In this document: piece after piece, positions 1 through 46,885 of the stretch
Position numbering within the stretch: position 1 is the stretch's first letter
Layout of the letters: each line of letters begins with the position of its first letter
Source of the DNA: Psammoneis japonica
Lineage: Eukaryota
Assembly: GCA_008632985.1 (NCBI GenBank)
Contig: QPGO01000352.1
Span: forward strand, 1-46,885
Reading direction: 5' to 3'
Length of the DNA: 46,885 nucleotides
Notes under the pieces: generated by a model
Told to the model about the DNA's origin: nothing
Databases searched by the model: none
The model's input: the letters and a program-made list of their open reading frames with translations, nothing else
Position numbers and translations under genes: made by a program

Positions 1-2145
1 GGTGTGGCTACCGTCGTCAACGGAACGAGACACCATGGTGGGTCGGCAGTTCTACGGAGGACCTGGTGTTGAAATCACGCAGGTAAATTCAATGCCATCG
101 TGCGCAGAATCATGGAGACCACAATGGCACCTGTTCAACGTTTTGGGAACATGCCTGTTCTGCAGATGGAAACTGTTCTTTCAATCACTTGCCTCATTGT
201 CAGCTCTGTCGCAAAGCACATGTGAGCAACCATTTTAGCACGTCCGAGGATCCTTCTGACGTCGCCGACAATTCACGGGAAGAAGGAACACCAGTGGATG
301 GCCCAGTTGCAATCAACGTTCCTCCTGTTTCTAGCACATGTCCACACAATGCTTGTGCACCCTGGAATGTGCTCGACACTGCGTTTCGTTTTCTGGCTCC
401 GGCTGACCACCCCTGTTCACATGGCCAATGCGAAGGTGCACCGAAACCTCCCACTGGCAGGGAAGTGACTGTCTTCAACCCGTTGGCACATGACATCCAA
501 TCCACTCAAGACTCAGCCACAGATCCATCCACATCGACTGATTCTTCTCGTCGCAGATGCAAACGTCAACATGTGGCCGCCCCAAGACAATGGTTGGCCT
601 CCATCAAACTCACTGTTCCCTGGTTGCAGCAAGCGATCGTGTTTGCGCATCACAACATGAGAACACATCCGCCGGGCACCCCAAGTGCCAAGTGCTTTTG
701 GACGAAAGCCAACCTCACGGCCTGTCTTCGCACTTGTGCCGTCATCCAACACCACATCGACACAGTGTGTGCAGCTGCAAAATGCAATCTGCCTTGCCCA
801 ACACATCCAGCACCTTGGCTCAATCCCAAAGCACTTTCACGTTGTCATCATGCACCAATGCACACCATTGGTCTGGGCAATGTTGGGGGTGATTTCTAAA
901 TGATGTCCAAATTGTTCTCTTGATTTGAACTTCAGGCAACCTTTGGAAAGCAAGCAAACAAATGCTTGCGGTCCATCCAGTCCCTCCGATCAACCAAACA
1001 TTTTGCGGCTCATCCACTGTCCACCAGCAAGTGGGGCACAGGTGCCTGGGTCAGTGAAAACCACTTCTTTTGGGCAAGGACAGTAAAATTTGTGGTTGCG
1101 CTGCCTGCGCTCCACCATCGCCAGTCAATGAACAATCACTCGGATCATGCAGGTGTGTCACGGATGTTGCTTCGATTCGCTTCTGCCACACAAGCTTGTC
1201 TGAGCCAAGTCATGTCTTCGGAGCACGTTGTTGGGGACCTTCACAAAATGGTTTTGATGTGTTTGGATGCAATGGTCGAGATGGACATGAGGTTGATGAA
1301 AGCACCCTCAGATGAGACAGACAACGATGCCGTAGAAGGCACTGGTGAAGTTCGGAAGAAAAAGAAAAAAAGGCGAACTTTGTGAAATCTGTTTCACTTG
1401 GAATGCTGGGAGTCGCGGAATCCCACCAACATGATGGACCGGTCATTTTGCATTGGGAGGGTGACGATTCTGGAGAAAGTGGTGTGCAAACTGTGAGGCC
1501 AGAGGTTGGCATCAAACGCAGCAATTTGGGCTGGCAAAAAAATCGCTTTGCGTCACATTCACCAACAGGCAACCATTTCTTGGCTTTTAGAACGTGACAG
1601 TGAGAAAGGTTCATCGAAGAACAGACGTCTAGATGGCATCTTCAAAATCTGCAGCAACTGGGACACATTGTTGGAGGCAAGACAGCAATGCCTTCCCTTT
1701 GCTGGCCTTGTGTTGTCCGACTGCACTGTGTGGTTGTTGTTTCGACCAGTGGGTGAAAAAAGGAGCTGCTCGCTCCTCTGCAACTGCAGTTGCTTTAGAA
1801 TTTGTGGATGAGGAAGGTGAAGAAATTTTGGACTTGTGTTGGATGGCGCCAGTTCAAGCAACAGACAGGAGAAAATCATTTGATGCGGCAACAGATCTTT
1901 GCAACAGCTTGGGACATCAGTTTGTGCTGGCATTGCCAAGGGTGGAAGATGATGGTGAAACGTTCGTAAACAGCTTTTGTTGTGTCAGCCATCTGTGGAA
2001 AGAAAGAACCAGAGATGAATGCTTTGTGAAATCGGAACTCAGCTTGGACGTTTTTGACGATTGGCTGACAGCCGGCAAACCATCAACTGCTCTGTCATCC
2101 GTCTCGGTTGACAATCCAGCCTGTGTGGGGGAGACAATGGCATGA
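1..2145 (+). pseudogene. Frameshifted Plavaka/CMC(EnSpm)-like DDE transposase relic
   Basis: Joining frames gives GDHNGTCSTFW..LPHCQLCRK, then CHHAPMHTIGLG (the MHxxxLG motif of CMC-type transposases), WGTGAWVSENHFFWARTVKF, and HQHDGPVILHWEGDDSGE (GP...W...E catalytic Glu region). Multiple frameshifts and stops. Confidence 0.6.
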
Positions 2146-2305
2146 GCAGTGCACGTGCTCCAATGGTGGACAGACCCGTGCAGGAGCAGCGCACATGCTC
2201 TTTTGTTTGAAGACGCGCTGTTGTGGCCGACACGCAGCTAGCTGCGGGGGATGAGAAGGACATGCAAGCTGGGCATCTGCTCTCATTGCATGTTCCTGTT
2301 TCTCT

Positions 2306-4153
2306 TTATGAAGTGGAGCTGTGCAGATTGTCCCTCATTTTGTTTGACATTTTGTTTTTGGCCAAAATGTCCAACATTGCCTCTGGTGGATTAGACAGCA
2401 GTTTGTCAAAATTGAACTCAAATGCAATTTGAATGGGACCATGATCCCAAGTCGACCCGGCCCAATCATTGTCCTCACACAGTTCCTTGGCAATCTCCTC
2501 CATCGTTTTTTCCTCACCATCACATGAAAAGTTCTGGATTGATCCACCAGAAGGCAGCTCTTTGGGGTCACTGGAACCATCAAAGTGACAAAGAAAATTC
2601 GCCTCATCGTGGAAAACAAAAAATGACATTCCTGCAAAATGGACATCGCAGTGGTTGACCCTCCCTTTGCTGATCCAGAAGCAAAACATTTTGCAAAGAA
2701 TGTTCTCAACAAAACGAGTGGTGAAGTGAGTGTCTTTCTTGTCATCACCCCCGGGGTTGTTCAACTGCACAGTGAATGCACCCTGTGTGGTTTGAGCCAA
2801 ACGGAACATGTCCGCATCGTCCATCTTGCCCAGTCCACATTCTTCGGCAATTTTCATGTTGGGGAGGGAATCCTTTTTGCAGTGGCAACAATGCAGCATC
2901 CAAACAGGAAGCTGGCCAATTTCTGCCATGATCGCAATCGAATGATTGAGACACAAGACGTCGCATTGCGGCGAGAATTCAGACAACTGATTCATCAGTT
3001 TCTTGTAAATGGAGACGATGTCTTTGTTTTGTGGCTTGTTTGCATGCTCATTCCAAATGTCACAAATCCACTTTCCCTTTTTGTCATTCCGTTCTTTCCA
3101 TTCAGCCTTGGTTGGCAAGGGTGGTCTCTTGCTGCACGATGCACATCGTAGAGGGATGCCTCTGCAGTGTGCCTCTTTTGTGTGGACCATCATTTTGCAA
3201 ATGAGACATCCCAATCCGCAGGGGTCGCTTGGCGGCTGGAAGGCATTGACAGATAAAAGAACCAACACAACTGCTCCAAAGCAATGAGACTGCACCGGGT
3301 GCACCTCAAAGCAAGTCTGAACAGCGACAATCTGCAGCAACGTAAGTGAGAACTTGCCAATCATTGCGACAATGAAGTGTAGAAAGAGCTGGTGGTGTGA
3401 CGTTGGTTCCATGTTGCAGTCGCCTTTCAATGCATCAATTCCTTTGCATCCCTTGAATCCTGTCAAGTGATCATAGATTGTTGCCGGCCCCAGTCGTTGC
3501 CGGTGCACAGGCAAGTTTTGGCAGGTGCAAATGGCTCGTGTTGTGATGGGCAAGGCAAGTCGAATCCTCTTCTCCGCAGTTTCTACAGAACTGTGGGTGC
3601 AAGCAATGGCAGCATCTCTTGTTTCTCCATCATCTCGGATGTTTGAAACAGACAAAACTGGGGGCATGTCTTTGTTTTGGCCGTTGCACTCATCCGAGTG
3701 GCAATCCGTAATTTTGCCAAATTTGGTTTTCGCCAGACGCAGTGCCTCCACGACATTGCTTGCTGAGGCATCCGGCAACGAACCCGCACAGTCTTGACGT
3801 CGGTTTTTTGTCTCTTCATCGTGCCACAATCTAGATGTAAAAGTGGGATTCAGTGTCTCCGCAATTTCAGACATTGACTCAAAAAAAGACATTGCTTCCT
3901 TGGTCCCTTTCCCAACTCGAGGCCGTGCAACACCATCAGCATGGCCTTCCCTTGTAGTGCTTGTGTTGGTGCAAACGCCAAAATCTGCAAAGTGGTCCTT
4001 TGGTTGACGATGGGTCCCAGCTTTCTTGGGCTTGTTGCTTTTCTTTTTCTGAAAATGCTTTCTCTTGCCAGTTTTCTTGCCAACATTGCCTTTCTTTGTT
4101 TTCTTTCCCTGGTTGCTTTTCGACTCACGTTCATGGCATTTGTCAATCAGCAC
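2306..4153 (-). pseudogene. Large hypermutated gene of unknown function, convergent with the transposase
   Basis: 615-aa frame with a Lys-rich N-terminus and globular-looking segments. Contains CHSDECN..RDAAIACTH and LNHSIAIMAEIGQLPVW..FVENILCK motifs. Almost no Tyr, with excess Cys/His. Confidence 0.55.
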
Positions 4154-4290
4154 GCGCGATCAGCCCCAGTCAATTTGGCAGATTGGGTGTTTGTTTGGAA
4201 AGTGGCTGAGCACCAACATGAAGTCATTGCAATGGTCAGAATCAACATCATGCAAGGACCATTTGATGTCAGTTTCATCCTGTCCAAGCA

Positions 4291-5760
4291 TCAACACCAA
4301 ATCCGGAAGGGCACTTGGTGGTGGGGGATGTCTGCTCTGCTTGCCAAGCAAACCTGCAGTTTCAACTGGAAGACAACATGCAGATGGGTGGCATGCTTTT
4401 GCCTGCGTTCTCCAGACAGTTTCCCCAAATTATAAAGTGCTTTGGCTTTTCCAGAATTGCAACGGAAGCATGCACTGTTCATCTCCTCAAATGCAAAAAC
4501 AACATTGAACATGTTTTTGGCATGCAAGCTCTCTTCTTGTGGCAGGGAATGGGGCAACACTGTTTTCTCCCGCCGAGTCATGCAGTTGCCAGTGAAAGCA
4601 GGACGCAGCATCTGCAAGGGCAGTGCTGCCTCAACAGCGCTTGGATGGCAATCAGATGATTTGTCTCTGCTTCCACTGGGGAAATCAGAATCGGAGAAAT
4701 CACTGGGAAGTGCTGACACAACTGCGCCGTCATGCCAATGTGATGATTGGTCACTCTGACTTGAGAAAACAGAATCAACGCCATTGCTGTTTGTTGATTG
4801 TTCCTCGACGTGATGCACAGAAGCCGAGTCCTCATGGCGTTTTGCTTCTTCTCGCATGTGCTGCTCACTCAGCAAGCAAAGCAACCGGTCTGCTGGTCTT
4901 CACTTGCGAGGAGGTGGAGATCGTCCCAGGGGAGATTCCAGGCTGCATGACCTGCCATGAATGCCTGGGTTTGCGAACACACGATCGACCCCGACACCTT
5001 GATGGCGACCTCAACATTGTTGGAGACCTGTTTTTTGACCTGGAGGGTGACCTGCACCTGGATGGTGACCTGTGCGGTGACCTGTGTCTGCACCGAGGTG
5101 ACAACCTAGACCTTTTGTTGGATGAATCCAGAGACCTTCGATGAGACCATTGCCGTGAACTGGATGGAGACCTTTGGCGTGACCTCTGCCGCGATTGCGA
5201 CCGACCGCGGCAATCCCCACATGGAGAGCAGGGAACAGTGCCACAACATTCCCTGCAACTGCGCCGGCAACTTGAGTGATGGTGACCCATGGATGGTGAC
5301 CGACACTGTCGCAGATGCCTGGGATGAGAATGAGACCTGCGGCAGACCCAGAATGACGAGACCTTGATCGACAAGGAGAGCCACGTGAAGAAGTTCCAGA
5401 GCGACAATGATGGCTGGTCCGATGATGCGATCGAGACCAAGAACTTGACAAAGAGCAAGACCGAGGACTTGACCAAGACCGGGACGGCGATTGACACCTT
5501 CGTCGTTGGTGGGAATTCGACCTCGACCTGCATTGCTGTTTGGACAGTCTGCGTTCCCTGGATCTGTCATTTGGATTTAACCACAACCGACCTGTGGAAC
5601 TTTGATCAGGCGATTCGGATCTTTGACAAATCAAGCGACCCGGCGGATCTCTTGATGGACGCGCACTCCTCCTTCTTCCCTCAGGAGCGCCGGATCTGCT
5701 CCAAGCGGGAGCATCACATTTGCCTTTTCTGTGATGCATGGATGGCTGGAATTTGAGCAA
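4291..5760 (-). pseudogene. Arg/Ser-rich low-complexity coding relic, probably the upstream part of the 2306-4153 gene
   Basis: RSPSRCRSPSRSKNRSP / RSRSNSHQRRRCQSPSRS repeats spread over shifting frames; same strand as the 615-aa frame. Confidence 0.4.
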
Positions 5761-6424
5761 GCAGATGCTGCAATGAAAAACAATGAGAGCAGCACAGCTT
5801 CACAACTCCTTTGTCATGCGCAAGAGAATGTGATCGTGTGATGATGATGCCGCCTTTGTGTGGTCGTGATTGAGAGATGCATGTTGGGTGAGTCAGAACA
5901 TCGGAATCCGGAATTTTGCATGTCATCCCCTCACGCAGCCAACTGGTTGTGGCCGCCTGCAGCGCCACAAACAGAACACCACAAAAATTCTGCATTCATC
6001 ATAGATTTTAATGAGAAAATGGGTCCCTTCTTTTCTGCAACATCGCTGCATTTGCTGCATGTTGCAATGACACAAATGGCGGAAAAGCGTGCATCCATGA
6101 CACAGCCGCTGACACCGCTGTTGTCATCAAACTTTGCTGTTTGTGCAACGCCGTTGTCATTCATCCTTCCATTGCATGTTGTCATTTTTGTCAACTTGTC
6201 AACAAGTGTTGACAACATTGTGACCTTCAGCAAAGGATCATTGCGAGACACCACCAGAACAGAAACTGCAACGCTGCTGCAAGAACAATGCTGAGCTCAC
6301 GGTGCAGTCTGCACATTGTTTCTTTATCTCGCATCTCAGATAATTTGGTGTGTGTGCTGCACTTCGTTGACTCCTTACAATCATCATCAGGCACTGCAAC
6401 GAAATTGGTTGCAGACAAAGTCAG

Positions 6425-7650
6425 CAACTTCCCCGCATCTCTGCGTCTGCTGCTGACAATTGCACAGCTTCTGATGAGTGGGACTGCCAGTCCGTCGCCC
6501 AGTGATGTTCCGCCAATCGGTTTTCAATGATGAGACCTGGAGAACTGGCTGGGGCACCCTCGGTGTGTTGTGCAGTTTGAAGAAAAGAGGACCGGCTGAT
6601 CTGGGTTGTGTTGGCAGACGGCGCAAGCTCATTTTTCCTTGACATTGGCAAGAAGACACATGTTCCAAAGCCACTTGTCGGTGGGTCGTCTCCGTCTTTG
6701 ATGACTCTTCCCTGCATCTCCGTGTCTGCTGCTGAGAATTGCACAGCAACGGACGAGTGGGACTGCCAGTCCGTCGCCCAGCAACATTCCGCTAATCGGT
6801 TTTCAATGATGAGACCTGGAGAACTGGCTGGGGCACCCTCGTTGTGTTGCACAGTTTGAAGAAAAGAGGGCCAGCTGATCTGGGTTGTGTTGGCAGACAG
6901 CGCAAGCTCATTTTTCCTTGACATTGGCAAGAACACATGCACTCCAAAGCCACTTGTCAGTGGGTCGTCTTTGTCTGTTGTGTCTCTTCCCTGCATCTCC
7001 GCGTCTGCTGCTGACAATTGTGCAGCAACGGATGAGTGGGACTGCCAGTCCGTCGCCCAGTGACATTCTGCTGATCGGTTTTCAATGATGAGACCCGGAG
7101 AACTGGCTGGAGCACCCTCGTTGTGTTGTGCAGTTTGAAGAAAAGGGGACCGGCTGATCTGGGTTGTGTTGGCAGACGGTGTGAGCTCTTTTTTCCTTGA
7201 CATTGGCAAGAACACACATGTTCCAAAGCCACTTGTCGGTGGGTTGTCTCCGTCTGTCACATCTCTTCCCTGCATCTCCGCATCTCTGCTGACAATTGTG
7301 CAGCAACGGACAAGTGGGACTGCCAGTCTGTCGCCCGGTGACATTCCGCTAATCGGTTCTCAACAATGAGACCTGGAGAACTGGCTGGGGCACCCTCGTT
7401 GTGTTGTGCAGTTTGAAGAAAAGGGGGCCGGCTGATCTGGGTTGTGTTGGCAGATGGCGCAAGCTCATTTTTCCTTGACATTGGCAAGAACATGTGTGTT
7501 CCAAAGCCACTTGTCGGTGGGTCGTCTCCACATCTGTTGTGTCTCTTCCCTGCATTTCCATGTCTGTCGCCCACCGACAGTCCGCTGATCGGTTTTCAAC
7601 AATGAGACCTGGAGAACTGGCTGGGGCACCCTCGTTGTGTGGTGCAGTTT
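6425..7650. repeat. Tandem repeat, about 279-bp unit, about 4.3 copies
   Basis: GCTGATCTGGGTTGTGTTGGCAGA recurs at 6595, 6874, 7153 and 7431 (spacing 279, 279, 278). Reads as a 93-aa repeat on the minus strand. Confidence 0.95.
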
Positions 7651-10600
7651 GACGCAAATGAGGCAGCAGCAAAGGGAAGCAAGGATTCGCCTGCGATGTC
7701 AGGGGACAATGGAATGAAAGCTCTTGCCAAAGCAGCTGTTGTTGCATCCCAAGAAGAGAAGGAGGAAATCCGGTTGTCACAGGAGGAGAATGACCACAAT
7801 TCCCAGGAAGAAGATGTGGAAGAAGAGGAGGAGGAAATGCGGCTGTCAGAGGAGGAGAAGGAAGCTGTGAATTCTAAGGAAACAGACAATGATGCTTCTC
7901 AGGAGAAGGAAGATGTGGATTCTTTGCCAAAATCATCAAAATCCAAGGAGGGGGACATTCAAAAATTCCTCCCAAGCTCCGGCATTTCATGACTTCAATC
8001 AAACATGACATGTCAAAGCGTGTGTGGGACAATGTCCACTGCACTTGTCCCTTGTTTGCCGTGGTCAACCCAAGCACAGAACCAAAATCACTGGCTAAAT
8101 TGGCAAATTCTGGAGACGCGGGCCGAACAATCGTGGGAAGAAATGCTTTTTGTTGCATCACAACCAGAAGGGGTTGTCATCCGACTTCGGCAAAGAAGGA
8201 ATTAAAAAATCAATGGAAGCTGCAAAGGATTTTCTTCTTCGTGAATTTAATCAAGAAAACAAAGGCGACATTGTCAATTTGTTGAACAACAAACACACTC
8301 ACATTTTGGGAATTTGTGCAGTGCCAAAAAATGAAGAAATCGGCAAACTGGACGCGCATCTTGTCGCTGCATTGTTGTGTCGGTGCATTGAATTGGTGCC
8401 AGCAACAATTGTTGACTGTGTTCGAGTCGACAGAGGAGCCGAAGTCCACAACCATGGGTTGTGCCCATTCCTGATCAGCCTGGCTCAATCCATCGGCTGC
8501 ACGGTTGTTGGCACTTGGGACACAATGCTGCATTGTCAAGTCAAGCTCAAACAATGCTGCTGTGAAACTTTGGGTTTCGAGGACATCACAGAGGAAATGA
8601 ATGAGGAGCCCTCTTGGGAAAGAGCAAGACACCATTGGAATTGGAGTGATTTGATTGAAGAGGATGGAGACAACACTCGGGCACTGATGGTGAAACGCAG
8701 AGTCACCACATGTTGTGCAAAAATCACCTTGCCCATCTCTCACACAGACAATGATTTCCAATGCAATGCAAAACATTGGCGGGATCGTGTTGGGTTCTGG
8801 AGCAGCAAGAAGAGACCCACCGATCAACACCAAGATTTGGTGGATCAAGAGAAAGACCTCATCTGCAAATCATCAGTGGTGATGGTTGGCAATGCAACAC
8901 TGGATTCTTTTAAAGATTCCTGGCAAAAGCACATGGATGGACGCCAATGGTTTGACATTGGAAAGTGCATTTGCGAATCCTGCGAATGTTGTGCGGGTGC
9001 AAGTGACGCCAACCAAGTTAAGTCACATTTCAAGACAACGGCTTTGTTTGCCGCAAGCGTCAATTTCTCCTGCCAAACGAGTGAATTGGCAAATGATGAA
9101 ACATGGAAAAGAGCAGCGTTTCGATCGAGAACTTCCGAGCCAACTCAAAGAGCGAAATGTGTGAGGGGCAAGTTTGACGCAACTGCGGAGTCGGGAACTG
9201 ACAACGGGAAGCATGTTCTCAACCCCAAGCATTGCCAACAGAGTCGGAGCGATTCAGATGAAGACATGGAAATGGAAATGCCTTCAGGTGATGATGGAGC
9301 CACATGTCAACTTCTTGAAAGAATCCATTTGAAGTGCAACACGTGCAACATGGTGTTTCCCATTGATTGCAACCAGGAAGATCAAGGTGGACTGTCACCA
9401 GCAGCAACTTTGTTTTCAGCGCTTGCGGGACCTTGCTGTGATCATGCAATGTGTGTTCCGGGCAAGCACCCCATTTGCACTGCACAAAGCAAAATTGCAG
9501 AGTGCGAGCTGCTGGTTGGTGCTGCACAAGAAGACAGAGAAACTCTGAAGGACCTGGAGAAACGCCAAGTGCGGTTGAACAAAAAGGATTTCTTTCTGCA
9601 ACCTTTGCGACACATTGCAATTTGGTGCAAAGAAGCGGAACAACTGCATTGGTGCCAGATCAATCGGTCATTCCAACAATGTCGTTTTGCAGAGCTGGCG
9701 AAGGAGGCGATGCTTGACCAAAAATTCTCTGCCAGGGGAAACAAGAGAGAAAAGAAGGAACCGAAACCACAAGAGGGAGATGGTGACCCAGAGGAAGAGG
9801 AGTCTGAATCGGAGCCAGAAGATCAAGGTCTCCTTGTGTCACGAAGAAAAGTGTTGTCTGCCAGGGACAAGAAATGTCAAGATCTACGTCATGAGGCGAG
9901 GGTGCACTGTGAGGATGCCAAAGAATTGGCATGGCTGCATGGTTTTGAGTGGGTCGATCGGGCCACACGGCAGGATGAAAGTGAGGTGCCAGGTGATGCT
10001 GTTGAGCATGAAGGGCCAGTTTTGTGTGGGTGGTTCGAAGATCTCAAGCACAGCAGAACATTTGCTGAAGACTGTTTTGGAGCGACCAATGACAAGGACA
10101 TTGGAGGAGCGAAGATGAACCTTGTTCGAGACACCATTGAGGAAGCCAAAGAGAAGCCTGACACAAGAGTGACTCTCAACGCTGGACAAAAGAGGCAAAT
10201 TGGAAAAGTGAGACGGCTGACAGAGAAGGAGCTGGTGAAGGAGGGGCTTGCAGCCGATGATGATTTTGAAGGTCCGGAGGGAACGCCAGCATTCGTGGGG
10301 GTTGGCACAAGGAAGAAACCGCACCATTGCACCATGGAGTGGGCAAGAGCCAATTTTCAGCAGCGATGTCCCGGAGTGCACAAGGCCATGTGTGATTGGA
10401 AACCAGGGAAGAAATGGTGCAGACTGCCGGAGGGTGACGTGTCAGACAAAAGCGGGCTGGAATTTCCCAGCTCGGGACCCCCAGTCAAACATCAACAAGG
10501 GGAGAAAGACACGTGCATGTTTTTGAGCCTGGCTGGTGTCCCAAATTACATTGGAGATGAAAGGATGGAGCGATGTGTTGTGAGTTGCATGGATCATTCT

Positions 10601-11040
10601 TGCAGGTCAGAGAACACCAACAACAAACAGTTGGAGTTCGCCATTGGCATGTTGTTGGGACAAAAGCAGAAGCTTTGTCCTCCACTGGCTACATCAATGA
10701 AGTGGCACGCATGCAAGAAGCGTCAGAAAATGGCAGCTGGCAAGAAGGGATTCTTCGATTTGACCACCCACATTGCCGATGACATCGTTCTTTGTCGGTT
10801 GACAAACAATCATTGCATTGCTTTGCATGGTGGTTGGATCTTTGACTCCAATCATGAATTCGCTCTTCCGGCAAAAGACATTCAGTGGTTGAATTGGTGT
10901 TCAGGGAATGAAACATTTGAAGCAGATGCACTGGCAGAAGATCCAAAATCAGCAGCGGAGGAAGCAGTTTTTTTTTGAAATGCCGAAGGCTGTCCAAACA
11001 AGGTTGCGCAAACGCAAGCGGCAAGACAATGCAATCACAG
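7639..11040 (+). pseudogene. Large multidomain relic: acidic N-terminus, GNAT-like domain, C-terminal papain-like (Cys/His/Asp-Asn) domain
   Basis: 942-aa frame 8150-10978 plus frameshifted flanks. TIVDCVRVDRG..NHGLCPFLISLAQ..MLHCQVKLKQCCCETLGF reads as GNAT motifs A/B once Tyr is restored (DYV; YYETLGF). QQGEKDTCMFLSLA..NHCIALHGGWIFDSN resembles a papain-fold catalytic set. Confidence 0.5.
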
Positions 11041-11399
11041 GTCAACTCTTCTCACTTGGCATGGTTGTGGCCAACGATTTCCAGGCATGTGGGCGTTTGC
11101 GAGTCACCAATGTTTTGCCAACAAGCCTGGCCTTTTCTGCAGCACGCAACAGTTGGCACATTTGCGGCAGTGTGTGAGGCTTCCCACCAAGGACATTCTT
11201 CACATGAGCCCCTTAGTTTGAAAACACATGCCCACGGGTTGATCTGCAAAATGACTGAGCAATTTGCAGATGCCATTCATTTCCTCGTCCATGTGCGGGC
11301 ACACATTTAACCAACAGCGGCATCCATCAACAGTGCATTGGCTCACAAGAGGCTTTGTCCACTGATCGTGCTTTTGGACTTTCACGTTGTCCAATGGGG

Positions 11400-12413
11400 T
11401 GGCGCAAAGCAGGGGAAGGAAACGATTCTTGGTCGCTGGCGTCAGATCACTTCATTTCACAGGAGCAAACACAAGCAAGCCGCTGCCCCACGCATCTTGC
11501 TCTGTCACTTTGAGTTTCTTCAGGACAGTTTGTCGACGCTCGGCTGTGAGATGGAACTGTGAAGTTGCAGTCTTCCATGTCATGATGATTTCTTTACAAT
11601 CCATGCCCATGGAGGTGCCACGATTGGGAAGAGATGATGTCATGCTGCAAAACCGATTGTGATGATCGGGTTTTGCCAAAACCATGCCAACTTGCAGCCA
11701 TTTGCCCATGGCAACACAGGCAACAGCATCAACAAAATGCTTGGGTTTTGCCAGGCATGACAGCATGCATCCACTGCATCTGCCCGTCATGATTTTGTCA
11801 ACAACAATCTCAGAGGAATGGCGGTGAGCCAACCGACCGAGAGATTCTAGAAAGTCGTCGCTGAGTGTTGTGTCATTGTTTGCCAGCATCAATTCTAAAA
11901 ACAATGCAGTGATTGGCACCTTCTTTACAACCTGATCAAACAACGGAGATGAATGTGGTTGAGACAATCCTTTTTGCACTCACTGAGCTCCGCGGAGCTC
12001 AGAGTGCCTGGCATGTGATGCGGCAGCGCAATGGTGTGATTGCGTGTAAAAGAGTTAAACACGTCGTCCAGATGCATTGCCGTGCTCGGACCATGTTCTG
12101 CACTGAACGTGCTGGCAGTCCAACAGTGGACAAGCCCATGATCACCGGCCACATGACTTCCACATGCAATCAAACATCCGTCGTTGTGCCCTCCCGTCAC
12201 AGAATTAATTGCAAACAAATTTGCATCGGAGCCGTTTGGCATCACTTTGTGCAGCAGCAATTCACCATCAAAGTGACGAAAAACAACTTCTTCCAACTGC
12301 TTGTGATGGCCGATGTCCATGGAAGAATTCATCAAATCTTCGCCATTGCGTTTTAAGCCACGCGGGCTAACGGCAACCGAATTGCACCCCCAATTGTTTG
12401 CCATGTCGTCCAT
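11400..12413 (-). pseudogene. Class-III (PLP-dependent) aminotransferase-fold relic
   Basis: Motifs in the expected order: NGSDANLFAI (cf. SGSEANE), ITALFLE, FLESLGRLAHRH.EIVVDKIMTGRCSG (cf. LIxDEVxTGxGRxG), VAMGKW (PLP lysine), AWGSGLLVF (cf. RGxGL), KNRFLP. One frameshift near 11927 and a stop near 11452. Confidence 0.7.
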
Positions 12414-13301
12414 GGCATCGTTTGGGATTGTTCAATGCGCAAAAGAGCAAGATGCAAGATTCAAGAAGAGTCCCAAAAGATGATTGGATGGAAAAAAGGG
12501 AAGGGATTGCAGCTCTGTTGATGGACAAAAGGAGGCTTGCGCAGCGCAGAGGATTTGTGAAAATGAGGTGGAGCAGCACATGTGCTCTCAACCACCAAAA
12601 GCACAAAACACGTGCATTCTGCTGCACTGCGCATTTGCAGACAAGCCCTGCACGCAGGGCCCCACACATGTTCCACACGCTGAAAGAGCAGCACGCACGT
12701 GCGCATGTCCTCCCACCCAATCGTGTGATTGCACAATGCATTTCATTCAACAACGTAGATGAAGCGAGCACTTTAAAAAAGAACACACATGAAAACTCAA
12801 ACTTCAATTGTGGAAAATCACACATTCAAAAGTGAGCCAATGAGAACCCAATTTTTGTTTGAGGAAAATTTTGTTTCAAATGGGAGGAAAGAACAATCTT
12901 CTTAACACAACAGGTCGACATGGTTGTCAATGTTCATTTCAGAACATTGATGCTTGATTGAAACAATGAAAAACACAGAAAAGAACAAAACTGAACACAA
13001 TTCAAAAACCGTGCAATGAGAACATGCAACCGTGACTTTGCAATTGTGTCAAACAGATTTGGCTCGTCCCGGACCATCCACAAGCACAAAAAGTGATCAG
13101 AAGTCGAAAACACAATGACAAATTCATTTCATCAGACACAGGTGTCGGTCGTCAGCCTTGATCTTACAAACACATCGAGGGCAGACACTTCAACAGAGGG
13201 AAACACAACCCCATCAAGGACAGATGTTGCAACAGCGGGAAACACAGGTGGGTGCATTTGAAATCACAGTGTGCGTTTGGAAGCTGACATTGTGATCTGA
13301 C

Positions 13302-16300
13302 ATGCAGTGGGAAGCTTCCACAACAAATCCAGGGGAAAAAATGACAGCACCCAATCGTCCATTGGATTGTCCAAGAGACTTTTTCCATCCGACGACAGGG
13401 GCCAACCCCGCAAGACCAGAGGATGCTGCTCTTTTGTGGTCATGCCGAAAGGCACGTCCACAACTTGGTGAGGTGGAGACGGTGCTGCCCAATGGCAAGA
13501 AGATGCTTCAAGAGGTGGCACAAATCCGGTCGTCCCTTCGAGGACACGTCATGACTCAATGCCTGGAGGGCTGTTGGAAAAATGCAATGGACAAGGGAGT
13601 GGCAATGCCATCAACAAACACCAATCCCGTCACAACAGAAGACTTCAAGAACATTCTGGCAAGCATGGACAACACAACCGAGAATCAGCAGCTCGTGCAT
13701 CAAGTTTTCCACGCCTTTCATCGCAACAGAGGATGGCTGGCTGCTGCCATTGACAAATGGTTTGCCGAAAAGCTCACGCTGCACGCCACGGACGCTTCCA
13801 GCAAACCTCGCAAAATGTGTCGCGATGACAGAGGCAGGTTTGCTGTGGTGGCACGCCAGACGCGTTCCAGCCCCAGGTGGGAGCTCGCAGCACTGACGTG
13901 TGACACAAATAATTTTTGTCATCCGTCGCATGTTTTGCACATGGAAATGGCATTTTAATTGCCGTGGCACGCAGAATTCTACGGGCCCAATGTCACATGG
14001 ATTCCCACCTGCGTCTGGAACGCGTCGTGTGACATTTAAAAAAAATTGTCCAGACTCGCTGTTTTGCGAAGCCCCAGACGTTTTGTGCAATGAATTTGCA
14101 GAAACAACAATGCGCCAGCCACATTCTTGAATGTCTGAAGAATGTAACTGGCTGAGTAAAAAATGATGTGCTTCAATCATGGGCGAGTTTGTGCGTTTGC
14201 AAAATTGCCTCATTTTTTGTTGGCGATCATTGGCATTTTAATTGCCGCATGATTTTACTGCGGAGCTCGCACGCAGAATTCTACGGGCCCAATGTCACAC
14301 GGATTCCCACCCACGTCTGGAACGCGTCGCCAAGCCAAATGTCAAATGATCAAAACATTTGTGGAGTTCATGCTGCAAAAAGCAGGCTGGTGTGTGGCAA
14401 ATGCAATGCACAAGAGCAACAAGGAGAATGTTGGAGGCAAAACACATGTGGCCGTTCCCGCTGCAACCAATGCAGAAACAACAACCAAAGCAAAGTTTTA
14501 CGTCGTGTCGATGAAACCAGTGGCGGCAAGTCAGTCGCACATTGTTTGTTTGTCCTTTTGTTGACAAACTTGTTTGGTTTGCAACTTCGTTCCCATTTCC
14601 AGTCCTTGACAGCAGGAGGAGAACACCGAAGCATCAAAACAAGTTGCTCAGGGAGCACCCAGCAAAGACATTGACATTGCATCCCTTGTGGACCTTGCGA
14701 AAACAGCAAGCATGTTGTCAGAACAAATGGGAGTTCCGCTGTCCAAGGAAGATTTGCTCCAGTCGATTCGTGGCTGCATGACAGTCACCAGCTCATCCCA
14801 AATGGTCAACGAAGAGATTGTGCTTGATCCGCAACATGAGTCCGAAACTCAGGTGTCAACACTGACCATGGACACCATGCTAAATTGCCCATCTGAACCT
14901 GCAGCAAAGCGGAAGTTAACCGAGAAGGAGAAGGAGGCAGAGCCAATTCCTTGTTGGGAATGCAATGATGAACTAGAACCCCTCACCATGGATTTGGATG
15001 TCATCAATGGTTGGAATTCCAGTGATGAAGAGTTGGCAGAAATGGCGTCACAGGTGACCACATGATTTGGTGGTCCAATTGCTGTGGTGTTGGATGGCTC
15101 TAACCAACTTCCGCTTTGATGCCTTGCTTGGCTTGTCAGACACAGTTGTCTGGGTCCCCTTGTTGCAGGATGGAACAAGAGCCCGGGAATGCTCCAGCGG
15201 CAAGAAAAATGTGTCATGTCATGCGGCTGAATTGCATGTCGCTCACGCCACCATTCTTCATGCAAAAGGTTGATGAGATGGACGAGCCAACTGGTGCAAA
15301 AGAAAAGGTGAGAGCATTGTCGGTGCTCCAGCTGTCGATTTGGACTGTTGCTCTAACAGCTCTTTGGCGTCATTGGGTTGCTGGATGCCACACCAAACCA
15401 TCCCAGACAGTTGAAACACTGGAGCGAGCACAAAAAAAACAAGCAAGTGAACAGAGTTCTGAGGCAGAGCGCGACACATGGATTGGATCAACCAATCACA
15501 CTGCTCCTGCTGTTCTTCATGACCAGGCAAATGAGGTGGTTGACAGTGGCAACAATGAAAAGGTGAGAGCATTGTCGGTGCTCCAGTTGCAAATGAAACA
15601 ATTGCTCCAACCACTTTGGGGCGTCATTGCTGGATGCCAGACTCAACCATCCCCAGTTGCTGAAATGCCAGAGAGAGCACCACAAAAGACGGCAAGATCA
15701 CATTGTCTTGCAGCCAATTGTGCAATTCATTGGACACGTCTCACACAGCCGTTGTTGTTTGCAATGAGAAAGGTTGAAGAGACAATGGCAAATGGCGCAA
15801 ATGAAAAGGTGAGAGCATTGTTGGTGCTCCGGATTGCCATTGAGAAGTTGATCTGATGGCATTCAATGTGTGTCATGATGGCACTTCTTTTGCAGACTCA
15901 ACCAGCCAACCACTCTAAACCGTTGTTTAATCCATTGTGAAATGAAGCGGTGAGAATGCATGATGAAGTCGTGCGGATTGTGCACAGTGTTTTGGAAACA
16001 CCTCTCACTTTGTTGTTTGTTTGCAACAAAGACAAAGACAGCAAATGACAAACGCGTGCACAAAACTGCAACACTTGTTGTGGCTCAAGCGGATCAAACA
16101 ACTGCTTGCAATTCGCAGGCACAGAGCAAACGTCATTGTTGATTTGGCATGCCTGTTGTTGTGTTGTCTTGTTCACGCACGCAAACCAATTGTGTTTGTT
16201 TGTTTGTGTTTGCAGTGCAAGTGCGAGGAGGCTCACTTGTTCCATGCCTTGGTCCATCAAGATGACGGAAAATGTTTTGCTCAAGCGCGCTTCAAAACCA

Positions 16301-16596
16301 ACCCACTGTTCCCTGCAAAGTGCTGTGGCGAAAAGTGTGATGTTGTTTTTGGATCAAGCAGTTACAAGGTTGGACAAAGAAAGGCAGTTTGGGTTTGCAT
16401 GAACGCATTGAATGGTTCTTGCAATTGCAGGTTTGCATTGTGTGTGCAGTGTTGTCAAAAGACCATGTCAGCTGCATCTGACAAACGGCGCCGAAGGACA
16501 ACCCGAAACAACAGACATGTTCCAGCCGCACGTGAACCAAATCGTGCACAAAAACGACATTTGCGCGATTTTTGCGCGGTCCCTGCTTGCGATTGA
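13302..16596 (+). pseudogene. Intron-rich gene with C-terminal Cys-rich zinc-finger-like domain, interrupted by a MITE
   Basis: Removing the MITE and one TSD restores ..VVARQAKCQMIKTF... Predicted introns include 14526-14612, 15054-15139, 15200-15268, 15443-15526, 15563-15640, 15692-15772 and 15809-15895. The last exon (from about 16216) encodes KCCGEKC..VWVCMNA..CNCRFALCVQC. Confidence 0.6.
13859..14328. mobile_element. MITE, TIR GACGCGTTCCAGnnnnAGGTGGGA, 4-bp TSD GCCA; carries an extra internal copy of its right end (about 13948-14026)
   Basis: TIRs at both ends; GCCA at 13855-13858 and 14329-14332; excision restores the surrounding reading frame; homologous to 35834-36229 in inverted orientation. 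Confidence 0.9.
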
Positions 16597-16907
16597 ACTT
16601 TCACCACCAAAAGCATGGATTCACACAAATGCAAATGTGTTGCAACACTGACAAGACTCGTGTGAGTGTTGCAACATCATTGTCATTGTGCCATCTGTGT
16701 TTTTCATTGCGCTTTAAAAGGTTCGCAACACAACGGATGATTTTCGGCGAAAACATTGCCGTCATTTGGATGTCACCCAAACACATCTTTCTACGATGCT
16801 GCTTGGCAGGTTTTCCACCTGCGAAAAAATCTCAGCACAAATCTGATGACGTGCGGCCAGCGTTGAGTCCACTGAGGAAGTTTGTGGTGCATGTCCCATG
16901 AGGATTT

Positions 16908-17357
16908 GTGCAACACACAGCTGCCAACAAGAGTCAATGCATCACGGCGACGTGTTGCAGCCTTTAAATGTCACAAAGGGCGTGACAAAAATGACCTTTT
17001 GTCTGCATGCATGCTGCACTGTGAATTCACAGCGGAGTGGTTCAATGCGCAACCATTGGGCAGGAGGCCAGGGGTTCGAAACCCTGAGTGGGAGTTGTCT
17101 GCAGCAACGTTGATCACTGTCGAACGCGCAAAACTCTGTGCAGTTCTGTGTGTTCCTTCGCACGCACCCACACTGTTCCGCCAAAACCGTGCAGTGTCAG
17201 CACACGTTAGTAAAGAGCCGCATGGACGCGTGACACATGGGGAGGAGTGCAACACACAGCTGCCAACAAGAGCCAATGTGTCACGGCGACGTGTTGCAGC
17301 CTTTAAATGTCACAAAGGGCGTGACAAAAATGACCTTTTGTCTGCATGCATGCTGCA
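16908..17357. repeat. Two 111-bp direct repeats (16908-17018, 17247-17357) with an internal TGTCAC..GTGACA hairpin
   Basis: Near-identical copies; a third, partial copy lies at 36508-36589. Confidence 0.9.
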
Positions 17358-17669
17358 TTTGAACACCCCTCAAAAAACCATTTAAATGTTCACACTCCAG
17401 AAGCCCACAAAAGTCAATCCGTCTGAGCATTTTTGTCAAAATGCTTTGTGCACTAAAATGTGCACAAATTATGTTCAAAATCCGATTGTCGTTTTGTGCG
17501 TCACCTGGGACTGGAACACGTCAACAACAACAAATGACAAGGCAATGCAACACATGCACACGATGCAACAATGTGCAATTGCTTGGGATTGATTTCACCG
17601 GCACAGTCAGGGTTCGGCGGATGTGTTTGTTGACAGAGTCAATCGAAGCGCAGCTTCGCAAATGTGACA

Positions 17670-18090
17670 GTTGTTCAGAGCATCAGCAAATTTGTTCAGA
17701 GTTGTGATCTGTTCAAATGGAGAGGCTGTCGTCATCCGTTGTTTGTTCAGAGCTTTGCTCTAGTTAAATGTCCGTTGTTTGTTCAGAGCTTTGCTCTGAT
17801 TAAATGGAGATTCCACGGGCATCCAAACATTGTTCAGAGTCGTGCTCTGATTGAATGGACACAATCACAGCAGCGCTCTGAACATCAGCACAATGCTCCA
17901 ATTTGCAAATTGTGCTCTGAATGCAATGCTCCAAGCAAAATTCTGTGGCTCCGAACAACCAAATTTACTCTGATTGTGCTCTGCGTGGGCATTGTCACCT
18001 TAATTGACTCTCATTTGCTCTGAATGTCCCACATTGTGTCGGGATGATTTAAACAAAGCGTTGCTCAGAATAAAATGTTCGGAGCACAAA
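17670..18090. repeat. Array of TGTTCAGAGC / GCTCTGAACA-like motifs in both orientations
   Basis: TGTTCAGAG near 17672, 17693, 17745, 17780 and 17831. Reverse-orientation GCTCTGA near 17793, 17844, 17875, 17914 and 18017. Confidence 0.75.
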
Positions 18091-19296
18091 TGAAGAGAAT
18101 CTCATTTGCAGTGACAAGCAGATCATTTGAGCATCGCGCATCGCGCGTCCCCCCAAGTCCACAAAACAACATGGCGCTTGGCGCTTGTCCTTCACAATTT
18201 CTTCTTTCTTGCGAAGCATCATGCCTTTCACCGGCATGCGATCTGTTGCTGGACACATTGGAAGGCTCGTCGTTTCCATTTCGTGGCTAAAATCGGCAGC
18301 AGCAACTGCTCACAGTGACTCTTGCAACACTGAGCCACCCCAGTTCATGATTCTGGGGGTGTCAGGAACATTGCAGGATGGATTTCCTCTCCGAGATCGG
18401 CTTGATTTCCAGTTGGGCGAATCAGACGAGTCTAGAGCTGTCTTCATTGGAAAAGGACTCATTTGAGGGCAAGCACATCATGCACACACCTCAACATGTC
18501 CAGGCACGAAGCATTTTTCGTGCCTTGCCCACTCTGACTCTGGCGCCTGCTTCCACTCTATTCTTCTCCAAGGCACAAAGCCTGCCTTGACATCCAAGAG
18601 GAAGGGTGGAGAGAGTGCGTGCCAGAACCAGACAAGCCGAGTGCCAACCATGTCGTCCTTCCTTCAGGATGCCACGAACATGCCAACATTCATTGGTTTT
18701 ATGCCGTTGACACCCGCCAGGTGCGCAGACAAAAATGAGCTTCAGCAAACATGATCACGGATCTTCACACAGAGATGCTTCAGTTTCCCTCCAACCTCTA
18801 ACTCACCAAATTTTGAAAGGTTTTGTCCATTTTGAACAACGAGCCTCGATTTTTGAGCATGTCACCAGACACCGGTCTGGTTGATCTCACTTCTGCGGAG
18901 ACGAGCGAAGTGTTGAGACACTTTGCCAGGTACAAAAACCAGCGTCAAGGCACAACCGACACTGCCTCCGTTGCAATGCCGCCAGTGACGGGTGTGTGGT
19001 GTCATCCTGATCATGTGCCAAGCCCTCTGGCACATGCAAAGGATGATGAAACGCAGGTTGCAAGTTTCGAAACAAGCATTGTGCTCTGGGCTCATGCTGG
19101 CAGCAAGGATTCGCACAAAGACAAATGCAGTCATTCCAATGATGCCACTTGCGCTGGACACGATTCCGATGAACTAAGTGTGCCATCTGACAATGATTGG
19201 GAACATGTGCACCGTGCAGTGAGAAGAGCGGAAAATGGCATTCGGTCACAACAGACACTCCTGGCAAATGGACCACCTTTTCATTGCTCCGAAACA

Positions 19297-19840
19297 ACAA
19301 GACTGGGGGTCGGGCCATCTGCAGCAAGAGTCAACAAACCATTCACAGCAGCTGAGCTCAAATCCATTCTGAAGGCCACGAAGAATTGGCAAAGTGTGGA
19401 AAGGAATGAATCAACCACCCATTTCAGTTGAGGTGACGTTGCAGCAATTGCTGAGTGTGGATCTTCCGGTGTCGCATTCGCCGCTCTTTGCTGTGTCCAC
19501 AACAACGGGACTTTTTGGACAACAAGGCCCCGAATCAAATCGCAAGCATGCTGGCCAATGTCTGAGCCGTCTCGCGCCACCAGTCCGGGAGCGCTGCAAT
19601 CCCAGAGACAGATTTCATGCTCAAAGTAAACTGAGGTGTTCTTCGGGCAGATGACTGAGTCGTCGTGCACTGCTGCCACAATTGAACGACAAGCAGGAGG
19701 AGTGGGAAAAGCTCCAGGCCCACTTTGTTCTCATGTTCCTGACACAGTGACGATTTCTACAAGACTGGGGGTCTGGCCATCTGCGGCAAGAGTCAACAAA
19801 CCATTCACAGCTGCCGAGCTCAAGTCCATTCTAAATGCCA
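19297..19840. repeat. About 80-bp direct repeat (19297-19378, 19759-19840)
   Basis: ACAAGACTGGGGGTC..AGAGTCAACAAACCATTCACAGC..GAGCTCAA.TCCATTCT present twice. Confidence 0.9.
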
Positions 19841-20499
19841 TGGAGAGACGAAAGTGCACCTGACTCCAATGTCGAGAGCGACGAGACGAACGAGAACGAG
19901 AATGACACAGACAATGAAGAAGAAGAGGGCGGCGACATGTAAAAGAGTGCTGGTGTAGCTGGTTTGGAAGCCGTCGCCTTGGCAGCATCAAAGTTGAAAT
20001 GGTCTGTCGTCAAGACGGATGATGACGACGACGCTGGTGCAGGTCAGATGGAAAGCTTGGGTCAAACAGACCCCTTCAGCACCGATGCACCTCAAAGACA
20101 GGGAGAAGGAGGAACTGGTGCTGCACCGCCAGCGTGAGTTTTCTCATGCGATGCATTTGACTTGGCATGATTGAATTGAAAAGTTTTCCCACTGACTTGT
20201 CGTGCACTCACTGTTCTCAATGCCTTGCCTTGGCGCACAAGCAGTCGCTCAGCAAATGGCGGTTCAGGCTGCAGCAAACACAGCCACTGCAGAAGCTACA
20301 ACAGCTGCGGCTGCAGCCGGAGGGGCGACGGCCACTGGCTCAGGGGTTGGAACAGGTGCCATCGTGGCGTCTGTGGTTGCTGCCACAGCTGTTGTTGCCG
20401 CCCCCTGTCACATCTGGGGTGGTTCTGACTGAAAACAGAAAGAGTGCAGCGGCCACTGCCGCTCCGGAAGGCTTACAGTGCGACGTAATCGAACGCATC

Positions 20500-20660
20500 A
20501 CCAGGGCTGCGTGTGTCAAGGTTTTGCCTCTACACATTTTAAACAAAAAGGATCCAATCATTGTTGGTCTTAAAGTTACGGAAGGGAACCTGTCAGTTAT
20601 CGGACTGACATTGTTGTTCGTAGCGCTGTGTAGACTGTGTATGGAAACTCGAGTCATTAT
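20500..20660 (+). pseudogene. Short degenerate fragment resembling eIF5B domain IV
   Basis: ACVKVLPLHILNKKDPIIVGLKVTEGNLSV resembles the eIF5B segment PCVLKILPxxxFNKKDPIxxGVxVxEG. No other eIF5B parts nearby. Confidence 0.55.
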
Positions 20661-21138
20661 GACCGCGATGATTTTGGCGGTTGTGTAGAAGCTACGTGGG
20701 AACTTGGTACACGGTTGGGAACCAATATTTGAATTTTGTCTCATTCCAACCGTCGGAACCAGCGCAGTCGATTTTTGACAAATTCGGCCGATTCCCGACG
20801 TAGAGCCACGTAGGTATATACCAGTGTTCCGGGAACCGGCCGTCGCGTTCCCGGAGTGAGCGATACACATGATATGGCACTGGAGGGTCATTTCTGACTC
20901 GTAGAAATCTACATGTTGTCTGGTATTGAAATTCAAAAAGTGCTCTCGACCCAACGGTGGTTCCTGCACATGCTGGCTACGACAATGTTGTGTAGGTCTC
21001 TGGTATGTGACGTCGCAGAGTTCAATCGTGTTTGAATGCCACAAACCGATACTGACTGTGAAAAAGCATACATAAATAAATAAACATATAAACAGAACCG
21101 CCTAATTAAAATAAATATACATCTATATGTATGTACAA

Positions 21139-21154
21139 TATATATATATATATA
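21139..21154. repeat. (TA)8 microsatellite in an AT-rich island
   Basis: Directly visible. Confidence 0.95.
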
Positions 21155-21322
21155 AAGCAAACCCACGAAACGACACCGCGATCGAGAGGCCGTCACCGTC
21201 GACCATGGCGTCTTCCAGCGGTCCTATACGAAGAATACATCACCAGGATCACTCAATAGAGATCCATGTTAATGTATTTTGTTGGTCTCTGTGTTGCGTC
21301 AGTCCTCTAACTGACAGGTTCC

Positions 21323-21558
21323 TGTGGAAACCGGTCAGTCACGTGGACGCGTCCTCACCTTTGGGTGCGCTTCGGCATCGGGGACCTCCGCCTCAGCGCC
21401 CCCTCAGGTTCGGCCGCTCCGGCCTCTGTGGAATTTGTACGGGAGAACCGGCACTCAGCCTGCCGGCTTTGTGACCGGTTCCGATGACCTCAGCTGACGC
21501 TTCGGTCATTCCCGCACAAATTCCGCGTCGGCTGGCCAGTGACTGAACGGTTTCCACA
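21323..21558. repeat. 236-bp foldback unit bounded by 20-bp TIRs (TGT...ACA)
   Basis: TGTGGAAACCGGTCAGTCAC versus GTGACTGAACGGTTTCCACA (19/20). A nested inverted pair (GTGGAATTTGTACGGGA / TCCCGCACAAATTCCGC) lies inside. No TSD found. Confidence 0.65.
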
Positions 21559-21595
21559 CATGTTCTCAAAGTCGGTGCTAACGTTGTGTCTCCCA

Positions 21596-21757
21596 TGCAA
21601 GGTCTAACAAGACAAAGACTTCAGTGACAACAAAATTGTGAGCAAAAGACCGAGGTAACGAGGGTCGCTTTCAGCGAAGCCCGTCACAACGGCTTCCGTC
21701 ACATCTGGCAGGTTCATTGACACCACACATCAGAAAAACAAGGTGCGAGACACTGCA
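21596..21757 (-). repeat. 3' LTR (162 bp)
   Basis: TGCAAGG...CACTGCA; aligns without gaps to 26774-26935. Confidence 0.95.
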
Positions 21758-21770
21758 CTCTTCCCTTCCA
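21758..21770 (-). other. Polypurine tract
   Basis: Minus strand TGGAAGGGAAGAG immediately before the 3' LTR. Confidence 0.85.
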
Positions 21771-21869
21771 TGATTCGAGTGTCGAGAATCATGCGGAACT
21801 CAAAAAATTTAAATTCCAATGGATGAGGATAGAAGGGAAACCCAAATGTTGGGGAGAAAACCCTCAACC

Positions 21870-24800
21870 TCAGGTGCGATGCGGTGCGACGCGACGCATG
21901 TTCAATCGTTCTGTCACATGAGGTGCACGTTGGACCGTAAGCGTGCCGTTAGCGTGCACTTGAACGACAGGATGTGGACCGTGAGCTCGTGGCTCGAGCT
22001 TGGTTGGGTCGACAGCCTTGAGCAGAACTTGTCCGCCAACTTGAAAATCGCAGGATCGGCGTTTGGCGTTGGCTCGATGGAGATTCGCATTGACAATCGC
22101 TTGTCGGTGTTCTTGAATGGTGGCAAGATCGGCTGGGACCGGCAAGTCAAGAATCATGTCACGTTGAAAAACCATGGCACCGGGTGAAATCTTGAGAGCA
22201 CGAGAAACCGCACATCGCATTGCATGCATGGCGGTTGCCAATGCATTGTCCACCAGTTGACCAGCCTGCTCAACATTCTGTGGAGGACAAACATGAAGCA
22301 AAGTGTGCAAGACATTTCCAACAGTTTGATGCATGCGCTTGCATGCCGCATTGGCTTGTGGATTTCGCGACGCAGTCGGAGCGTCTTCCACTCCTGCTCA
22401 TTGCAACAACAATTGAAAGTCCTCTCCAATGAATTCTCCGCCATTGTCATGGATGCACCGGTTGGGACGAGGACAACGAGACAACCAACAATTTTCAAAT
22501 TGTTGAGCAATGTGAGACAAGGTTTTGTTGTCGATGCGAATGAGTTCAGTCACATTCGAAACGGTGTCAACACAAGTCAAAGCATTGAATTCGATTTCAT
22601 GGTTTTGAATTTCAATTTTCCAGGGACCGATGAGGTCAACCGCAACTTCCGTCCATGGCAACAAAGGCGCTTCCCGTTCAGGTGGGTCCCCACATCCAGG
22701 GCCTAAAGTTTTCAAATGTTGACAATCAGCACAATGAAATCTTTCACAGGATTGACGAAGGGCAGGATTGCAGAAATGTGCGCCAACAGTGGAATGCATT
22801 TGGTGCACTCCTGCATGTCCCAAAATCCCATGATGCCATCGTATGATGTCATGCAGCAACGCCGTTGGAACACAAATTTTCCACGCAGTCGGAGGATCAT
22901 TCGGTCGAGCACGATGACAAATTGCAGGACGCTGATTCACACATTCCACAACGAAGCGTTCTGGATGTTGTTGTTGCACATTGTTCAGCTCCACGTCGAC
23001 GAATTGGTGCTCTTGAATTCGTTGCACAGTTGCAGGGTTTTGCATTTCCTCGAGAGAAGGATGGTTCAAAAATGATTCGCACAATTCGGGGTCGTCCACG
23101 ACAGAAGAGTAAAATGGAGATGGTTCTTCACGACGACAGGAAAAATGAGACACACGGTTTTGGTCGTCCAGTTCTTCTTCATGCGGTGGCATGGCAGGGT
23201 CGATCGCCTTAAAATCAATCAGCTTGCCCTTGTCAGGAGCACACTTCCCTTCCGCAGGAGGGTCCATGCACGGCAATCTTGAAAAACAATCTGCCAAGAG
23301 ATTGTCTTTGCCATCAACGCATTCGAAAGTTGGGGCAAAATCTTCCAAGAAGAGTCGCCACCTAAGAACTCGTTGAGAATTGAGCGCACGAAAGGTGAGA
23401 TTTTTATGATCCGTAAAAACAGCACAGTCAGCTCCAAATGACATGCTTCGAAATTCTTTGAAACACATTGCCACCGCCAACAATTCTTTTTCAATCGTAG
23501 AGCAGTTCTGTTGTGCTGCGCTGAGTTTCCGGGACCAGCAAGCCACTGGTTTCCCGTCTTGCATGATTGCGGCTCCCATCTGATAGTCCGAAGAGTCAGT
23601 GTAAACATGGAATGGCTTGTTGTGATTCGGGTAGACCCAAAGGGTGTCATCCAGCATCAAGGTTTTCACATCTTCAAAGGCTCGTTGACATTCAGGGGTC
23701 CATTCCAACTTGCTCTTGCCTGTCAACTTCGTGAGTGGAGCGAGCACGTGTGAGCGACGAGGCCACATGTTGCGACAATGAGTTGCTGCACCGACAAACG
23801 ATCGCAGTTGCGTCATGGTTTTAGGTGGTTGCATTCGTAGCACCGCTTCCACTTTCTTCTTCCACGGTCGGGACTCCTGCAGGCGTGAGCCAATGGCCTA
23901 AAAAATCCGTCTCTTGGACACACCATTCGCACTTGAGTGGGTTAATTTTCAGATTGTTCTCTTCTAGTCTGGATGACAGCTCATCGAGTCGACGCATGTG
24001 AGTGTCAAACGAATCATCAAATTGAGCAATGTCATCGATGTAAGTTTCAACATCGATTCCTTTCACCACTTTTTCAATGATGGCTTGAGCAATGTCGGGA
24101 GAGGTTTTCAAACCCACACAAATCCTTGGATTCTTCGTCAAGTTCGATGTGATGATAAAACACAGTGAGGTCCAACTTGGTCAAGTGCTTGCATCCCGAG
24201 CGTCGGTGAACAACGTCTTGAATGATCGGTGGAGGACAGACCTTTCGCTTGAGCACCTTGTTCAACTCTCGAAAATCGGATGCCCATCGAACTCGTCCAT
24301 CCTTTTTGGGAGTTGCAAAAGTTCCGGCTGCCCATTCAGTTGGTCCCACTGGTTCCAGCACGCCAATGTCACACAGATGTCGCAGTTCTTTCTTGAAAAC
24401 GGCTTCATCCCTCTTGGACACTTCATGAGCCTTAGAATGGAAGGGAACAGCGTTGGGATCAACTTCCAAGTGAACAGTCTCATGCGGACATTTGCCAAGC
24501 ATTCCATCAAAGAGGGTTTCATGCTTTTCAAGCACAGCCTGCAGCTCATCACGTTGTTCTTGAGTTGAGTGAGTTTGAGCTTGCGCCACTTTCGCGGATG
24601 ACACTTTCTTGCATTTGGCGTCCATCACAAAAGATTGTCCGAAGGCTTCCTCATCATCTTCGTCCTCTCCGTCGTCTTCCAGTGCATCCAACCAATTCTG
24701 AACTGAGTTCCAATGATTGGATTGCTTCATTGGGATCGACGTTTCCAACCACTTTGTTGTTCCAAATCGAAAATCAAGCACGATTCCGGCTTTTGACAAA

Positions 24801-25306
24801 AAGTCTTGTCCCAAAATTAAATCACACTTGCATGGGGCATCAAAAACTTGAGCCGCAATGCTGTCGACTTGTTTTGACTTGTCAAATTCTGGCAACATCA
24901 AGTCCTTCACAATGACGCATCAGGAGGATTCACATTGTCCGGCCACCGTCTGAAAGCTCAACCGTCCTTCATCGTTCATGGTCGGATTCGCTCCCTTCGG
25001 CAAAACTCAAGAATGAACAAGAGTGTCAGCACCTCCTGAATCCAATGGCACTCGTAACACTCGCTTGCTCTCTTGATTTTGAATGGCACGCGCCGCCATC
25101 AACGTCGTTGGCACCACATTCAGTGGTTCAGGAGTCGCAGTTTTAGGGGTTGGCACAGCGCACTCCAAAACGCCGCCCAATTTTTCTTCATTCACAGCAC
25201 AAGATTCCATCAGGTCTCCCACATTGTCATCAACATTAAAACATGTGTTTTCTTCACAATCACACGAAACATGAAAAGATTGAGCGACACGCTCTGACTC
25301 GGGCAC
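21870..25306 (-). pseudogene. pol: Gypsy pol (protease, RT, RNase H, integrase), frameshifted, with a short RT deletion
   Basis: PLDSGGAD (PR); RWASDFRELNK, TKLDL, YIDDI (RT); YTDSSDYQMGA, TDHKNL (RH); H..GH..C..C, DLIGPW, HDNG, PQANA (IN). The segment between EESKDLC and GLK is missing. Confidence 0.95.
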
Positions 25307-25318
25307 TTCCGTCCCTTG

Positions 25319-26707
25319 TCAATTACGCCAACTTCGTTGGCCTTGATGGGTGCGACCGTTCTGATCGCACCCATTTCCACCTCGCATCTCACGAGGCCCT
25401 CCTTGATCAAAATGGTGCGACTCCATTTGCCAGCCACCAGGAGGCGCTGCTCCAGCCGGATTTCCATAGCCTTGGGTGTCACCATTGGCTTGGGTGCCGT
25501 TTTGATTTTGACAACAGGATCCATTCCCTTGAGAATTCTGGGAGTTGTCACAATTGCCGTAACCTCGGCCCCCATGTCCTCCTTGATTGCCACAATTGCC
25601 ACGTCCTCGACCTTGGAAGTCACCATGACCGCCTCGACCTTGGGGTCCTCTGCCTTGGCAGTTTCCTCGACCTCCACCACGGCCTCCGCCACGACCGCCA
25701 CGATTGGACCTCGGCCGATGGTTTCGGCTTTCTGGATTCAAAATGCAATCCTTCCACTTGTGGTCGTGATTCGCATGCACCGGGCATCTAGATTCTGGAT
25801 CCGTTCTGCCACCATTGCCACGAGAGCGTCTTGAAGCTTGAGACGAAGCACCATTGCCTTTCCTCTTCTTGTCCTGCTTCTTGTTGCTGCTCTTGTCAGC
25901 AAAAGATTTCTCGTTGTTCATGTGACTGATGATCTCAGCGAGAGTGTCGTTCGCTGTCGCTCATCCTGCTCGAGCATGCATCTCACGCCACGGACGAGGA
26001 AAGCTGTCAAATGTCATCTTTTTCTTCTGAGCTTTGTTGACTTGAGGAGCATTTCCCGGAAGTTTGTTGGAGTGCCGAATCAAGGTTTCCATGCGATCTG
26101 CATGCATCTGCACTTCAGATTTGAATGGTTTTTTCAAAGTCAGCAAATGTTCAATCATCGCATCACGTGCTTCATCATCACAATGAGACAAGTAAAAACG
26201 ATTGATTTCCTGATCAAAACGCTCGACAGTTTTGTCGGCATCGTCAATTGCATTGGTCAAGTTCGCCCACTTGTCCTCTGCAGCATCCGCGAGCACTTCC
26301 TCGAAATTTTCGAACAACTCCTCGCCAGTGGCATGCTCCAATTTCACAGCAATTTTATGAAAACGATCCTCAACGAATGACAATGCTTCAATGCCATGAG
26401 TGCCATCAAAACGCGGACACTTTTTTGTACGAGCACTACCGTCATCATACGATTGGGTCAATTTCACTTCCTCCAAGTCAGAATGCTCAAATTTAGCTTC
26501 ACAGCTGATGCAAGGCTCCTTCAACGATCCACTCATCATGAAAAAGGGAATGCAATTGTTCAACAGTCCTCTCCAGGGACTCTGCCTTTGACTCCAAATG
26601 ATGCACTCGGCTCGCCAAATTCTGTTCGTGTCATTTACGCTGTTGCACTTGTTTCTGGTGCTCAACAGCCCAAACTGCTGCTCTTGCGCGTAGTTCTCTT
26701 TTCTCAC
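25319..26707 (-). pseudogene. gag: Gypsy gag relic
   Basis: Upstream of the protease; CPRFDG..E motif, a CPVHANHDHKWKDC zinc-knuckle variant and an RGG-rich tail. Confidence 0.8.
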
Positions 26708-26773
26708 GTTTGGTCAATTTGTTCGCATTGTTCCTGGTCTCCATCCAGTTCTTTGAATCGACTGCAATTACAG

Positions 26774-26935
26774 TGCAAGGTCCAACGAGATAAAGACTTC
26801 AGTGATGACAAAATTGTGAGCAAAAGACCGAGGTGACGAGGGTCGCTTTCAGCGAAGCCCGTTACAACGGCTTCCGTCATGTCTAACAGGTTCATCAATG
26901 CCATGTGTCAGAAAAATGGGGTGCGAGACACTGCA
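26774..26935 (-). repeat. 5' LTR (162 bp)
   Basis: Matches 21596-21757; followed by TSD TCCCA. Confidence 0.95.
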
Positions 26936-27059
26936 TCCCAGCCTTGGGAGGACTGCGCGTTTGGAAAATGACCTCCGTTGAGAGCAACAGCAAGGAGCAA
27001 GAGACCGCTCGCAAGGGTTCGCCCGTGGCCATTGTGATTGTCAATGAAGACTTGCCAAC

Positions 27060-28465
27060 AGTCAATGCTGTCGTCCATTCGATTCGTCTCACGGCGTCGA
27101 CTCGACCCTGACGCGTGCATCGGTCAACGCGCTCAAGGCCAACTTCAAAGACAAGCTCGAGAATGTTGATTGGGGACTTGTTGTTCAGGTGAAAAAGGCA
27201 CTCAAACATTGTTGCAACAGCCAGTGGAGGACATGCGGACCTTGGCACCGTCACATCAACAAACTTACGAATTTTGAATCTTTTTCATTCATCTGTGGAC
27301 GGAGAGTGTTCTAGCCAGCTACTTCAGAATCTCAATTGTTCTGTTGCTCCGCCAGTTCGGCAGAACACTTGCAACTCCCCAACAACAAGTGAAACGACAA
27401 ATCCACAAAAAACAGCAGGCGATGTCAGCGCCGAAATGGTCTGCCGGCAGCACACATCATCTTATGGAGCATGCCGCAACGAACACCCCATTGCGGACCC
27501 CAGCTGAAAAAAGAGAGCAGCGTGGTGACAAATGGACACAACAACATCAAAGCACGCACAACATCATCAACGCGCAAGCGCTACGACCGTCATCGCAGTC
27601 CATTGACGTACGTGCGGAACAGCTTGCACGCAAACAAGGATTGCTGTGTCGCACTTTTGGTCTTTCTGCTTCTGTTGTAAAGGTTCAAAGCGTGTTTCAA
27701 AAAATGTGAAACACACCAACATCAAAAGCAGCTGTTGAAATCGGTTGCGCAGGGTGACGTTGCCTCAAGAGCGCCATCAAAAGATGGCGCTCAAGCTTTT
27801 GCATGTCTTCAGAGTGAAACATCACTAAAAAAAAAGCAAAAGGGGGGGCGCACTGCGGAGACAACAAGAGAACTTGCGAGTCGACCGCGTTCTAAATCAA
27901 CACTCCCTGCGAGTGAAGACTCACCGCATCATGTCACTGATGCGACGGAACCCCAAACCCGCGTTCCGTCAACGGCATGATCTGCTTGGCGAGCTTTTGC
28001 TGCTTCACAGACGAACGCTGCCATCTGTTTCAACAGCCGTGACCTGACGGGTCAAGCGAACAGGCAACTTCCTGCGCTCAAAGACACGAGAGTGACATGG
28101 ACTCAAGGCCGGAGAGACGCACTCGATTTGCCCCGACCTCTGGACTTGACTGGCAACACCTGCGCCACCCAGAGACAACACGCCATCAAGCAAAATGAGT
28201 TGTGGAATGCCAAACAAGAGCGAGCTCTCAATCCAGAGGAAGGGCGAGCCATCCTCGGAGATCACGGCTTCCGGCTTGGCGAACAACAAACACATCGTGT
28301 GAGACGACAGTTGTGATCGAAACGAGAAAGAATTTCCGAGAGATTTTGTTTGTGTCGTGACCGTTGCTAAATTTCTCACTCACTATCATTTTTGTGTATC
28401 TTTGTAGAATTACTACCATGATTTCGTATGTGAAAGATTCGTTGGAACTCGGTACTTTCCAAATT
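27060..28465. repeat. Non-coding repeat backbone sharing three ordered modules with 39400-42059
   Basis: About 27070-27180 matches 39405-39500 and 39695-39810; 27590-27812 matches 41035-41260; 28090-28465 matches 41655-42059. Confidence 0.85.
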
Positions 28466-28663
28466 ATTACTAATTCCTACGTGCACTTTACGGCAACCGT
28501 AGAAAACGCAAAAAAATGTGGCCACGGTGACGTCTTCGTTGTCGCGAGGTCCGAGCTCAAGAATTAGGGCTACTCTCCAACTCAGCATGCACATTCAAAA
28601 TCACATCATGGAATCATTTCAACCATCAAGATCAAGCAGCGTCTTTGATCGCAACGATTGCAC

Positions 28664-29548
28664 ATGAAAGTCATCCGGTGGTGCTGCGTAGTCGTTGGGG
28701 GCCTCCTCTTCCTTGAGAGCAACAGAGCAACGGCTTGGTGTGCAGCTCATTTGTTCAAAAAAGCACGCGGCTTTCTCGGATCGCTTGCTGTTGCCGCAAT
28801 TCTNNNNNNNNNNNNNNNNNNNNNNNNNNNNNNNNNNNNNNNNNNNNNNNNNNNNNNNNNNNNNNNNNNNNNNNNNNNNNNNNNNNNNNNNNNNNNNNNN
28901 NNNNNNNNNNNNNNNNNNNNNNNNNNNNNNNNNNNNNNNNNNNNNNNNNNNNNNNNNNNNNNNNNNNNNNNNNNNNNNNNNNNNNNNNNNNNNNNNNNNN
29001 NNNNNNNNNNNNNNNNNNNNNNNNNNNNNNNNNNNNNNNNNNNNNNNNNNNNNNNNNNNNNNNNNNNNNNNNNNNNNNNNNNNNNNNNGGGACAGTATGA
29101 ATATTCTTTAGCTAAGGATAGCAAGTCTGACAGTGGTAGAATAATGATTCTGGTGGAACCGTACCTGCCGAACGCTGTAGCAAGCATCTCGCAAGTTAGC
29201 ACTCGCGAGGCGCAGCGCTCTGCAGTCCAACAAATTGCTCGAACCCTGGTACAACTGCTTGCCGCCAATACAATTACTATTGATGTCCAGCCTCTCATTG
29301 ACAAGGAGTCTGGGCGTGTCATTTTTGTAGACATGACAGAGGCTCAGTTGCTTACTCCTCCCTTTACATTTCTTGACAGAACGTTAATTTCTTCTTTTGC
29401 AACTGAAATGGCTAATTTAATCCCAGACGAGTACCAAAAGATTGCAATCGAGTCTGTTCGAGACGAGCTAAGAGAATTGCAGTTTACGCGTGGTGAAAAA
29501 CTAGCGGCAGAGGTAATGGGCATACTCGAGGACCAAGAACTTCTTTAG
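28664..29548 (+). CDS. Kinase-like-fold protein with N-terminal signal peptide (spans assembly gap)
   Basis: Hydrophobic N-terminus ending ATAW (possible bipartite plastid signal). The C-terminal part LVEPYL..IDVQPLIDKESGRVIFVDMTEA resembles kinase hinge, catalytic-loop and DFG regions. Normal TA content after the gap. Continuity across the Ns is assumed. Confidence 0.55.
   Translation: MKVIRWCCVVVGGLLFLESNRATAWCAAHLFKKARGFLGSLAVAAIXXXXXXXXXXXXXXXXXXXXXXXXXXXXXXXXXXXXXXXXXXXXXXXXXXXXXXXXXXXXXXXXXXXXXXXXXXXXXXXXXXXXXXXXXXXXXXXXGQYEYSLAKDSKSDSGRIMILVEPYLPNAVASISQVSTREAQRSAVQQIARTLVQLLAANTITIDVQPLIDKESGRVIFVDMTEAQLLTPPFTFLDRTLISSFATEMANLIPDEYQKIAIESVRDELRELQFTRGEKLAAEVMGILEDQELL
28804..29088. 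other. Assembly gap
   Basis: Run of N. Confidence 1.
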
Positions 29549-30245
29549 AGAATGATTTGTCGTGATAATTTTGAGGGTGGCTTTAGTAACACAAAAATAC
29601 TACCGGTACATTGCGCATACCACAGTTTTTCACATATTTTCTAAGAGACTACCGTATTGACTCTTGTTGATCAATGGCTTGGATCCAAGAAAAGGAGAAA
29701 CGCAGAACAAGTGAGTGAGAGTCGCACGTACTGCACGTGATGTCGCCACATTTATTTACTAGTCAAGTCACCAAAATGTACGAAACCAGTTCAGATAATC
29801 GGCGAATGCTCATTGTTGCAAGGAATATGTGAATAGGAGGTATCAAAGCGTAGAGTAATCGATGATTGATACCGCTGCGTCTTGCGGTCACCAAAGCAGG
29901 ATCCGGCACTATCTACTTCTCACCTTTTAGCGCCCAGCACGTTAATCGGCATCAACCAAGCAACTGTGATAGCTATACAAGTGCGAGATAGCAAAAACGA
30001 GTAGGTGAGAAACTTTGACCGTTTGTGCTTTTCATTTTGTGGCTTGCAGTGTCCCCTGCATCTATACCGCTCGTGCCGATGATGGCACACAAGCAGCTCA
30101 AACTGAAGGGGCGCTTTTGATGTTGCAAGGATCGATTGTAATTTGGAGGTACCGTAAAACGTGGGAGTAGTATCGTTTGGGCATCGCTGCGTTTTTGCGC
30201 ATCATTCCAATGTTGTAATCATCGAAAGAACTCACCATGACGAAG

Positions 30246-32911
30246 TCAACTTCCGTAAACTTTTCTTTCCATGGCGTCGGGAAAGCTCGCCACGACGCTT
30301 AGCCACGGTTGTTCCACAACGAGCAACTCATTTGCTTCGAGAAAGTTCATGTGAAGAACGCTATTGTAACGTAAGCAAATGGTCAAGTTGTTCGTCTCTT
30401 GGTCAGAAACTGTTTCGTTCTGGGAATCGTCACTTCGTTCGTCTGGTTTACGACGTTTGACCCCTCGCACGTGCCTTTCAGGGAAAATGCGACAGTGCTT
30501 TGGGATCGCCTTGTCCAAGTCAACAGAACAAAGTGCGCCAAACGATCCCTGCAAAATAAAGGACACAAAAAGCGAAACTGTGTAAGTGATATCCGCTTCA
30601 CGAGATAAAGGACCGTTCTGGATTGTAGCCCCCTACTATACCACGGGTGCATTCTTTCGTGTTGCACAAATGGGCGAAAAAATAAGGGCAGTCAATCTTG
30701 CAAGGGTGACGAGCCTGCACGCCACGAAAAAGACTTCCTTTACCGGCATGACGCAATAACGTTCTTGCTTTGTCATGGCAAGGTGAATCAATAACGTACC
30801 ATTAAAAATTTGTTGGGAGTTGCCTTGTTGAAGGCAAATCGAACCGGGTAATCATTACGACTCGCTAGTTCCTGAGGCAACACCGGCGTAATTGGAAAGC
30901 CAGCTTTCTCGCTCCATTTTGAAAGCGACTTTTTCTTCAAATCAAAGATATAAAATCCGTAGTTGATACACGAAACGATCAACTGTGCCTTCTCTCCCAG
31001 CAAAAAGTCTGCGGTTGTAAATGGGACATCGAGTTTCGGCAGAGTCCAAAAATGCTGATAGAAGCCATCGTTACTTTTCGAAAAGACTTGAATCTCTCCT
31101 TGTTGATTCAAACCATTTTGGCATGCAACAAGCCATTGTCCATCATGCGAGGCACTGAGTTTATGGATTGAGAACAAGCCCATTCTCTGATCTACCACGT
31201 CGTCGGTAGAGACAATATGGTGGTTCTCAACCACGACCTTGTCGCTGTCGTCTTTTCCGAGTTCCACAATAACAATCTTACCATGGATTGTAGCGCAAGC
31301 TAATCGACTCGGTCCACAGAAAGTGACAGAAACACAAGGGAATCTCATGGACGAAGGCAGCGGCACTGGAATTGAATTCACTTCTTTGTCATGTAGGTTG
31401 ATGTCCAACTGAAATATGAGTAGTCCATCCAGCGCATCCGAGACAGCCAAAAAAGTCGCGCCCGAATCCATGGCAGCACAAATGAGATTTGTTGAACTCT
31501 TGATGTTTAACGTGGACAAGACTTCCCCTGCATCTTGATCAGCTACCAGGGATGAAGAAGAATCGTGCACAGGCTGTGACAATTTGAAAAAGTCAATGGA
31601 AGCAGGTCTTATCAAGGCCAAGATTCGGCCGTGCGGCGCCACCGTAATGGGCGACACGCTTGGCCACGGATATATGATTTTCGGGCGATCCTTGGCAAAC
31701 TCTTTTCGCTTGGTGTTGTAGACACACAACTTGGTATCGATACCACCGCTGCACAAGTACTCCTGAGAATTGCCACCGCCATCATGAGCTACAGCCATAG
31801 CCTTGACATCATGTGTATGCGGTCGTTGCGCATGAGTCAAGATCCAATTATTCTTGTGTAGTTGTTTCTCGATACACACCACTCTTGAATCCACCCCACT
31901 CGCAAACACACGCGACTCGTCTCGAGTGGTCGCCAAGCACAATACGTCTGCATGAGAATCATTCTGATTACAACTCGAAATGAGCGTTCCTGTCTTGCCA
32001 TTCCAAAACTGAACATGGCCCAAGGAATCACCCGACACGACGGTATCGCCACCGTGCAAGGCCAAAAGACTCCACGTTAGGGTTGGAGTGGATCTTCCCA
32101 AGCATTCCACCGTCATGCGTAACGTAGACGACCATTTCATACTGCCGTCAGCCAAAGATGAAGAATCATAACGCCGAATGGTTCCATCGGCTACTGCCGC
32201 ATACAAGACAGTACTGTTGTCGTTCCTGCCAGCGATGCGTCTCCATGCAACCGACAATACTGCAGCTCCAGCGGTAGGAATAGTCGACTGCAATTCCAGC
32301 TTTTTCTCGTCTGACACAGAAAAGATACGAACTGCTCCATCTTCACATCCTGCAGCAACATGATTAAAGCATGACTTATACTCGTCGTTGTTTTCGGCGT
32401 GATTGCAGAGACTCGCCAAGCACTGCACACCACCTCCTCCAGAGGAAACAACGCTACGCGCCACACCCTGCTCCCAATCCAACACAGACAAGGTACCATC
32501 CGAGGAAGCACCAACAAGAGTGTTGCTGTTGTTATTGTTCGAACAACGAGTCCAGACCATGGCGTTGATTGGACGATTCGACTGACCGTGAATGGTTGAC
32601 AGCGTGCGCCATTTCTGAGACGGACTTTTTAATTCCACGTGCCCGTTGCTCCGACTCAATGCGACCACGTCTTCTTCCAACAACACGTTATCGCTACTAC
32701 TCCTTGTTGAAACACGTGTAGATGCCATTGCTACAATCGGGGTAGGCTTGTACTCCAAACAGCGAACACGATGAACCGCAACATTTACTTCGTGATCTTG
32801 GATCTGTGGCTCGGGATCATCATGACGAGGTTTCTCAGACTTGTTGCTGGATCTCTTTGAAGACTTTTTCTTTTTCTTCTTCTTTTCACTAGACGACTCT
32901 GTTAACGGCAT
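30246..32911 (-). CDS. UTP4: U3 snoRNP WD40 protein Utp4/cirhin; exons 32911-30800 and 30548-30246
   Basis: VHRVRCLEYKPTPIVAMA N-terminal motif, WD40 repeats, HTHDVKAM, and C-terminal ELLVVEQPW..ERKVYGS. GT-AG intron 30799-30549 in phase 0. Confidence 0.9.
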
Positions 32912-33260
32912 GTTGCTTATATAGAGGGAGAAATGGGAGATGGTTGATGGTTAGTATGGTACTGTAGTTGCAAAAGAAGCGATGTTGTAGCGTGATTTTG
33001 ATGATCTGATCGATTTTCCAGACTTTTGTGTGGATAGCACGCGACACGCGTACAAGTACGTACAGTATGCATACACGCATACGCATACATACATCACTGC
33101 GTGAAACTTCTACGTGGGGGTGACCATTTAGCTGGAATAATTCGACTAAAATTTCTTTTTGCGCGTTCGTCCGCCATCCGAATTCTTCGTGCTTTTTGTG
33201 TGGAGAAAAAATGCCTCCGACCATGGTGAGTACACCGTTGCGACGTCGTCAGTGTTGATA

Positions 33261-33335
33261 TGGGAGGCTGCATCGGTGCTTGAATATCTCTATTATCCCT
33301 ATTAGAATGTATCTATAGTGCGATGCAGCTTCCCA
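33261..33335. repeat. 75-bp unit with 15-bp inverted repeats
   Basis: TGGGAGGCTGCATCG / CGATGCAGCTTCCCA (14/15). Confidence 0.7.
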
Positions 33336-35050
33336 GTTTTGATTTTATGATTCATTTTTACATCACTCGTTCTCATGCTTTTTTGCTGTTGCCGCCGACA
33401 GAGTGCAAAAGTGCCCAACACCTCAGCGGCAAAGGTTTGTGCCAAGGTCACCTCATTTATTGATAGATTTATCAACAGTGAAGTTAGTTTTGATGGTGTA
33501 TTCCCCTGAAAATCATTCTGGCTCGTGAGTCACAATGGAAAGATTGAGACAAGCTGATTCATGATGCTCTTGCTCTCCTTTGAGCAAGTGTTCCTGCGAA
33601 TCGACCACTGGTCATTTCTAAGAGCAGATGGAAGGTGCACTATAAACAATGTTGAAGAGACTCACAGTCAGCTGAAGACACAAGTGCTGTCCCCTGCGGC
33701 GCAACGCCAGTGACAATTGTTCCGCAGGGTTCCTGCAGGACGAAGAGAGTGCACCTTGTTCGTGACGACAGAGAGGCTGGACGCTGCAAATGAAGTGAAA
33801 TAGTTGAAGCTCACTGTTCAAGATCTATCTCTTCTTTAGTTGATGAGGAGAATGATGCAGCAGCCTCACCTGAAGGAACCCATTCATCTGTGCCCAAAAT
33901 GACTGCAACAGTCTCTCCAGACGTGCGCCAATCAACTCGAGCAACCAAGAAGCCACCGCCGACTCATGCCAATCTGCATGACAAGATTAAGCACCATTTG
34001 TCATAAATGGCACTTTAATCGAGCAGCAGTGTTGATTAGGAGATTGCATGATAGCCATGCATTCTCTTTGAGCCTCGACAGCACGAACGGCATGTGGAGA
34101 GCACTGCAATGGAGAATGTGACAATGCATGAGCAATGTGGTGTGGCAACATTGAGTTTTGACATGTCATGCACAGTGCTGTCATTCTAAGCACTCAAAGC
34201 ATTTCTATCTAAGTTCTCACTGTATGTTCCTGTGTGCCTGTGTTCAATCGACAATTTTAAATTCGGGAGCCAAGAATTCCAAAGAATCGTCACCGTGGAG
34301 CATTCGTCGCTTTGAAAATTCGAGGACACAAATGATCCACTAAATGATGTTTAGCTTTGGACGGCGGAAGCAGTCACTTCAAAAAGGCTGCAGAAGCTGT
34401 TGGTTCCCATGTCGCACCGCAACTGCTGCTTCCCAAAACCAACAAGGAATTCTGAGCTGTGAGGAAAAAGGAGCTTCAGGAGAACAATTCCTGATGAGGC
34501 GCTCATCAAAAACCGGTGTGCTTCCTTGCGACAGAAAATGGGGTGCCGGAATCATGGAAGCATGTGTTCCTGGAAGACAAACAATTCGGGGATGAAATGA
34601 GGGCAAACGTTGGGCTCTGCAACACTGGGACACTGTGCGAAGCAATGAATGGCACTTTGCTTGCCTCATCTTCATTTCTGTTGTTCGTTCCGCTGTGCAA
34701 TGATGATGGCATTCCAAAAGCAATGACTGTGCTGTCAACGACTGACGTGTGATCATTTCCATCGTTCGTTCTGATGCTGTGCTGATGGCATTCCCCAAAC
34801 ATGCCGTCAGTTGGAACATCGTTGGTCGTCGGTTTGTTGTTTTTTGTTTTTCAGAGCGGCCATTGATTTCACAACAATTGGCAATGAGCAAGTCATCTGC
34901 ACAACTCGTGGCATGTGCGTCTCGTAACCGAGCGAGGAGCAGACAATGTGCCGGGCCTGCGGCTTCATGGGCCCCTCTTTCATGCAGTGACATGCACCCA
35001 AACCATGCCGTCCGTCCTTCTCCTGTGTCATGACGTCATTGGAAAAGGAA

Positions 35051-35113
35051 AAGGAACCCGGATCCAACCTTTTTTTTGGAAAAAAGGAAAAAAAGGTTGG
35101 ATCCGGGTTCCTT
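35051..35113. repeat. Perfect 26-bp inverted repeat, 11-nt loop
   Basis: AAGGAACCCGGATCCAACCTTTTTTT / AAAAAAAGGTTGGATCCGGGTTCCTT. Confidence 0.95.
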
Positions 35114-35833
35114 GTTGGGCATGCATGACCGAGCGCGCGTGACATGCACAGTAGAAACAAGTGTTTGCACCAGCGTAGAAAACTGCATGTCCACCCAGTG
35201 CTAAAAATTTGGGCCGACAATGAAAGGAGCTTCATCGCGCTTTGTACCAGGATGCGCAGAATTCCACAGAAACTCCCTCCGATGCGTCACTCGCGCTTCT
35301 CGCAAAACAACTCTCATGACAATGCGTGAAACACCGTCGACCGTCAGCATTTTGCGACAATGGCGCCACCCTTTACCGCGCTTTCTGTTGCTGCGATCAT
35401 GCAGTGTCATGTGGTCAATTGCACCCGCATGTGTGACAGGTGATGTGGCATTGATCAAAGCACGTTCGTTGAAGATGAAGCACAAGTCAAAAAGGATTGT
35501 GGGTTTCCACTTGCCGGTGTTGTGAGGGAGACGTTGCGTTGTGATTGCAATTCGCTGGCAGGAGCTCAACTCACCCGCATCATTGCCGGACCAATCGATT
35601 TGTTGGATGAAGACACAAGAAAGTTGGGATTTGGTGATTTGAAGACTCTTGTCAGGTGGATGCTCCTTCGTGTTTGATTGTCTCAACATGCCCTTTTGCC
35701 GGTGGCGGGTTGCGAATGATTGCTGAGTGGAATGCTGTTGATGAACCAGCGATGTTGCTGCAACTCATTTAACACTTGAATGTGTGGAGGCAAGGATGGT
35801 GCCTGCATGAGAGAGTTTGAGAAATGGGAAGCA

Positions 35834-36229
35834 GACGCGTTCCAGACGCAGGTGGGAATCCGTGTGACATTGGGCCCACAGACTTCTACGTGCGAGCTCC
35901 GCAGCAAAATTGTGCGGCAATTAAAATGTCAATGATCGCCAACAGAAAATGAGGCAATTTTGCGAACGCACAAACTCGCACATGATTGAAGCACATCATT
36001 TTTTACTCAGCCAGTTGCACTCTTCAGACATTGAAGAATGCAACTGGCGCATTGTTGTTTCTACAAATTTGTCACACAAAACGTCTGGGGCTTTGCAAAA
36101 CAGCGAGTCTGGACAATTTTTTTTAAATGTCACACGTAGAAATCTACGTGCGAAACATGCTGCGGATGATAAAAATTGTTGTTGTCACACGCCAGTGCTG
36201 CGAGCTCCCACCTGGGGCTGGAGCGCGTC
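35834..36229. mobile_element. MITE copy 2 (396 bp), TSD AGCA
   Basis: GACGCGTTCCAG...CTGGAGCGCGTC; AGCA at 35830-35833 and 36230-36233. Confidence 0.92.
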
Positions 36230-36507
36230 AGCAAAGCTGGAAGATGACAGTTGGGTGAAGGTTGGGTGCATGAAAAGACATCTTTGGTGTTTTTGTTTGG
36301 ATGCTGCTGACATCCCCCCCAATGAAAAAATGCCAATGACACAATCACAGGAGTTGGTGACATCTCCAGCTTGATTTTGATGGCAAGGAGTTGCTGGGTG
36401 CAGCACCGCAATGTGCAAGAGGATGGCATTCACGCCGCAGGTGCAATGACTGCCCTGTGTGTGCAATTTTCACAACAACACAATTGAGGCACATTGCACT
36501 CCTCCCC

Positions 36508-36589
36508 ATGCATCATGGCAACGTGTTGCAGCCTTTAAATGTCACAAAGGTTGTGACAAAAATGACCTTTTGTCTGCATGCATGCTGCA
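36508..36589. repeat. Partial third copy of the 111-bp hairpin repeat
   Basis: CGTGTTGCAGCCTTTAAATGTCACAAAGGTTGTGACAAAAATGACCTTTTGTCTGCATGCATGCTGCA. Confidence 0.9.
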
Positions 36590-37734
36590 CAATGCTTCAA
36601 AATGAATGTCTGTGGATGACAAGCACCCCAGTTGATCACTCAACAATGTCGCCTTTGTTCTCAGACATCATGTCTTCAAAGCTGGACCCAAGCTTCTGCT
36701 CTCTTCTTTGCTTTGTGCCATTGCAAGATGAGAGCAAGTGTGAGTCACTCCCTCTGAGTCACTCCCTCTGCCAACAGAGAGAAGTTGATGTTTGTCCTCC
36801 TGCGTGCCACAAATCAAATCTCTTCATTGCTCGCATCCAACTCTTCCTTCTGTTGCATCCATCATGCAACATTTTGCTCAATGGACTGTGTTGCTTGGTT
36901 CAGGGCCCCACTCATGAGAGAGAGAGAAAGAGTTGTGTGCTCTGTTTCTCTTGAGTGCAAGCCATTTGTGGCCCTCCCGCCACCTCGAACATCCACACTG
37001 CAACACCAAATGTTCAATGCTCGAACGACATTCACCCAATTCGGTTGATGAAAGACAACCCAAGCCGCAATGCTGCTGAACAAAAGCAAAAACTGCTCGT
37101 CATGCCAACTGGGACATTCAATGTTAAAGCAGCACAGACAGAGAACAAATGTGAGTGAAGCCGCCAAAAGAAACAATGCAAGTGCAGTGCCAAAGCTGTG
37201 GGCATGATTGAGACACACCATGCAATCTGCTCTGACTGCGAGAAGCAATTGCTTTCACTCAAGCATGTCTGCATTTCTTCTCTCTGGCATCTGTTAGACC
37301 AAGAAATCTCATGCATGTTCTTTGGACAGCAGCTGTCCAGAGACAGCCTCAGCTTGAGAGGTCTCCTCTCCTGCACCACTTCATTCATCATGAACACTGC
37401 ATCGGTTGACTCAGAAAATTGTTGTTGTGCTTTGATTGGGGTTGCATCTTTGTGTTGTGACATTGAAAGCAACACACTTGTTTCTTCATTCTCATCAAAA
37501 CCCTGATTGTGCACAAGACTTGACAGATGCGGGACAGCTGTGAACGGTTGAACCCAGTGTCATGAGGAGTTTGCAGATTTTTGCTGATTGACTGTTGGGC
37601 AGCAGCTCTGCTTGTGTGATCTGTTTGTTTCCAAGTTGAAAGTTCAGCGGACACCTTGCAGCTTCTTTCACAGCAATGGAAGCAAATCCTGACATGTGAG
37701 ACATTCTTTGGAATCGGTGGCTCAGGCAAAAGGA

Positions 37735-38137
37735 GATGGGTCGTTCCAGCCCCAGGTGGGACTCTGTGTGACATTGGGCCCGTGGAATTCTGCGTGCAAG
37801 CTCCGCAGCAAATTTGTTGAGCAATGAAAATGCAAATGATCGCCAACAGAAAAAGAGGCAATTTTGCGAATGTGTCTCCTCCTTCACACTTGCAGCACAT
37901 CATTGGCAGTTTCTTGCCCGGTTGCATTCTGCAAGTGTCAAAAAACACACCCAGAGTGTTTTCATTCTCACAAATGTTGAAAACAGAAAGCCTTTGGCTT
38001 TGCAAAATGGGGAGTGTGAAACAATTTCGTAGAATGTTGCATGTAGAAATCTGCGCGCGTGACGTGCGACATGATCCAAAAAACTCTTGATGTCACAGTA
38101 CAGCAGTGCGAGGTCCCACCTGGAGCTGGAACATGTC
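37735..38137. mobile_element. Diverged MITE copy 3, probable TSD AGGA
   Basis: GTTCCAGCCCCAGGTGGGAC...GTCCCACCTGGAGCTGGAAC; interior is collinear with copy 2; left tip has about 3 extra nt. Confidence 0.75.
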
Positions 38138-38197
38138 AGGAGCTGTCAAAGCATCTTTGGGCATGAACGGCGCCAGTGACCTGGTCCTCACTGAGAA

Positions 38198-39380
38198 GTG
38201 GAAAAAAGTCCTCCTGTGGAATCTGGCAGATCCACGCCAACTCAGAACAGCCCCAGGGATGTGGCTGAGAAACGTGCAATCAGCGAACCAAGTGGCACAA
38301 ACAACCATCGTGAAAATGTGTCCATCCGCGGTGCCCATTCCAGCATCAACACATCAAGGCATGCTGCTGTCACCAAGTTGACGTGTGTGTTGCAGTCTCT
38401 GGACCAGGCACTTTGCAAGAGGAGACCAGACCAGCACAGGTTCATCATCAACATGGATGATCAGGGAAATCTGTTTGACTGCATGGAGTTGGAATGGATT
38501 CCCACGTTGGCAGAAGCGCAGAGAACCAAGTGCCAGGAACAAAAATGGAGCAACTTGCTCTTGTCTTGGAATGAGAAGACAACAGTTTGACAAGATTCAG
38601 ATGCCAAGGAATCTGACGATGAAGTCTTTCAGGCCTGTGCGATGCTAAAATGTCTTCTTGGATCACCAAACTTGAAAAGCATGACTCTGCAGAAGAGCCA
38701 AGGAATTGCAAAAACTCCAAAGTTGCCCCCATCAATGCTGCTCTAGCATGTCATGGACAAGCACAACTGCAATGAGCCCCATGAGCCCACAGCTCACACG
38801 ACACTGAGGTGGGGTGTTGTCAAGGAATGAATTTCATTGCTGCCACTTTTTTCACCTTCATGTCCAAAGAAGCATTCTGGTTGTCAGTTGGCATGCCAGC
38901 GCCAGCTGGCATTTGCTCTGTTTCCGACGCATTGTTTCTTGCTGCTTTTGTTCCTTCTCAAACCACAGCCACTGTGAATGATCCACCTGACCAGATGCAA
39001 AGAATGTTTGGCAGGGACATGCAAGCAGCACACCAGGTGTTGTGTGTGGCTGACAAACTTTTTCATCAGTTTCTGCCTCATCTTGCCCGGCATTTGGAGA
39101 AGGAGAACATCTGCAACATCATGTGTGCAATGCAATGGTGGTTTTAGACATTGCACATGAGCTCTTTTCACTTTGATTTGGTGAGTCACGTGTGGTTTTG
39201 TTTTGACTTCTTGCCAAGGAATGGCAGGTTGTCTGCCGCATCATGCCGGCACTCATGACATGTTCCAACAAACCTTGGAGATGCTCAGCTTCGAAGACAT
39301 TTTGGCTCACCTTCGCCATCTTTCTGATGTGGTTTCAAGTGAGAAAATAAATCTCAAGCACAAACACACTGCCAGGCATG
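38198..39380 (+). pseudogene. Captured TBC (Rab-GAP) gene fragment retaining an intron (38891-38968)
   Basis: EVGCCQGMNFIAA (cf. VGYCQGMNF), EAFWL, FLPHLARHLEKE, MCAMQW, TLHMSSFHFDLVSHVW, LSFEDILAHLR; frameshifted. Confidence 0.85.
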
Positions 39381-39799
39381 AGTGGGTGATGAACAATGTG
39401 GTTCTCAATTTGATCCATTTGTCTCACTGCATCTGCTGGACCCTGACGCGTGCATGTTGATGCACTCAAGGCCAACTTCAAAGACATGCTCAGCAATTCT
39501 GGGGTGTGATCCGCTTGGCACATTGCTTGGAGCTGCACTGGGTGAAGCACTTGGTGCTGGGCTCAAACTTGAAGAAGGTTTGGCTTGCTTTTGCCATCTT
39601 TCCAATGTGATTTCCAGAGACAAAACAAATCTCAAGCCCAAACACACTGCCAGGTGTAAGAAGGAGTGTTGGGTGAAGCACATGATGCAGTCCTCAGTTC
39701 AATTCATTCATCTCACTGTGTCTGCTGGACCCTGACTCATGCACAACAACACGCTCAAGGCCAGCTTCGAAGACATGCTCAAGATTTCTGATTGGAGAC

Positions 39800-40800
39800 T
39801 TGTTGTTCAGCCACTGCTGGGCACTGGACTTGCACTTGAACTTGTGGATGGACTGCTGGGCCCTGCTGCATGGGTTCTGGCCTCTTGCTCAGTGTCGCCA
39901 ATGGAGTTGCTTGCAGCAGGATTGGCGCTGAGGGGCGATCCACTTGGCACACTGCTTGGAGCTGCACTGGGTGAAGCACTCAGTGCCAGACTCAAACTTG
40001 GAGGCAGCAACTTCTGCGTTGGTGCCATTGCTTGTTGCTGATCTTGCACTGGGAGCATCGCTCCGTGCGGAAAAAATTCAGAGCAAGGCTTGCGCCACTG
40101 GGTGATCCACTTGGTGCATCACTGTGAGCCGGACTGCCGCTGCTTGGTGATGTGCTCAAAGCATTGCTTGGTGCTGGACTTGAGCTTGCACCACATGGTG
40201 CTGGACTTGTGCTGGGAGCATTGCTCGGCACAGAACTTGGAGCATGACTTGAGCTCGGTGACTCACTCGGTGACTCACTTGGTGCCAAACCACTGCTTGG
40301 AGCTGCACTGGGTGCCTCACGTGGTTCCGGAGTTGAACTTGGAGGCACCATTGTGTGCGTTGGCACTTCAGTCAGTGCTGGACTTGTGCTGGGGGAGCAT
40401 TGCTTGGTGCGGAACTCGGAGCACGACTTGTGCCAGGTGGTCAACTCAGTCAGTCACTTGGCACTGAACTGCTGCTTGGAGATGCACTGGAAGTCCACTC
40501 TGTGGAGGACTGCAACTCGGTTGTCAGGTCAACTCCAAGCAAGGCACCAACTCCCACCAAGTCTCAGTCTGGCACTGAGTGACTTGCCCAGTGAGTCTCC
40601 AAGTGGCAGCCCCATCCAACGCGAGCCACCAACGCATGCGGCAAGGCCTCCAAGTGTGAGGCCTGCTCCCAACAAAACACCCAGTTCTATCTTGAGTGGC
40701 AGCACTGCATCACTTGGGGTTCTGAACTCAGAGATGAAGTTGGTGCTGGACTTGCACCAGGAGAATTGCTTGGCACCAAACTGGGAGCACGGTCTGCACT
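39800..40800 (-). pseudogene. Ser/Pro-rich low-complexity coding fragments (PSxxPSxxP)
   Basis: PSAAPSSGLAPSESPSESPSSSHAPSSVPSNAPSTSPAP; typical of secreted-protein linkers. Confidence 0.6.
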
Positions 40801-42403
40801 CGGTGTCCCACACGGGGCTTGTTCACTTTGAGCAGGGCTGTTTGATGGAGCACTCCTTTTGCTTGATGCAAAGATTGAGCAGCATGAGGCCCAAGAACAT
40901 GCCAATGAGATGAGTGCCCAAATTTCCACTGACGTTGTCTGCCACATGCTTGCCAGAAAGAAAAAGAGCAGTGTGGCATGAAAACAGAAACCGCTGCATT
41001 TGAGCACGCAATGATGTTGCAAGTGCCAAGGCCATCAATCACAGTCCATTGACGTGCATGCAGAATGAATGACACACCAACAAAGATTGCCACACTGTGC
41101 TTTTGGCATTTCTGCTTCTGTCACAAAGGTTCAAAGCATGTTTCAAAAAATTGAAACATGCCAATGTCAAAAGTGGTGGCTGTCAAAATCGGTCGCGCAG
41201 GATGACATCGCCTCAAAAGCACCATCAGAAGATGGAGCCAAAGCTTTCACACATCTTCAGGTGACAGGAATGGAGTGGAAAAAGTGCAGCTGGAAAACAA
41301 CTTGTGAGAACAGATGCCTCAAAATGACAAGGAAAGAAATGGTTCGGCGCGAGTGGCTGCCAGCAATGGCAACCCCAAAGAAGTGCATCTTTCGTTGATT
41401 CTCTTTTTCTTTCCTTGTGCATCTTGCGATGCATCATTCACAATCATCATCACAGCATGGAGTGCTTCCAAACATTGCTTGGTTCTGCTGATGGTGCTTT
41501 TGATGGCACGTCACTGCAAGCTGCACTTGGCATTGCAGAGGGAAATGCCGAGGGCTCCATGGGAGGGTTGGTCGTCACATCAGCTGGCCGAGTGGAAGGG
41601 GATCAGTTGACGGGACTTTGTTGATTGGCAAAATTGGGACAGCTGATGGACAGGAGTGACATGGACTCCAGGCCGGAGACACGCACTCAACTCACCCTGA
41701 CCTCCAGACTCAACAGAAAACACCCGAGCCGCTGAGACAACACTTCGTGCAAGCAAATGAGTTGTGCAACTGCCAAACAAGAGAAGACTTTCCATTGTCC
41801 AGAGGAATGGGCAAGCCATCCTCTCGGCGATCGCCTGCATTCCTGCTTGGCAAACAACAACACATCGTGCGAGACGACGAGTTGTGTGATCAGAAAACGA
41901 GCGCGAAAGAAAAAAGCCTTTCGGAGAGATTTTCGTTGTGTCGTGACCGTTGCTATTTATTCTCGATCTCTGTCATTTTTGTGTACCACTGTAGAATTAA
42001 AATACCATGATGTCGTATGTAGAACATGCGTGGAAGTTGGTACTGTAGTTTCAAAATTAAGTCATCGGGTCATCAGCCCCGTCTCTCCACGTAAAACACT
42101 CGGAGAAAAGACAAAATTGATTGATTAGCCACAATATCCTGCTATTTATCACAGTCATTATTCCATCAGAAACAAATAACAACAGAAACCAACTGAGGCA
42201 ATAGTTCCTTGAATGTCATTTCGGGTCATAATGTCCATCAAAGTTGGTCACGATTTGTGGAAACAAACTCAGAAGGTCGAAATTATGCGCATCCTACATG
42301 TTGTGTTGCTTCCCTTTCGAATCCATTGCACCTTACATGTGCAGCATTTATACTTGTTTTGTATCCTTCCATGCTCATCAGTGCCTCTGTTGTAAAAATC
42401 ACA

Positions 42404-42901
42404 ATGCCACCATCGTCACAACGCCGCGTCCGCTTCTCGAAATCTTCACCCCAGGTGCACCTTGTGAAAAATGTGGATGAGGCAGACTACGCCCAGGTGT
42501 GGTACAGAAAACCTGAAATGATTCAAATTCTTCAAGAGACAAAGGCTACTGTAAAGGTGCTGCGGAAAATCAAGCCCCGCTACTGCCACTACCCTCACGA
42601 AACCAACATGAGCGACGGTCGTGGTTTGGAAACCTTTGTATCACCTCGCTTTCGAGACGAAATTATTCGCGAACGACGATTTCTGTACGATTTGGTATTT
42701 GCCGAGCAAAAACTTCAAAAGCTCAAGAGAAAATCAGATCCTTCCTCTATTGAGGTGCTGTCTACCGAGTGCTCGAGATGGGCCAAAAACCGTGCTCTTG
42801 CATGTGCCGAGCAAGACACAATCCAAGTTGCCGGCCCAATAAACGACAGAGGGTCGCAAAAGCAAAAGAGTTCCACCAACAACAATGCCAGAAGCGAATA
42901 A
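42404..42901 (+). CDS. Diatom-type hypothetical protein (VRF...WY...RGLE...EQxxQ family)
   Basis: RVRFS..VWYRKPE..GRGLE..VFAEQKLQ..SRWAKNRALACAEQD; normal Tyr and TA usage; ATG at 42404. Confidence 0.8.
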   Translation: MPPSSQRRVRFSKSSPQVHLVKNVDEADYAQVWYRKPEMIQILQETKATVKVLRKIKPRYCHYPHETNMSDGRGLETFVSPRFRDEIIRERRFLYDLVFAEQKLQKLKRKSDPSSIEVLSTECSRWAKNRALACAEQDTIQVAGPINDRGSQKQKSSTNNNARSE

Positions 42902-43149
42902 AAACATCAAGTCCAAGAACGCTGTCAAAAGGCAATGAAACCATCGATCATAAGCACAAAAACCGATCTGATGGCTATGCCTTTTTATCAAGGTTGGTGT
43001 TAGAGCTGCAAGTTTTCAGAAATTCATATCACAAGCACGCTCGTATGAAAGTAGAGCGAAGGAGTCTTGTCGACGAGACAAAGGATACCAGTAGTCTATA
43101 CTAATTTCATGACTTTAGGTATCACCAGCCCCCGAAAGCGACGTTTATT

Positions 43150-46100
43150 TTACGTTTCTGGAAAGAATTCACTGGTTAGCAATGCCCTTTGTCGTGATAA
43201 GGCACAAGGAAACGGATGAGCAACCGTGTGCTCAACCAAGTTCGAGGCAAGTGCTGGAAGAAGCTCGTGCAGCTGAAGGCCGGGTTCAGCATTGTTGGTC
43301 GCATCGGACGCTCTCTTTCGATAAAAGAAACGCTTTGCACTCAAATTCTTTCCCGTAGGTCGGCTCCGAGTTAAATCGGGACTGGTGCTTACCGCTGGCA
43401 CGTCGGTGTAAACTATACTAACGTCAAGCGACGTTGCTTCTGTATTAATTGATATACCATCTGAGCTCTCTCCAATCCGCAAAACCAACAAAGCAGCATC
43501 GCATTCTGCAAGAAGCGCCTGTTGAAGAGGTTGCGCAAATTCTGAGCACGCCCTTTCTTCAAATCCTTTGTCTCTGCGACCGACCCCAGAAGCCGCAGAC
43601 GCCAATATTCTGGATGGAAGGCGGCAAATACTTGGCGTTCCCCACTCGAGGAACGTTGGAATCGTTGTACTTTCCATGAAGCGATCGGGCTTCTTCCCCG
43701 AAAGAAGTACTCGCACGTACTGAGGGCCTGTCAATATTTCCTTCTTCGACTTTCCTTTCTCTACCATGTGTTCACTTCTTGAATCAAAAGGCCCATCTTG
43801 TTCAACTAGCAGCATTTTACGTGCCAGCCGCGTAACCTCAGCGTTCAGACTAGCAGACACGTTTCGCAGCGATGCATTTTCTTCGACAAACTGCGTTCTG
43901 CTCATGAAACGCATTCGACTCTGACTCGAACTGAATGCATTGCTATCATCGACAGCATCCATTACCAGCTTTAGCAATGATAAAAGTCGTGAGTACGCCA
44001 ACTCTTCCATTCCATCTTCCTTGAGATAGCTTGAGACCGCTTGCTTCGCAAGACTGGTTAGCATCGCACACATGACGGGAACCGTCGGCTGAGGTAGCCT
44101 CCCGCTTACTTGCGTGGCTGATGCAGGGAATACAGCTGACGGTTCCAAAAAGCTGTCAGCGAAATCCATTACTTGAATATTATCCCGCCCGTTCCCAATT
44201 GACGATATCCACAGAGACCTTCGTTCGTCATACCAAAGAGGAAACTTGGAGGGCCTCCACACATTCTTTAAGTGAGGGATAGCATCAGATATCGTACGGG
44301 CACAGAGGATTAACGTCTCTGCAGCTTCAACCATCTGACCTTTTGATACGTGTAGGCACTTCAACGTATGCAACCAGCGTATTCGCTGAAGTGGGGCCGT
44401 TTCGGAAAGAAAGAAATTTGCCGCTTCAAACAGTGATTCCTCGTCAGCGTCAAATAGATAAGACGTGTCTAGTTTCATTGCAATCCTTGTACCGACGACA
44501 TTGAAGTTATCCCCCCTCAATCTCATTTCGATTAGTACTCCATCAACAACCGCTTGGCAAGCTCTGCAGAAGGTAGACAACGTCGGAGCCAGCTGTGGAT
44601 CAATACGGTTGTCATCCTCTGGACTAGCTTCCTCTATATCTGCCACTGACCTTCGAAGTGGCCAGACAGCACTCTCAACATCATCCATCTTTGACAATAG
44701 GCTAGATACCCCAAACAAGGCAATCTCACGACCAACTACTTCTGGTAGCACCGTCAAGAAAACGGTTGCAACGCCATCAACATTTCCATAATGACTGAAA
44801 ATAGAACCGAATAGTGAGACGACAAAGTCTGTTGAAATTGTTCGTACCGACAACGACAAGCTGTTCATCAGCGTTAGAACAACCCGAGCCCAGTGTTGCA
44901 AACCATCTTTTACGGCCTCCAAAAATAGCCCCGCACCAAACTTCTCGAGTGCCTGCAAGGCGCCACCGATTGCCCGAAGGTGAGTTACCGACGACTGAGG
45001 CGTGGTTATAATGTGGAGAAGGAGGTCCAATACACTTTGAGCCATTTTGATTTGTTCCTTTGGGTGTGATTCCATTGGTACCATGCATTGGTCAACAACC
45101 ATATTAGTGGCAGCGCATATAGTGTTGAAACTTTCTTGCATAAGCCACGAGGAAATCTTATCCAATGACGGAGGGAGCACGCCATTCGTCTCTGTATCAG
45201 CAAAGCATTGAAAAGTAGCACTGCTTAGTCTCAGAAGGCGTACGAAGCGATGAAGGAGAAAATTCTGCATGGGACGGGGCATTCAGTAGCTGAGATCGTG
45301 AAAAAAAATTGAAAATAAAGTAGCTTTGCCATCATTGAGAATAATCAAGGTACGTACCGGCGGAGAGCAGTATGACAATAATCGCTCTCGCATCATTCCC
45401 TCCGGGGCCTCTTGAAGGACATAAGCAAAGCAGATGAGCCAAAGAGACCGAACCTTGTGCGTCGCGTCCATGCTCGCAAGCCAGCGCACGCTACCGAGGG
45501 CGTTGTCTAAGATGGCAGGGGCGATGACTGACGCAACACGGCAACGGGATTGCTCAGTTTGATACCTCGAATCCATGGCATGCCGTCTCACCAAAAGCTC
45601 ATAGACGCAAGCAATTGCTTGGATCGCCGTTTCCTGTAATTGTAGCAGATCTTTTCTTTTCAACGATGCTCTGGGTCGACTTTTAGAGGTTGTTTCAACT
45701 GATTCGATCTGGGCCACCGCCTCGGAAACAACAGCCTCACAAGCAAGCGAGGATATAAGGAGGCATTCGTCGATAAGCAGGCCGGATAACCAGCCAGTAA
45801 CCGGCAAGCGCGTCGTAGCGCCCTGGCTTGAAAAATCAGGATTCTCATCCCCTAAAGAGGCACGTTTACTGGAAACAGCCTGAAGCGTCCACGAAATCTT
45901 TTCTGTCTCCTTTCGCTCTTTCCGCTCTAAAAATCGTTTTGGGTAATTCAGAGCAACAAAGTTGGGAATCGTCGCCAACAATTCAACAGAGTTAAGTCTC
46001 ACTTGTCTTGAACACCTGACTGAGAAAAGGTGTTCATCTGTCCACGTCAATCCTGCTTTAGCGGCGTGTGCGTCACTTTCGCTCGCCGTTGACGGGTTTT

Positions 46101-46885
46101 CGAACTTTCGAAGGATAGCAAAGTACTTCGATACAAGCTGAAAGAAATGTTCAGGGTGGATGATTGCGAGAAGCCCGATGAGGAATTCTATAACCAGCTG
46201 CGATGATGAGAGGGCTCTAAACAGAGCAGAGTCTCTTTCACCGTCGGTTTTCCATTTCGACAGCGCCTCCGTCATTACTCCATATGCCAACATTTCCACG
46301 AAGGCCAAAAATATTTGTAAATGACCACTGTCGAGCTCTCTTCTCCTCACAGAAGAATCTTGACGGCTTGGATGACATCGAAGGACCACTGACTTAAGGC
46401 ATAAAGGAAGAAGAAAGTCCATATGCGTAAAAAAGGAGGAAATTGGCTTCAAAGTGGGCAGCGAAAAATCTATCTCGGGGATTGAGGATGCTTCTATTTC
46501 GATCGATATCATTGAGCCCACTAGCCCAGGCCCTTTCTGACTGAACTTCTTCATATGTTCAACCCAGGTCTTTAGCCACGTAATCATTACTGATTCGTAA
46601 ATGTAAGGTGGGCTATCAGTCTGATTGGGACTGAAGAATGCTGCGGAGAGCAGAAGCAACTGTGCCGAGCCACGAAGATGGCTTTCAGTCGGCGTTTCGT
46701 CCTCAGTATCTGTACCGGGGCTAAATGGGTTTGAACAAACTGTGACGGTCTGAAGAAAAGCAGATCACTGATAAGTGAGACAGGCACAGAAATGGAAAGA
46801 AGTCAATATGTACACATGGGAAACAAATGTAAAGCTCACCTTGGCCTCTAACTCCGTCTCATCTACAATATGAGAACCATACATG
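43150..46885 (-). CDS. DOCK-family-like protein, 3' part; exons >46885-46840, 46749-45358, 45264-43150
   Basis: APLQRIRWLHTLKCLHVSKGQMVEAAETL resembles DHR-2 lobe A (SPDLRxTWLxxMAxxH..EAA); HPFPCALSRQ resembles the end of lobe B. GT-AG introns 46839-46750 and 45357-45265, both phase 0. Confidence 0.75.

Follow-up and report, generated by a model that had tools for sequence, protein, structure and literature searches.

Fungal RIP changes C to T, mainly at CpA, raising AT content and creating stop codons. A different process, in which TpA becomes TpG or CpA, has been described in Bigelowiella natans by Mettrop et al. (bioRxiv 10.64898/2026.01.13.699255, 2026); in the text of that preprint this is the sole organism reported to hold DNA hypermutated in this way, with 124 TpA-depleted clusters, and the targets are integrated NCLDV and virophage DNA, including a single-copy viral insert. 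Among transposons, the CMC or CMCT clade (EnSpm/CACTA, Mirage, Chapaev and Plavaka, the last described from fungi) is stated in PMC12730594 to include carriers of TET/JBP cargo genes, to share a C(2)C...H(3-4)H pattern in its transposases, and to have terminal inverted repeats with 5'-CA..TG-3' ends (CACTA, or CATCA / TGT in Plavaka) and target-site duplications of 2-5 bp. Helitrons and Helentrons encode papain-fold deubiquitinases with VTD and OTU domains, and the VTDs carry an invariant Asp-x-His active-site motif, as described in PMC9741609.

The DNA studied here, which we call the window, is a stretch of 46,885 nucleotides. Our preferred explanation, which we hold with about even confidence, is that positions 1 to ~18,150 form the right-hand part, at least 16.7 kb, of a large repeat unit, a long-dead mobile element that was hypermutated in place at TpA. 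The observed-to-expected ratio of TpA is 0.05-0.11 in each 3-kb bin of 1-18 kb, whereas the host genes at 42-46.9 kb have a ratio of about 0.6; the ratios of TG (1.57-1.81) and CA (1.55-1.78) in the same bins amount to a roughly 1.6-fold excess. The genes of this region had been predicted to be equally hypermutated, and the loss of TpA is indeed both extreme and uniform. In all 41 of the 500-bp bins spanning 1-20,500 we find only 0-7 TA dinucleotides, compared with 14-35 in host-gene bins, corresponding to ratios of 0.00-0.19; TG+CA ranges from 1.36 to 1.89 across these bins and is at least 1.52 in 33 of them. Expressed as a fraction of dinucleotides, TA accounts for 0.0052 of 1-18,150 and for 0.042-0.044 of the host regions. 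Since the fractions of TG (0.1027) and CA (0.1019) are equal, we conclude that both DNA strands were mutated.

The changes were made in place, as comparison with paralogues and homologues shows, no fresh mutations being directly observed. Aligned paralogues differ by TG-versus-CA doublets: an LTR pair has 8 of them, tandem units have 8 and 5, and a MITE pair has 5. At eight sites where a relative of the aminotransferase remnant described below has Tyr, the window has His or Cys in six and Tyr in none. These doublets, together with the replacement of homologous Tyr by His or Cys, show that TA was altered in place on both strands, and the hypermutation at TpA (A>G / T>C) is real. Tyr is correspondingly scarce: it makes up 0.1-0.3% of the two long ORFs versus 1.1-2.2% of host ORFs and 0.8-7.9% of 38 relatives, and is absent (0%) from a 270-aa ORF (87-896). 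Under our preferred explanation, the element would have been inactivated by TpA-specific transitions, A>G on either strand yielding TpG or CpA, through the process described in B. natans, with a DNA adenine deaminase as the putative mutator. Such a process would convert Tyr codons to His or Cys and remove TAA and TAG stops, and it could not turn a sense codon into a stop. Because it never makes stops and erases TAA and TAG, long 'ghost' ORFs would persist in dead genes.

The copy state of the block was assessed using contigs from a DNA run of one sample, X1, the one run in which the stretch was found (word share 0.38) and possibly the source of the window's own assembly. The contigs (n=6153) were mapped to 1501-21500 only; 1244 are at least 99% identical to the window, 1804 are 95-99%, 2307 are 90-95% and 798 are below 90% identical, and they differ from it by 664 transitions and 144 transversions. 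They pile up on 1.5-18.2 kb to 4-13 times the depth reached on 18.2-20.2 kb, with summed depths of 400-1300 over 1501-13506 and 14841-16174 and of 97-143 over 18176-20176, although summed depth is not copy number, as the tool itself warns. Individual contigs at 1.5, 2.6, 3.8, 5.0, 13.4, 14.3 and 15.6 kb have depths of 320-660. The depth is fairly even across ~16 kb, with 1.5-5.5 kb lying at about 400-850 and 5.5-16 kb at about 580-1300; these two levels could reflect two units or truncated copies. Given the depth excess and the contigs that bridge two small inserts (see below), the block is multi-copy repeat DNA in this run, and it ends near 18,090, where the original prediction had closed it: summed depth drops from 2530 in bin 17509-18175 to 112 in bin 18176-18842. 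Since no listed contig exceeds about 0.9 kb, the 18-kb contiguity of the other copies is read from depth rather than seen directly. We therefore delimit a TA-depleted, multi-copy block at 1..18150, with its right end at ~18.1-18.2 kb and its left part beyond the window, which begins inside the block. The 16.7 kb probably constitute a single unit, which would be present in roughly 4-13 copies in a protist nuclear genome.

Adjoining the depth drop, at 17675..18023, is an array of the motif GCTCTGA/TCAGAGC that holds 8 of the window's 13 sites, in both orientations, and three short palindromes (hairpin-forming pairs); TGCTCTGA occurs 8 times versus 3.5 expected, and five of the eight lie inside the array. 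A subterminal-like array thus does close the run, as predicted. Inside the block lie two tandem arrays and two secondary insertions. The first array (6428..7566; TRF score 1775, 88% matches) has a period of 279 bp, or 93 codons open on the minus strand, and 4.1 copies, whose mutual differences are TG-versus-CA doublets; the second (15265..15843) consists of three diverged units of ~250 bp, which a repeat search groups as families D11 and D17 and which also appear as blastn self-matches. A MITE-like element of very high copy number at 13859..14327 (plus strand; bin depth 27,000-50,000) has inverted termini of ~25 nt (ACGCGTTCCAG...), CGCCA on both flanks and an internal duplication of ~87 bp, and recurs on the minus strand at 35816-36229 and 37742-38139. 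One contig (depth 574) passes directly from 13853 to 14328, the two sides overlapping by 5 letters, and continues to 15170; it thereby reads through an empty site. Likewise, an insertion of nested, very high-copy small repeats at 16904..17356 (bin depth 16,000-72,000) is bridged by two contigs of depth 594, which connect 16903 with 17357, again with a 5-letter overlap; this insertion contains two 130-bp direct repeats, and a 130-bp repeat also lies at 36460-36589. Other copies of the block that lack the two small inserts are therefore supported. We suggest that the unit is in all likelihood a mobile element that died long ago and afterwards received insertions of small high-copy elements, and that it would comprise decayed genes, aminotransferase cargo and tandem arrays, with the short palindromic motif array as its right end.

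To judge which ORFs are longer than chance allows, we used 300 composition-matched simulations, in which the longest ORF was 435 aa and the 95th percentile was 322. Only two ORFs exceed every simulated one, those of 959 aa (8099..10975, plus strand, Tyr 0.1%) and 617 aa (2309..4159, minus strand, Tyr 0.3%), and there are 12 ORFs of at least 200 aa where the simulations average 2.5 and never exceed 8. Thus, of the at least four large genes that had been proposed, two exceed the null and the excess of ORFs of at least 200 aa is real, but the others are not individually above the simulated maximum. The proposed alternating orientation is borne out by these two ORFs and by an aminotransferase-like pseudogene (12410-11284, minus strand). 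The 617-aa ORF has no relatives in Pfam, a word-seeded search, ESM Atlas, PDB sequences or IMG/VR, and its single-sequence AF2 model (pLDDT 32.9) is unusable.

The 959-aa ORF ends in a papain-fold (clan CA) cysteine protease domain, whose family has no name, at about residues 650-941 (nt 10040-10921). In a phmmer search of 1.84 billion representatives, all 25 matches at E<=1e-3 (best 5.1e-20) fall on this C-terminus, and the N-terminal 650 aa have no detected relatives. The domain's relatives are unnamed metagenome proteins belonging to no Pfam family; among them a Cys (QGxxxxC.F.SLASAL) and a His (NHC..) are both invariant across a set of 24 sequences and across one of 16, with WIFDSN C-terminal to the His, and the window's copy keeps all three. 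The C-terminus follows the catalytic order of clan CA, namely Cys at a helix start, a later His, then Asp/Asn. In a VIA structural comparison with the domain's AF2 model (pLDDT 75.7), all 50 listed rows are cysteine proteases, deubiquitinases or their kin, the best listed match being AvrPphB (Z 8.4, rmsd 4.5, 142 aligned), although unmatched models often reach a best Z of 7-8; Foldseek gives no match at E<=1e-3.

The second enzyme is a class-III aminotransferase pseudogene at 11284..12410 (minus strand), which covers residues 3-376 of a 466-aa relative. It is similar to P0038, which carries PF00202 (E 4.7e-31, 46% identity); tblastn to the region gives an alignment in two parts, 36% and 43% identical (E 6e-69), and 28 of the 30 ESM Atlas matches of the remnant carry PF00202, with no Pfam match for the fragments themselves. 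An intact working gene is ruled out by a frameshift near 11940 and an in-frame stop, with none of the eight Tyr kept. Because its bins (depth 577-1258) match neighbouring bins in depth, the pseudogene is part of the repeated unit. With the protease ORF, it confirms that there is enzymatic cargo inside the block.

The depletion of TA does not stop at the repeat edge, but continues past 18,090 to 20,473, and dense TA resumes at 20474. This flank, 18151..20473, is equally TA-poor (fraction 0.0057) at an X1 depth of only 97-143. It probably holds a spliced, expressed plus-strand gene: a contig of run X2 skips 20134-20236, whose first letters are GTGAGT. The mutation domain thus overshoots the drop in depth by 2.3 kb and is not identical with the repeat unit. 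The original prediction had reasoned from equal hypermutation to treatment as repeat DNA; the repeat status stands, but the reasoning is weak, because both this low-depth flank and the published single-copy viral insert of B. natans were also hit. The depletion has sharp borders at 20474 and at 41954, neither of which coincides with the edge of the repeat. Elsewhere in the window, other TA-depleted blocks likewise hold a mixture of transposon and cellular-type pieces, namely a gypsy element (21.6-26.9 kb) and a RabGAP-TBC fragment (38785-39144); a separate duplication pairs 27.07-28.46 kb with 39.4-42.0 kb.

These mismatched borders raise an alternative, possible though rather unlikely, in which the region is not one element but silenced chromatin rich in repeats (subtelomeric or pericentric, for instance), where several unrelated repeats, duplicated pseudogenes and tandem arrays were co-copied by segmental duplication and then hypermutated as a domain. 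The mixture of the gypsy element and the RabGAP-TBC fragment in other TA-depleted blocks and the separate duplication fit such a patch, as do the tandem arrays at 6.4-7.6 and 15.3-15.8 kb, the small elements nested in the block, and the step in depth at 5.5 kb, from ~600 to ~1050. Yet the depth varies at most about three-fold over 14 kb and then falls more than ten-fold in one bin, at the motif array, which resembles a defined terminus; and the family of the protease ORF is scattered in metagenomes, a trait commoner in selfish elements than in host genes.

A mobile element might be of the kind originally proposed, a giant cut-and-paste CMC/Plavaka transposon with a degraded DDE transposase at the left, enzyme cargo inside and a subterminal array at the right, but we consider this improbable. 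In CACTA elements, though not in them alone, short repeats in both orientations form subterminal arrays, and the array at 17675-18023 is of this form; it coincides with the right edge of a multi-copy block that has the aminotransferase and protease ORF inside. It is followed by GCAGTG at 18108-18113, which could be a former ...TAGTG end, though the 5-mer is common in such composition. Within the window, which begins inside the block, no inverted repeats pair 1-1500 with 17.5-18.2 kb. Against this reading, the motif is absent from 1-3000. Pfam finds no transposase family in any of 150 stop-to-stop ORFs of at least 70 aa in 1-20,043, nor in 17 ORFs rerun at E up to 10. The supposed transposase relic may be the plus-strand ORF run 87..2142 (87-896 and 924-1382 in the same frame, 1633-2142 in another), which has a Cys/His-rich start and matches nothing in Pfam, even with E relaxed to 10. 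As for C(2)C...H(3-4)H, its 7 matches in 12,697 ORF residues include plainly spurious antisense frames, and the pattern is non-specific here because the change of Tyr to Cys or His inflates both residues. A transposase could have been missed, just as Pfam missed the genuine aminotransferase remnant, which is why its sensitivity on such mutated DNA must be called poor. With the same sensitivity, the 150 ORFs give no Pfam match to integrase, Rep/helicase or polymerase domains, nor to the hallmarks of Helitrons, Polintons and Starships (RepHel, pPolB with integrase, and tyrosine recombinase, respectively). Thus a CACTA/Plavaka-type identity is not supported, the subterminal-like array alone speaking for that label; what is supported, in part, of the proposed mobile unit of more than 18 kb is a large, dead, multi-copy repeat with cargo.

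An integrated relic of a giant virus, virophage or polinton-like element would suit the published targets of the mutation process, and a virophage- or polinton-like insert would match the block in size range and in its mixed gene orientation, but this origin is very improbable, given that the 150 ORFs have no Pfam match to capsid, ATPase, polymerase, integrase or adenain-type protease, that the protease has its Cys before its His where adenain-type viral proteases have the order His...Cys, that there is no BFVD structural match at E<=1e-3, and, as weak evidence, that scans of IMG/VR with the 959-aa ORF, the 617-aa ORF, the protease alignment and P0038 give no locus.

Returning to our preferred explanation of a long-dead mobile element, we may compare it with the described systems. 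Like the VTD and OTU proteins of Helitrons and Helentrons (as described in PMC9741609), the 959-aa ORF is long and terminates in a papain-fold cysteine protease domain, its selfish-element status here being our deduction; its structural neighbours include herpesviral M48 (Z 7.9) and the VTD entry 8add (Z 7.5). Membership in the VTDs is excluded, as N, S, T, D, E or other residues stand two positions ahead of the invariant His, so that no Asp-x-His is invariant, and unlike the Helitron-borne deubiquitinases of that source, the block shows no RepHel domain among its 150 ORFs. Like the cargo-carrying CMCT transposons described in PMC12730594, the block is a long piece of DNA that encloses enzyme genes other than a transposase and has an array of repeats close to one of its ends, but no DDE transposase was found by Pfam in the 150 ORFs, and its cargo is a protease ORF and an aminotransferase rather than TET/JBP.

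The mutation process resembles fungal RIP in that dinucleotide-specific transitions saturate transposons and duplicated DNA, kill genes and can spread past the repeat. Unlike RIP, however, the window shows A>G changes at TpA, by which GC rises and no stops can arise, and the B. natans case, as published, also hits a single-copy target. With that case (bioRxiv 10.64898/2026.01.13.699255, as far as its text describes it) the window shares the dinucleotide signature on both strands, a predominance of unannotatable ORFs, with RT/transposon domains among the targets, and a host-gene TA fraction (0.042-0.044) close to the B. natans CDS mean of 0.041; the locus may already be one of the 124 published clusters. 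Mutated sites in the window have an additional T-A-Y sequence context, which is not described in the text of the preprint. The depletion here is far deeper than in the B. natans NCLDV insert (Rho 0.45) and, unlike the viral inserts reported there, it affects a multi-copy, non-viral block.

The original prediction described the genes of positions 1..18090 as all equally hypermutated, and the hypermutation is both genuine and extreme. Counted in 3-kb bins across 1-18 kb, TpA falls to 0.05-0.11 of its expectation, and TpG rises to 1.57-1.81 and CpA to 1.55-1.78; for comparison, TA is at 0.59 of expectation in the host genes of 42-46.9 kb. The TA fraction is 0.0052 over 1-18,150 versus 0.042-0.044 in host regions, and bins of 500 bp contain 0-7 TA over 1-20,500, compared with 14-35 in host bins. 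The first depleted domain extends beyond 18,090, to 20,473, where it ends sharply: there are 3 TA in 19900-20473 and 13 in the next 220 bp, TA being dense from 20,474 onwards. A second depleted domain at about 21.5-28.0 kb comprises a gypsy element and its flank. A third, at about 33.5-41.95 kb, has a gradual left border (33.5-34.35 kb) and a sharp one at 41,954, with 0 TA in 41400-41953 and dense TA beyond. CpG is also depleted in 1-18000 (observed/expected 0.55-0.70) and in 36000-42000 (0.37-0.40), but hardly so in the gypsy region 21500-27000 (0.86-0.98), host genes being at about 1.0; some domains may have undergone another, independent process as well, 5mC deamination for instance.

TA was lost in place, on both strands. 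The two LTRs of one element are identical at insertion, and at aligned dinucleotides of paralogues within the window we find 8 TG-versus-CA differences between the two gypsy LTRs, 8 and 5 among the units of a 279-bp tandem array, and 5 in a pair of MITE-like elements. Only separate mutation of an ancestral TA to TG or CA in each copy would be expected to leave such a pair of changes, and the loss therefore occurred in place. The parity of TG (0.1027) and CA (0.1019) frequencies, moreover, speaks against editing of one RNA strand. At the protein level, a 466-aa aminotransferase relative (P0038, which carries PF00202) has 8 aligned Tyr positions, none of which is Tyr in the window: 4 read His, 2 Cys, 1 Thr and 1 Phe. 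His results from TAY>CAY and Cys from TAY>TGY. Tyr makes up 0.1% of a 959-aa open reading frame (ORF) and 0.3% of a 617-aa ORF in the block, compared with 1.1-2.2% for the ORFs of the host and 0.8-7.9% for a set of 38 relatives.

As the genetic code is built, a transition at TpA (A>G or T>C) never makes a stop from a sense codon; it removes TAG, and it turns TAA into CAA or TGA. Over the six frames of the depleted DNA we count 1648 TGA, 182 TAA and 115 TAG. Since this type of mutation is unable to create stops, open frames in depleted DNA are no evidence of function or of live genes. The TA sites that survive also differ in context from those of normal DNA, as a comparison of 1-20450, 21560-27950 and 33500-41900 with 20451-21559, 29089-33499 and 42000-46885 (normal) demonstrates. 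A 5' A precedes 19 of 208 survivors versus 151 of 458 normal sites, and a 3' T follows 15 of 208 versus 119 of 458; ATAT occurs 44 times in normal DNA and never among survivors, and Y-TA-R accounts for 97 of 208 survivors versus 69 of 458 normal sites. Judged from these sequence contexts, T-A-Y seems to be the mutator's favoured target on either strand, with TAT ahead of TAC, TAG and TAA.

The second and third domains contain DNA of several kinds. A Ty3/gypsy element at 21596-26935 (- strand; RNase H, E 2e-26; RT, E 2e-11; integrase zinc and core domains) is bounded by 162-bp LTRs that are 86% alike, and its TA fraction of 0.0084 makes it as depleted as the block. Within the third domain, a RabGAP-TBC domain fragment at 38785-39144 (+; E 1.3e-13) implies that pieces of cellular-type genes are hypermutated there too. 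A diverged duplication (27074-28456 and 39414-42044; 75-82% identity) ties the gypsy flank to the end of the third domain; in one aligned piece, 27574-27817 versus 41019-41264, TA is scarcer, and CG>TG/CA changes are more numerous, in the second copy. Self-comparison of the window by tblastx revealed no repeats additional to those of blastn. The sequence at 28804-29088 is an assembly gap of 285 N. Genes of ordinary composition, a WD40 gene at 30788-32911 (-) and a DOCK DHR-2 gene at 43150-45282 (-), lie outside the depleted domains, and the DNA of the window looks eukaryotic, although we noted no feature indicative of a diatom.

The sole outside evidence that the block is a repeated unit comes from X1, a DNA run with 0.38 of the sampled words that is possibly the source sample. 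There, 6153 contigs match 1501-21500 at an identity of at least 85% (1244 at 99% or more, 1804 at 95-99%, 2307 at 90-95% and 798 below 90%), positions 1-1500 lying outside the comparison and the contigs listed being at most about 0.9 kb long. Against the window, X1 contigs exhibit 664 transitions and 144 transversions. Summed contig depth, which is no copy number, is 400-1300 over 1501-13506 and 14841-16174, rises to 27,000-50,000 at 13.5-14.8 kb and to 16,000-72,000 at 16.2-17.5 kb, and then drops from 2530 at 17.5-18.2 kb to 97-143 at 18.2-20.2 kb. One X1 contig (depth 574) joins 13853 to 14328 and reaches 15170, and two others (depth 594) join 16903 to 17357, each joint having a 5-letter overlap; thus, other copies of the block are without two small inserts of the window copy. 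The lowest depth among the joint contigs listed is 75-95. We read these data as a block that is present in several copies, with its right edge at about 18.1-18.2 kb. This edge adjoins a motif array, in that 8 of 13 GCTCTGA/TCAGAGC sites fall within 17675-18023. A further run, X3, has no contig matching 1501-21500, and we saw no RNA datasets among those matching the stretch.

We give roughly even odds to the reading that the block is the right-hand part, at least 16.7 kb, of a large multi-copy unit, now dead and assigned to no superfamily, which carries cargo and nested inserts and was killed by TpA-specific hypermutation. The foremost alternative, a repeat-rich patch copied by segmental duplication and not a single element, we consider possible although doubtful. 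Among the X1 contigs listed, a depth of 320-660 recurs at seven places from 1.5 to 16.1 kb, each 94-98% like the window. Summed depth calls for caution, being lower to the left of 5.5 kb (about 400-850) than to the right of it (about 580-1300).

Equal hypermutation had also been taken to imply that the genes of the block were treated as repeat DNA. The hypermutation stands, but the step from it to repeat status is weak, for two reasons. According to a preprint on Bigelowiella natans, the published process strikes single-copy DNA too (Mettrop et al., bioRxiv 10.64898/2026.01.13.699255). In addition, the flank at 18151-20600, with a TA fraction of 0.0057, is as TA-poor as the block and has low depth, and its depleted part (18.2-20.47 kb) seems to be expressed. 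A contig of a further run, X2, covers 19547-20133 and 20237-20585 and skips 20134-20236, which begins GTGAGT; it looks like a spliced transcript of the + strand, although the run is labelled 'DNA?'. Given the low depth, the scarcity of TA and this splice-like gap, the hypermutated domain may include a gene that is low in copy number and expressed.

As for the contents of the block, the longest ORF in 300 composition-matched first-order Markov simulations of 1-18,200 averaged 246 aa; 322 aa was the 95th percentile and 435 aa the maximum. Individually, this null is exceeded by the 959-aa and 617-aa ORFs alone, and ORFs of at least 200 aa are in excess, at 12 versus a simulated mean of 2.5. A search of 1.84 billion representatives with the 959-aa ORF (8099-10975, +) retrieved 25 relatives at E<=1e-3 (best 5.1e-20), all of them metagenome or Logan proteins without names or a Pfam family; they align solely to its last 250-300 residues, also by BLASTP to full-length relatives, and a word-seeded search with the ORF retrieved nothing. 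The shared domain has an invariant Cys in QGxxxxC.F.SLASAL and an invariant His in NHC....WIFDSN. With its AF2 model (pLDDT 75.7), all 50 rows listed by VIA, a structural-neighbour listing, are cysteine proteases, deubiquitinases and kin (Z 8.4 for AvrPphB, 7.9 for the herpesviral M48 deubiquitinase, 7.8 for staphopain and for C39 peptidases), and Foldseek returned none at E<=1e-3, BFVD included. Identity with the viral tegument-like deubiquitinases (PMC9741609) was rejected because the Asp-x-His motif is absent. Against PDB sequences, the profile of the protease family retrieved only a chance repeat-protein match, and the N-terminal 700 aa only a chance match at E 1.3. The 617-aa ORF (2309-4159, -) has no match by any route, that is, in Pfam, word-seeded search, the ESM Atlas, PDB sequences or IMG/VR, and its AF2 model has a pLDDT of 32.9.

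The remaining gene remnant is a class III aminotransferase pseudogene at 12410-11284 (-), which matches P0038 at E 4.7e-31 and 46% identity; two tblastn pieces span residues 3-376, the frame being broken by a single frameshift and a single in-frame stop, and 28 of 30 ESM Atlas matches agree with the class. Pfam missed this true remnant, and profile searches are therefore badly blinded by the conversion of Tyr to His and Cys. Since ORFs can stay long without being alive while profiles are blinded, annotation of transposons and viruses in such genomes needs TA-aware consensus building.

Repeats make up other parts of the block: a 279-bp tandem array of 4.1 copies at 6428-7566, three tandem units of about 250 bp at 15.3-15.8 kb, and an insert at 13859-14327 (+) which is MITE-like by its inverted termini (ACGCGTTCCAG...) and the CGCCA on both flanks, a 5-bp flanking repeat. 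The same family recurs at 35816-36229 (-) and 37742-38139 (-), both in the third depleted domain, and contig depth suggests hundreds of copies in X1. Within a very high-copy insert at 16904-17356, a GGTTCGAAACC box at 17040-17095 is B-box-like, resembling a tRNA T-arm; ARAGORN and Rfam scans found no tRNA or SINE, and the box is a lead only.

A bolder account, which we regard as unlikely, would make the block one copy of a giant cargo DNA transposon of an undescribed superfamily, whose own machinery would be the 959-aa zinc-ribbon/papain-protease and 617-aa proteins. The host would kill it by T-A-Y DNA adenine deamination, RIP-like but opposite in direction, over chromatin domains. Such a defence would act on domains containing mobile DNA of whatever class, be it the large DNA unit, MITEs or the gypsy element, and it would spread over sharp-edged domains into adjoining expressed genes.

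The transposase relic, on which a Plavaka/CMC-like cargo transposon had been proposed, was not confirmed: for the 150 ORFs of at least 70 aa in 1-20,043, Pfam gave no match to any transposase, integrase, RepHel, polymerase or capsid family. Transposases of the CMCT clade, which includes EnSpm/CACTA and Plavaka, are described as having a C(2)C...H(3-4)H pattern (PMC12730594). This pattern is present in the 617-aa ORF and six more times in 12,697 ORF residues, antisense frames included, since Tyr>Cys/His inflates both residues; we rejected it as a non-specific sign. With no transposase match among these ORFs and with the left end, and hence the pair of termini and target-site duplications, extending beyond the window, only the subterminal-like array remains behind the Plavaka/CMC label, and a true CMC/Plavaka cargo transposon is improbable. 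A viral relic is the least probable of these readings. In searches for synteny elsewhere, a 6-sequence protease alignment gave three metagenome loci of 1-3.3 kb, which carry the protease domain only, and no viral locus; a single-protein query gave no locus. P0038 had no match in IMG/VR, and GTDB genomes yielded nothing closer to it than a remote bacterial aminotransferase.

The TpA>TpG/CpA signature of the block is that of the 2026 preprint on B. natans (bioRxiv 10.64898/2026.01.13.699255). There, nearly all new mutations in two integrated viral regions are TpA transitions (A>G or T>C); the genome contains 124 clusters, mostly of unannotated genes, that are depleted in TpA and enriched in CpA+TpG; low-TpA coding sequences are enriched in RT and DDE domains; and, as the agent, its authors suggest a DNA adenine deaminase of ADAT2-like type. 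Beyond this preprint, we found by title and start of abstract no report of such hypermutation of genomic repeats, and the locus may already be among the catalogued clusters, if the organism is the same. The process is thus far known from that one preprint, chiefly for integrated viruses, and the block would be a further example of its targets. Here the same signature lies on a multi-copy non-viral block, a gypsy retrotransposon, MITE-like elements and an adjacent low-copy, seemingly expressed gene. Because it is saturated on several classes of DNA and sharply bordered, this one locus allows a test of whether the process targets repeats, foreign sequence or chromatin domains. The wider T-A-Y context, seen in the window, is absent from the available preprint text. 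Some details here are new: non-viral repeats of several classes are hit to saturation, the domains have sharp borders, and T-A-Y is apparently the preferred context.

Follow-up and report, generated by a model that had tools for sequence, protein, structure and literature searches.

Fungal RIP, a homology-triggered, RID-dependent and premeiotic process, converts C to T at CpA (or CpN), makes TpA in doing so, and proceeds in rounds that act on the same strand. A process that destroys TpA has been described in Bigelowiella natans, where integrated viral DNA undergoes TpA hypermutation (Mettrop et al., bioRxiv 10.64898/2026.01.13.699255); it is ongoing there, at a line-specific rate of around 1e-6 per site and generation, and that preprint proposes an ADAT-type deaminase as the actor. 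The process described here, found in a window of 46,885 nucleotides (the whole stretch of DNA that was analysed) from the diatom Psammoneis japonica, is like that of Bigelowiella in that TpA is changed only to TpG or CpA, on both strands, in foreign or repeated DNA, leaving clusters that are poor in TpA and rich in CpA and TpG. It differs in that Bigelowiella is a rhizarian alga with mild depletion in its viral regions (rho 0.45), whereas the values in the diatom are 0.03-0.17. The main text of the Bigelowiella preprint contains no flank rule (the words ‘context’, ‘trinucleotide’ and ‘diatom’ are absent from it), and its Table S2 may allow one to be derived. With RIP, the diatom process shares dinucleotide-specific transition mutagenesis limited to repeats, but it changes A to G, destroys TpA and displays no same-strand coordination.

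Three enzymatic systems offer further points of comparison. For TadA-derived base editors TAY is the best context and MAR the worst (PMC10879117); a comparison with TadA-type deaminases, suggested by the first-pass annotation, bears out the likeness, with A-to-G change, T preferred 5' and Y preferred 3' (TAY being best) and a purine at +1 disfavoured. Those editors are, however, engineered, act on single strands opened by Cas9 and edit substantially outside TA, whereas in the diatom the TpA specificity is about 20-fold or more and there is a mirror-symmetric term at +/-2, for which we found no published report. Amphioxus BjADAT2/3, the one case of a natural ADAT2 shown to edit DNA, acts on adenine with a preference for GAA, TCG and hairpin loops, not TAY, and deaminates C too (PMC10354150), whereas the process here prefers TAY and has palindromic hexamers at both extremes of rate. 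Pol eta likewise produces A-to-G changes at TA hotspots, but its targets are WA (TA and AA) and its spectrum is broader, with about one quarter of in vitro errors at C/G (PMC6423074).

Layout of the window

Two blocks are depleted of TpA, each with a TA observed/expected ratio of 0.03-0.17 per kb: positions 1-20000, which carry an excess of CA and TG and contain the finding, and positions 34001-42000, which formed part of the held-out test described below. The ratio changes sharply at the borders between elements and flanking genes, so that depletion is confined to repeats and host genes are spared: a UTP4-like gene (30791-32911, minus strand), for which every listed match that names an organism is from a diatom, has normal TpA, as do the host genes at 42200-46885 (ratio 0.50-0.67), which show no flank bias; both served as undepleted controls.

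Most of the first block is a left-truncated copy (113-18113) of a TIR DNA transposon of about 20 kb with a CMC/CACTA-like terminus, adjoined at its truncated end by a piece of another dispersed repeat (1-110) that has a separate set of matches. Its right terminal inverted repeat (18100-18113, minus strand) has 14 bases, the same as at the left end of another copy, L142, and begins with CACTG at both ends; the terminal repeats of CMC/CACTA transposons start with CACTA or CACTG. The element contains an internal tandem array (6428-7566; 4.1 copies of a 279-bp unit) and two insertions that other copies lack (13859-14327 and 16514-17521). The ORFs scanned, all from the part of the element that lies right of the missing left arm, gave no Pfam match above the cut-off, to a transposase or otherwise (heavy mutation lowers the sensitivity), and the element's proteins, with no RT domain and no relatives in our searches, could not be named. 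A Ty3/gypsy LTR retrotransposon with gag, RT, RNase H and integrase lies at 21596-26935 on the minus strand (LTRs at 21596-21757 and 26774-26935).

Surviving TpA sites and their ancestral frequency

The first-pass annotation had proposed that 11 of the 12 TpA left in positions 1-2000 lie in TYTA or TARA contexts. All 12 were recounted and the figure is exact, the exception being GCTACC at position 9 (binomial p = 3e-6); the examples quoted downstream are also in place (CGTAGAG at 3149, TGTAGAA at 3380, TCTAGATGTAAA at 3832/3838 and TTCTAC at 53 and 3584). The downstream trend, claimed with some exceptions, holds at 16 of 24 sites in 2001-6800 (p = 3e-5 for these held-out sites), but the first 2 kb overstate it, at 92% against about 69% elsewhere. 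Over positions 1-6800 the contexts account for 27 of 36 TpA (30 of 36 under the looser wording ‘T-2 or A+2’), and doubly protected survivors occur at 897-898 (TCTAAA), 1588, 1630, 1796 and 3832. The same flanks surround 26% of the CA (869/3353) and TG (865/3301) in the depleted segments and 27% of the TA (121/454) in the undepleted ones, against 118 of 171 TA in held-out depleted segments (Fisher p = 7e-22). The bias among surviving TpA is thus confirmed. The cuts at 2000 and 6800 are arbitrary, the TA ratio being uniformly low through 1-20000.

Ancestral frequencies were obtained from two independent families. Fourteen copies of the large element were compared (the window's and 13 others, mostly 89-95% identical; C32, C413 and C282 were left out as too divergent or fragmentary), giving 431 ancestral TA sites. 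These are inferred, and some columns with only CA and TG are perhaps fully decayed CpG; column counts exclude window positions 6400-7700, columns with fewer than eight copies, any with CG, and those that are all CA or all TG. No TA-rich copy of this element was present among the matches found. The gypsy family was polarised on L025, a TA-rich and largely spared copy; L038-L046 (72-78% identity) were left out, a second fit omitted the first 400 bases (147 of 175 sites kept), and the full-length stretches L149-L159 served solely to supply flanks, in the held-out test.

Equal survival across hexamers after such normalisation would have refuted the original claim, and survival is in fact far from equal: among the hexamer classes that have four or more sites (74 of 120), it runs from 0.00 (for example AGTACC and GATACC) to 0.82-0.91 (TCTAAA, TTTAAA and TCTAGA). 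Within 1-6800, the window's copy of the large element kept 5 of 107 unprotected ancestral TA, 18 of 54 with one-sided and 5 of 8 with two-sided protection. One could suppose that ancestral composition, or retention of the stop codons TAA and TAG (which lie within TARA), had made these contexts common. Yet only 37 of the 176 TA in the spared gypsy copy are TYTA/TARA, and the window's gypsy copy retains 19 of those 37 against 11 of 135 other TA sites (p = 3e-8); the effect is even between strands (51 versus 54) and recurs in 78.5 kb of other, masked held-out repeats (230 of 358 survivors against 473 of 2034 undepleted TA). Per-site normalisation refutes both forms of this explanation, to which we assign a negligible probability; that the flank context is mutational and not ancestral is nearly certain.

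Direction of change and the flank rule

At the 176 TA sites of L025, 20 other copies display CA 1398 times, TG 1049, TA 827, CG 5 and other states 35 (n = 3314), so that states other than TA, CA and TG number 40 of 3314. The A-to-G rate is 0.371 at TpA and 0.013-0.049 after other bases; transversions make up about 1% of the changes at TpA (A to C 0.0015, A to T 0.0038), and C-to-T change at CpA is low.

The first-pass annotation had taken the strand symmetry of protection (T at -2 or A at +2) to imply discrimination by an enzyme or by DNA shape, and not GC-biased drift. Drift is indeed excluded, both by the TpA-specific A-to-G rate and by CpG decay that is indifferent to the same flanks (0.83 versus 0.85). 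The symmetry of survivors is no evidence in itself, because TA is palindromic, and separate action of T-2 and A+2 is shown only by directional analysis. That analysis finds that both do slow the rate, but that the proposed rule is incomplete: no other single term is as large as that of the base following the changed A on its 3' side, where a purine on that strand reduces the rate to about 0.27 of that with a pyrimidine in both families. The rule has two parts: TAY is preferred over TAR about 4-fold, which is a strand-biased effect, and T-2 and A+2 contribute a dyad-symmetric one, either of them roughly halving the rate. In the two families, A+2 gives 0.47 (0.37-0.55) and 0.45, and T-2 gives 0.40 (0.31-0.47) and 0.44, for a ratio of the two terms of 0.86 (0.72-1.02) and 0.93 (site bootstraps, 40 resamples). 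A model with symmetric +/-2 terms fits worse than a free one (nll 4415 versus 4372 and 2451 versus 2426), and the symmetry is therefore approximate. At Y-1 the rates are 0.55 and 0.70, and since R+1 gives 0.27, the +/-1 term is asymmetric; purines at -1/-2 raise the rate. The 18 coefficients agree between families at r = 0.968. Own-strand change after Y is not visibly lowered by A+2 (0.50 versus 0.50), and TACG, the natural tRNA context of TadA, is not favoured (own-strand hit 0.44-0.58 versus 0.59-0.63 for TACC).

Several simpler rules were rejected. A simulated rule with 3' dependence only returned T-2 values of 0.85-1.08 in all eight runs, and in a model-free count RA on the other strand went with fewer, not more, changes of the partner A (0.29 versus 0.46, p = 8e-11), which rules out a model artefact of such a rule. 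A pure YTAR rule is incomplete, as T-2 and A+2 raise survival within YTAR (0.32, 0.56, 0.85), mixed (0.06, 0.30, 0.62) and RTAY (0.03, 0.05, 0.26, the last class having 5 sites) alike. A hairpin or palindrome rule is at odds with the palindromes TCTAGA (slow) and CATATG (fast). In held-out DNA, survivor enrichment falls from 4.2 to 0.2 across bins of predicted rate. Taken as a whole, the first-pass interpretation is supported.

Strands, leak and CpG decay

Both strands are hit, with a TG share per copy of 0.40-0.55 in the large element and 0.37-0.49 in gypsy. No strand coordination was found at any distance in either family (r -0.01 to 0.06), nor same-strand runs (in all six distance bins the residual correlation stays inside roughly 1.5 null SD), which rules out processive deamination of single strands. 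Pairwise CA/TG concordance is 0.54-0.71, and copies were therefore mutated independently. These observations bear on ADAR-like editing of element RNA followed by reverse transcription. Two loci in the genome match the A_deamin profile, and bioRxiv 10.64898/2026.01.13.699255 cites a preference of ADAR for 5' U; against this stand the independent mutation of copies, the lack of an element strand bias after fitting of +1 (-0.07 to 0.01) and the same matrix in a TIR DNA transposon in which no RT domain was found, and we give the idea almost no credence.

Adenines outside TpA leak weakly and follow the same 3' rule (NAY 165/2368 versus NAR 56/3038). Leak is lower with A+2 (2.5% versus 4.3-5.3%) and has no T-2 effect (4.2% versus 3.4-5.0%); by 5' base, AA (4.9%) is at least equal to CA (4.2%), an order that is not that of base editors. 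CpG decay, as a source of CA and TG, is a separate process: columns with TA and CG number 3, against 233 that have TA but not CG and 798 that have CG but not TA, and the TpA flanks have no effect on it.

An error-prone, Pol eta-like Y-family polymerase that mutates WA during gap filling in methylated repeats draws some support from five Y-family loci (6 matches) in the genome, from AA ranking second among the 5' contexts of the leak, and from a correlation, over 14 copies, between how much TA and how much CG each copy has lost (rho 0.77). Its signature, which the first-pass annotation had put forward for comparison, does not appear: the rate at AA is 0.018 (TA:AA about 21:1) and other errors are few, as set against a WA target with C/G errors (PMC6423074), and gap filling predicts the same-strand clusters that are absent. 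We regard such a polymerase as improbable.

Proposed mechanism and candidate enzymes

The best explanation as a whole, which we favour by a modest margin over doubt, is that, once a transposon has inserted, a host mutator would convert its TpA to TpG or CpA, acting site by site on either strand as a distributive duplex adenine deaminase; TYTA and TARA would survive because it is slow there. A TYTA half-site slows both adenines, because the bottom A is followed 3' by RA while the top A has T-2, and a one-sided context therefore protects the whole TA/TA site. Chemically, adenine would be deaminated to hypoxanthine, which replication reads as G, and the actor may be a distributive zinc deaminase of the TadA/ADAT fold on the duplex DNA of silenced repeats; judged from sequence, an adenine deaminase is somewhat the likelier kind of mutator. 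A base-flipping pocket for T-A-Y could underlie the +1 term, and the ease of opening or binding the TpA step the mirror-symmetric term at +/-2; whether the latter is read from the duplex or from one strand we consider evenly balanced. Counting against this explanation are the sequence preferences of BjADAT2/3, the lack of favour for TACG, the AA and CA order of the leak, the approximate nature of the +/-2 symmetry and the own-strand change after Y that A+2 leaves unlowered. More tentative is the fuller picture of a natural, repeat-targeted adenine editor on double-stranded DNA that treats both halves of the TA/TA dyad together (as a dimer, for instance, or because the whole TpA step has to open), combining a TadA-like T-A-Y pocket with mirror-symmetric flank readout.

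In the mutations themselves, deamination of A looks the same as a lesion of T on the other strand, and context-dependent lesion formation the same as context-dependent repair. An oxidase or methyltransferase might accordingly leave a miscoding adduct on the T of RTA, leading to T-to-C change; candidate adducts are 5-formyluracil and O4-alkyl-T. The signature would be formally identical, and a duplex-binding, base-flipping enzyme would fit both the symmetric +/-2 term and the absence of strand coordination. The TAY optimum, however, matches adenine editors; Tet_JBP has no match in the genome (a weak point, as the control was also without one); and the sole thymine-dioxygenase-like match seen (L163) shares its protein with a guanine-deaminase domain, a fusion that resembles free-base metabolism. 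We think this route unlikely. Alternatively, lesions might arise at all TpA of silenced DNA, with I:T or G:T in TYTA/TARA better repaired or more rarely fixed. A duplex repair step would yield the dyad-symmetric, TpA-limited term observed, but it would still need its own TpA-specific source of lesions, the rare non-TpA events obey the +1/+2 rule too, and CpG decay is unaffected by flanks; this too seems unlikely.

A deaminase of the favoured kind was sought in the genome. The MafB19-deam profile has 5 matches, and no special candidate DNA-editing enzyme stood out among these and the A_deamin matches; they include what we take to be TadA-like, ADAT2-like and dCMP-deaminase-like proteins and a guanine-deaminase fusion. 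The deaminase domain of L163, joined to a 2OG dioxygenase, has its best matches among guanine/guanosine deaminases and was set aside. MT-A70 adenine methylation targets ApT, whose ratio in the window is about 0.6-1.2 and not depleted as TpA is; MT-A70 (PF05063) had no match in the genome, nor did its control, which makes that blank uninformative.

Significance

The only published precedent for the process is the 2026 preprint, on an alga unrelated to this diatom; we know of no characterised enzyme for repeat-targeted duplex adenine editing. The reproducible six-position rate matrix obtained here is a fingerprint for finding the enzyme. Any candidate enzyme or mutant must reproduce slow TCTAGA and TTTAAA, fast RRTAYY-like sites, the absence of strand clusters and a weak NAY leak, and the matrix permits a direct test, for example on a NNNTANNN library offered in double- and in single-stranded form. 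It can also be used to date and align diatom transposons, and applied to the Bigelowiella mutation list it would show whether a single ancient system is common to both algae. If that reading is true, a natural duplex-DNA adenine editor would be to adenine what RIP and the duplex cytosine deaminases are to cytosine, and of interest for base-editing tools and for genome defence.

TpA depletion and the context of surviving sites

Throughout 1-20000 and 34001-42000 of the window, a per-kilobase dinucleotide profile placed the observed/expected (o/e) ratio of TpA at 0.03-0.17, with CA and TG over-represented; the ratio in gene-bearing stretches (about 20-22, 28-34 and 42-46.9 kb) was 0.41-0.90. The host is a diatom: among the matches listed for a UTP4-like gene in the window (120 of 231), all that name an organism are diatoms. 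Long host frames on the reverse strand at 43150-46764, with a match to DHR-2 lobe A (DOCK-type GEF), have normal TpA, and 285 N bases, either an assembly gap or a withheld stretch, lie within 28001-30000, at the edge of a gene-bearing block.

The first-pass annotation had proposed that the TpA sites surviving in the first 6800 bases favour the flanking contexts TYTA and TARA (‘half-sites’). All 36 were enumerated, and the preference was borne out: the first 2000 bases retain 12 sites, 11 of them in such contexts, and 2001-6800 retains 24, of which 16 are. The corresponding share is 129/183 across all depleted segments of the window and 121/454 in undepleted ones, and the same flanks accompany 26% of CA and of TG in depleted segments; on held-out data the survivor bias was again present (p = 3e-5 and 7e-22). 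The annotation had also drawn on the strand symmetry of these contexts. One-sided survivors are indeed balanced (51 TYTA versus 54 TARA), but this is worthless as evidence by itself, because balance is to be expected wherever a palindromic site is open to a rule on either strand.

Two repeat families and the direction of change

The genome assembly totals 91.4 Mb and has 597 contigs. An element of roughly 20 kb (the ‘big element’) occupies window 113-18113 as a copy truncated on the left, and has at least 13 further loci, mostly at 89-95% identity; on the right it stops abruptly against unrelated flanking DNA, and a 14-base terminal inverted repeat starting CACTG is found at both ends (the left taken from another copy, L142). 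This terminus points to a transposon of the CMC/CACTA-like type; no transposase was recognised in the open frames scanned. Long open frames are expected there because TAA and TAG have been erased; one of 959 codons (8099-10978) gave a blank homologue search, and Arg/Ser-rich low-complexity frames occupy 4865-5800. A short repeat family (13859-14346, 35816-36229 and 37742-37870) has inverted and direct copies, one of them inserted in the big element.

The second family is a Ty3/gypsy element (21596-26935), for which 20 other close copies were analysed. One copy, L025, holds 176 TA (o/e 0.60), versus 30-65 in the remaining copies, and served solely to polarise the direction of change. This copy (also L149; G000:C196) has largely been spared TpA loss (o/e 0.45-0.82 per kb), although its locus ends in TA-poorer DNA; it is either young or yet to be reached by targeting. 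Gypsy copies retain more of their TA in the LTR and the initial 400 bases (window 21596-22000) than further in, which suggests weaker targeting at element edges.

At the TA sites of L025, the 20 other copies carry CA 1398 times, TG 1049, TA 827, CG 5 and other states 35; by 5′ base, A>G change in gypsy stood at 0.371 for T, 0.018 for A, 0.013 for G and 0.049 for C, this last value being raised by CpG that had decayed in the reference. CA and TG often co-occur among copies at one site, and pairwise CA/TG concordance between big-element copies is 0.54-0.71; the changes therefore postdate insertion and arose independently in each copy. CpG decay is a distinct second process, and TA and CG share 3 big-element columns, with 233 holding TA without CG and 798 CG without TA.

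Survival per ancestral site

Hexamer survival remained unequal after normalisation for ancestral frequency, so that the proposed context preference survives this comparison: in pooled data, it ranged from 0.00 to 0.91 (74/120 classes with at least 4 sites). The gypsy copy in the window retains 19/37 TYTA/TARA sites versus 11/135 others (p = 3e-8). For the big element, 431 ancestral TA sites were inferred from columns without CG and with at least 8 copies, leaving out the tandem array; all-CA and all-TG columns are undetectable there and were conditioned out of the fit. Survival was 0.114, 0.454 and 0.853 with none, one or both half-sites (n=276/140/15), and the window copy retained 5/107, 18/54 and 5/8, respectively, in 1-6800. 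CpG survival in the same flanks was 0.83 versus 0.85.

The flank rule

A competing-risk model assigned two rates to each TA site, one for each adenine. Relative to C, the big-element rates were A 0.24, G 0.34, T 1.10 at +1; A 0.37, G 0.69, T 0.75 at +2; A 1.78, G 1.23, T 0.72 at -1; and A 1.65, G 1.26, T 0.50 at -2. The gypsy rates were, in the same order, A 0.29, G 0.36, T 0.86; A 0.39, G 0.62, T 0.69; A 1.32, G 0.86, T 0.75; and A 1.70, G 1.52, T 0.67, and the 18 log-coefficients over -3..+3 correlate between families at 0.968. By site bootstraps, which were small (40-60 resamples), A+2 and T-2 agree within error (0.47 versus 0.40 in the big element, 0.45 versus 0.44 in gypsy), and R+1 (0.27) has roughly double the effect of Y-1, the mirror term (0.55; 0.70). 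Imposing exact +/-2 symmetry cost 25-43 log-likelihood units, and a simulated 3′-only rule gave a T-2 of 0.85-1.08 in 8/8 runs. Two components make up the rule, one biased by strand and the other nearly symmetric. In a model-free count, the partner adenine changed at 0.29 of half-sites with TARA on the other strand versus 0.46 (202 versus 371 half-sites), the reverse of what competition alone predicts. The picture is not a tidy one: besides the small bootstraps and the cost of exact symmetry, the own-strand effect of A+2 was not visible after a pyrimidine.

In other repeats (78.5 kb of deduplicated depleted DNA with both families masked by similarity, possibly including part of the big element’s unaligned left arm), 230/358 survivors lie in TYTA/TARA versus 473/2034 undepleted TA, and survivor enrichment drops from 4.2 to 0.2 over six bins of predicted rate. 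The flank bias is real, can be reproduced and belongs to the mutator itself.

Rare A>G changes outside TpA obey the same 3′ rule (NAY 165/2368 versus NAR 56/3038 columns), and A+2 roughly halves them, with no T-2 effect at these adenines; the 3′ term therefore accompanies the adenine, and the T-2 term is confined to the TA dyad. At CGTA/TACG sites in both families, the CGTA adenine rarely changed (0.16-0.20, versus 0.31-0.44 with CC or CT on the partner side), and an adjacent CpG, possibly methylated, may slow the mutator there. Per-copy TA survival tracks CG survival (rho 0.77, 14 big-element copies), through either age or a common dependence on silenced chromatin.

Mechanism and candidate enzymes

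Both gap filling and processive single-strand tracts are argued against by strand choice at neighbouring sites, which was uncorrelated in all six distance bins in both families. The signature is directly observed; as to chemistry, enzyme and targeting, we infer, with a slight leaning in its favour, distributive adenine deamination that would act on the duplex DNA of silenced repeats. As for known activities, TadA-derived editors are reported to have a TAY optimum (PMC10879117), amphioxus ADAT2 to favour GAA and hairpin loops (PMC10354150), and Pol eta to target WA with a broader spectrum (PMC6423074).

Deaminase and polymerase genes recovered by genome searches look ordinary; searches for Tet_JBP and MT-A70 were blank, and these blanks are uninformative. 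Two separate A_deamin (ADAT1/ADAR-type) loci occur (L165, G000:C40; L166, G000:C79). A 491-aa open frame (L163:319-1791, reverse strand, G000:C79) joins a domain resembling guanine deaminase with a DIOX_N/2OG-Fe(II) dioxygenase, which has fungal thymine dioxygenase among its close structural matches; the fusion probably serves nucleobase catabolism.

TpA>TpG/CpA hypermutation has been reported in Bigelowiella (Mettrop et al., bioRxiv 10.64898/2026.01.13.699255), in a preprint whose main text nowhere uses the words context, trinucleotide or diatom; a literature search covering listings and abstract openings, with few subscription papers, returned no account of the process in diatoms or of the flank rule. 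The present analysis tested the rate matrix in two families, its division between a strand-biased component and a nearly symmetric one, the leak outside TpA and the absence of strand coordination. Conceivably, although we would sooner bet against it, this diatom possesses a natural editor of adenine in duplex DNA.

Follow-up and report, generated by a model that had tools for sequence, protein, structure and literature searches.

A divergent LTR pair points to in-place hypermutation of TpA in a Ty3/gypsy element of Psammoneis japonica

The long terminal repeats (LTRs) of a retrotransposon are identical at insertion, as follows from the established mechanism of reverse transcription, and a pair that differs exclusively by transitions raises the question of which process changed it, at what time and in which direction. 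Such a pair flanks an element of Psammoneis japonica located in the window, the whole stretch of 46,885 nucleotides analysed here (GCA_008632985.1, contig QPGO01000352.1, positions 1 to 46,885).

The insertion and its two LTRs

The LTRs were recognised by repeat search and MAFFT as an ungapped 162-nt direct repeat with 86% identity; both copies have TG..CA ends. In the sense orientation of the element, the copy at 21596..21757 (minus strand) is the 3' LTR, on the basis also of the domain order and of the adjoining polypurine tract, and the copy at 26774..26935 (minus strand) is the 5' LTR. The putative polypurine tract (21758..21769, minus strand; reverse complement GGAAGGGAAGAG), assigned by analogy with the usual layout of LTR retrotransposons, abuts the 3' LTR. 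The insertion is bordered by a target-site duplication, the five bases TCCCA read directly at 21591..21595 and perfectly matched at 26936..26940. The presence of TCCCA on both flanks together with the TG..CA ends indicates a single insertion whose LTRs were identical at integration; since they now differ, the proposal of a previous sequence-only reading that mutation came after integration is upheld.

The insertion belongs to the Ty3/gypsy retrotransposons and lies on the minus strand. Translation and Pfam place the pol segments for RNase H and integrase in a 499-aa open frame at 22398..23897, minus strand (RT_RNaseH_2 2.2e-26, RT_RNaseH 2.4e-25, weak matches to Integrase_H2C2 and rve), and the reverse-transcriptase part in an open frame at 24074..24919, minus strand, which is recognised by tblastn and by RVT_1 with a value of 1.7e-4, under the curated cut-off. 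A frame break in pol at 23868..23872 (minus strand) consists of one extra base in comparison to the other family copies: the base at 23870 is missing from all the family depth there (946.1/946.1, 2 contigs), and the tblastn reading frame switches between sense positions 3062 and 3066. The 120 homologues aligned by tblastn cover sense positions 400-5196 of the element.

A scripted count found 22 differing columns out of 162, all of them transitions, with no transversions and no indels. Five sites have TA in one LTR and CA or TG in the other (LTR positions 10, 18, 62, 90, and 112), seven are reciprocal, with CA in one copy and TG in the other (33-34, 107-108, 123-124, 126-127, 131-132, 133-134, and 144-145), and three are other differences (14, 113, and 146); the TA, CA and TG classes account for 19 of the 22 differences. 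Eight CpGs are common to both LTRs (56, 64, 71, 80, 87, 95, 102, and 151), while a ninth, at position 13, is present in the 26774 copy alone, and a single CpG loss of the ordinary kind is the best reading of the difference at position 14 (CA versus CG). These values coincide with the hand alignment of the sequence-only reading, which had given 22 differing bases, all transitions, the same five, seven and three sites and about 8 intact CpGs. Other repeat pairs in the window have accumulated 516 transitions and 261 transversions, a ratio at which 22 transitions out of 22 have P=1.2e-4. In related elements from metagenomes, eight diverged terminal-repeat pairs together show 205 transitions, 112 transversions and no more than 5 CA/TG sites, versus the 7 of this one LTR pair.

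The site counts were fitted with a model that assumes a single loss rate per site, using an exact test. A TA ancestor, with 0 intact, 5 singly changed and 7 reciprocal sites, fits well (p=0.87, fit P=0.84). Under this ancestor the products are 8 CA and 2 TG in the 21596 copy and 2 CA and 7 TG in the 26774 copy, in agreement with the previous view that each LTR was mutated independently and on either strand; at the reciprocal sites the plus strand reads mostly CA in 21596..21757 and mostly TG in 26774..26935. The strand bias between the LTRs is modest (Fisher P=0.023), and the opposite CA/TG skew indicates that the choice of the strand was non-random within an LTR. The K2P distance between the LTRs is 0.158, reached without transversions or indels and with at most three changes outside TA; as had been anticipated, LTR dating would overestimate the age of the insertion, which would come out several-fold too high. 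The GC content of the LTRs rises from 0.42 in the inferred ancestor to 0.49.

Regional loss of TpA and its polarity

The element lies in a window divided into domains of different composition, with edges that are sharp in 500-bp bins and placed by the positions of TA. The depleted partitions (35,986 bp) have an observed/expected ratio (o/e) of 0.09 for TA, 1.59 for CA and 1.60 for TG; the normal partitions, gene-bearing islands of 10,614 bp, have a TA o/e of 0.62 and a CG o/e of 1.03. A repeat-rich domain depleted in TpA and enriched in CpA and TpG (1..20473; TA o/e 0-0.19 per bin), containing a 279-bp tandem array and dispersed repeats, is followed by a normal-TpA island (20474..21308) with a (TA)8 run at 21139-21153. 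The retrotransposon resides in the depleted domain 21309..28367 between a left flank of 287 bp and a right flank of about 1.4 kb, the latter repeated within the window and in the contigs of runs X1 and X2; as depletion begins 287 bp before the LTR, the edge of the element is not the edge of the domain. Beyond it are a normal-TpA domain (28368..33499), which includes a run of 285 N at 28804-29088 and the ORF of a UTP4-like WD40 gene (30788-32950, minus strand), a TpA-depleted domain that is also CpG-poor (33500..41953; CpG o/e 0.2-0.8), and a normal-TpA domain (41954..46885) whose minus strand carries a DOCK-type (DHR-2) gene. The host genes in the window resemble diatom genes.

Non-retroelement DNA is affected too: the hypermutated RabGAP-TBC pseudogene at 38785-39144, within the domain 33500..41953, reads H, H, C, C, C at the five Tyr residues of the aligned PDB chain 9ltp_A. 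TA dinucleotides surviving in depleted DNA (n=209, compared with 20,709 in relatives) are strongly biased in context, with none in ATAT, 3 in ATAC/GTAT and 38 in TTAA (chi-square P about 1e-23); RTAY is lost most and YTAR least.

The direction of change was read from pol codons, scoring 320 conserved columns against the 120 homologues, 57 of which are changed. Only 3 of 14 conserved Tyr columns are kept, the others having become Cys (TGY, 6), His (CAY, 3), Asn (1) or Phe (1), an excess over all the other residues with P=5.7e-7; Tyr makes up 0.8% of the 22398..23897 frame versus 3.6% in homologues. Conversely, a CpG-type loss affects 2 of 25 conserved Arg codons, the other 23 being retained. 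By hand tally, the changed codons comprise 19 of TA-loss type, 4 of CpG-loss type and no TA gains, and the codon events in the element body 11 of TG type and 8 of CA type. As a control, the UTP4-like gene keeps 3 of 4 conserved Tyr and has Cys or His at none of the 4. Inside the element TpA o/e is 0.13 and CpG o/e 0.89, while in 77 related gypsy loci TA o/e spans 0.45-1.18, none near 0.13; the search for relatives used a single seed pattern requiring Tyr and is therefore biased against hypermutated copies. The Tyr-to-Cys/His signature recurs in 2 of the 120 homologues, P0095 (9/10 columns), which derives from a JGI metagenome, and P0009 (4/10).

Comparison with the family gives the same direction. 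The contigs of run X1 that match the element (1843) differ from the window mostly by transitions, A>G at 192 places, T>C at 190, C>T at 246 and G>A at 258, with 233 transversions; among the best 40 of 1125 variant places, which are near-unanimous, there are 8 with TA in the family and TG or CA in the window, and the reverse occurs at 1. At LTR position 113 the family has A and the 21596 copy G.

The candidate process and its competitors

This analysis establishes a regional loss of TpA together with its direction, its flanking preference and its occurrence after integration, and the process behind them is probably a context-specific hypermutation of TpA acting in place on the integrated Ty3/gypsy element. 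TpA would be changed to TpG, or to CpA if the opposite strand is targeted, which corresponds to A-to-G at 5'-TA-3' on either strand; the targets would be repeat-rich or silenced domains, sparing adjacent genes, through chromatin state or repeat recognition as candidate routes. The LTRs would have been struck independently: a different strand hit first in each generates a reciprocal CA/TG site, the escape of one LTR a TA-versus-CA/TG site, and hits on the same strand in both no visible difference, with near saturation in this copy (about 87% of the ancestral TpA gone per LTR). The agent is presumably an enzyme, and the leading candidate, put forward tentatively, is a TadA/ADAT-like polynucleotide adenine deaminase that works on DNA and whose product inosine is read as G. 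More speculatively, the opposite strand bias of the LTRs may mirror the strand exposed by transcription, sense through the body and the 3' LTR and upstream antisense through the U3 of the 5' LTR.

The same substitutions could arise from the thymine of TpA, oxidised or modified to a 5-hydroxymethyl- or 5-formyluracil type that pairs with G, giving T-to-C with the adenine not deaminated; since TpA is self-complementary, T>C and A>G are indistinguishable from sequence, and the DNA of dinoflagellates carries a thymine modification with TpA preference. Nevertheless, A>G beside the target A accounts for two of the three non-TA changes (TAA to TGG, positions 112-113 and 145-146), which fits an adenine-directed editor slightly better than thymine chemistry, and this origin is considered rather unlikely. 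In the accessible part of a preprint on a comparable system, the authors favour adenosine deamination, as an untested proposal (bioRxiv 10.64898/2026.01.13.699255).

An artefact, in which TA modified in heterochromatin was misread or the LTRs were assembled from k-mers of several family copies, is improbable. The abundance of family contigs on the element invites mosaic assembly, the more than 1000 matching contigs and the N gap mean that the inner LTR part may be mosaic, and 0.39 of the sampled 31-mers of the stretch were found in the best public run. However, the run contigs are themselves varied, including the A>G and T>C places counted above, the LTR ends of other copies (two records) are 11-15% different from the window, and 325 pieces reach at least 99% identity. 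The 285-base gap suggests a scaffolded short-read assembly, and P0095, an unrelated metagenome protein, has the same Tyr signature; moreover, misreading predicts TA to be restored at most variant places, whereas this happens at 8 of the best 40 of 1125. With a mosaic assembly the phenomenon would stay, and what would be weakened is the assignment of the two LTRs to a single copy.

CA/TG is also the classic product pair of CpG decay, and the seven reciprocal sites could have been CpGs in the inserted LTR whose 5-methylcytosine was deaminated on opposite strands. Decay of this type does operate here: in older repeats of the window, a third copy has CG at 5 and TA at 3 of the eight resolvable reciprocal sites (23 are unresolved), so that CpG decay makes such sites in this DNA too, the repeat pairs contain 135 CG-versus-TG/CA sites, and CpG o/e drops to 0.2-0.7 in old repeat domains. 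This copy has itself undergone at least 13 near-unanimous CG>TG/CA losses in comparison to the family majority, 12 of these inside the element, with LTR position 49 of both LTRs among them; diatom transposable elements carry CpG methylation, according to the accessible text of PMC9998398. In contrast, 8 CpGs intact in both LTRs, 1 lost singly and 7 lost doubly are rejected by the one-rate fit (P=2.7e-5), and a loss rate of 5-10% per CpG leads to fewer than 0.1 expected reciprocal sites. CpG o/e across the element and the retained Arg codons also speak against this origin, which is silent on the five TA-versus-CA/TG sites, on the TpA o/e and on the Tyr codons, 9 of 14 of which became Cys or His. 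The argument of the sequence-only reading against CpG decay is thereby reinforced, and decay as the source of the reciprocal sites is very improbable.

ADAR and APOBEC editing of animal retroelements is established, and A-to-I editing could have preceded integration, on the element RNA or on single-stranded cDNA in the particle, as APOBEC3 does with C, the LTRs differing through single-strandedness at different steps. The body of the element has more TG than CA on the sense strand (plus-strand o/e 1.55 for CA versus 1.29 for TG), and between 22001 and 27000 each 1-kb bin has a CA/TG skew of +0.08 to +0.14. Nonetheless, editing of RNA is no source of LTR differences, since a single template gives rise to both copies, and DNA outside retroelements (the RabGAP pseudogene, the 279-bp tandem array and the left flank of 287 bp) is equally depleted. 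In addition, the sense-strand changes are T>C in the 5' LTR and A>G in the 3' LTR, which would be the opposite of what exposure of the plus-strand strong-stop DNA predicts, and editing before integration is highly improbable.

Finally, cytosine deamination at CpA of the ascomycete RIP type (CA>TA, TG>TA), although it shares transitions in CA/TG/TA contexts confined to repeats and although diatoms have DNMT4 enzymes related to fungal RID (accessible text of PMC9998398), is refuted by the polarity tests, as RIP enriches TpA, here at an o/e of 0.09-0.13, while conserved Tyr codons were lost, 9 of them to Cys or His, with TA gained by no codon, and TA was lost relative to the family at 8 and gained at 1 of the best 40 of 1125 variant places.

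Relation to known mutational systems

The changes resemble APOBEC3 (G>A) and ADAR (A>G) footprints in being context-biased, strand-coordinated transitions of deaminase type in retroelements, and ADAR and TadA/ADAT enzymes favour a 5' U/T before the edited A. APOBEC3 and ADAR act before integration on RNA or cDNA and leave the same changes in both LTRs; here the LTRs differ and non-retroelement DNA of the same domain is also affected. As in RIP, a mutational genome defence, repeats are riddled, on either strand, with transitions of a single dinucleotide context, LTR dating is unreliable and sharp compositional domains are left; RIP, however, changes C to T at CpA, giving rise to TpA and stop codons, whereas here TpA is destroyed, GC increases and stop codons are removed. 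Methyl-CpG decay likewise feeds CpA and TpG, as in the older repeats of the window, but is unable to remove TpA, which is nearly gone from this element while its CpG is near intact.

The closest precedent is TpA hypermutation in Bigelowiella natans, known from one 2026 preprint, whose accessible portion reports that two integrated viral regions undergo de novo mutation at TpA only (TpA>TpG/CpA), with a rate of about 6e-7 per site and generation, and also states the 5' U/T preference of ADAR and TadA/ADAT (bioRxiv 10.64898/2026.01.13.699255). As far as that portion describes them, both systems show changes that are nearly all A>G/T>C and located on TpA, with TpG or CpA as the product by strand, restriction to foreign DNA with the remaining genome normal, long-term TpA depletion with CpA/TpG enrichment in clustered windows, and TpA-poor coding sequences enriched for reverse-transcriptase and DDE domains, without the creation of stop codons. 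On the same basis, they differ in the host, a diatom-like stramenopile here and a chlorarachniophyte there; in the targets, which are giant-virus and virophage inserts there and comprise an LTR retrotransposon, repeats both tandem and dispersed and the pseudogene of a host gene here; and in the extent, a near-saturated TpA o/e of 0.09 over 36 kb versus 0.45 in the NCLDV region of B. natans. De novo mutation was observed in B. natans, while here the process is deduced from sequence comparison.

These observations point to a rare type of process that converts TA to CA/TG within repeat-rich DNA and spares nearby genes. New in comparison to B. natans are an LTR pair that times the process after integration, a flanking preference and an LTR-specific strand bias.

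The retrotransposon and its LTR pair

The element at 21596-26935, on the minus strand, has the organization of a Ty3/gypsy retrotransposon, with paired TG..CA LTRs, a short target site duplication (TSD) and a pol order of reverse transcriptase, RNase H and integrase. The pol region comprises a frame with a weak Pfam match to RVT_1 (24074-24919, minus strand) and a frame in which RT_RNaseH_2 (2.2e-26) is followed by RT_RNaseH, Integrase_H2C2 and rve (22398-23897, minus strand); in comparison to other copies its frame is interrupted by a single additional base close to 23870, as indicated by contigs of the public sequencing run X1 and by a frame change in tblastn. The purine run GGAAGGGAAGAG (21758-21769, minus strand) abuts the repeat at 21596-21757, as expected for the 3' LTR, so that 26774-26935 is the 5' LTR; no tRNA match was obtained for a primer-binding site. 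At E<=0.001, 647 pol homologues were retrieved, the closest being unnamed metagenome or transcriptome entries with at most 59% identity, while those with a name belong to diatoms.

The LTRs represent the single direct repeat detected by a repeat search within 20500-28000 (162 nt, 86% identity, no gaps); their similarity ends precisely at the repeat edges in a MAFFT alignment, and a BLAST search of the window for other LTR copies matched the two LTRs only. Both start with TG and end with CA and are bordered by the same 5 bp, TCCCA, at 21591-21595 and 26936-26940; therefore, the element derives from one insertion and is not a recombinant of two elements. LTR core patterns gave 0 matches in IMG/VR and 0 in JGI metagenome contigs. 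Among the public runs, X1 contains 0.39 of the sampled words of the window and X2 and X3 next to none, X3 yielding nothing for the comparison; 1843 contigs of X1 match the element at 80% likeness or more, which points to an abundant family.

A script count confirmed the hand alignment of the sequence-only reading, since 22 of the 162 LTR columns differ and all 22 differences are transitions, which fall into the site classes of that reading. TA in one LTR faces CA or TG in the other at LTR positions 10, 18, 62, 90 and 112; seven sites are reciprocal, with CA in one LTR and TG in the other (33-34, 107-108, 123-124, 126-127, 131-132, 133-134 and 144-145); and three differences remain, at 14, 113 and 146. 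In total, 19/22 changes are compatible with TA>CA/TG. Position 14 (CA versus CG) would most simply be read as one ordinary CpG loss, while 113 and 146 are A>G changes at an A adjoining a target (TAA>TGG; 2/22 changes), the former being A in the family contigs of run X1 and G in the 21596 copy. The differences are clustered, 15/22 falling within positions 106-162. The two LTRs have 8 CpGs in common, in agreement with the estimate of about 8, and a ninth at position 13 is present in the 26774 copy only. The divergence of the pair, 0.136 (K2P 0.158), is inflated from near zero, and the earlier warning that LTR dating overestimates the age of the element holds.

A separate observation regards LTR position 49 (21644 and 26822 in the window), which is A in both LTRs and G in nearly all other family contigs, with CG in the family and CA in the window. 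This is a CpG loss older than the insertion, so the source copy was already unlike the family majority.

Direction of change and rival sources of the pattern

The polarity of the changes was examined by aligning 120 homologous proteins to the element (tblastn) and considering 320 codons with at least 70% agreement among at least 40 homologues. In the 14 columns with conserved Tyr, the residue is kept in 3 and replaced by Cys (TGT/TGC) in 6, His (CAT) in 3, Asn in 1 and Phe in 1, and Tyr differs from all other residues in conserved columns (P=5.7e-7); conserved Arg is kept in 23 of 25 columns, the others being CAA and CAC (1 each). A manual tally of the changed codons gave 19 of the TA>TG/CA type, 4 of the CpG-loss type and 0 creating TA; the TA losses include Leu TTA>TCA, Leu CTA>CCA, Val GTA>GCA and T|ATG>T|GTG, which spans a codon boundary. 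The UTP4-like control gene retains 3/4 conserved Tyr, with no change to Cys or His. A RabGAP-TBC fragment (Pfam 1.3e-13; 38785-39144, plus strand, within 38500-39700) lies surrounded by stops in a TpA-depleted domain, and the aligned portions of PDB chain 9ltp_A contain five Tyr, to which H, H, C, C and C correspond in this pseudogene; it is a host-type gene copy hypermutated like the transposons.

Misread DNA modification or mosaic assembly would mimic much of this pattern. Against such an artefact, the family is represented in public contigs by numerous distinct variants (192 places with A>G, 190 with T>C), two other copies diverge from the window by 11-15% at their LTR ends, a likeness of at least 99% is seen for 325 pieces, and the same Tyr>Cys/His signature recurs in 2/120 homologous proteins from other data sets. 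Misreading is further countered by the fact that, among the 40 best-supported, near-unanimous differences between family and window listed of 1125 places, just 8 restore TA (TA in the family, TG/CA in the window); 13 have CG in the family and TG/CA in the window, and 1 is the reverse, a TA gain. The rates of CpG and TpA loss were not compared on these places, because sites that decayed independently in every copy cannot be near-unanimous and the list is biased to slowly changing (CpG) sites. The inner part of one LTR could nevertheless be mosaic.

The first of the two proteins carrying the signature, P0095 from a JGI metagenome, has Tyr>Cys/His at 9/10 conserved Tyr columns, contains 0.3% Tyr and is open over 584 aa; the second, P0009, has it at 4/10 and is still an open reading frame. 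These pol homologues suggest that other samples harbour the process too, and that proteins altered by it are being annotated as normal. The terminal repeats of a related metagenome locus, L005 (52-1168 and 5071-6188; 85% identity; TA o/e, the observed/expected ratio, 0.84), show 31 TA-versus-CA/TG differences and no reciprocal CA/TG site; this LTR-like pair could reflect the same process at an early stage, or a RIP-like one.

Another rival is the decay of methyl-CpG, according to which the reciprocal sites would descend from CG. In the rate model adopted, every ancestral site has a probability p of loss in either LTR, independently of the other, and both products are equally likely, giving (1-p)^2 for sites intact in both, 2p(1-p) for one loss and p^2/2 for reciprocal sites. 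With a TA ancestor the counts 0, 5 and 7 yield p=0.87 and expectations of 0.3, 4.4 and 7.3 (exact fit P=0.84); a CG ancestor, with counts of 8 intact, 1 single and 7 double, fits with P=2.7e-5. The p of the LTRs matches the body of the element, in which 9/12 Tyr codons (kept or Cys/His) are changed and TA o/e is 0.13 versus ~0.7 in relatives. Under AT>GC changes only, the reconstructed ancestor has 12 TA (o/e 0.94) and 8 CG, and under GC>AT only it has 16 CG (o/e 1.28) and no TA. The inferred ancestral sequence of LTR 123-134 could be read as a TATA box, but this was set aside because it would presuppose the inference that it was to support. Together with a CpG o/e of 0.89 in the element and the retention of Arg, the poor fit bears out the earlier argument against CpG decay as the origin of these LTR differences; the case for TA as the ancestor of the seven reciprocal sites is quantitative and supported by the counts in one LTR pair.

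CpG decay is active in the genome as well, and dominant where CpG o/e has dropped to 0.2-0.7. Among the older repeats of the window, in families with at least 3 copies, 31 reciprocal sites were found, of which 8 are resolved by a further copy, with CG at 5 and TA at 3, and 23 are not; this 5:3 split concerns the old repeats and not the LTR pair. A 279-bp tandem array in the depleted domain (6428-7664; ~4.4 copies, 88% matches) has 5 CA/TG sites pointing to CG and 1 pointing to TA; the reciprocal sites of this older repeat stem mainly from CpG decay.

Editing of RNA or cDNA before integration, of the ADAR or APOBEC type, would leave changes shared by the LTRs and confined to the retroelement; instead, the LTRs differ at 22 sites, and the pseudogene, the tandem array and the flank are likewise depleted. 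Fungal RIP, that is C>T at CpA, is excluded by composition alone, since it would enrich TpA and deplete CpA and TpG, and the depleted DNA has a TpA o/e of 0.09 with CpA and TpG at ~1.6.

With the TSD intact and the LTRs different, hypermutation came after integration and separately on each LTR, as the sequence-only reading had proposed. The interpretation of that reading is supported: the pair is a valid internal control, which records a post-integration, TpA-directed AT>GC hypermutation.

TpA-depleted and normal domains

The TpA o/e of the whole window, 0.22, is an average that conceals two states, distinguished in 500-bp bins. Depleted domains (TpA o/e 0-0.2) extend over 1-20473, 21309-28367 and 33500-41953, and normal ones (0.4-1.0) over 20474-21308, 28368-33499 and 41954-46885. 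The depleted partition (35,986 bp) has o/e values of 0.09 for TA, 1.59 for CA, 1.60 for TG and 0.65 for CG, with 5.8 TA per kb, versus 0.62, 1.17, 1.17 and 1.03, respectively, and 45 TA per kb in the normal partition (10,614 bp); the element alone combines a TA o/e of 0.13 with a CG o/e of 0.89. In 2-kb windows TA is 0.03-0.16 and CA and TG are 1.3-1.8, within the cut-offs taken from the study of the chlorarachniophyte Bigelowiella natans (bioRxiv 10.64898/2026.01.13.699255). The depleted domains contain the retrotransposon, the 279-bp array, dispersed repeats and the RabGAP-TBC pseudogene, and the normal ones a DOCK-type gene and the UTP4-like WD40 gene (30788-32950), whose named matches are all diatoms with 35-39% identity. 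From these gene and pol matches the host is taken to be a diatom or a near relative. TpA loss is therefore confined to repeat domains and spares the gene islands, as in hypermutation of the B. natans type. The edge of a domain is not that of the element, TA being sparse already from 21309, 287 bp ahead of the LTR. Of 85 open frames taken from the depleted domains, with a minimum length of 110 aa, 83 had no Pfam match, one matched DUF4512 weakly and one RabGAP-TBC; no transposon family could thus be assigned to the depleted DNA outside the element.

The segment at 20474-21308 is an 835-bp TpA-normal island between depleted domains, with an intact (TA)8 at 21139-21153; an ORF at 20340-21098 (minus strand) in this island had no usable match in the ESM Atlas. 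The island overlaps a segment that has 25-nt inverted repeats at its ends (20585-20609/21298-21322, 92% complementary) and is adjoined by a 236-bp segment with 20-nt inverted repeats (21323-21342/21539-21558, 95%); a run X2 contig end at 21563 continues like 20559-20588, as if from a variant without ~20587-21562. These inverted-repeat segments may be young MITE-like insertions, still unhit. Within the depleted DNA, 36001-41000 is very CpG-poor (o/e 0.18-0.5, versus 0.5-0.9 in the rest), and the depleted domains seem to differ in age or methylation. A scaffold gap of 285 N is located at 28804-29088, just within the gene-bearing island.

In 77 related gypsy loci from metagenomes TA o/e ranges from 0.45 to 1.18, with 0/77 below 0.45; this comparison is weak evidence on how widespread the process is, because one of the three seed patterns used requires Tyr and is biased against hypermutated copies.

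Features and meaning of the process

Both CA and TG products occur in each LTR, as anticipated by the claim that either strand is affected, in opposite proportions: on the plus strand the 21596 copy has 8 CA:2 TG and the 26774 copy 2 CA:7 TG (Fisher P=0.023). Strand choice within an LTR is not random. Read in the sense direction, A>G prevails in the 3' LTR and weakly in the body, and T>C in the 5' LTR; CA on the plus strand exceeds TG in every 1-kb bin of the body from 22001 to 27000. The pattern could reflect exposure of the non-template strand by sense transcription in the body and 3' LTR, versus upstream antisense transcription in the U3 of the 5' LTR.

The 209 TA surviving in depleted DNA are distributed unevenly among flanks (ATAT 0, ATAC/GTAT 3, GTAC 6, TTAA 38, CTAA/TTAG 46) and differ from 20,709 TA in the 77 relatives (P ~1e-23), and likewise from those in the normal parts of the window; therefore, RTAY is hit hardest and YTAR least. 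This flank preference argues for an enzyme over generic damage. By our own arithmetic, ~2 hits per TA site per LTR compare with <=0.011 per other site, a contrast of about two orders of magnitude.

The process is unable to create stop codons and removes TAA and TAG, of which the plus strand holds 212 and 154, respectively, versus 1054 TGA; this explains many long frames without Pfam matches, such as that of 959 aa at 8099-10978. The depleted domains are nearly without TAA/TAG, and frames of 600-960 aa with no Pfam match are open in several phases (8099-10978, plus strand; 2306-4159, minus strand); they are likely to be false ORFs, of a kind that gene prediction would pick up.

In mutation-accumulation lines of B. 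natans, 230/231 mutations in two integrated viral regions are A>G or T>C, all of these AT-to-GC changes fall on TpA, and the rate is ~6e-7 per site per generation (~1000-fold elevated), in bursts and in some lines only; TpA-poor, CpA+TpG-rich windows are clustered, reverse-transcriptase and DDE domains are over-represented among TpA-poor coding sequences, and an ADAT-like adenosine deaminase acting on DNA is proposed by the authors of the preprint (bioRxiv 10.64898/2026.01.13.699255). The LTR changes described here are, in the same way, almost all A>G/T>C, apart from position 14, and the changed base lies in TpA except there and at positions 113 and 146, next to a target. In contrast to B. natans, the lineage is another one, the targets are transposons and repeats, and the process is near saturation; timing, strand and sequence context are added here, and a term search of the preprint's text found no mention of diatoms, retrotransposon LTRs or flanking context (bioRxiv 10.64898/2026.01.13.699255). 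This 2026 preprint was the one direct precedent in the literature searches, in which full-text results, judged mostly by titles and abstract openings, included no report of RIP or any TpA process in diatoms. Diatom DNMT4 enzymes are described as related to the fungal RIP factor RID, with function unknown (PMC9998398).

Taken jointly, these data lead to a tentative reading, which we regard as conceivable and somewhat doubtful: diatoms, and perhaps SAR protists more widely, would possess a chromatin- or repeat-directed defence based on DNA adenine editing, an inverse RIP. In such a defence A would be deaminated in 5'-TA-3', preferably in RTAY, on whichever strand is exposed, generating opposite biases in sense-transcribed parts and in the upstream 5' LTR; transposons, repeats and duplicated genes would lose nearly all TpA before almost any other substitution, and inactivation would proceed by missense (Tyr to Cys/His) with erasure of stop codons, leaving long spurious ORFs and useless LTR clocks.

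If real, the process would extend TpA-directed AT-to-GC hypermutation of invading DNA to a second, independent lineage. Three things are added, namely an internal clock, in which an LTR pair with an intact TSD would place the process on integrated DNA and its saturation before ordinary mutations accumulate; a sharp-edged map of domains beside intact genes; and a flanking-sequence preference to be accounted for by any enzyme model. In such genomes LTR-divergence ages would be inflated several-fold, the age and diversity of repeat families would be overestimated, gene finders would report false long ORFs because TAA and TAG vanish, and the systematic replacement of Tyr would make homology searches miss hypermutated elements. 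The organism's own deaminase paralogues offer a route to the enzyme and to the question of whether editing of adenine in DNA is a defence of ancient origin in eukaryotes.
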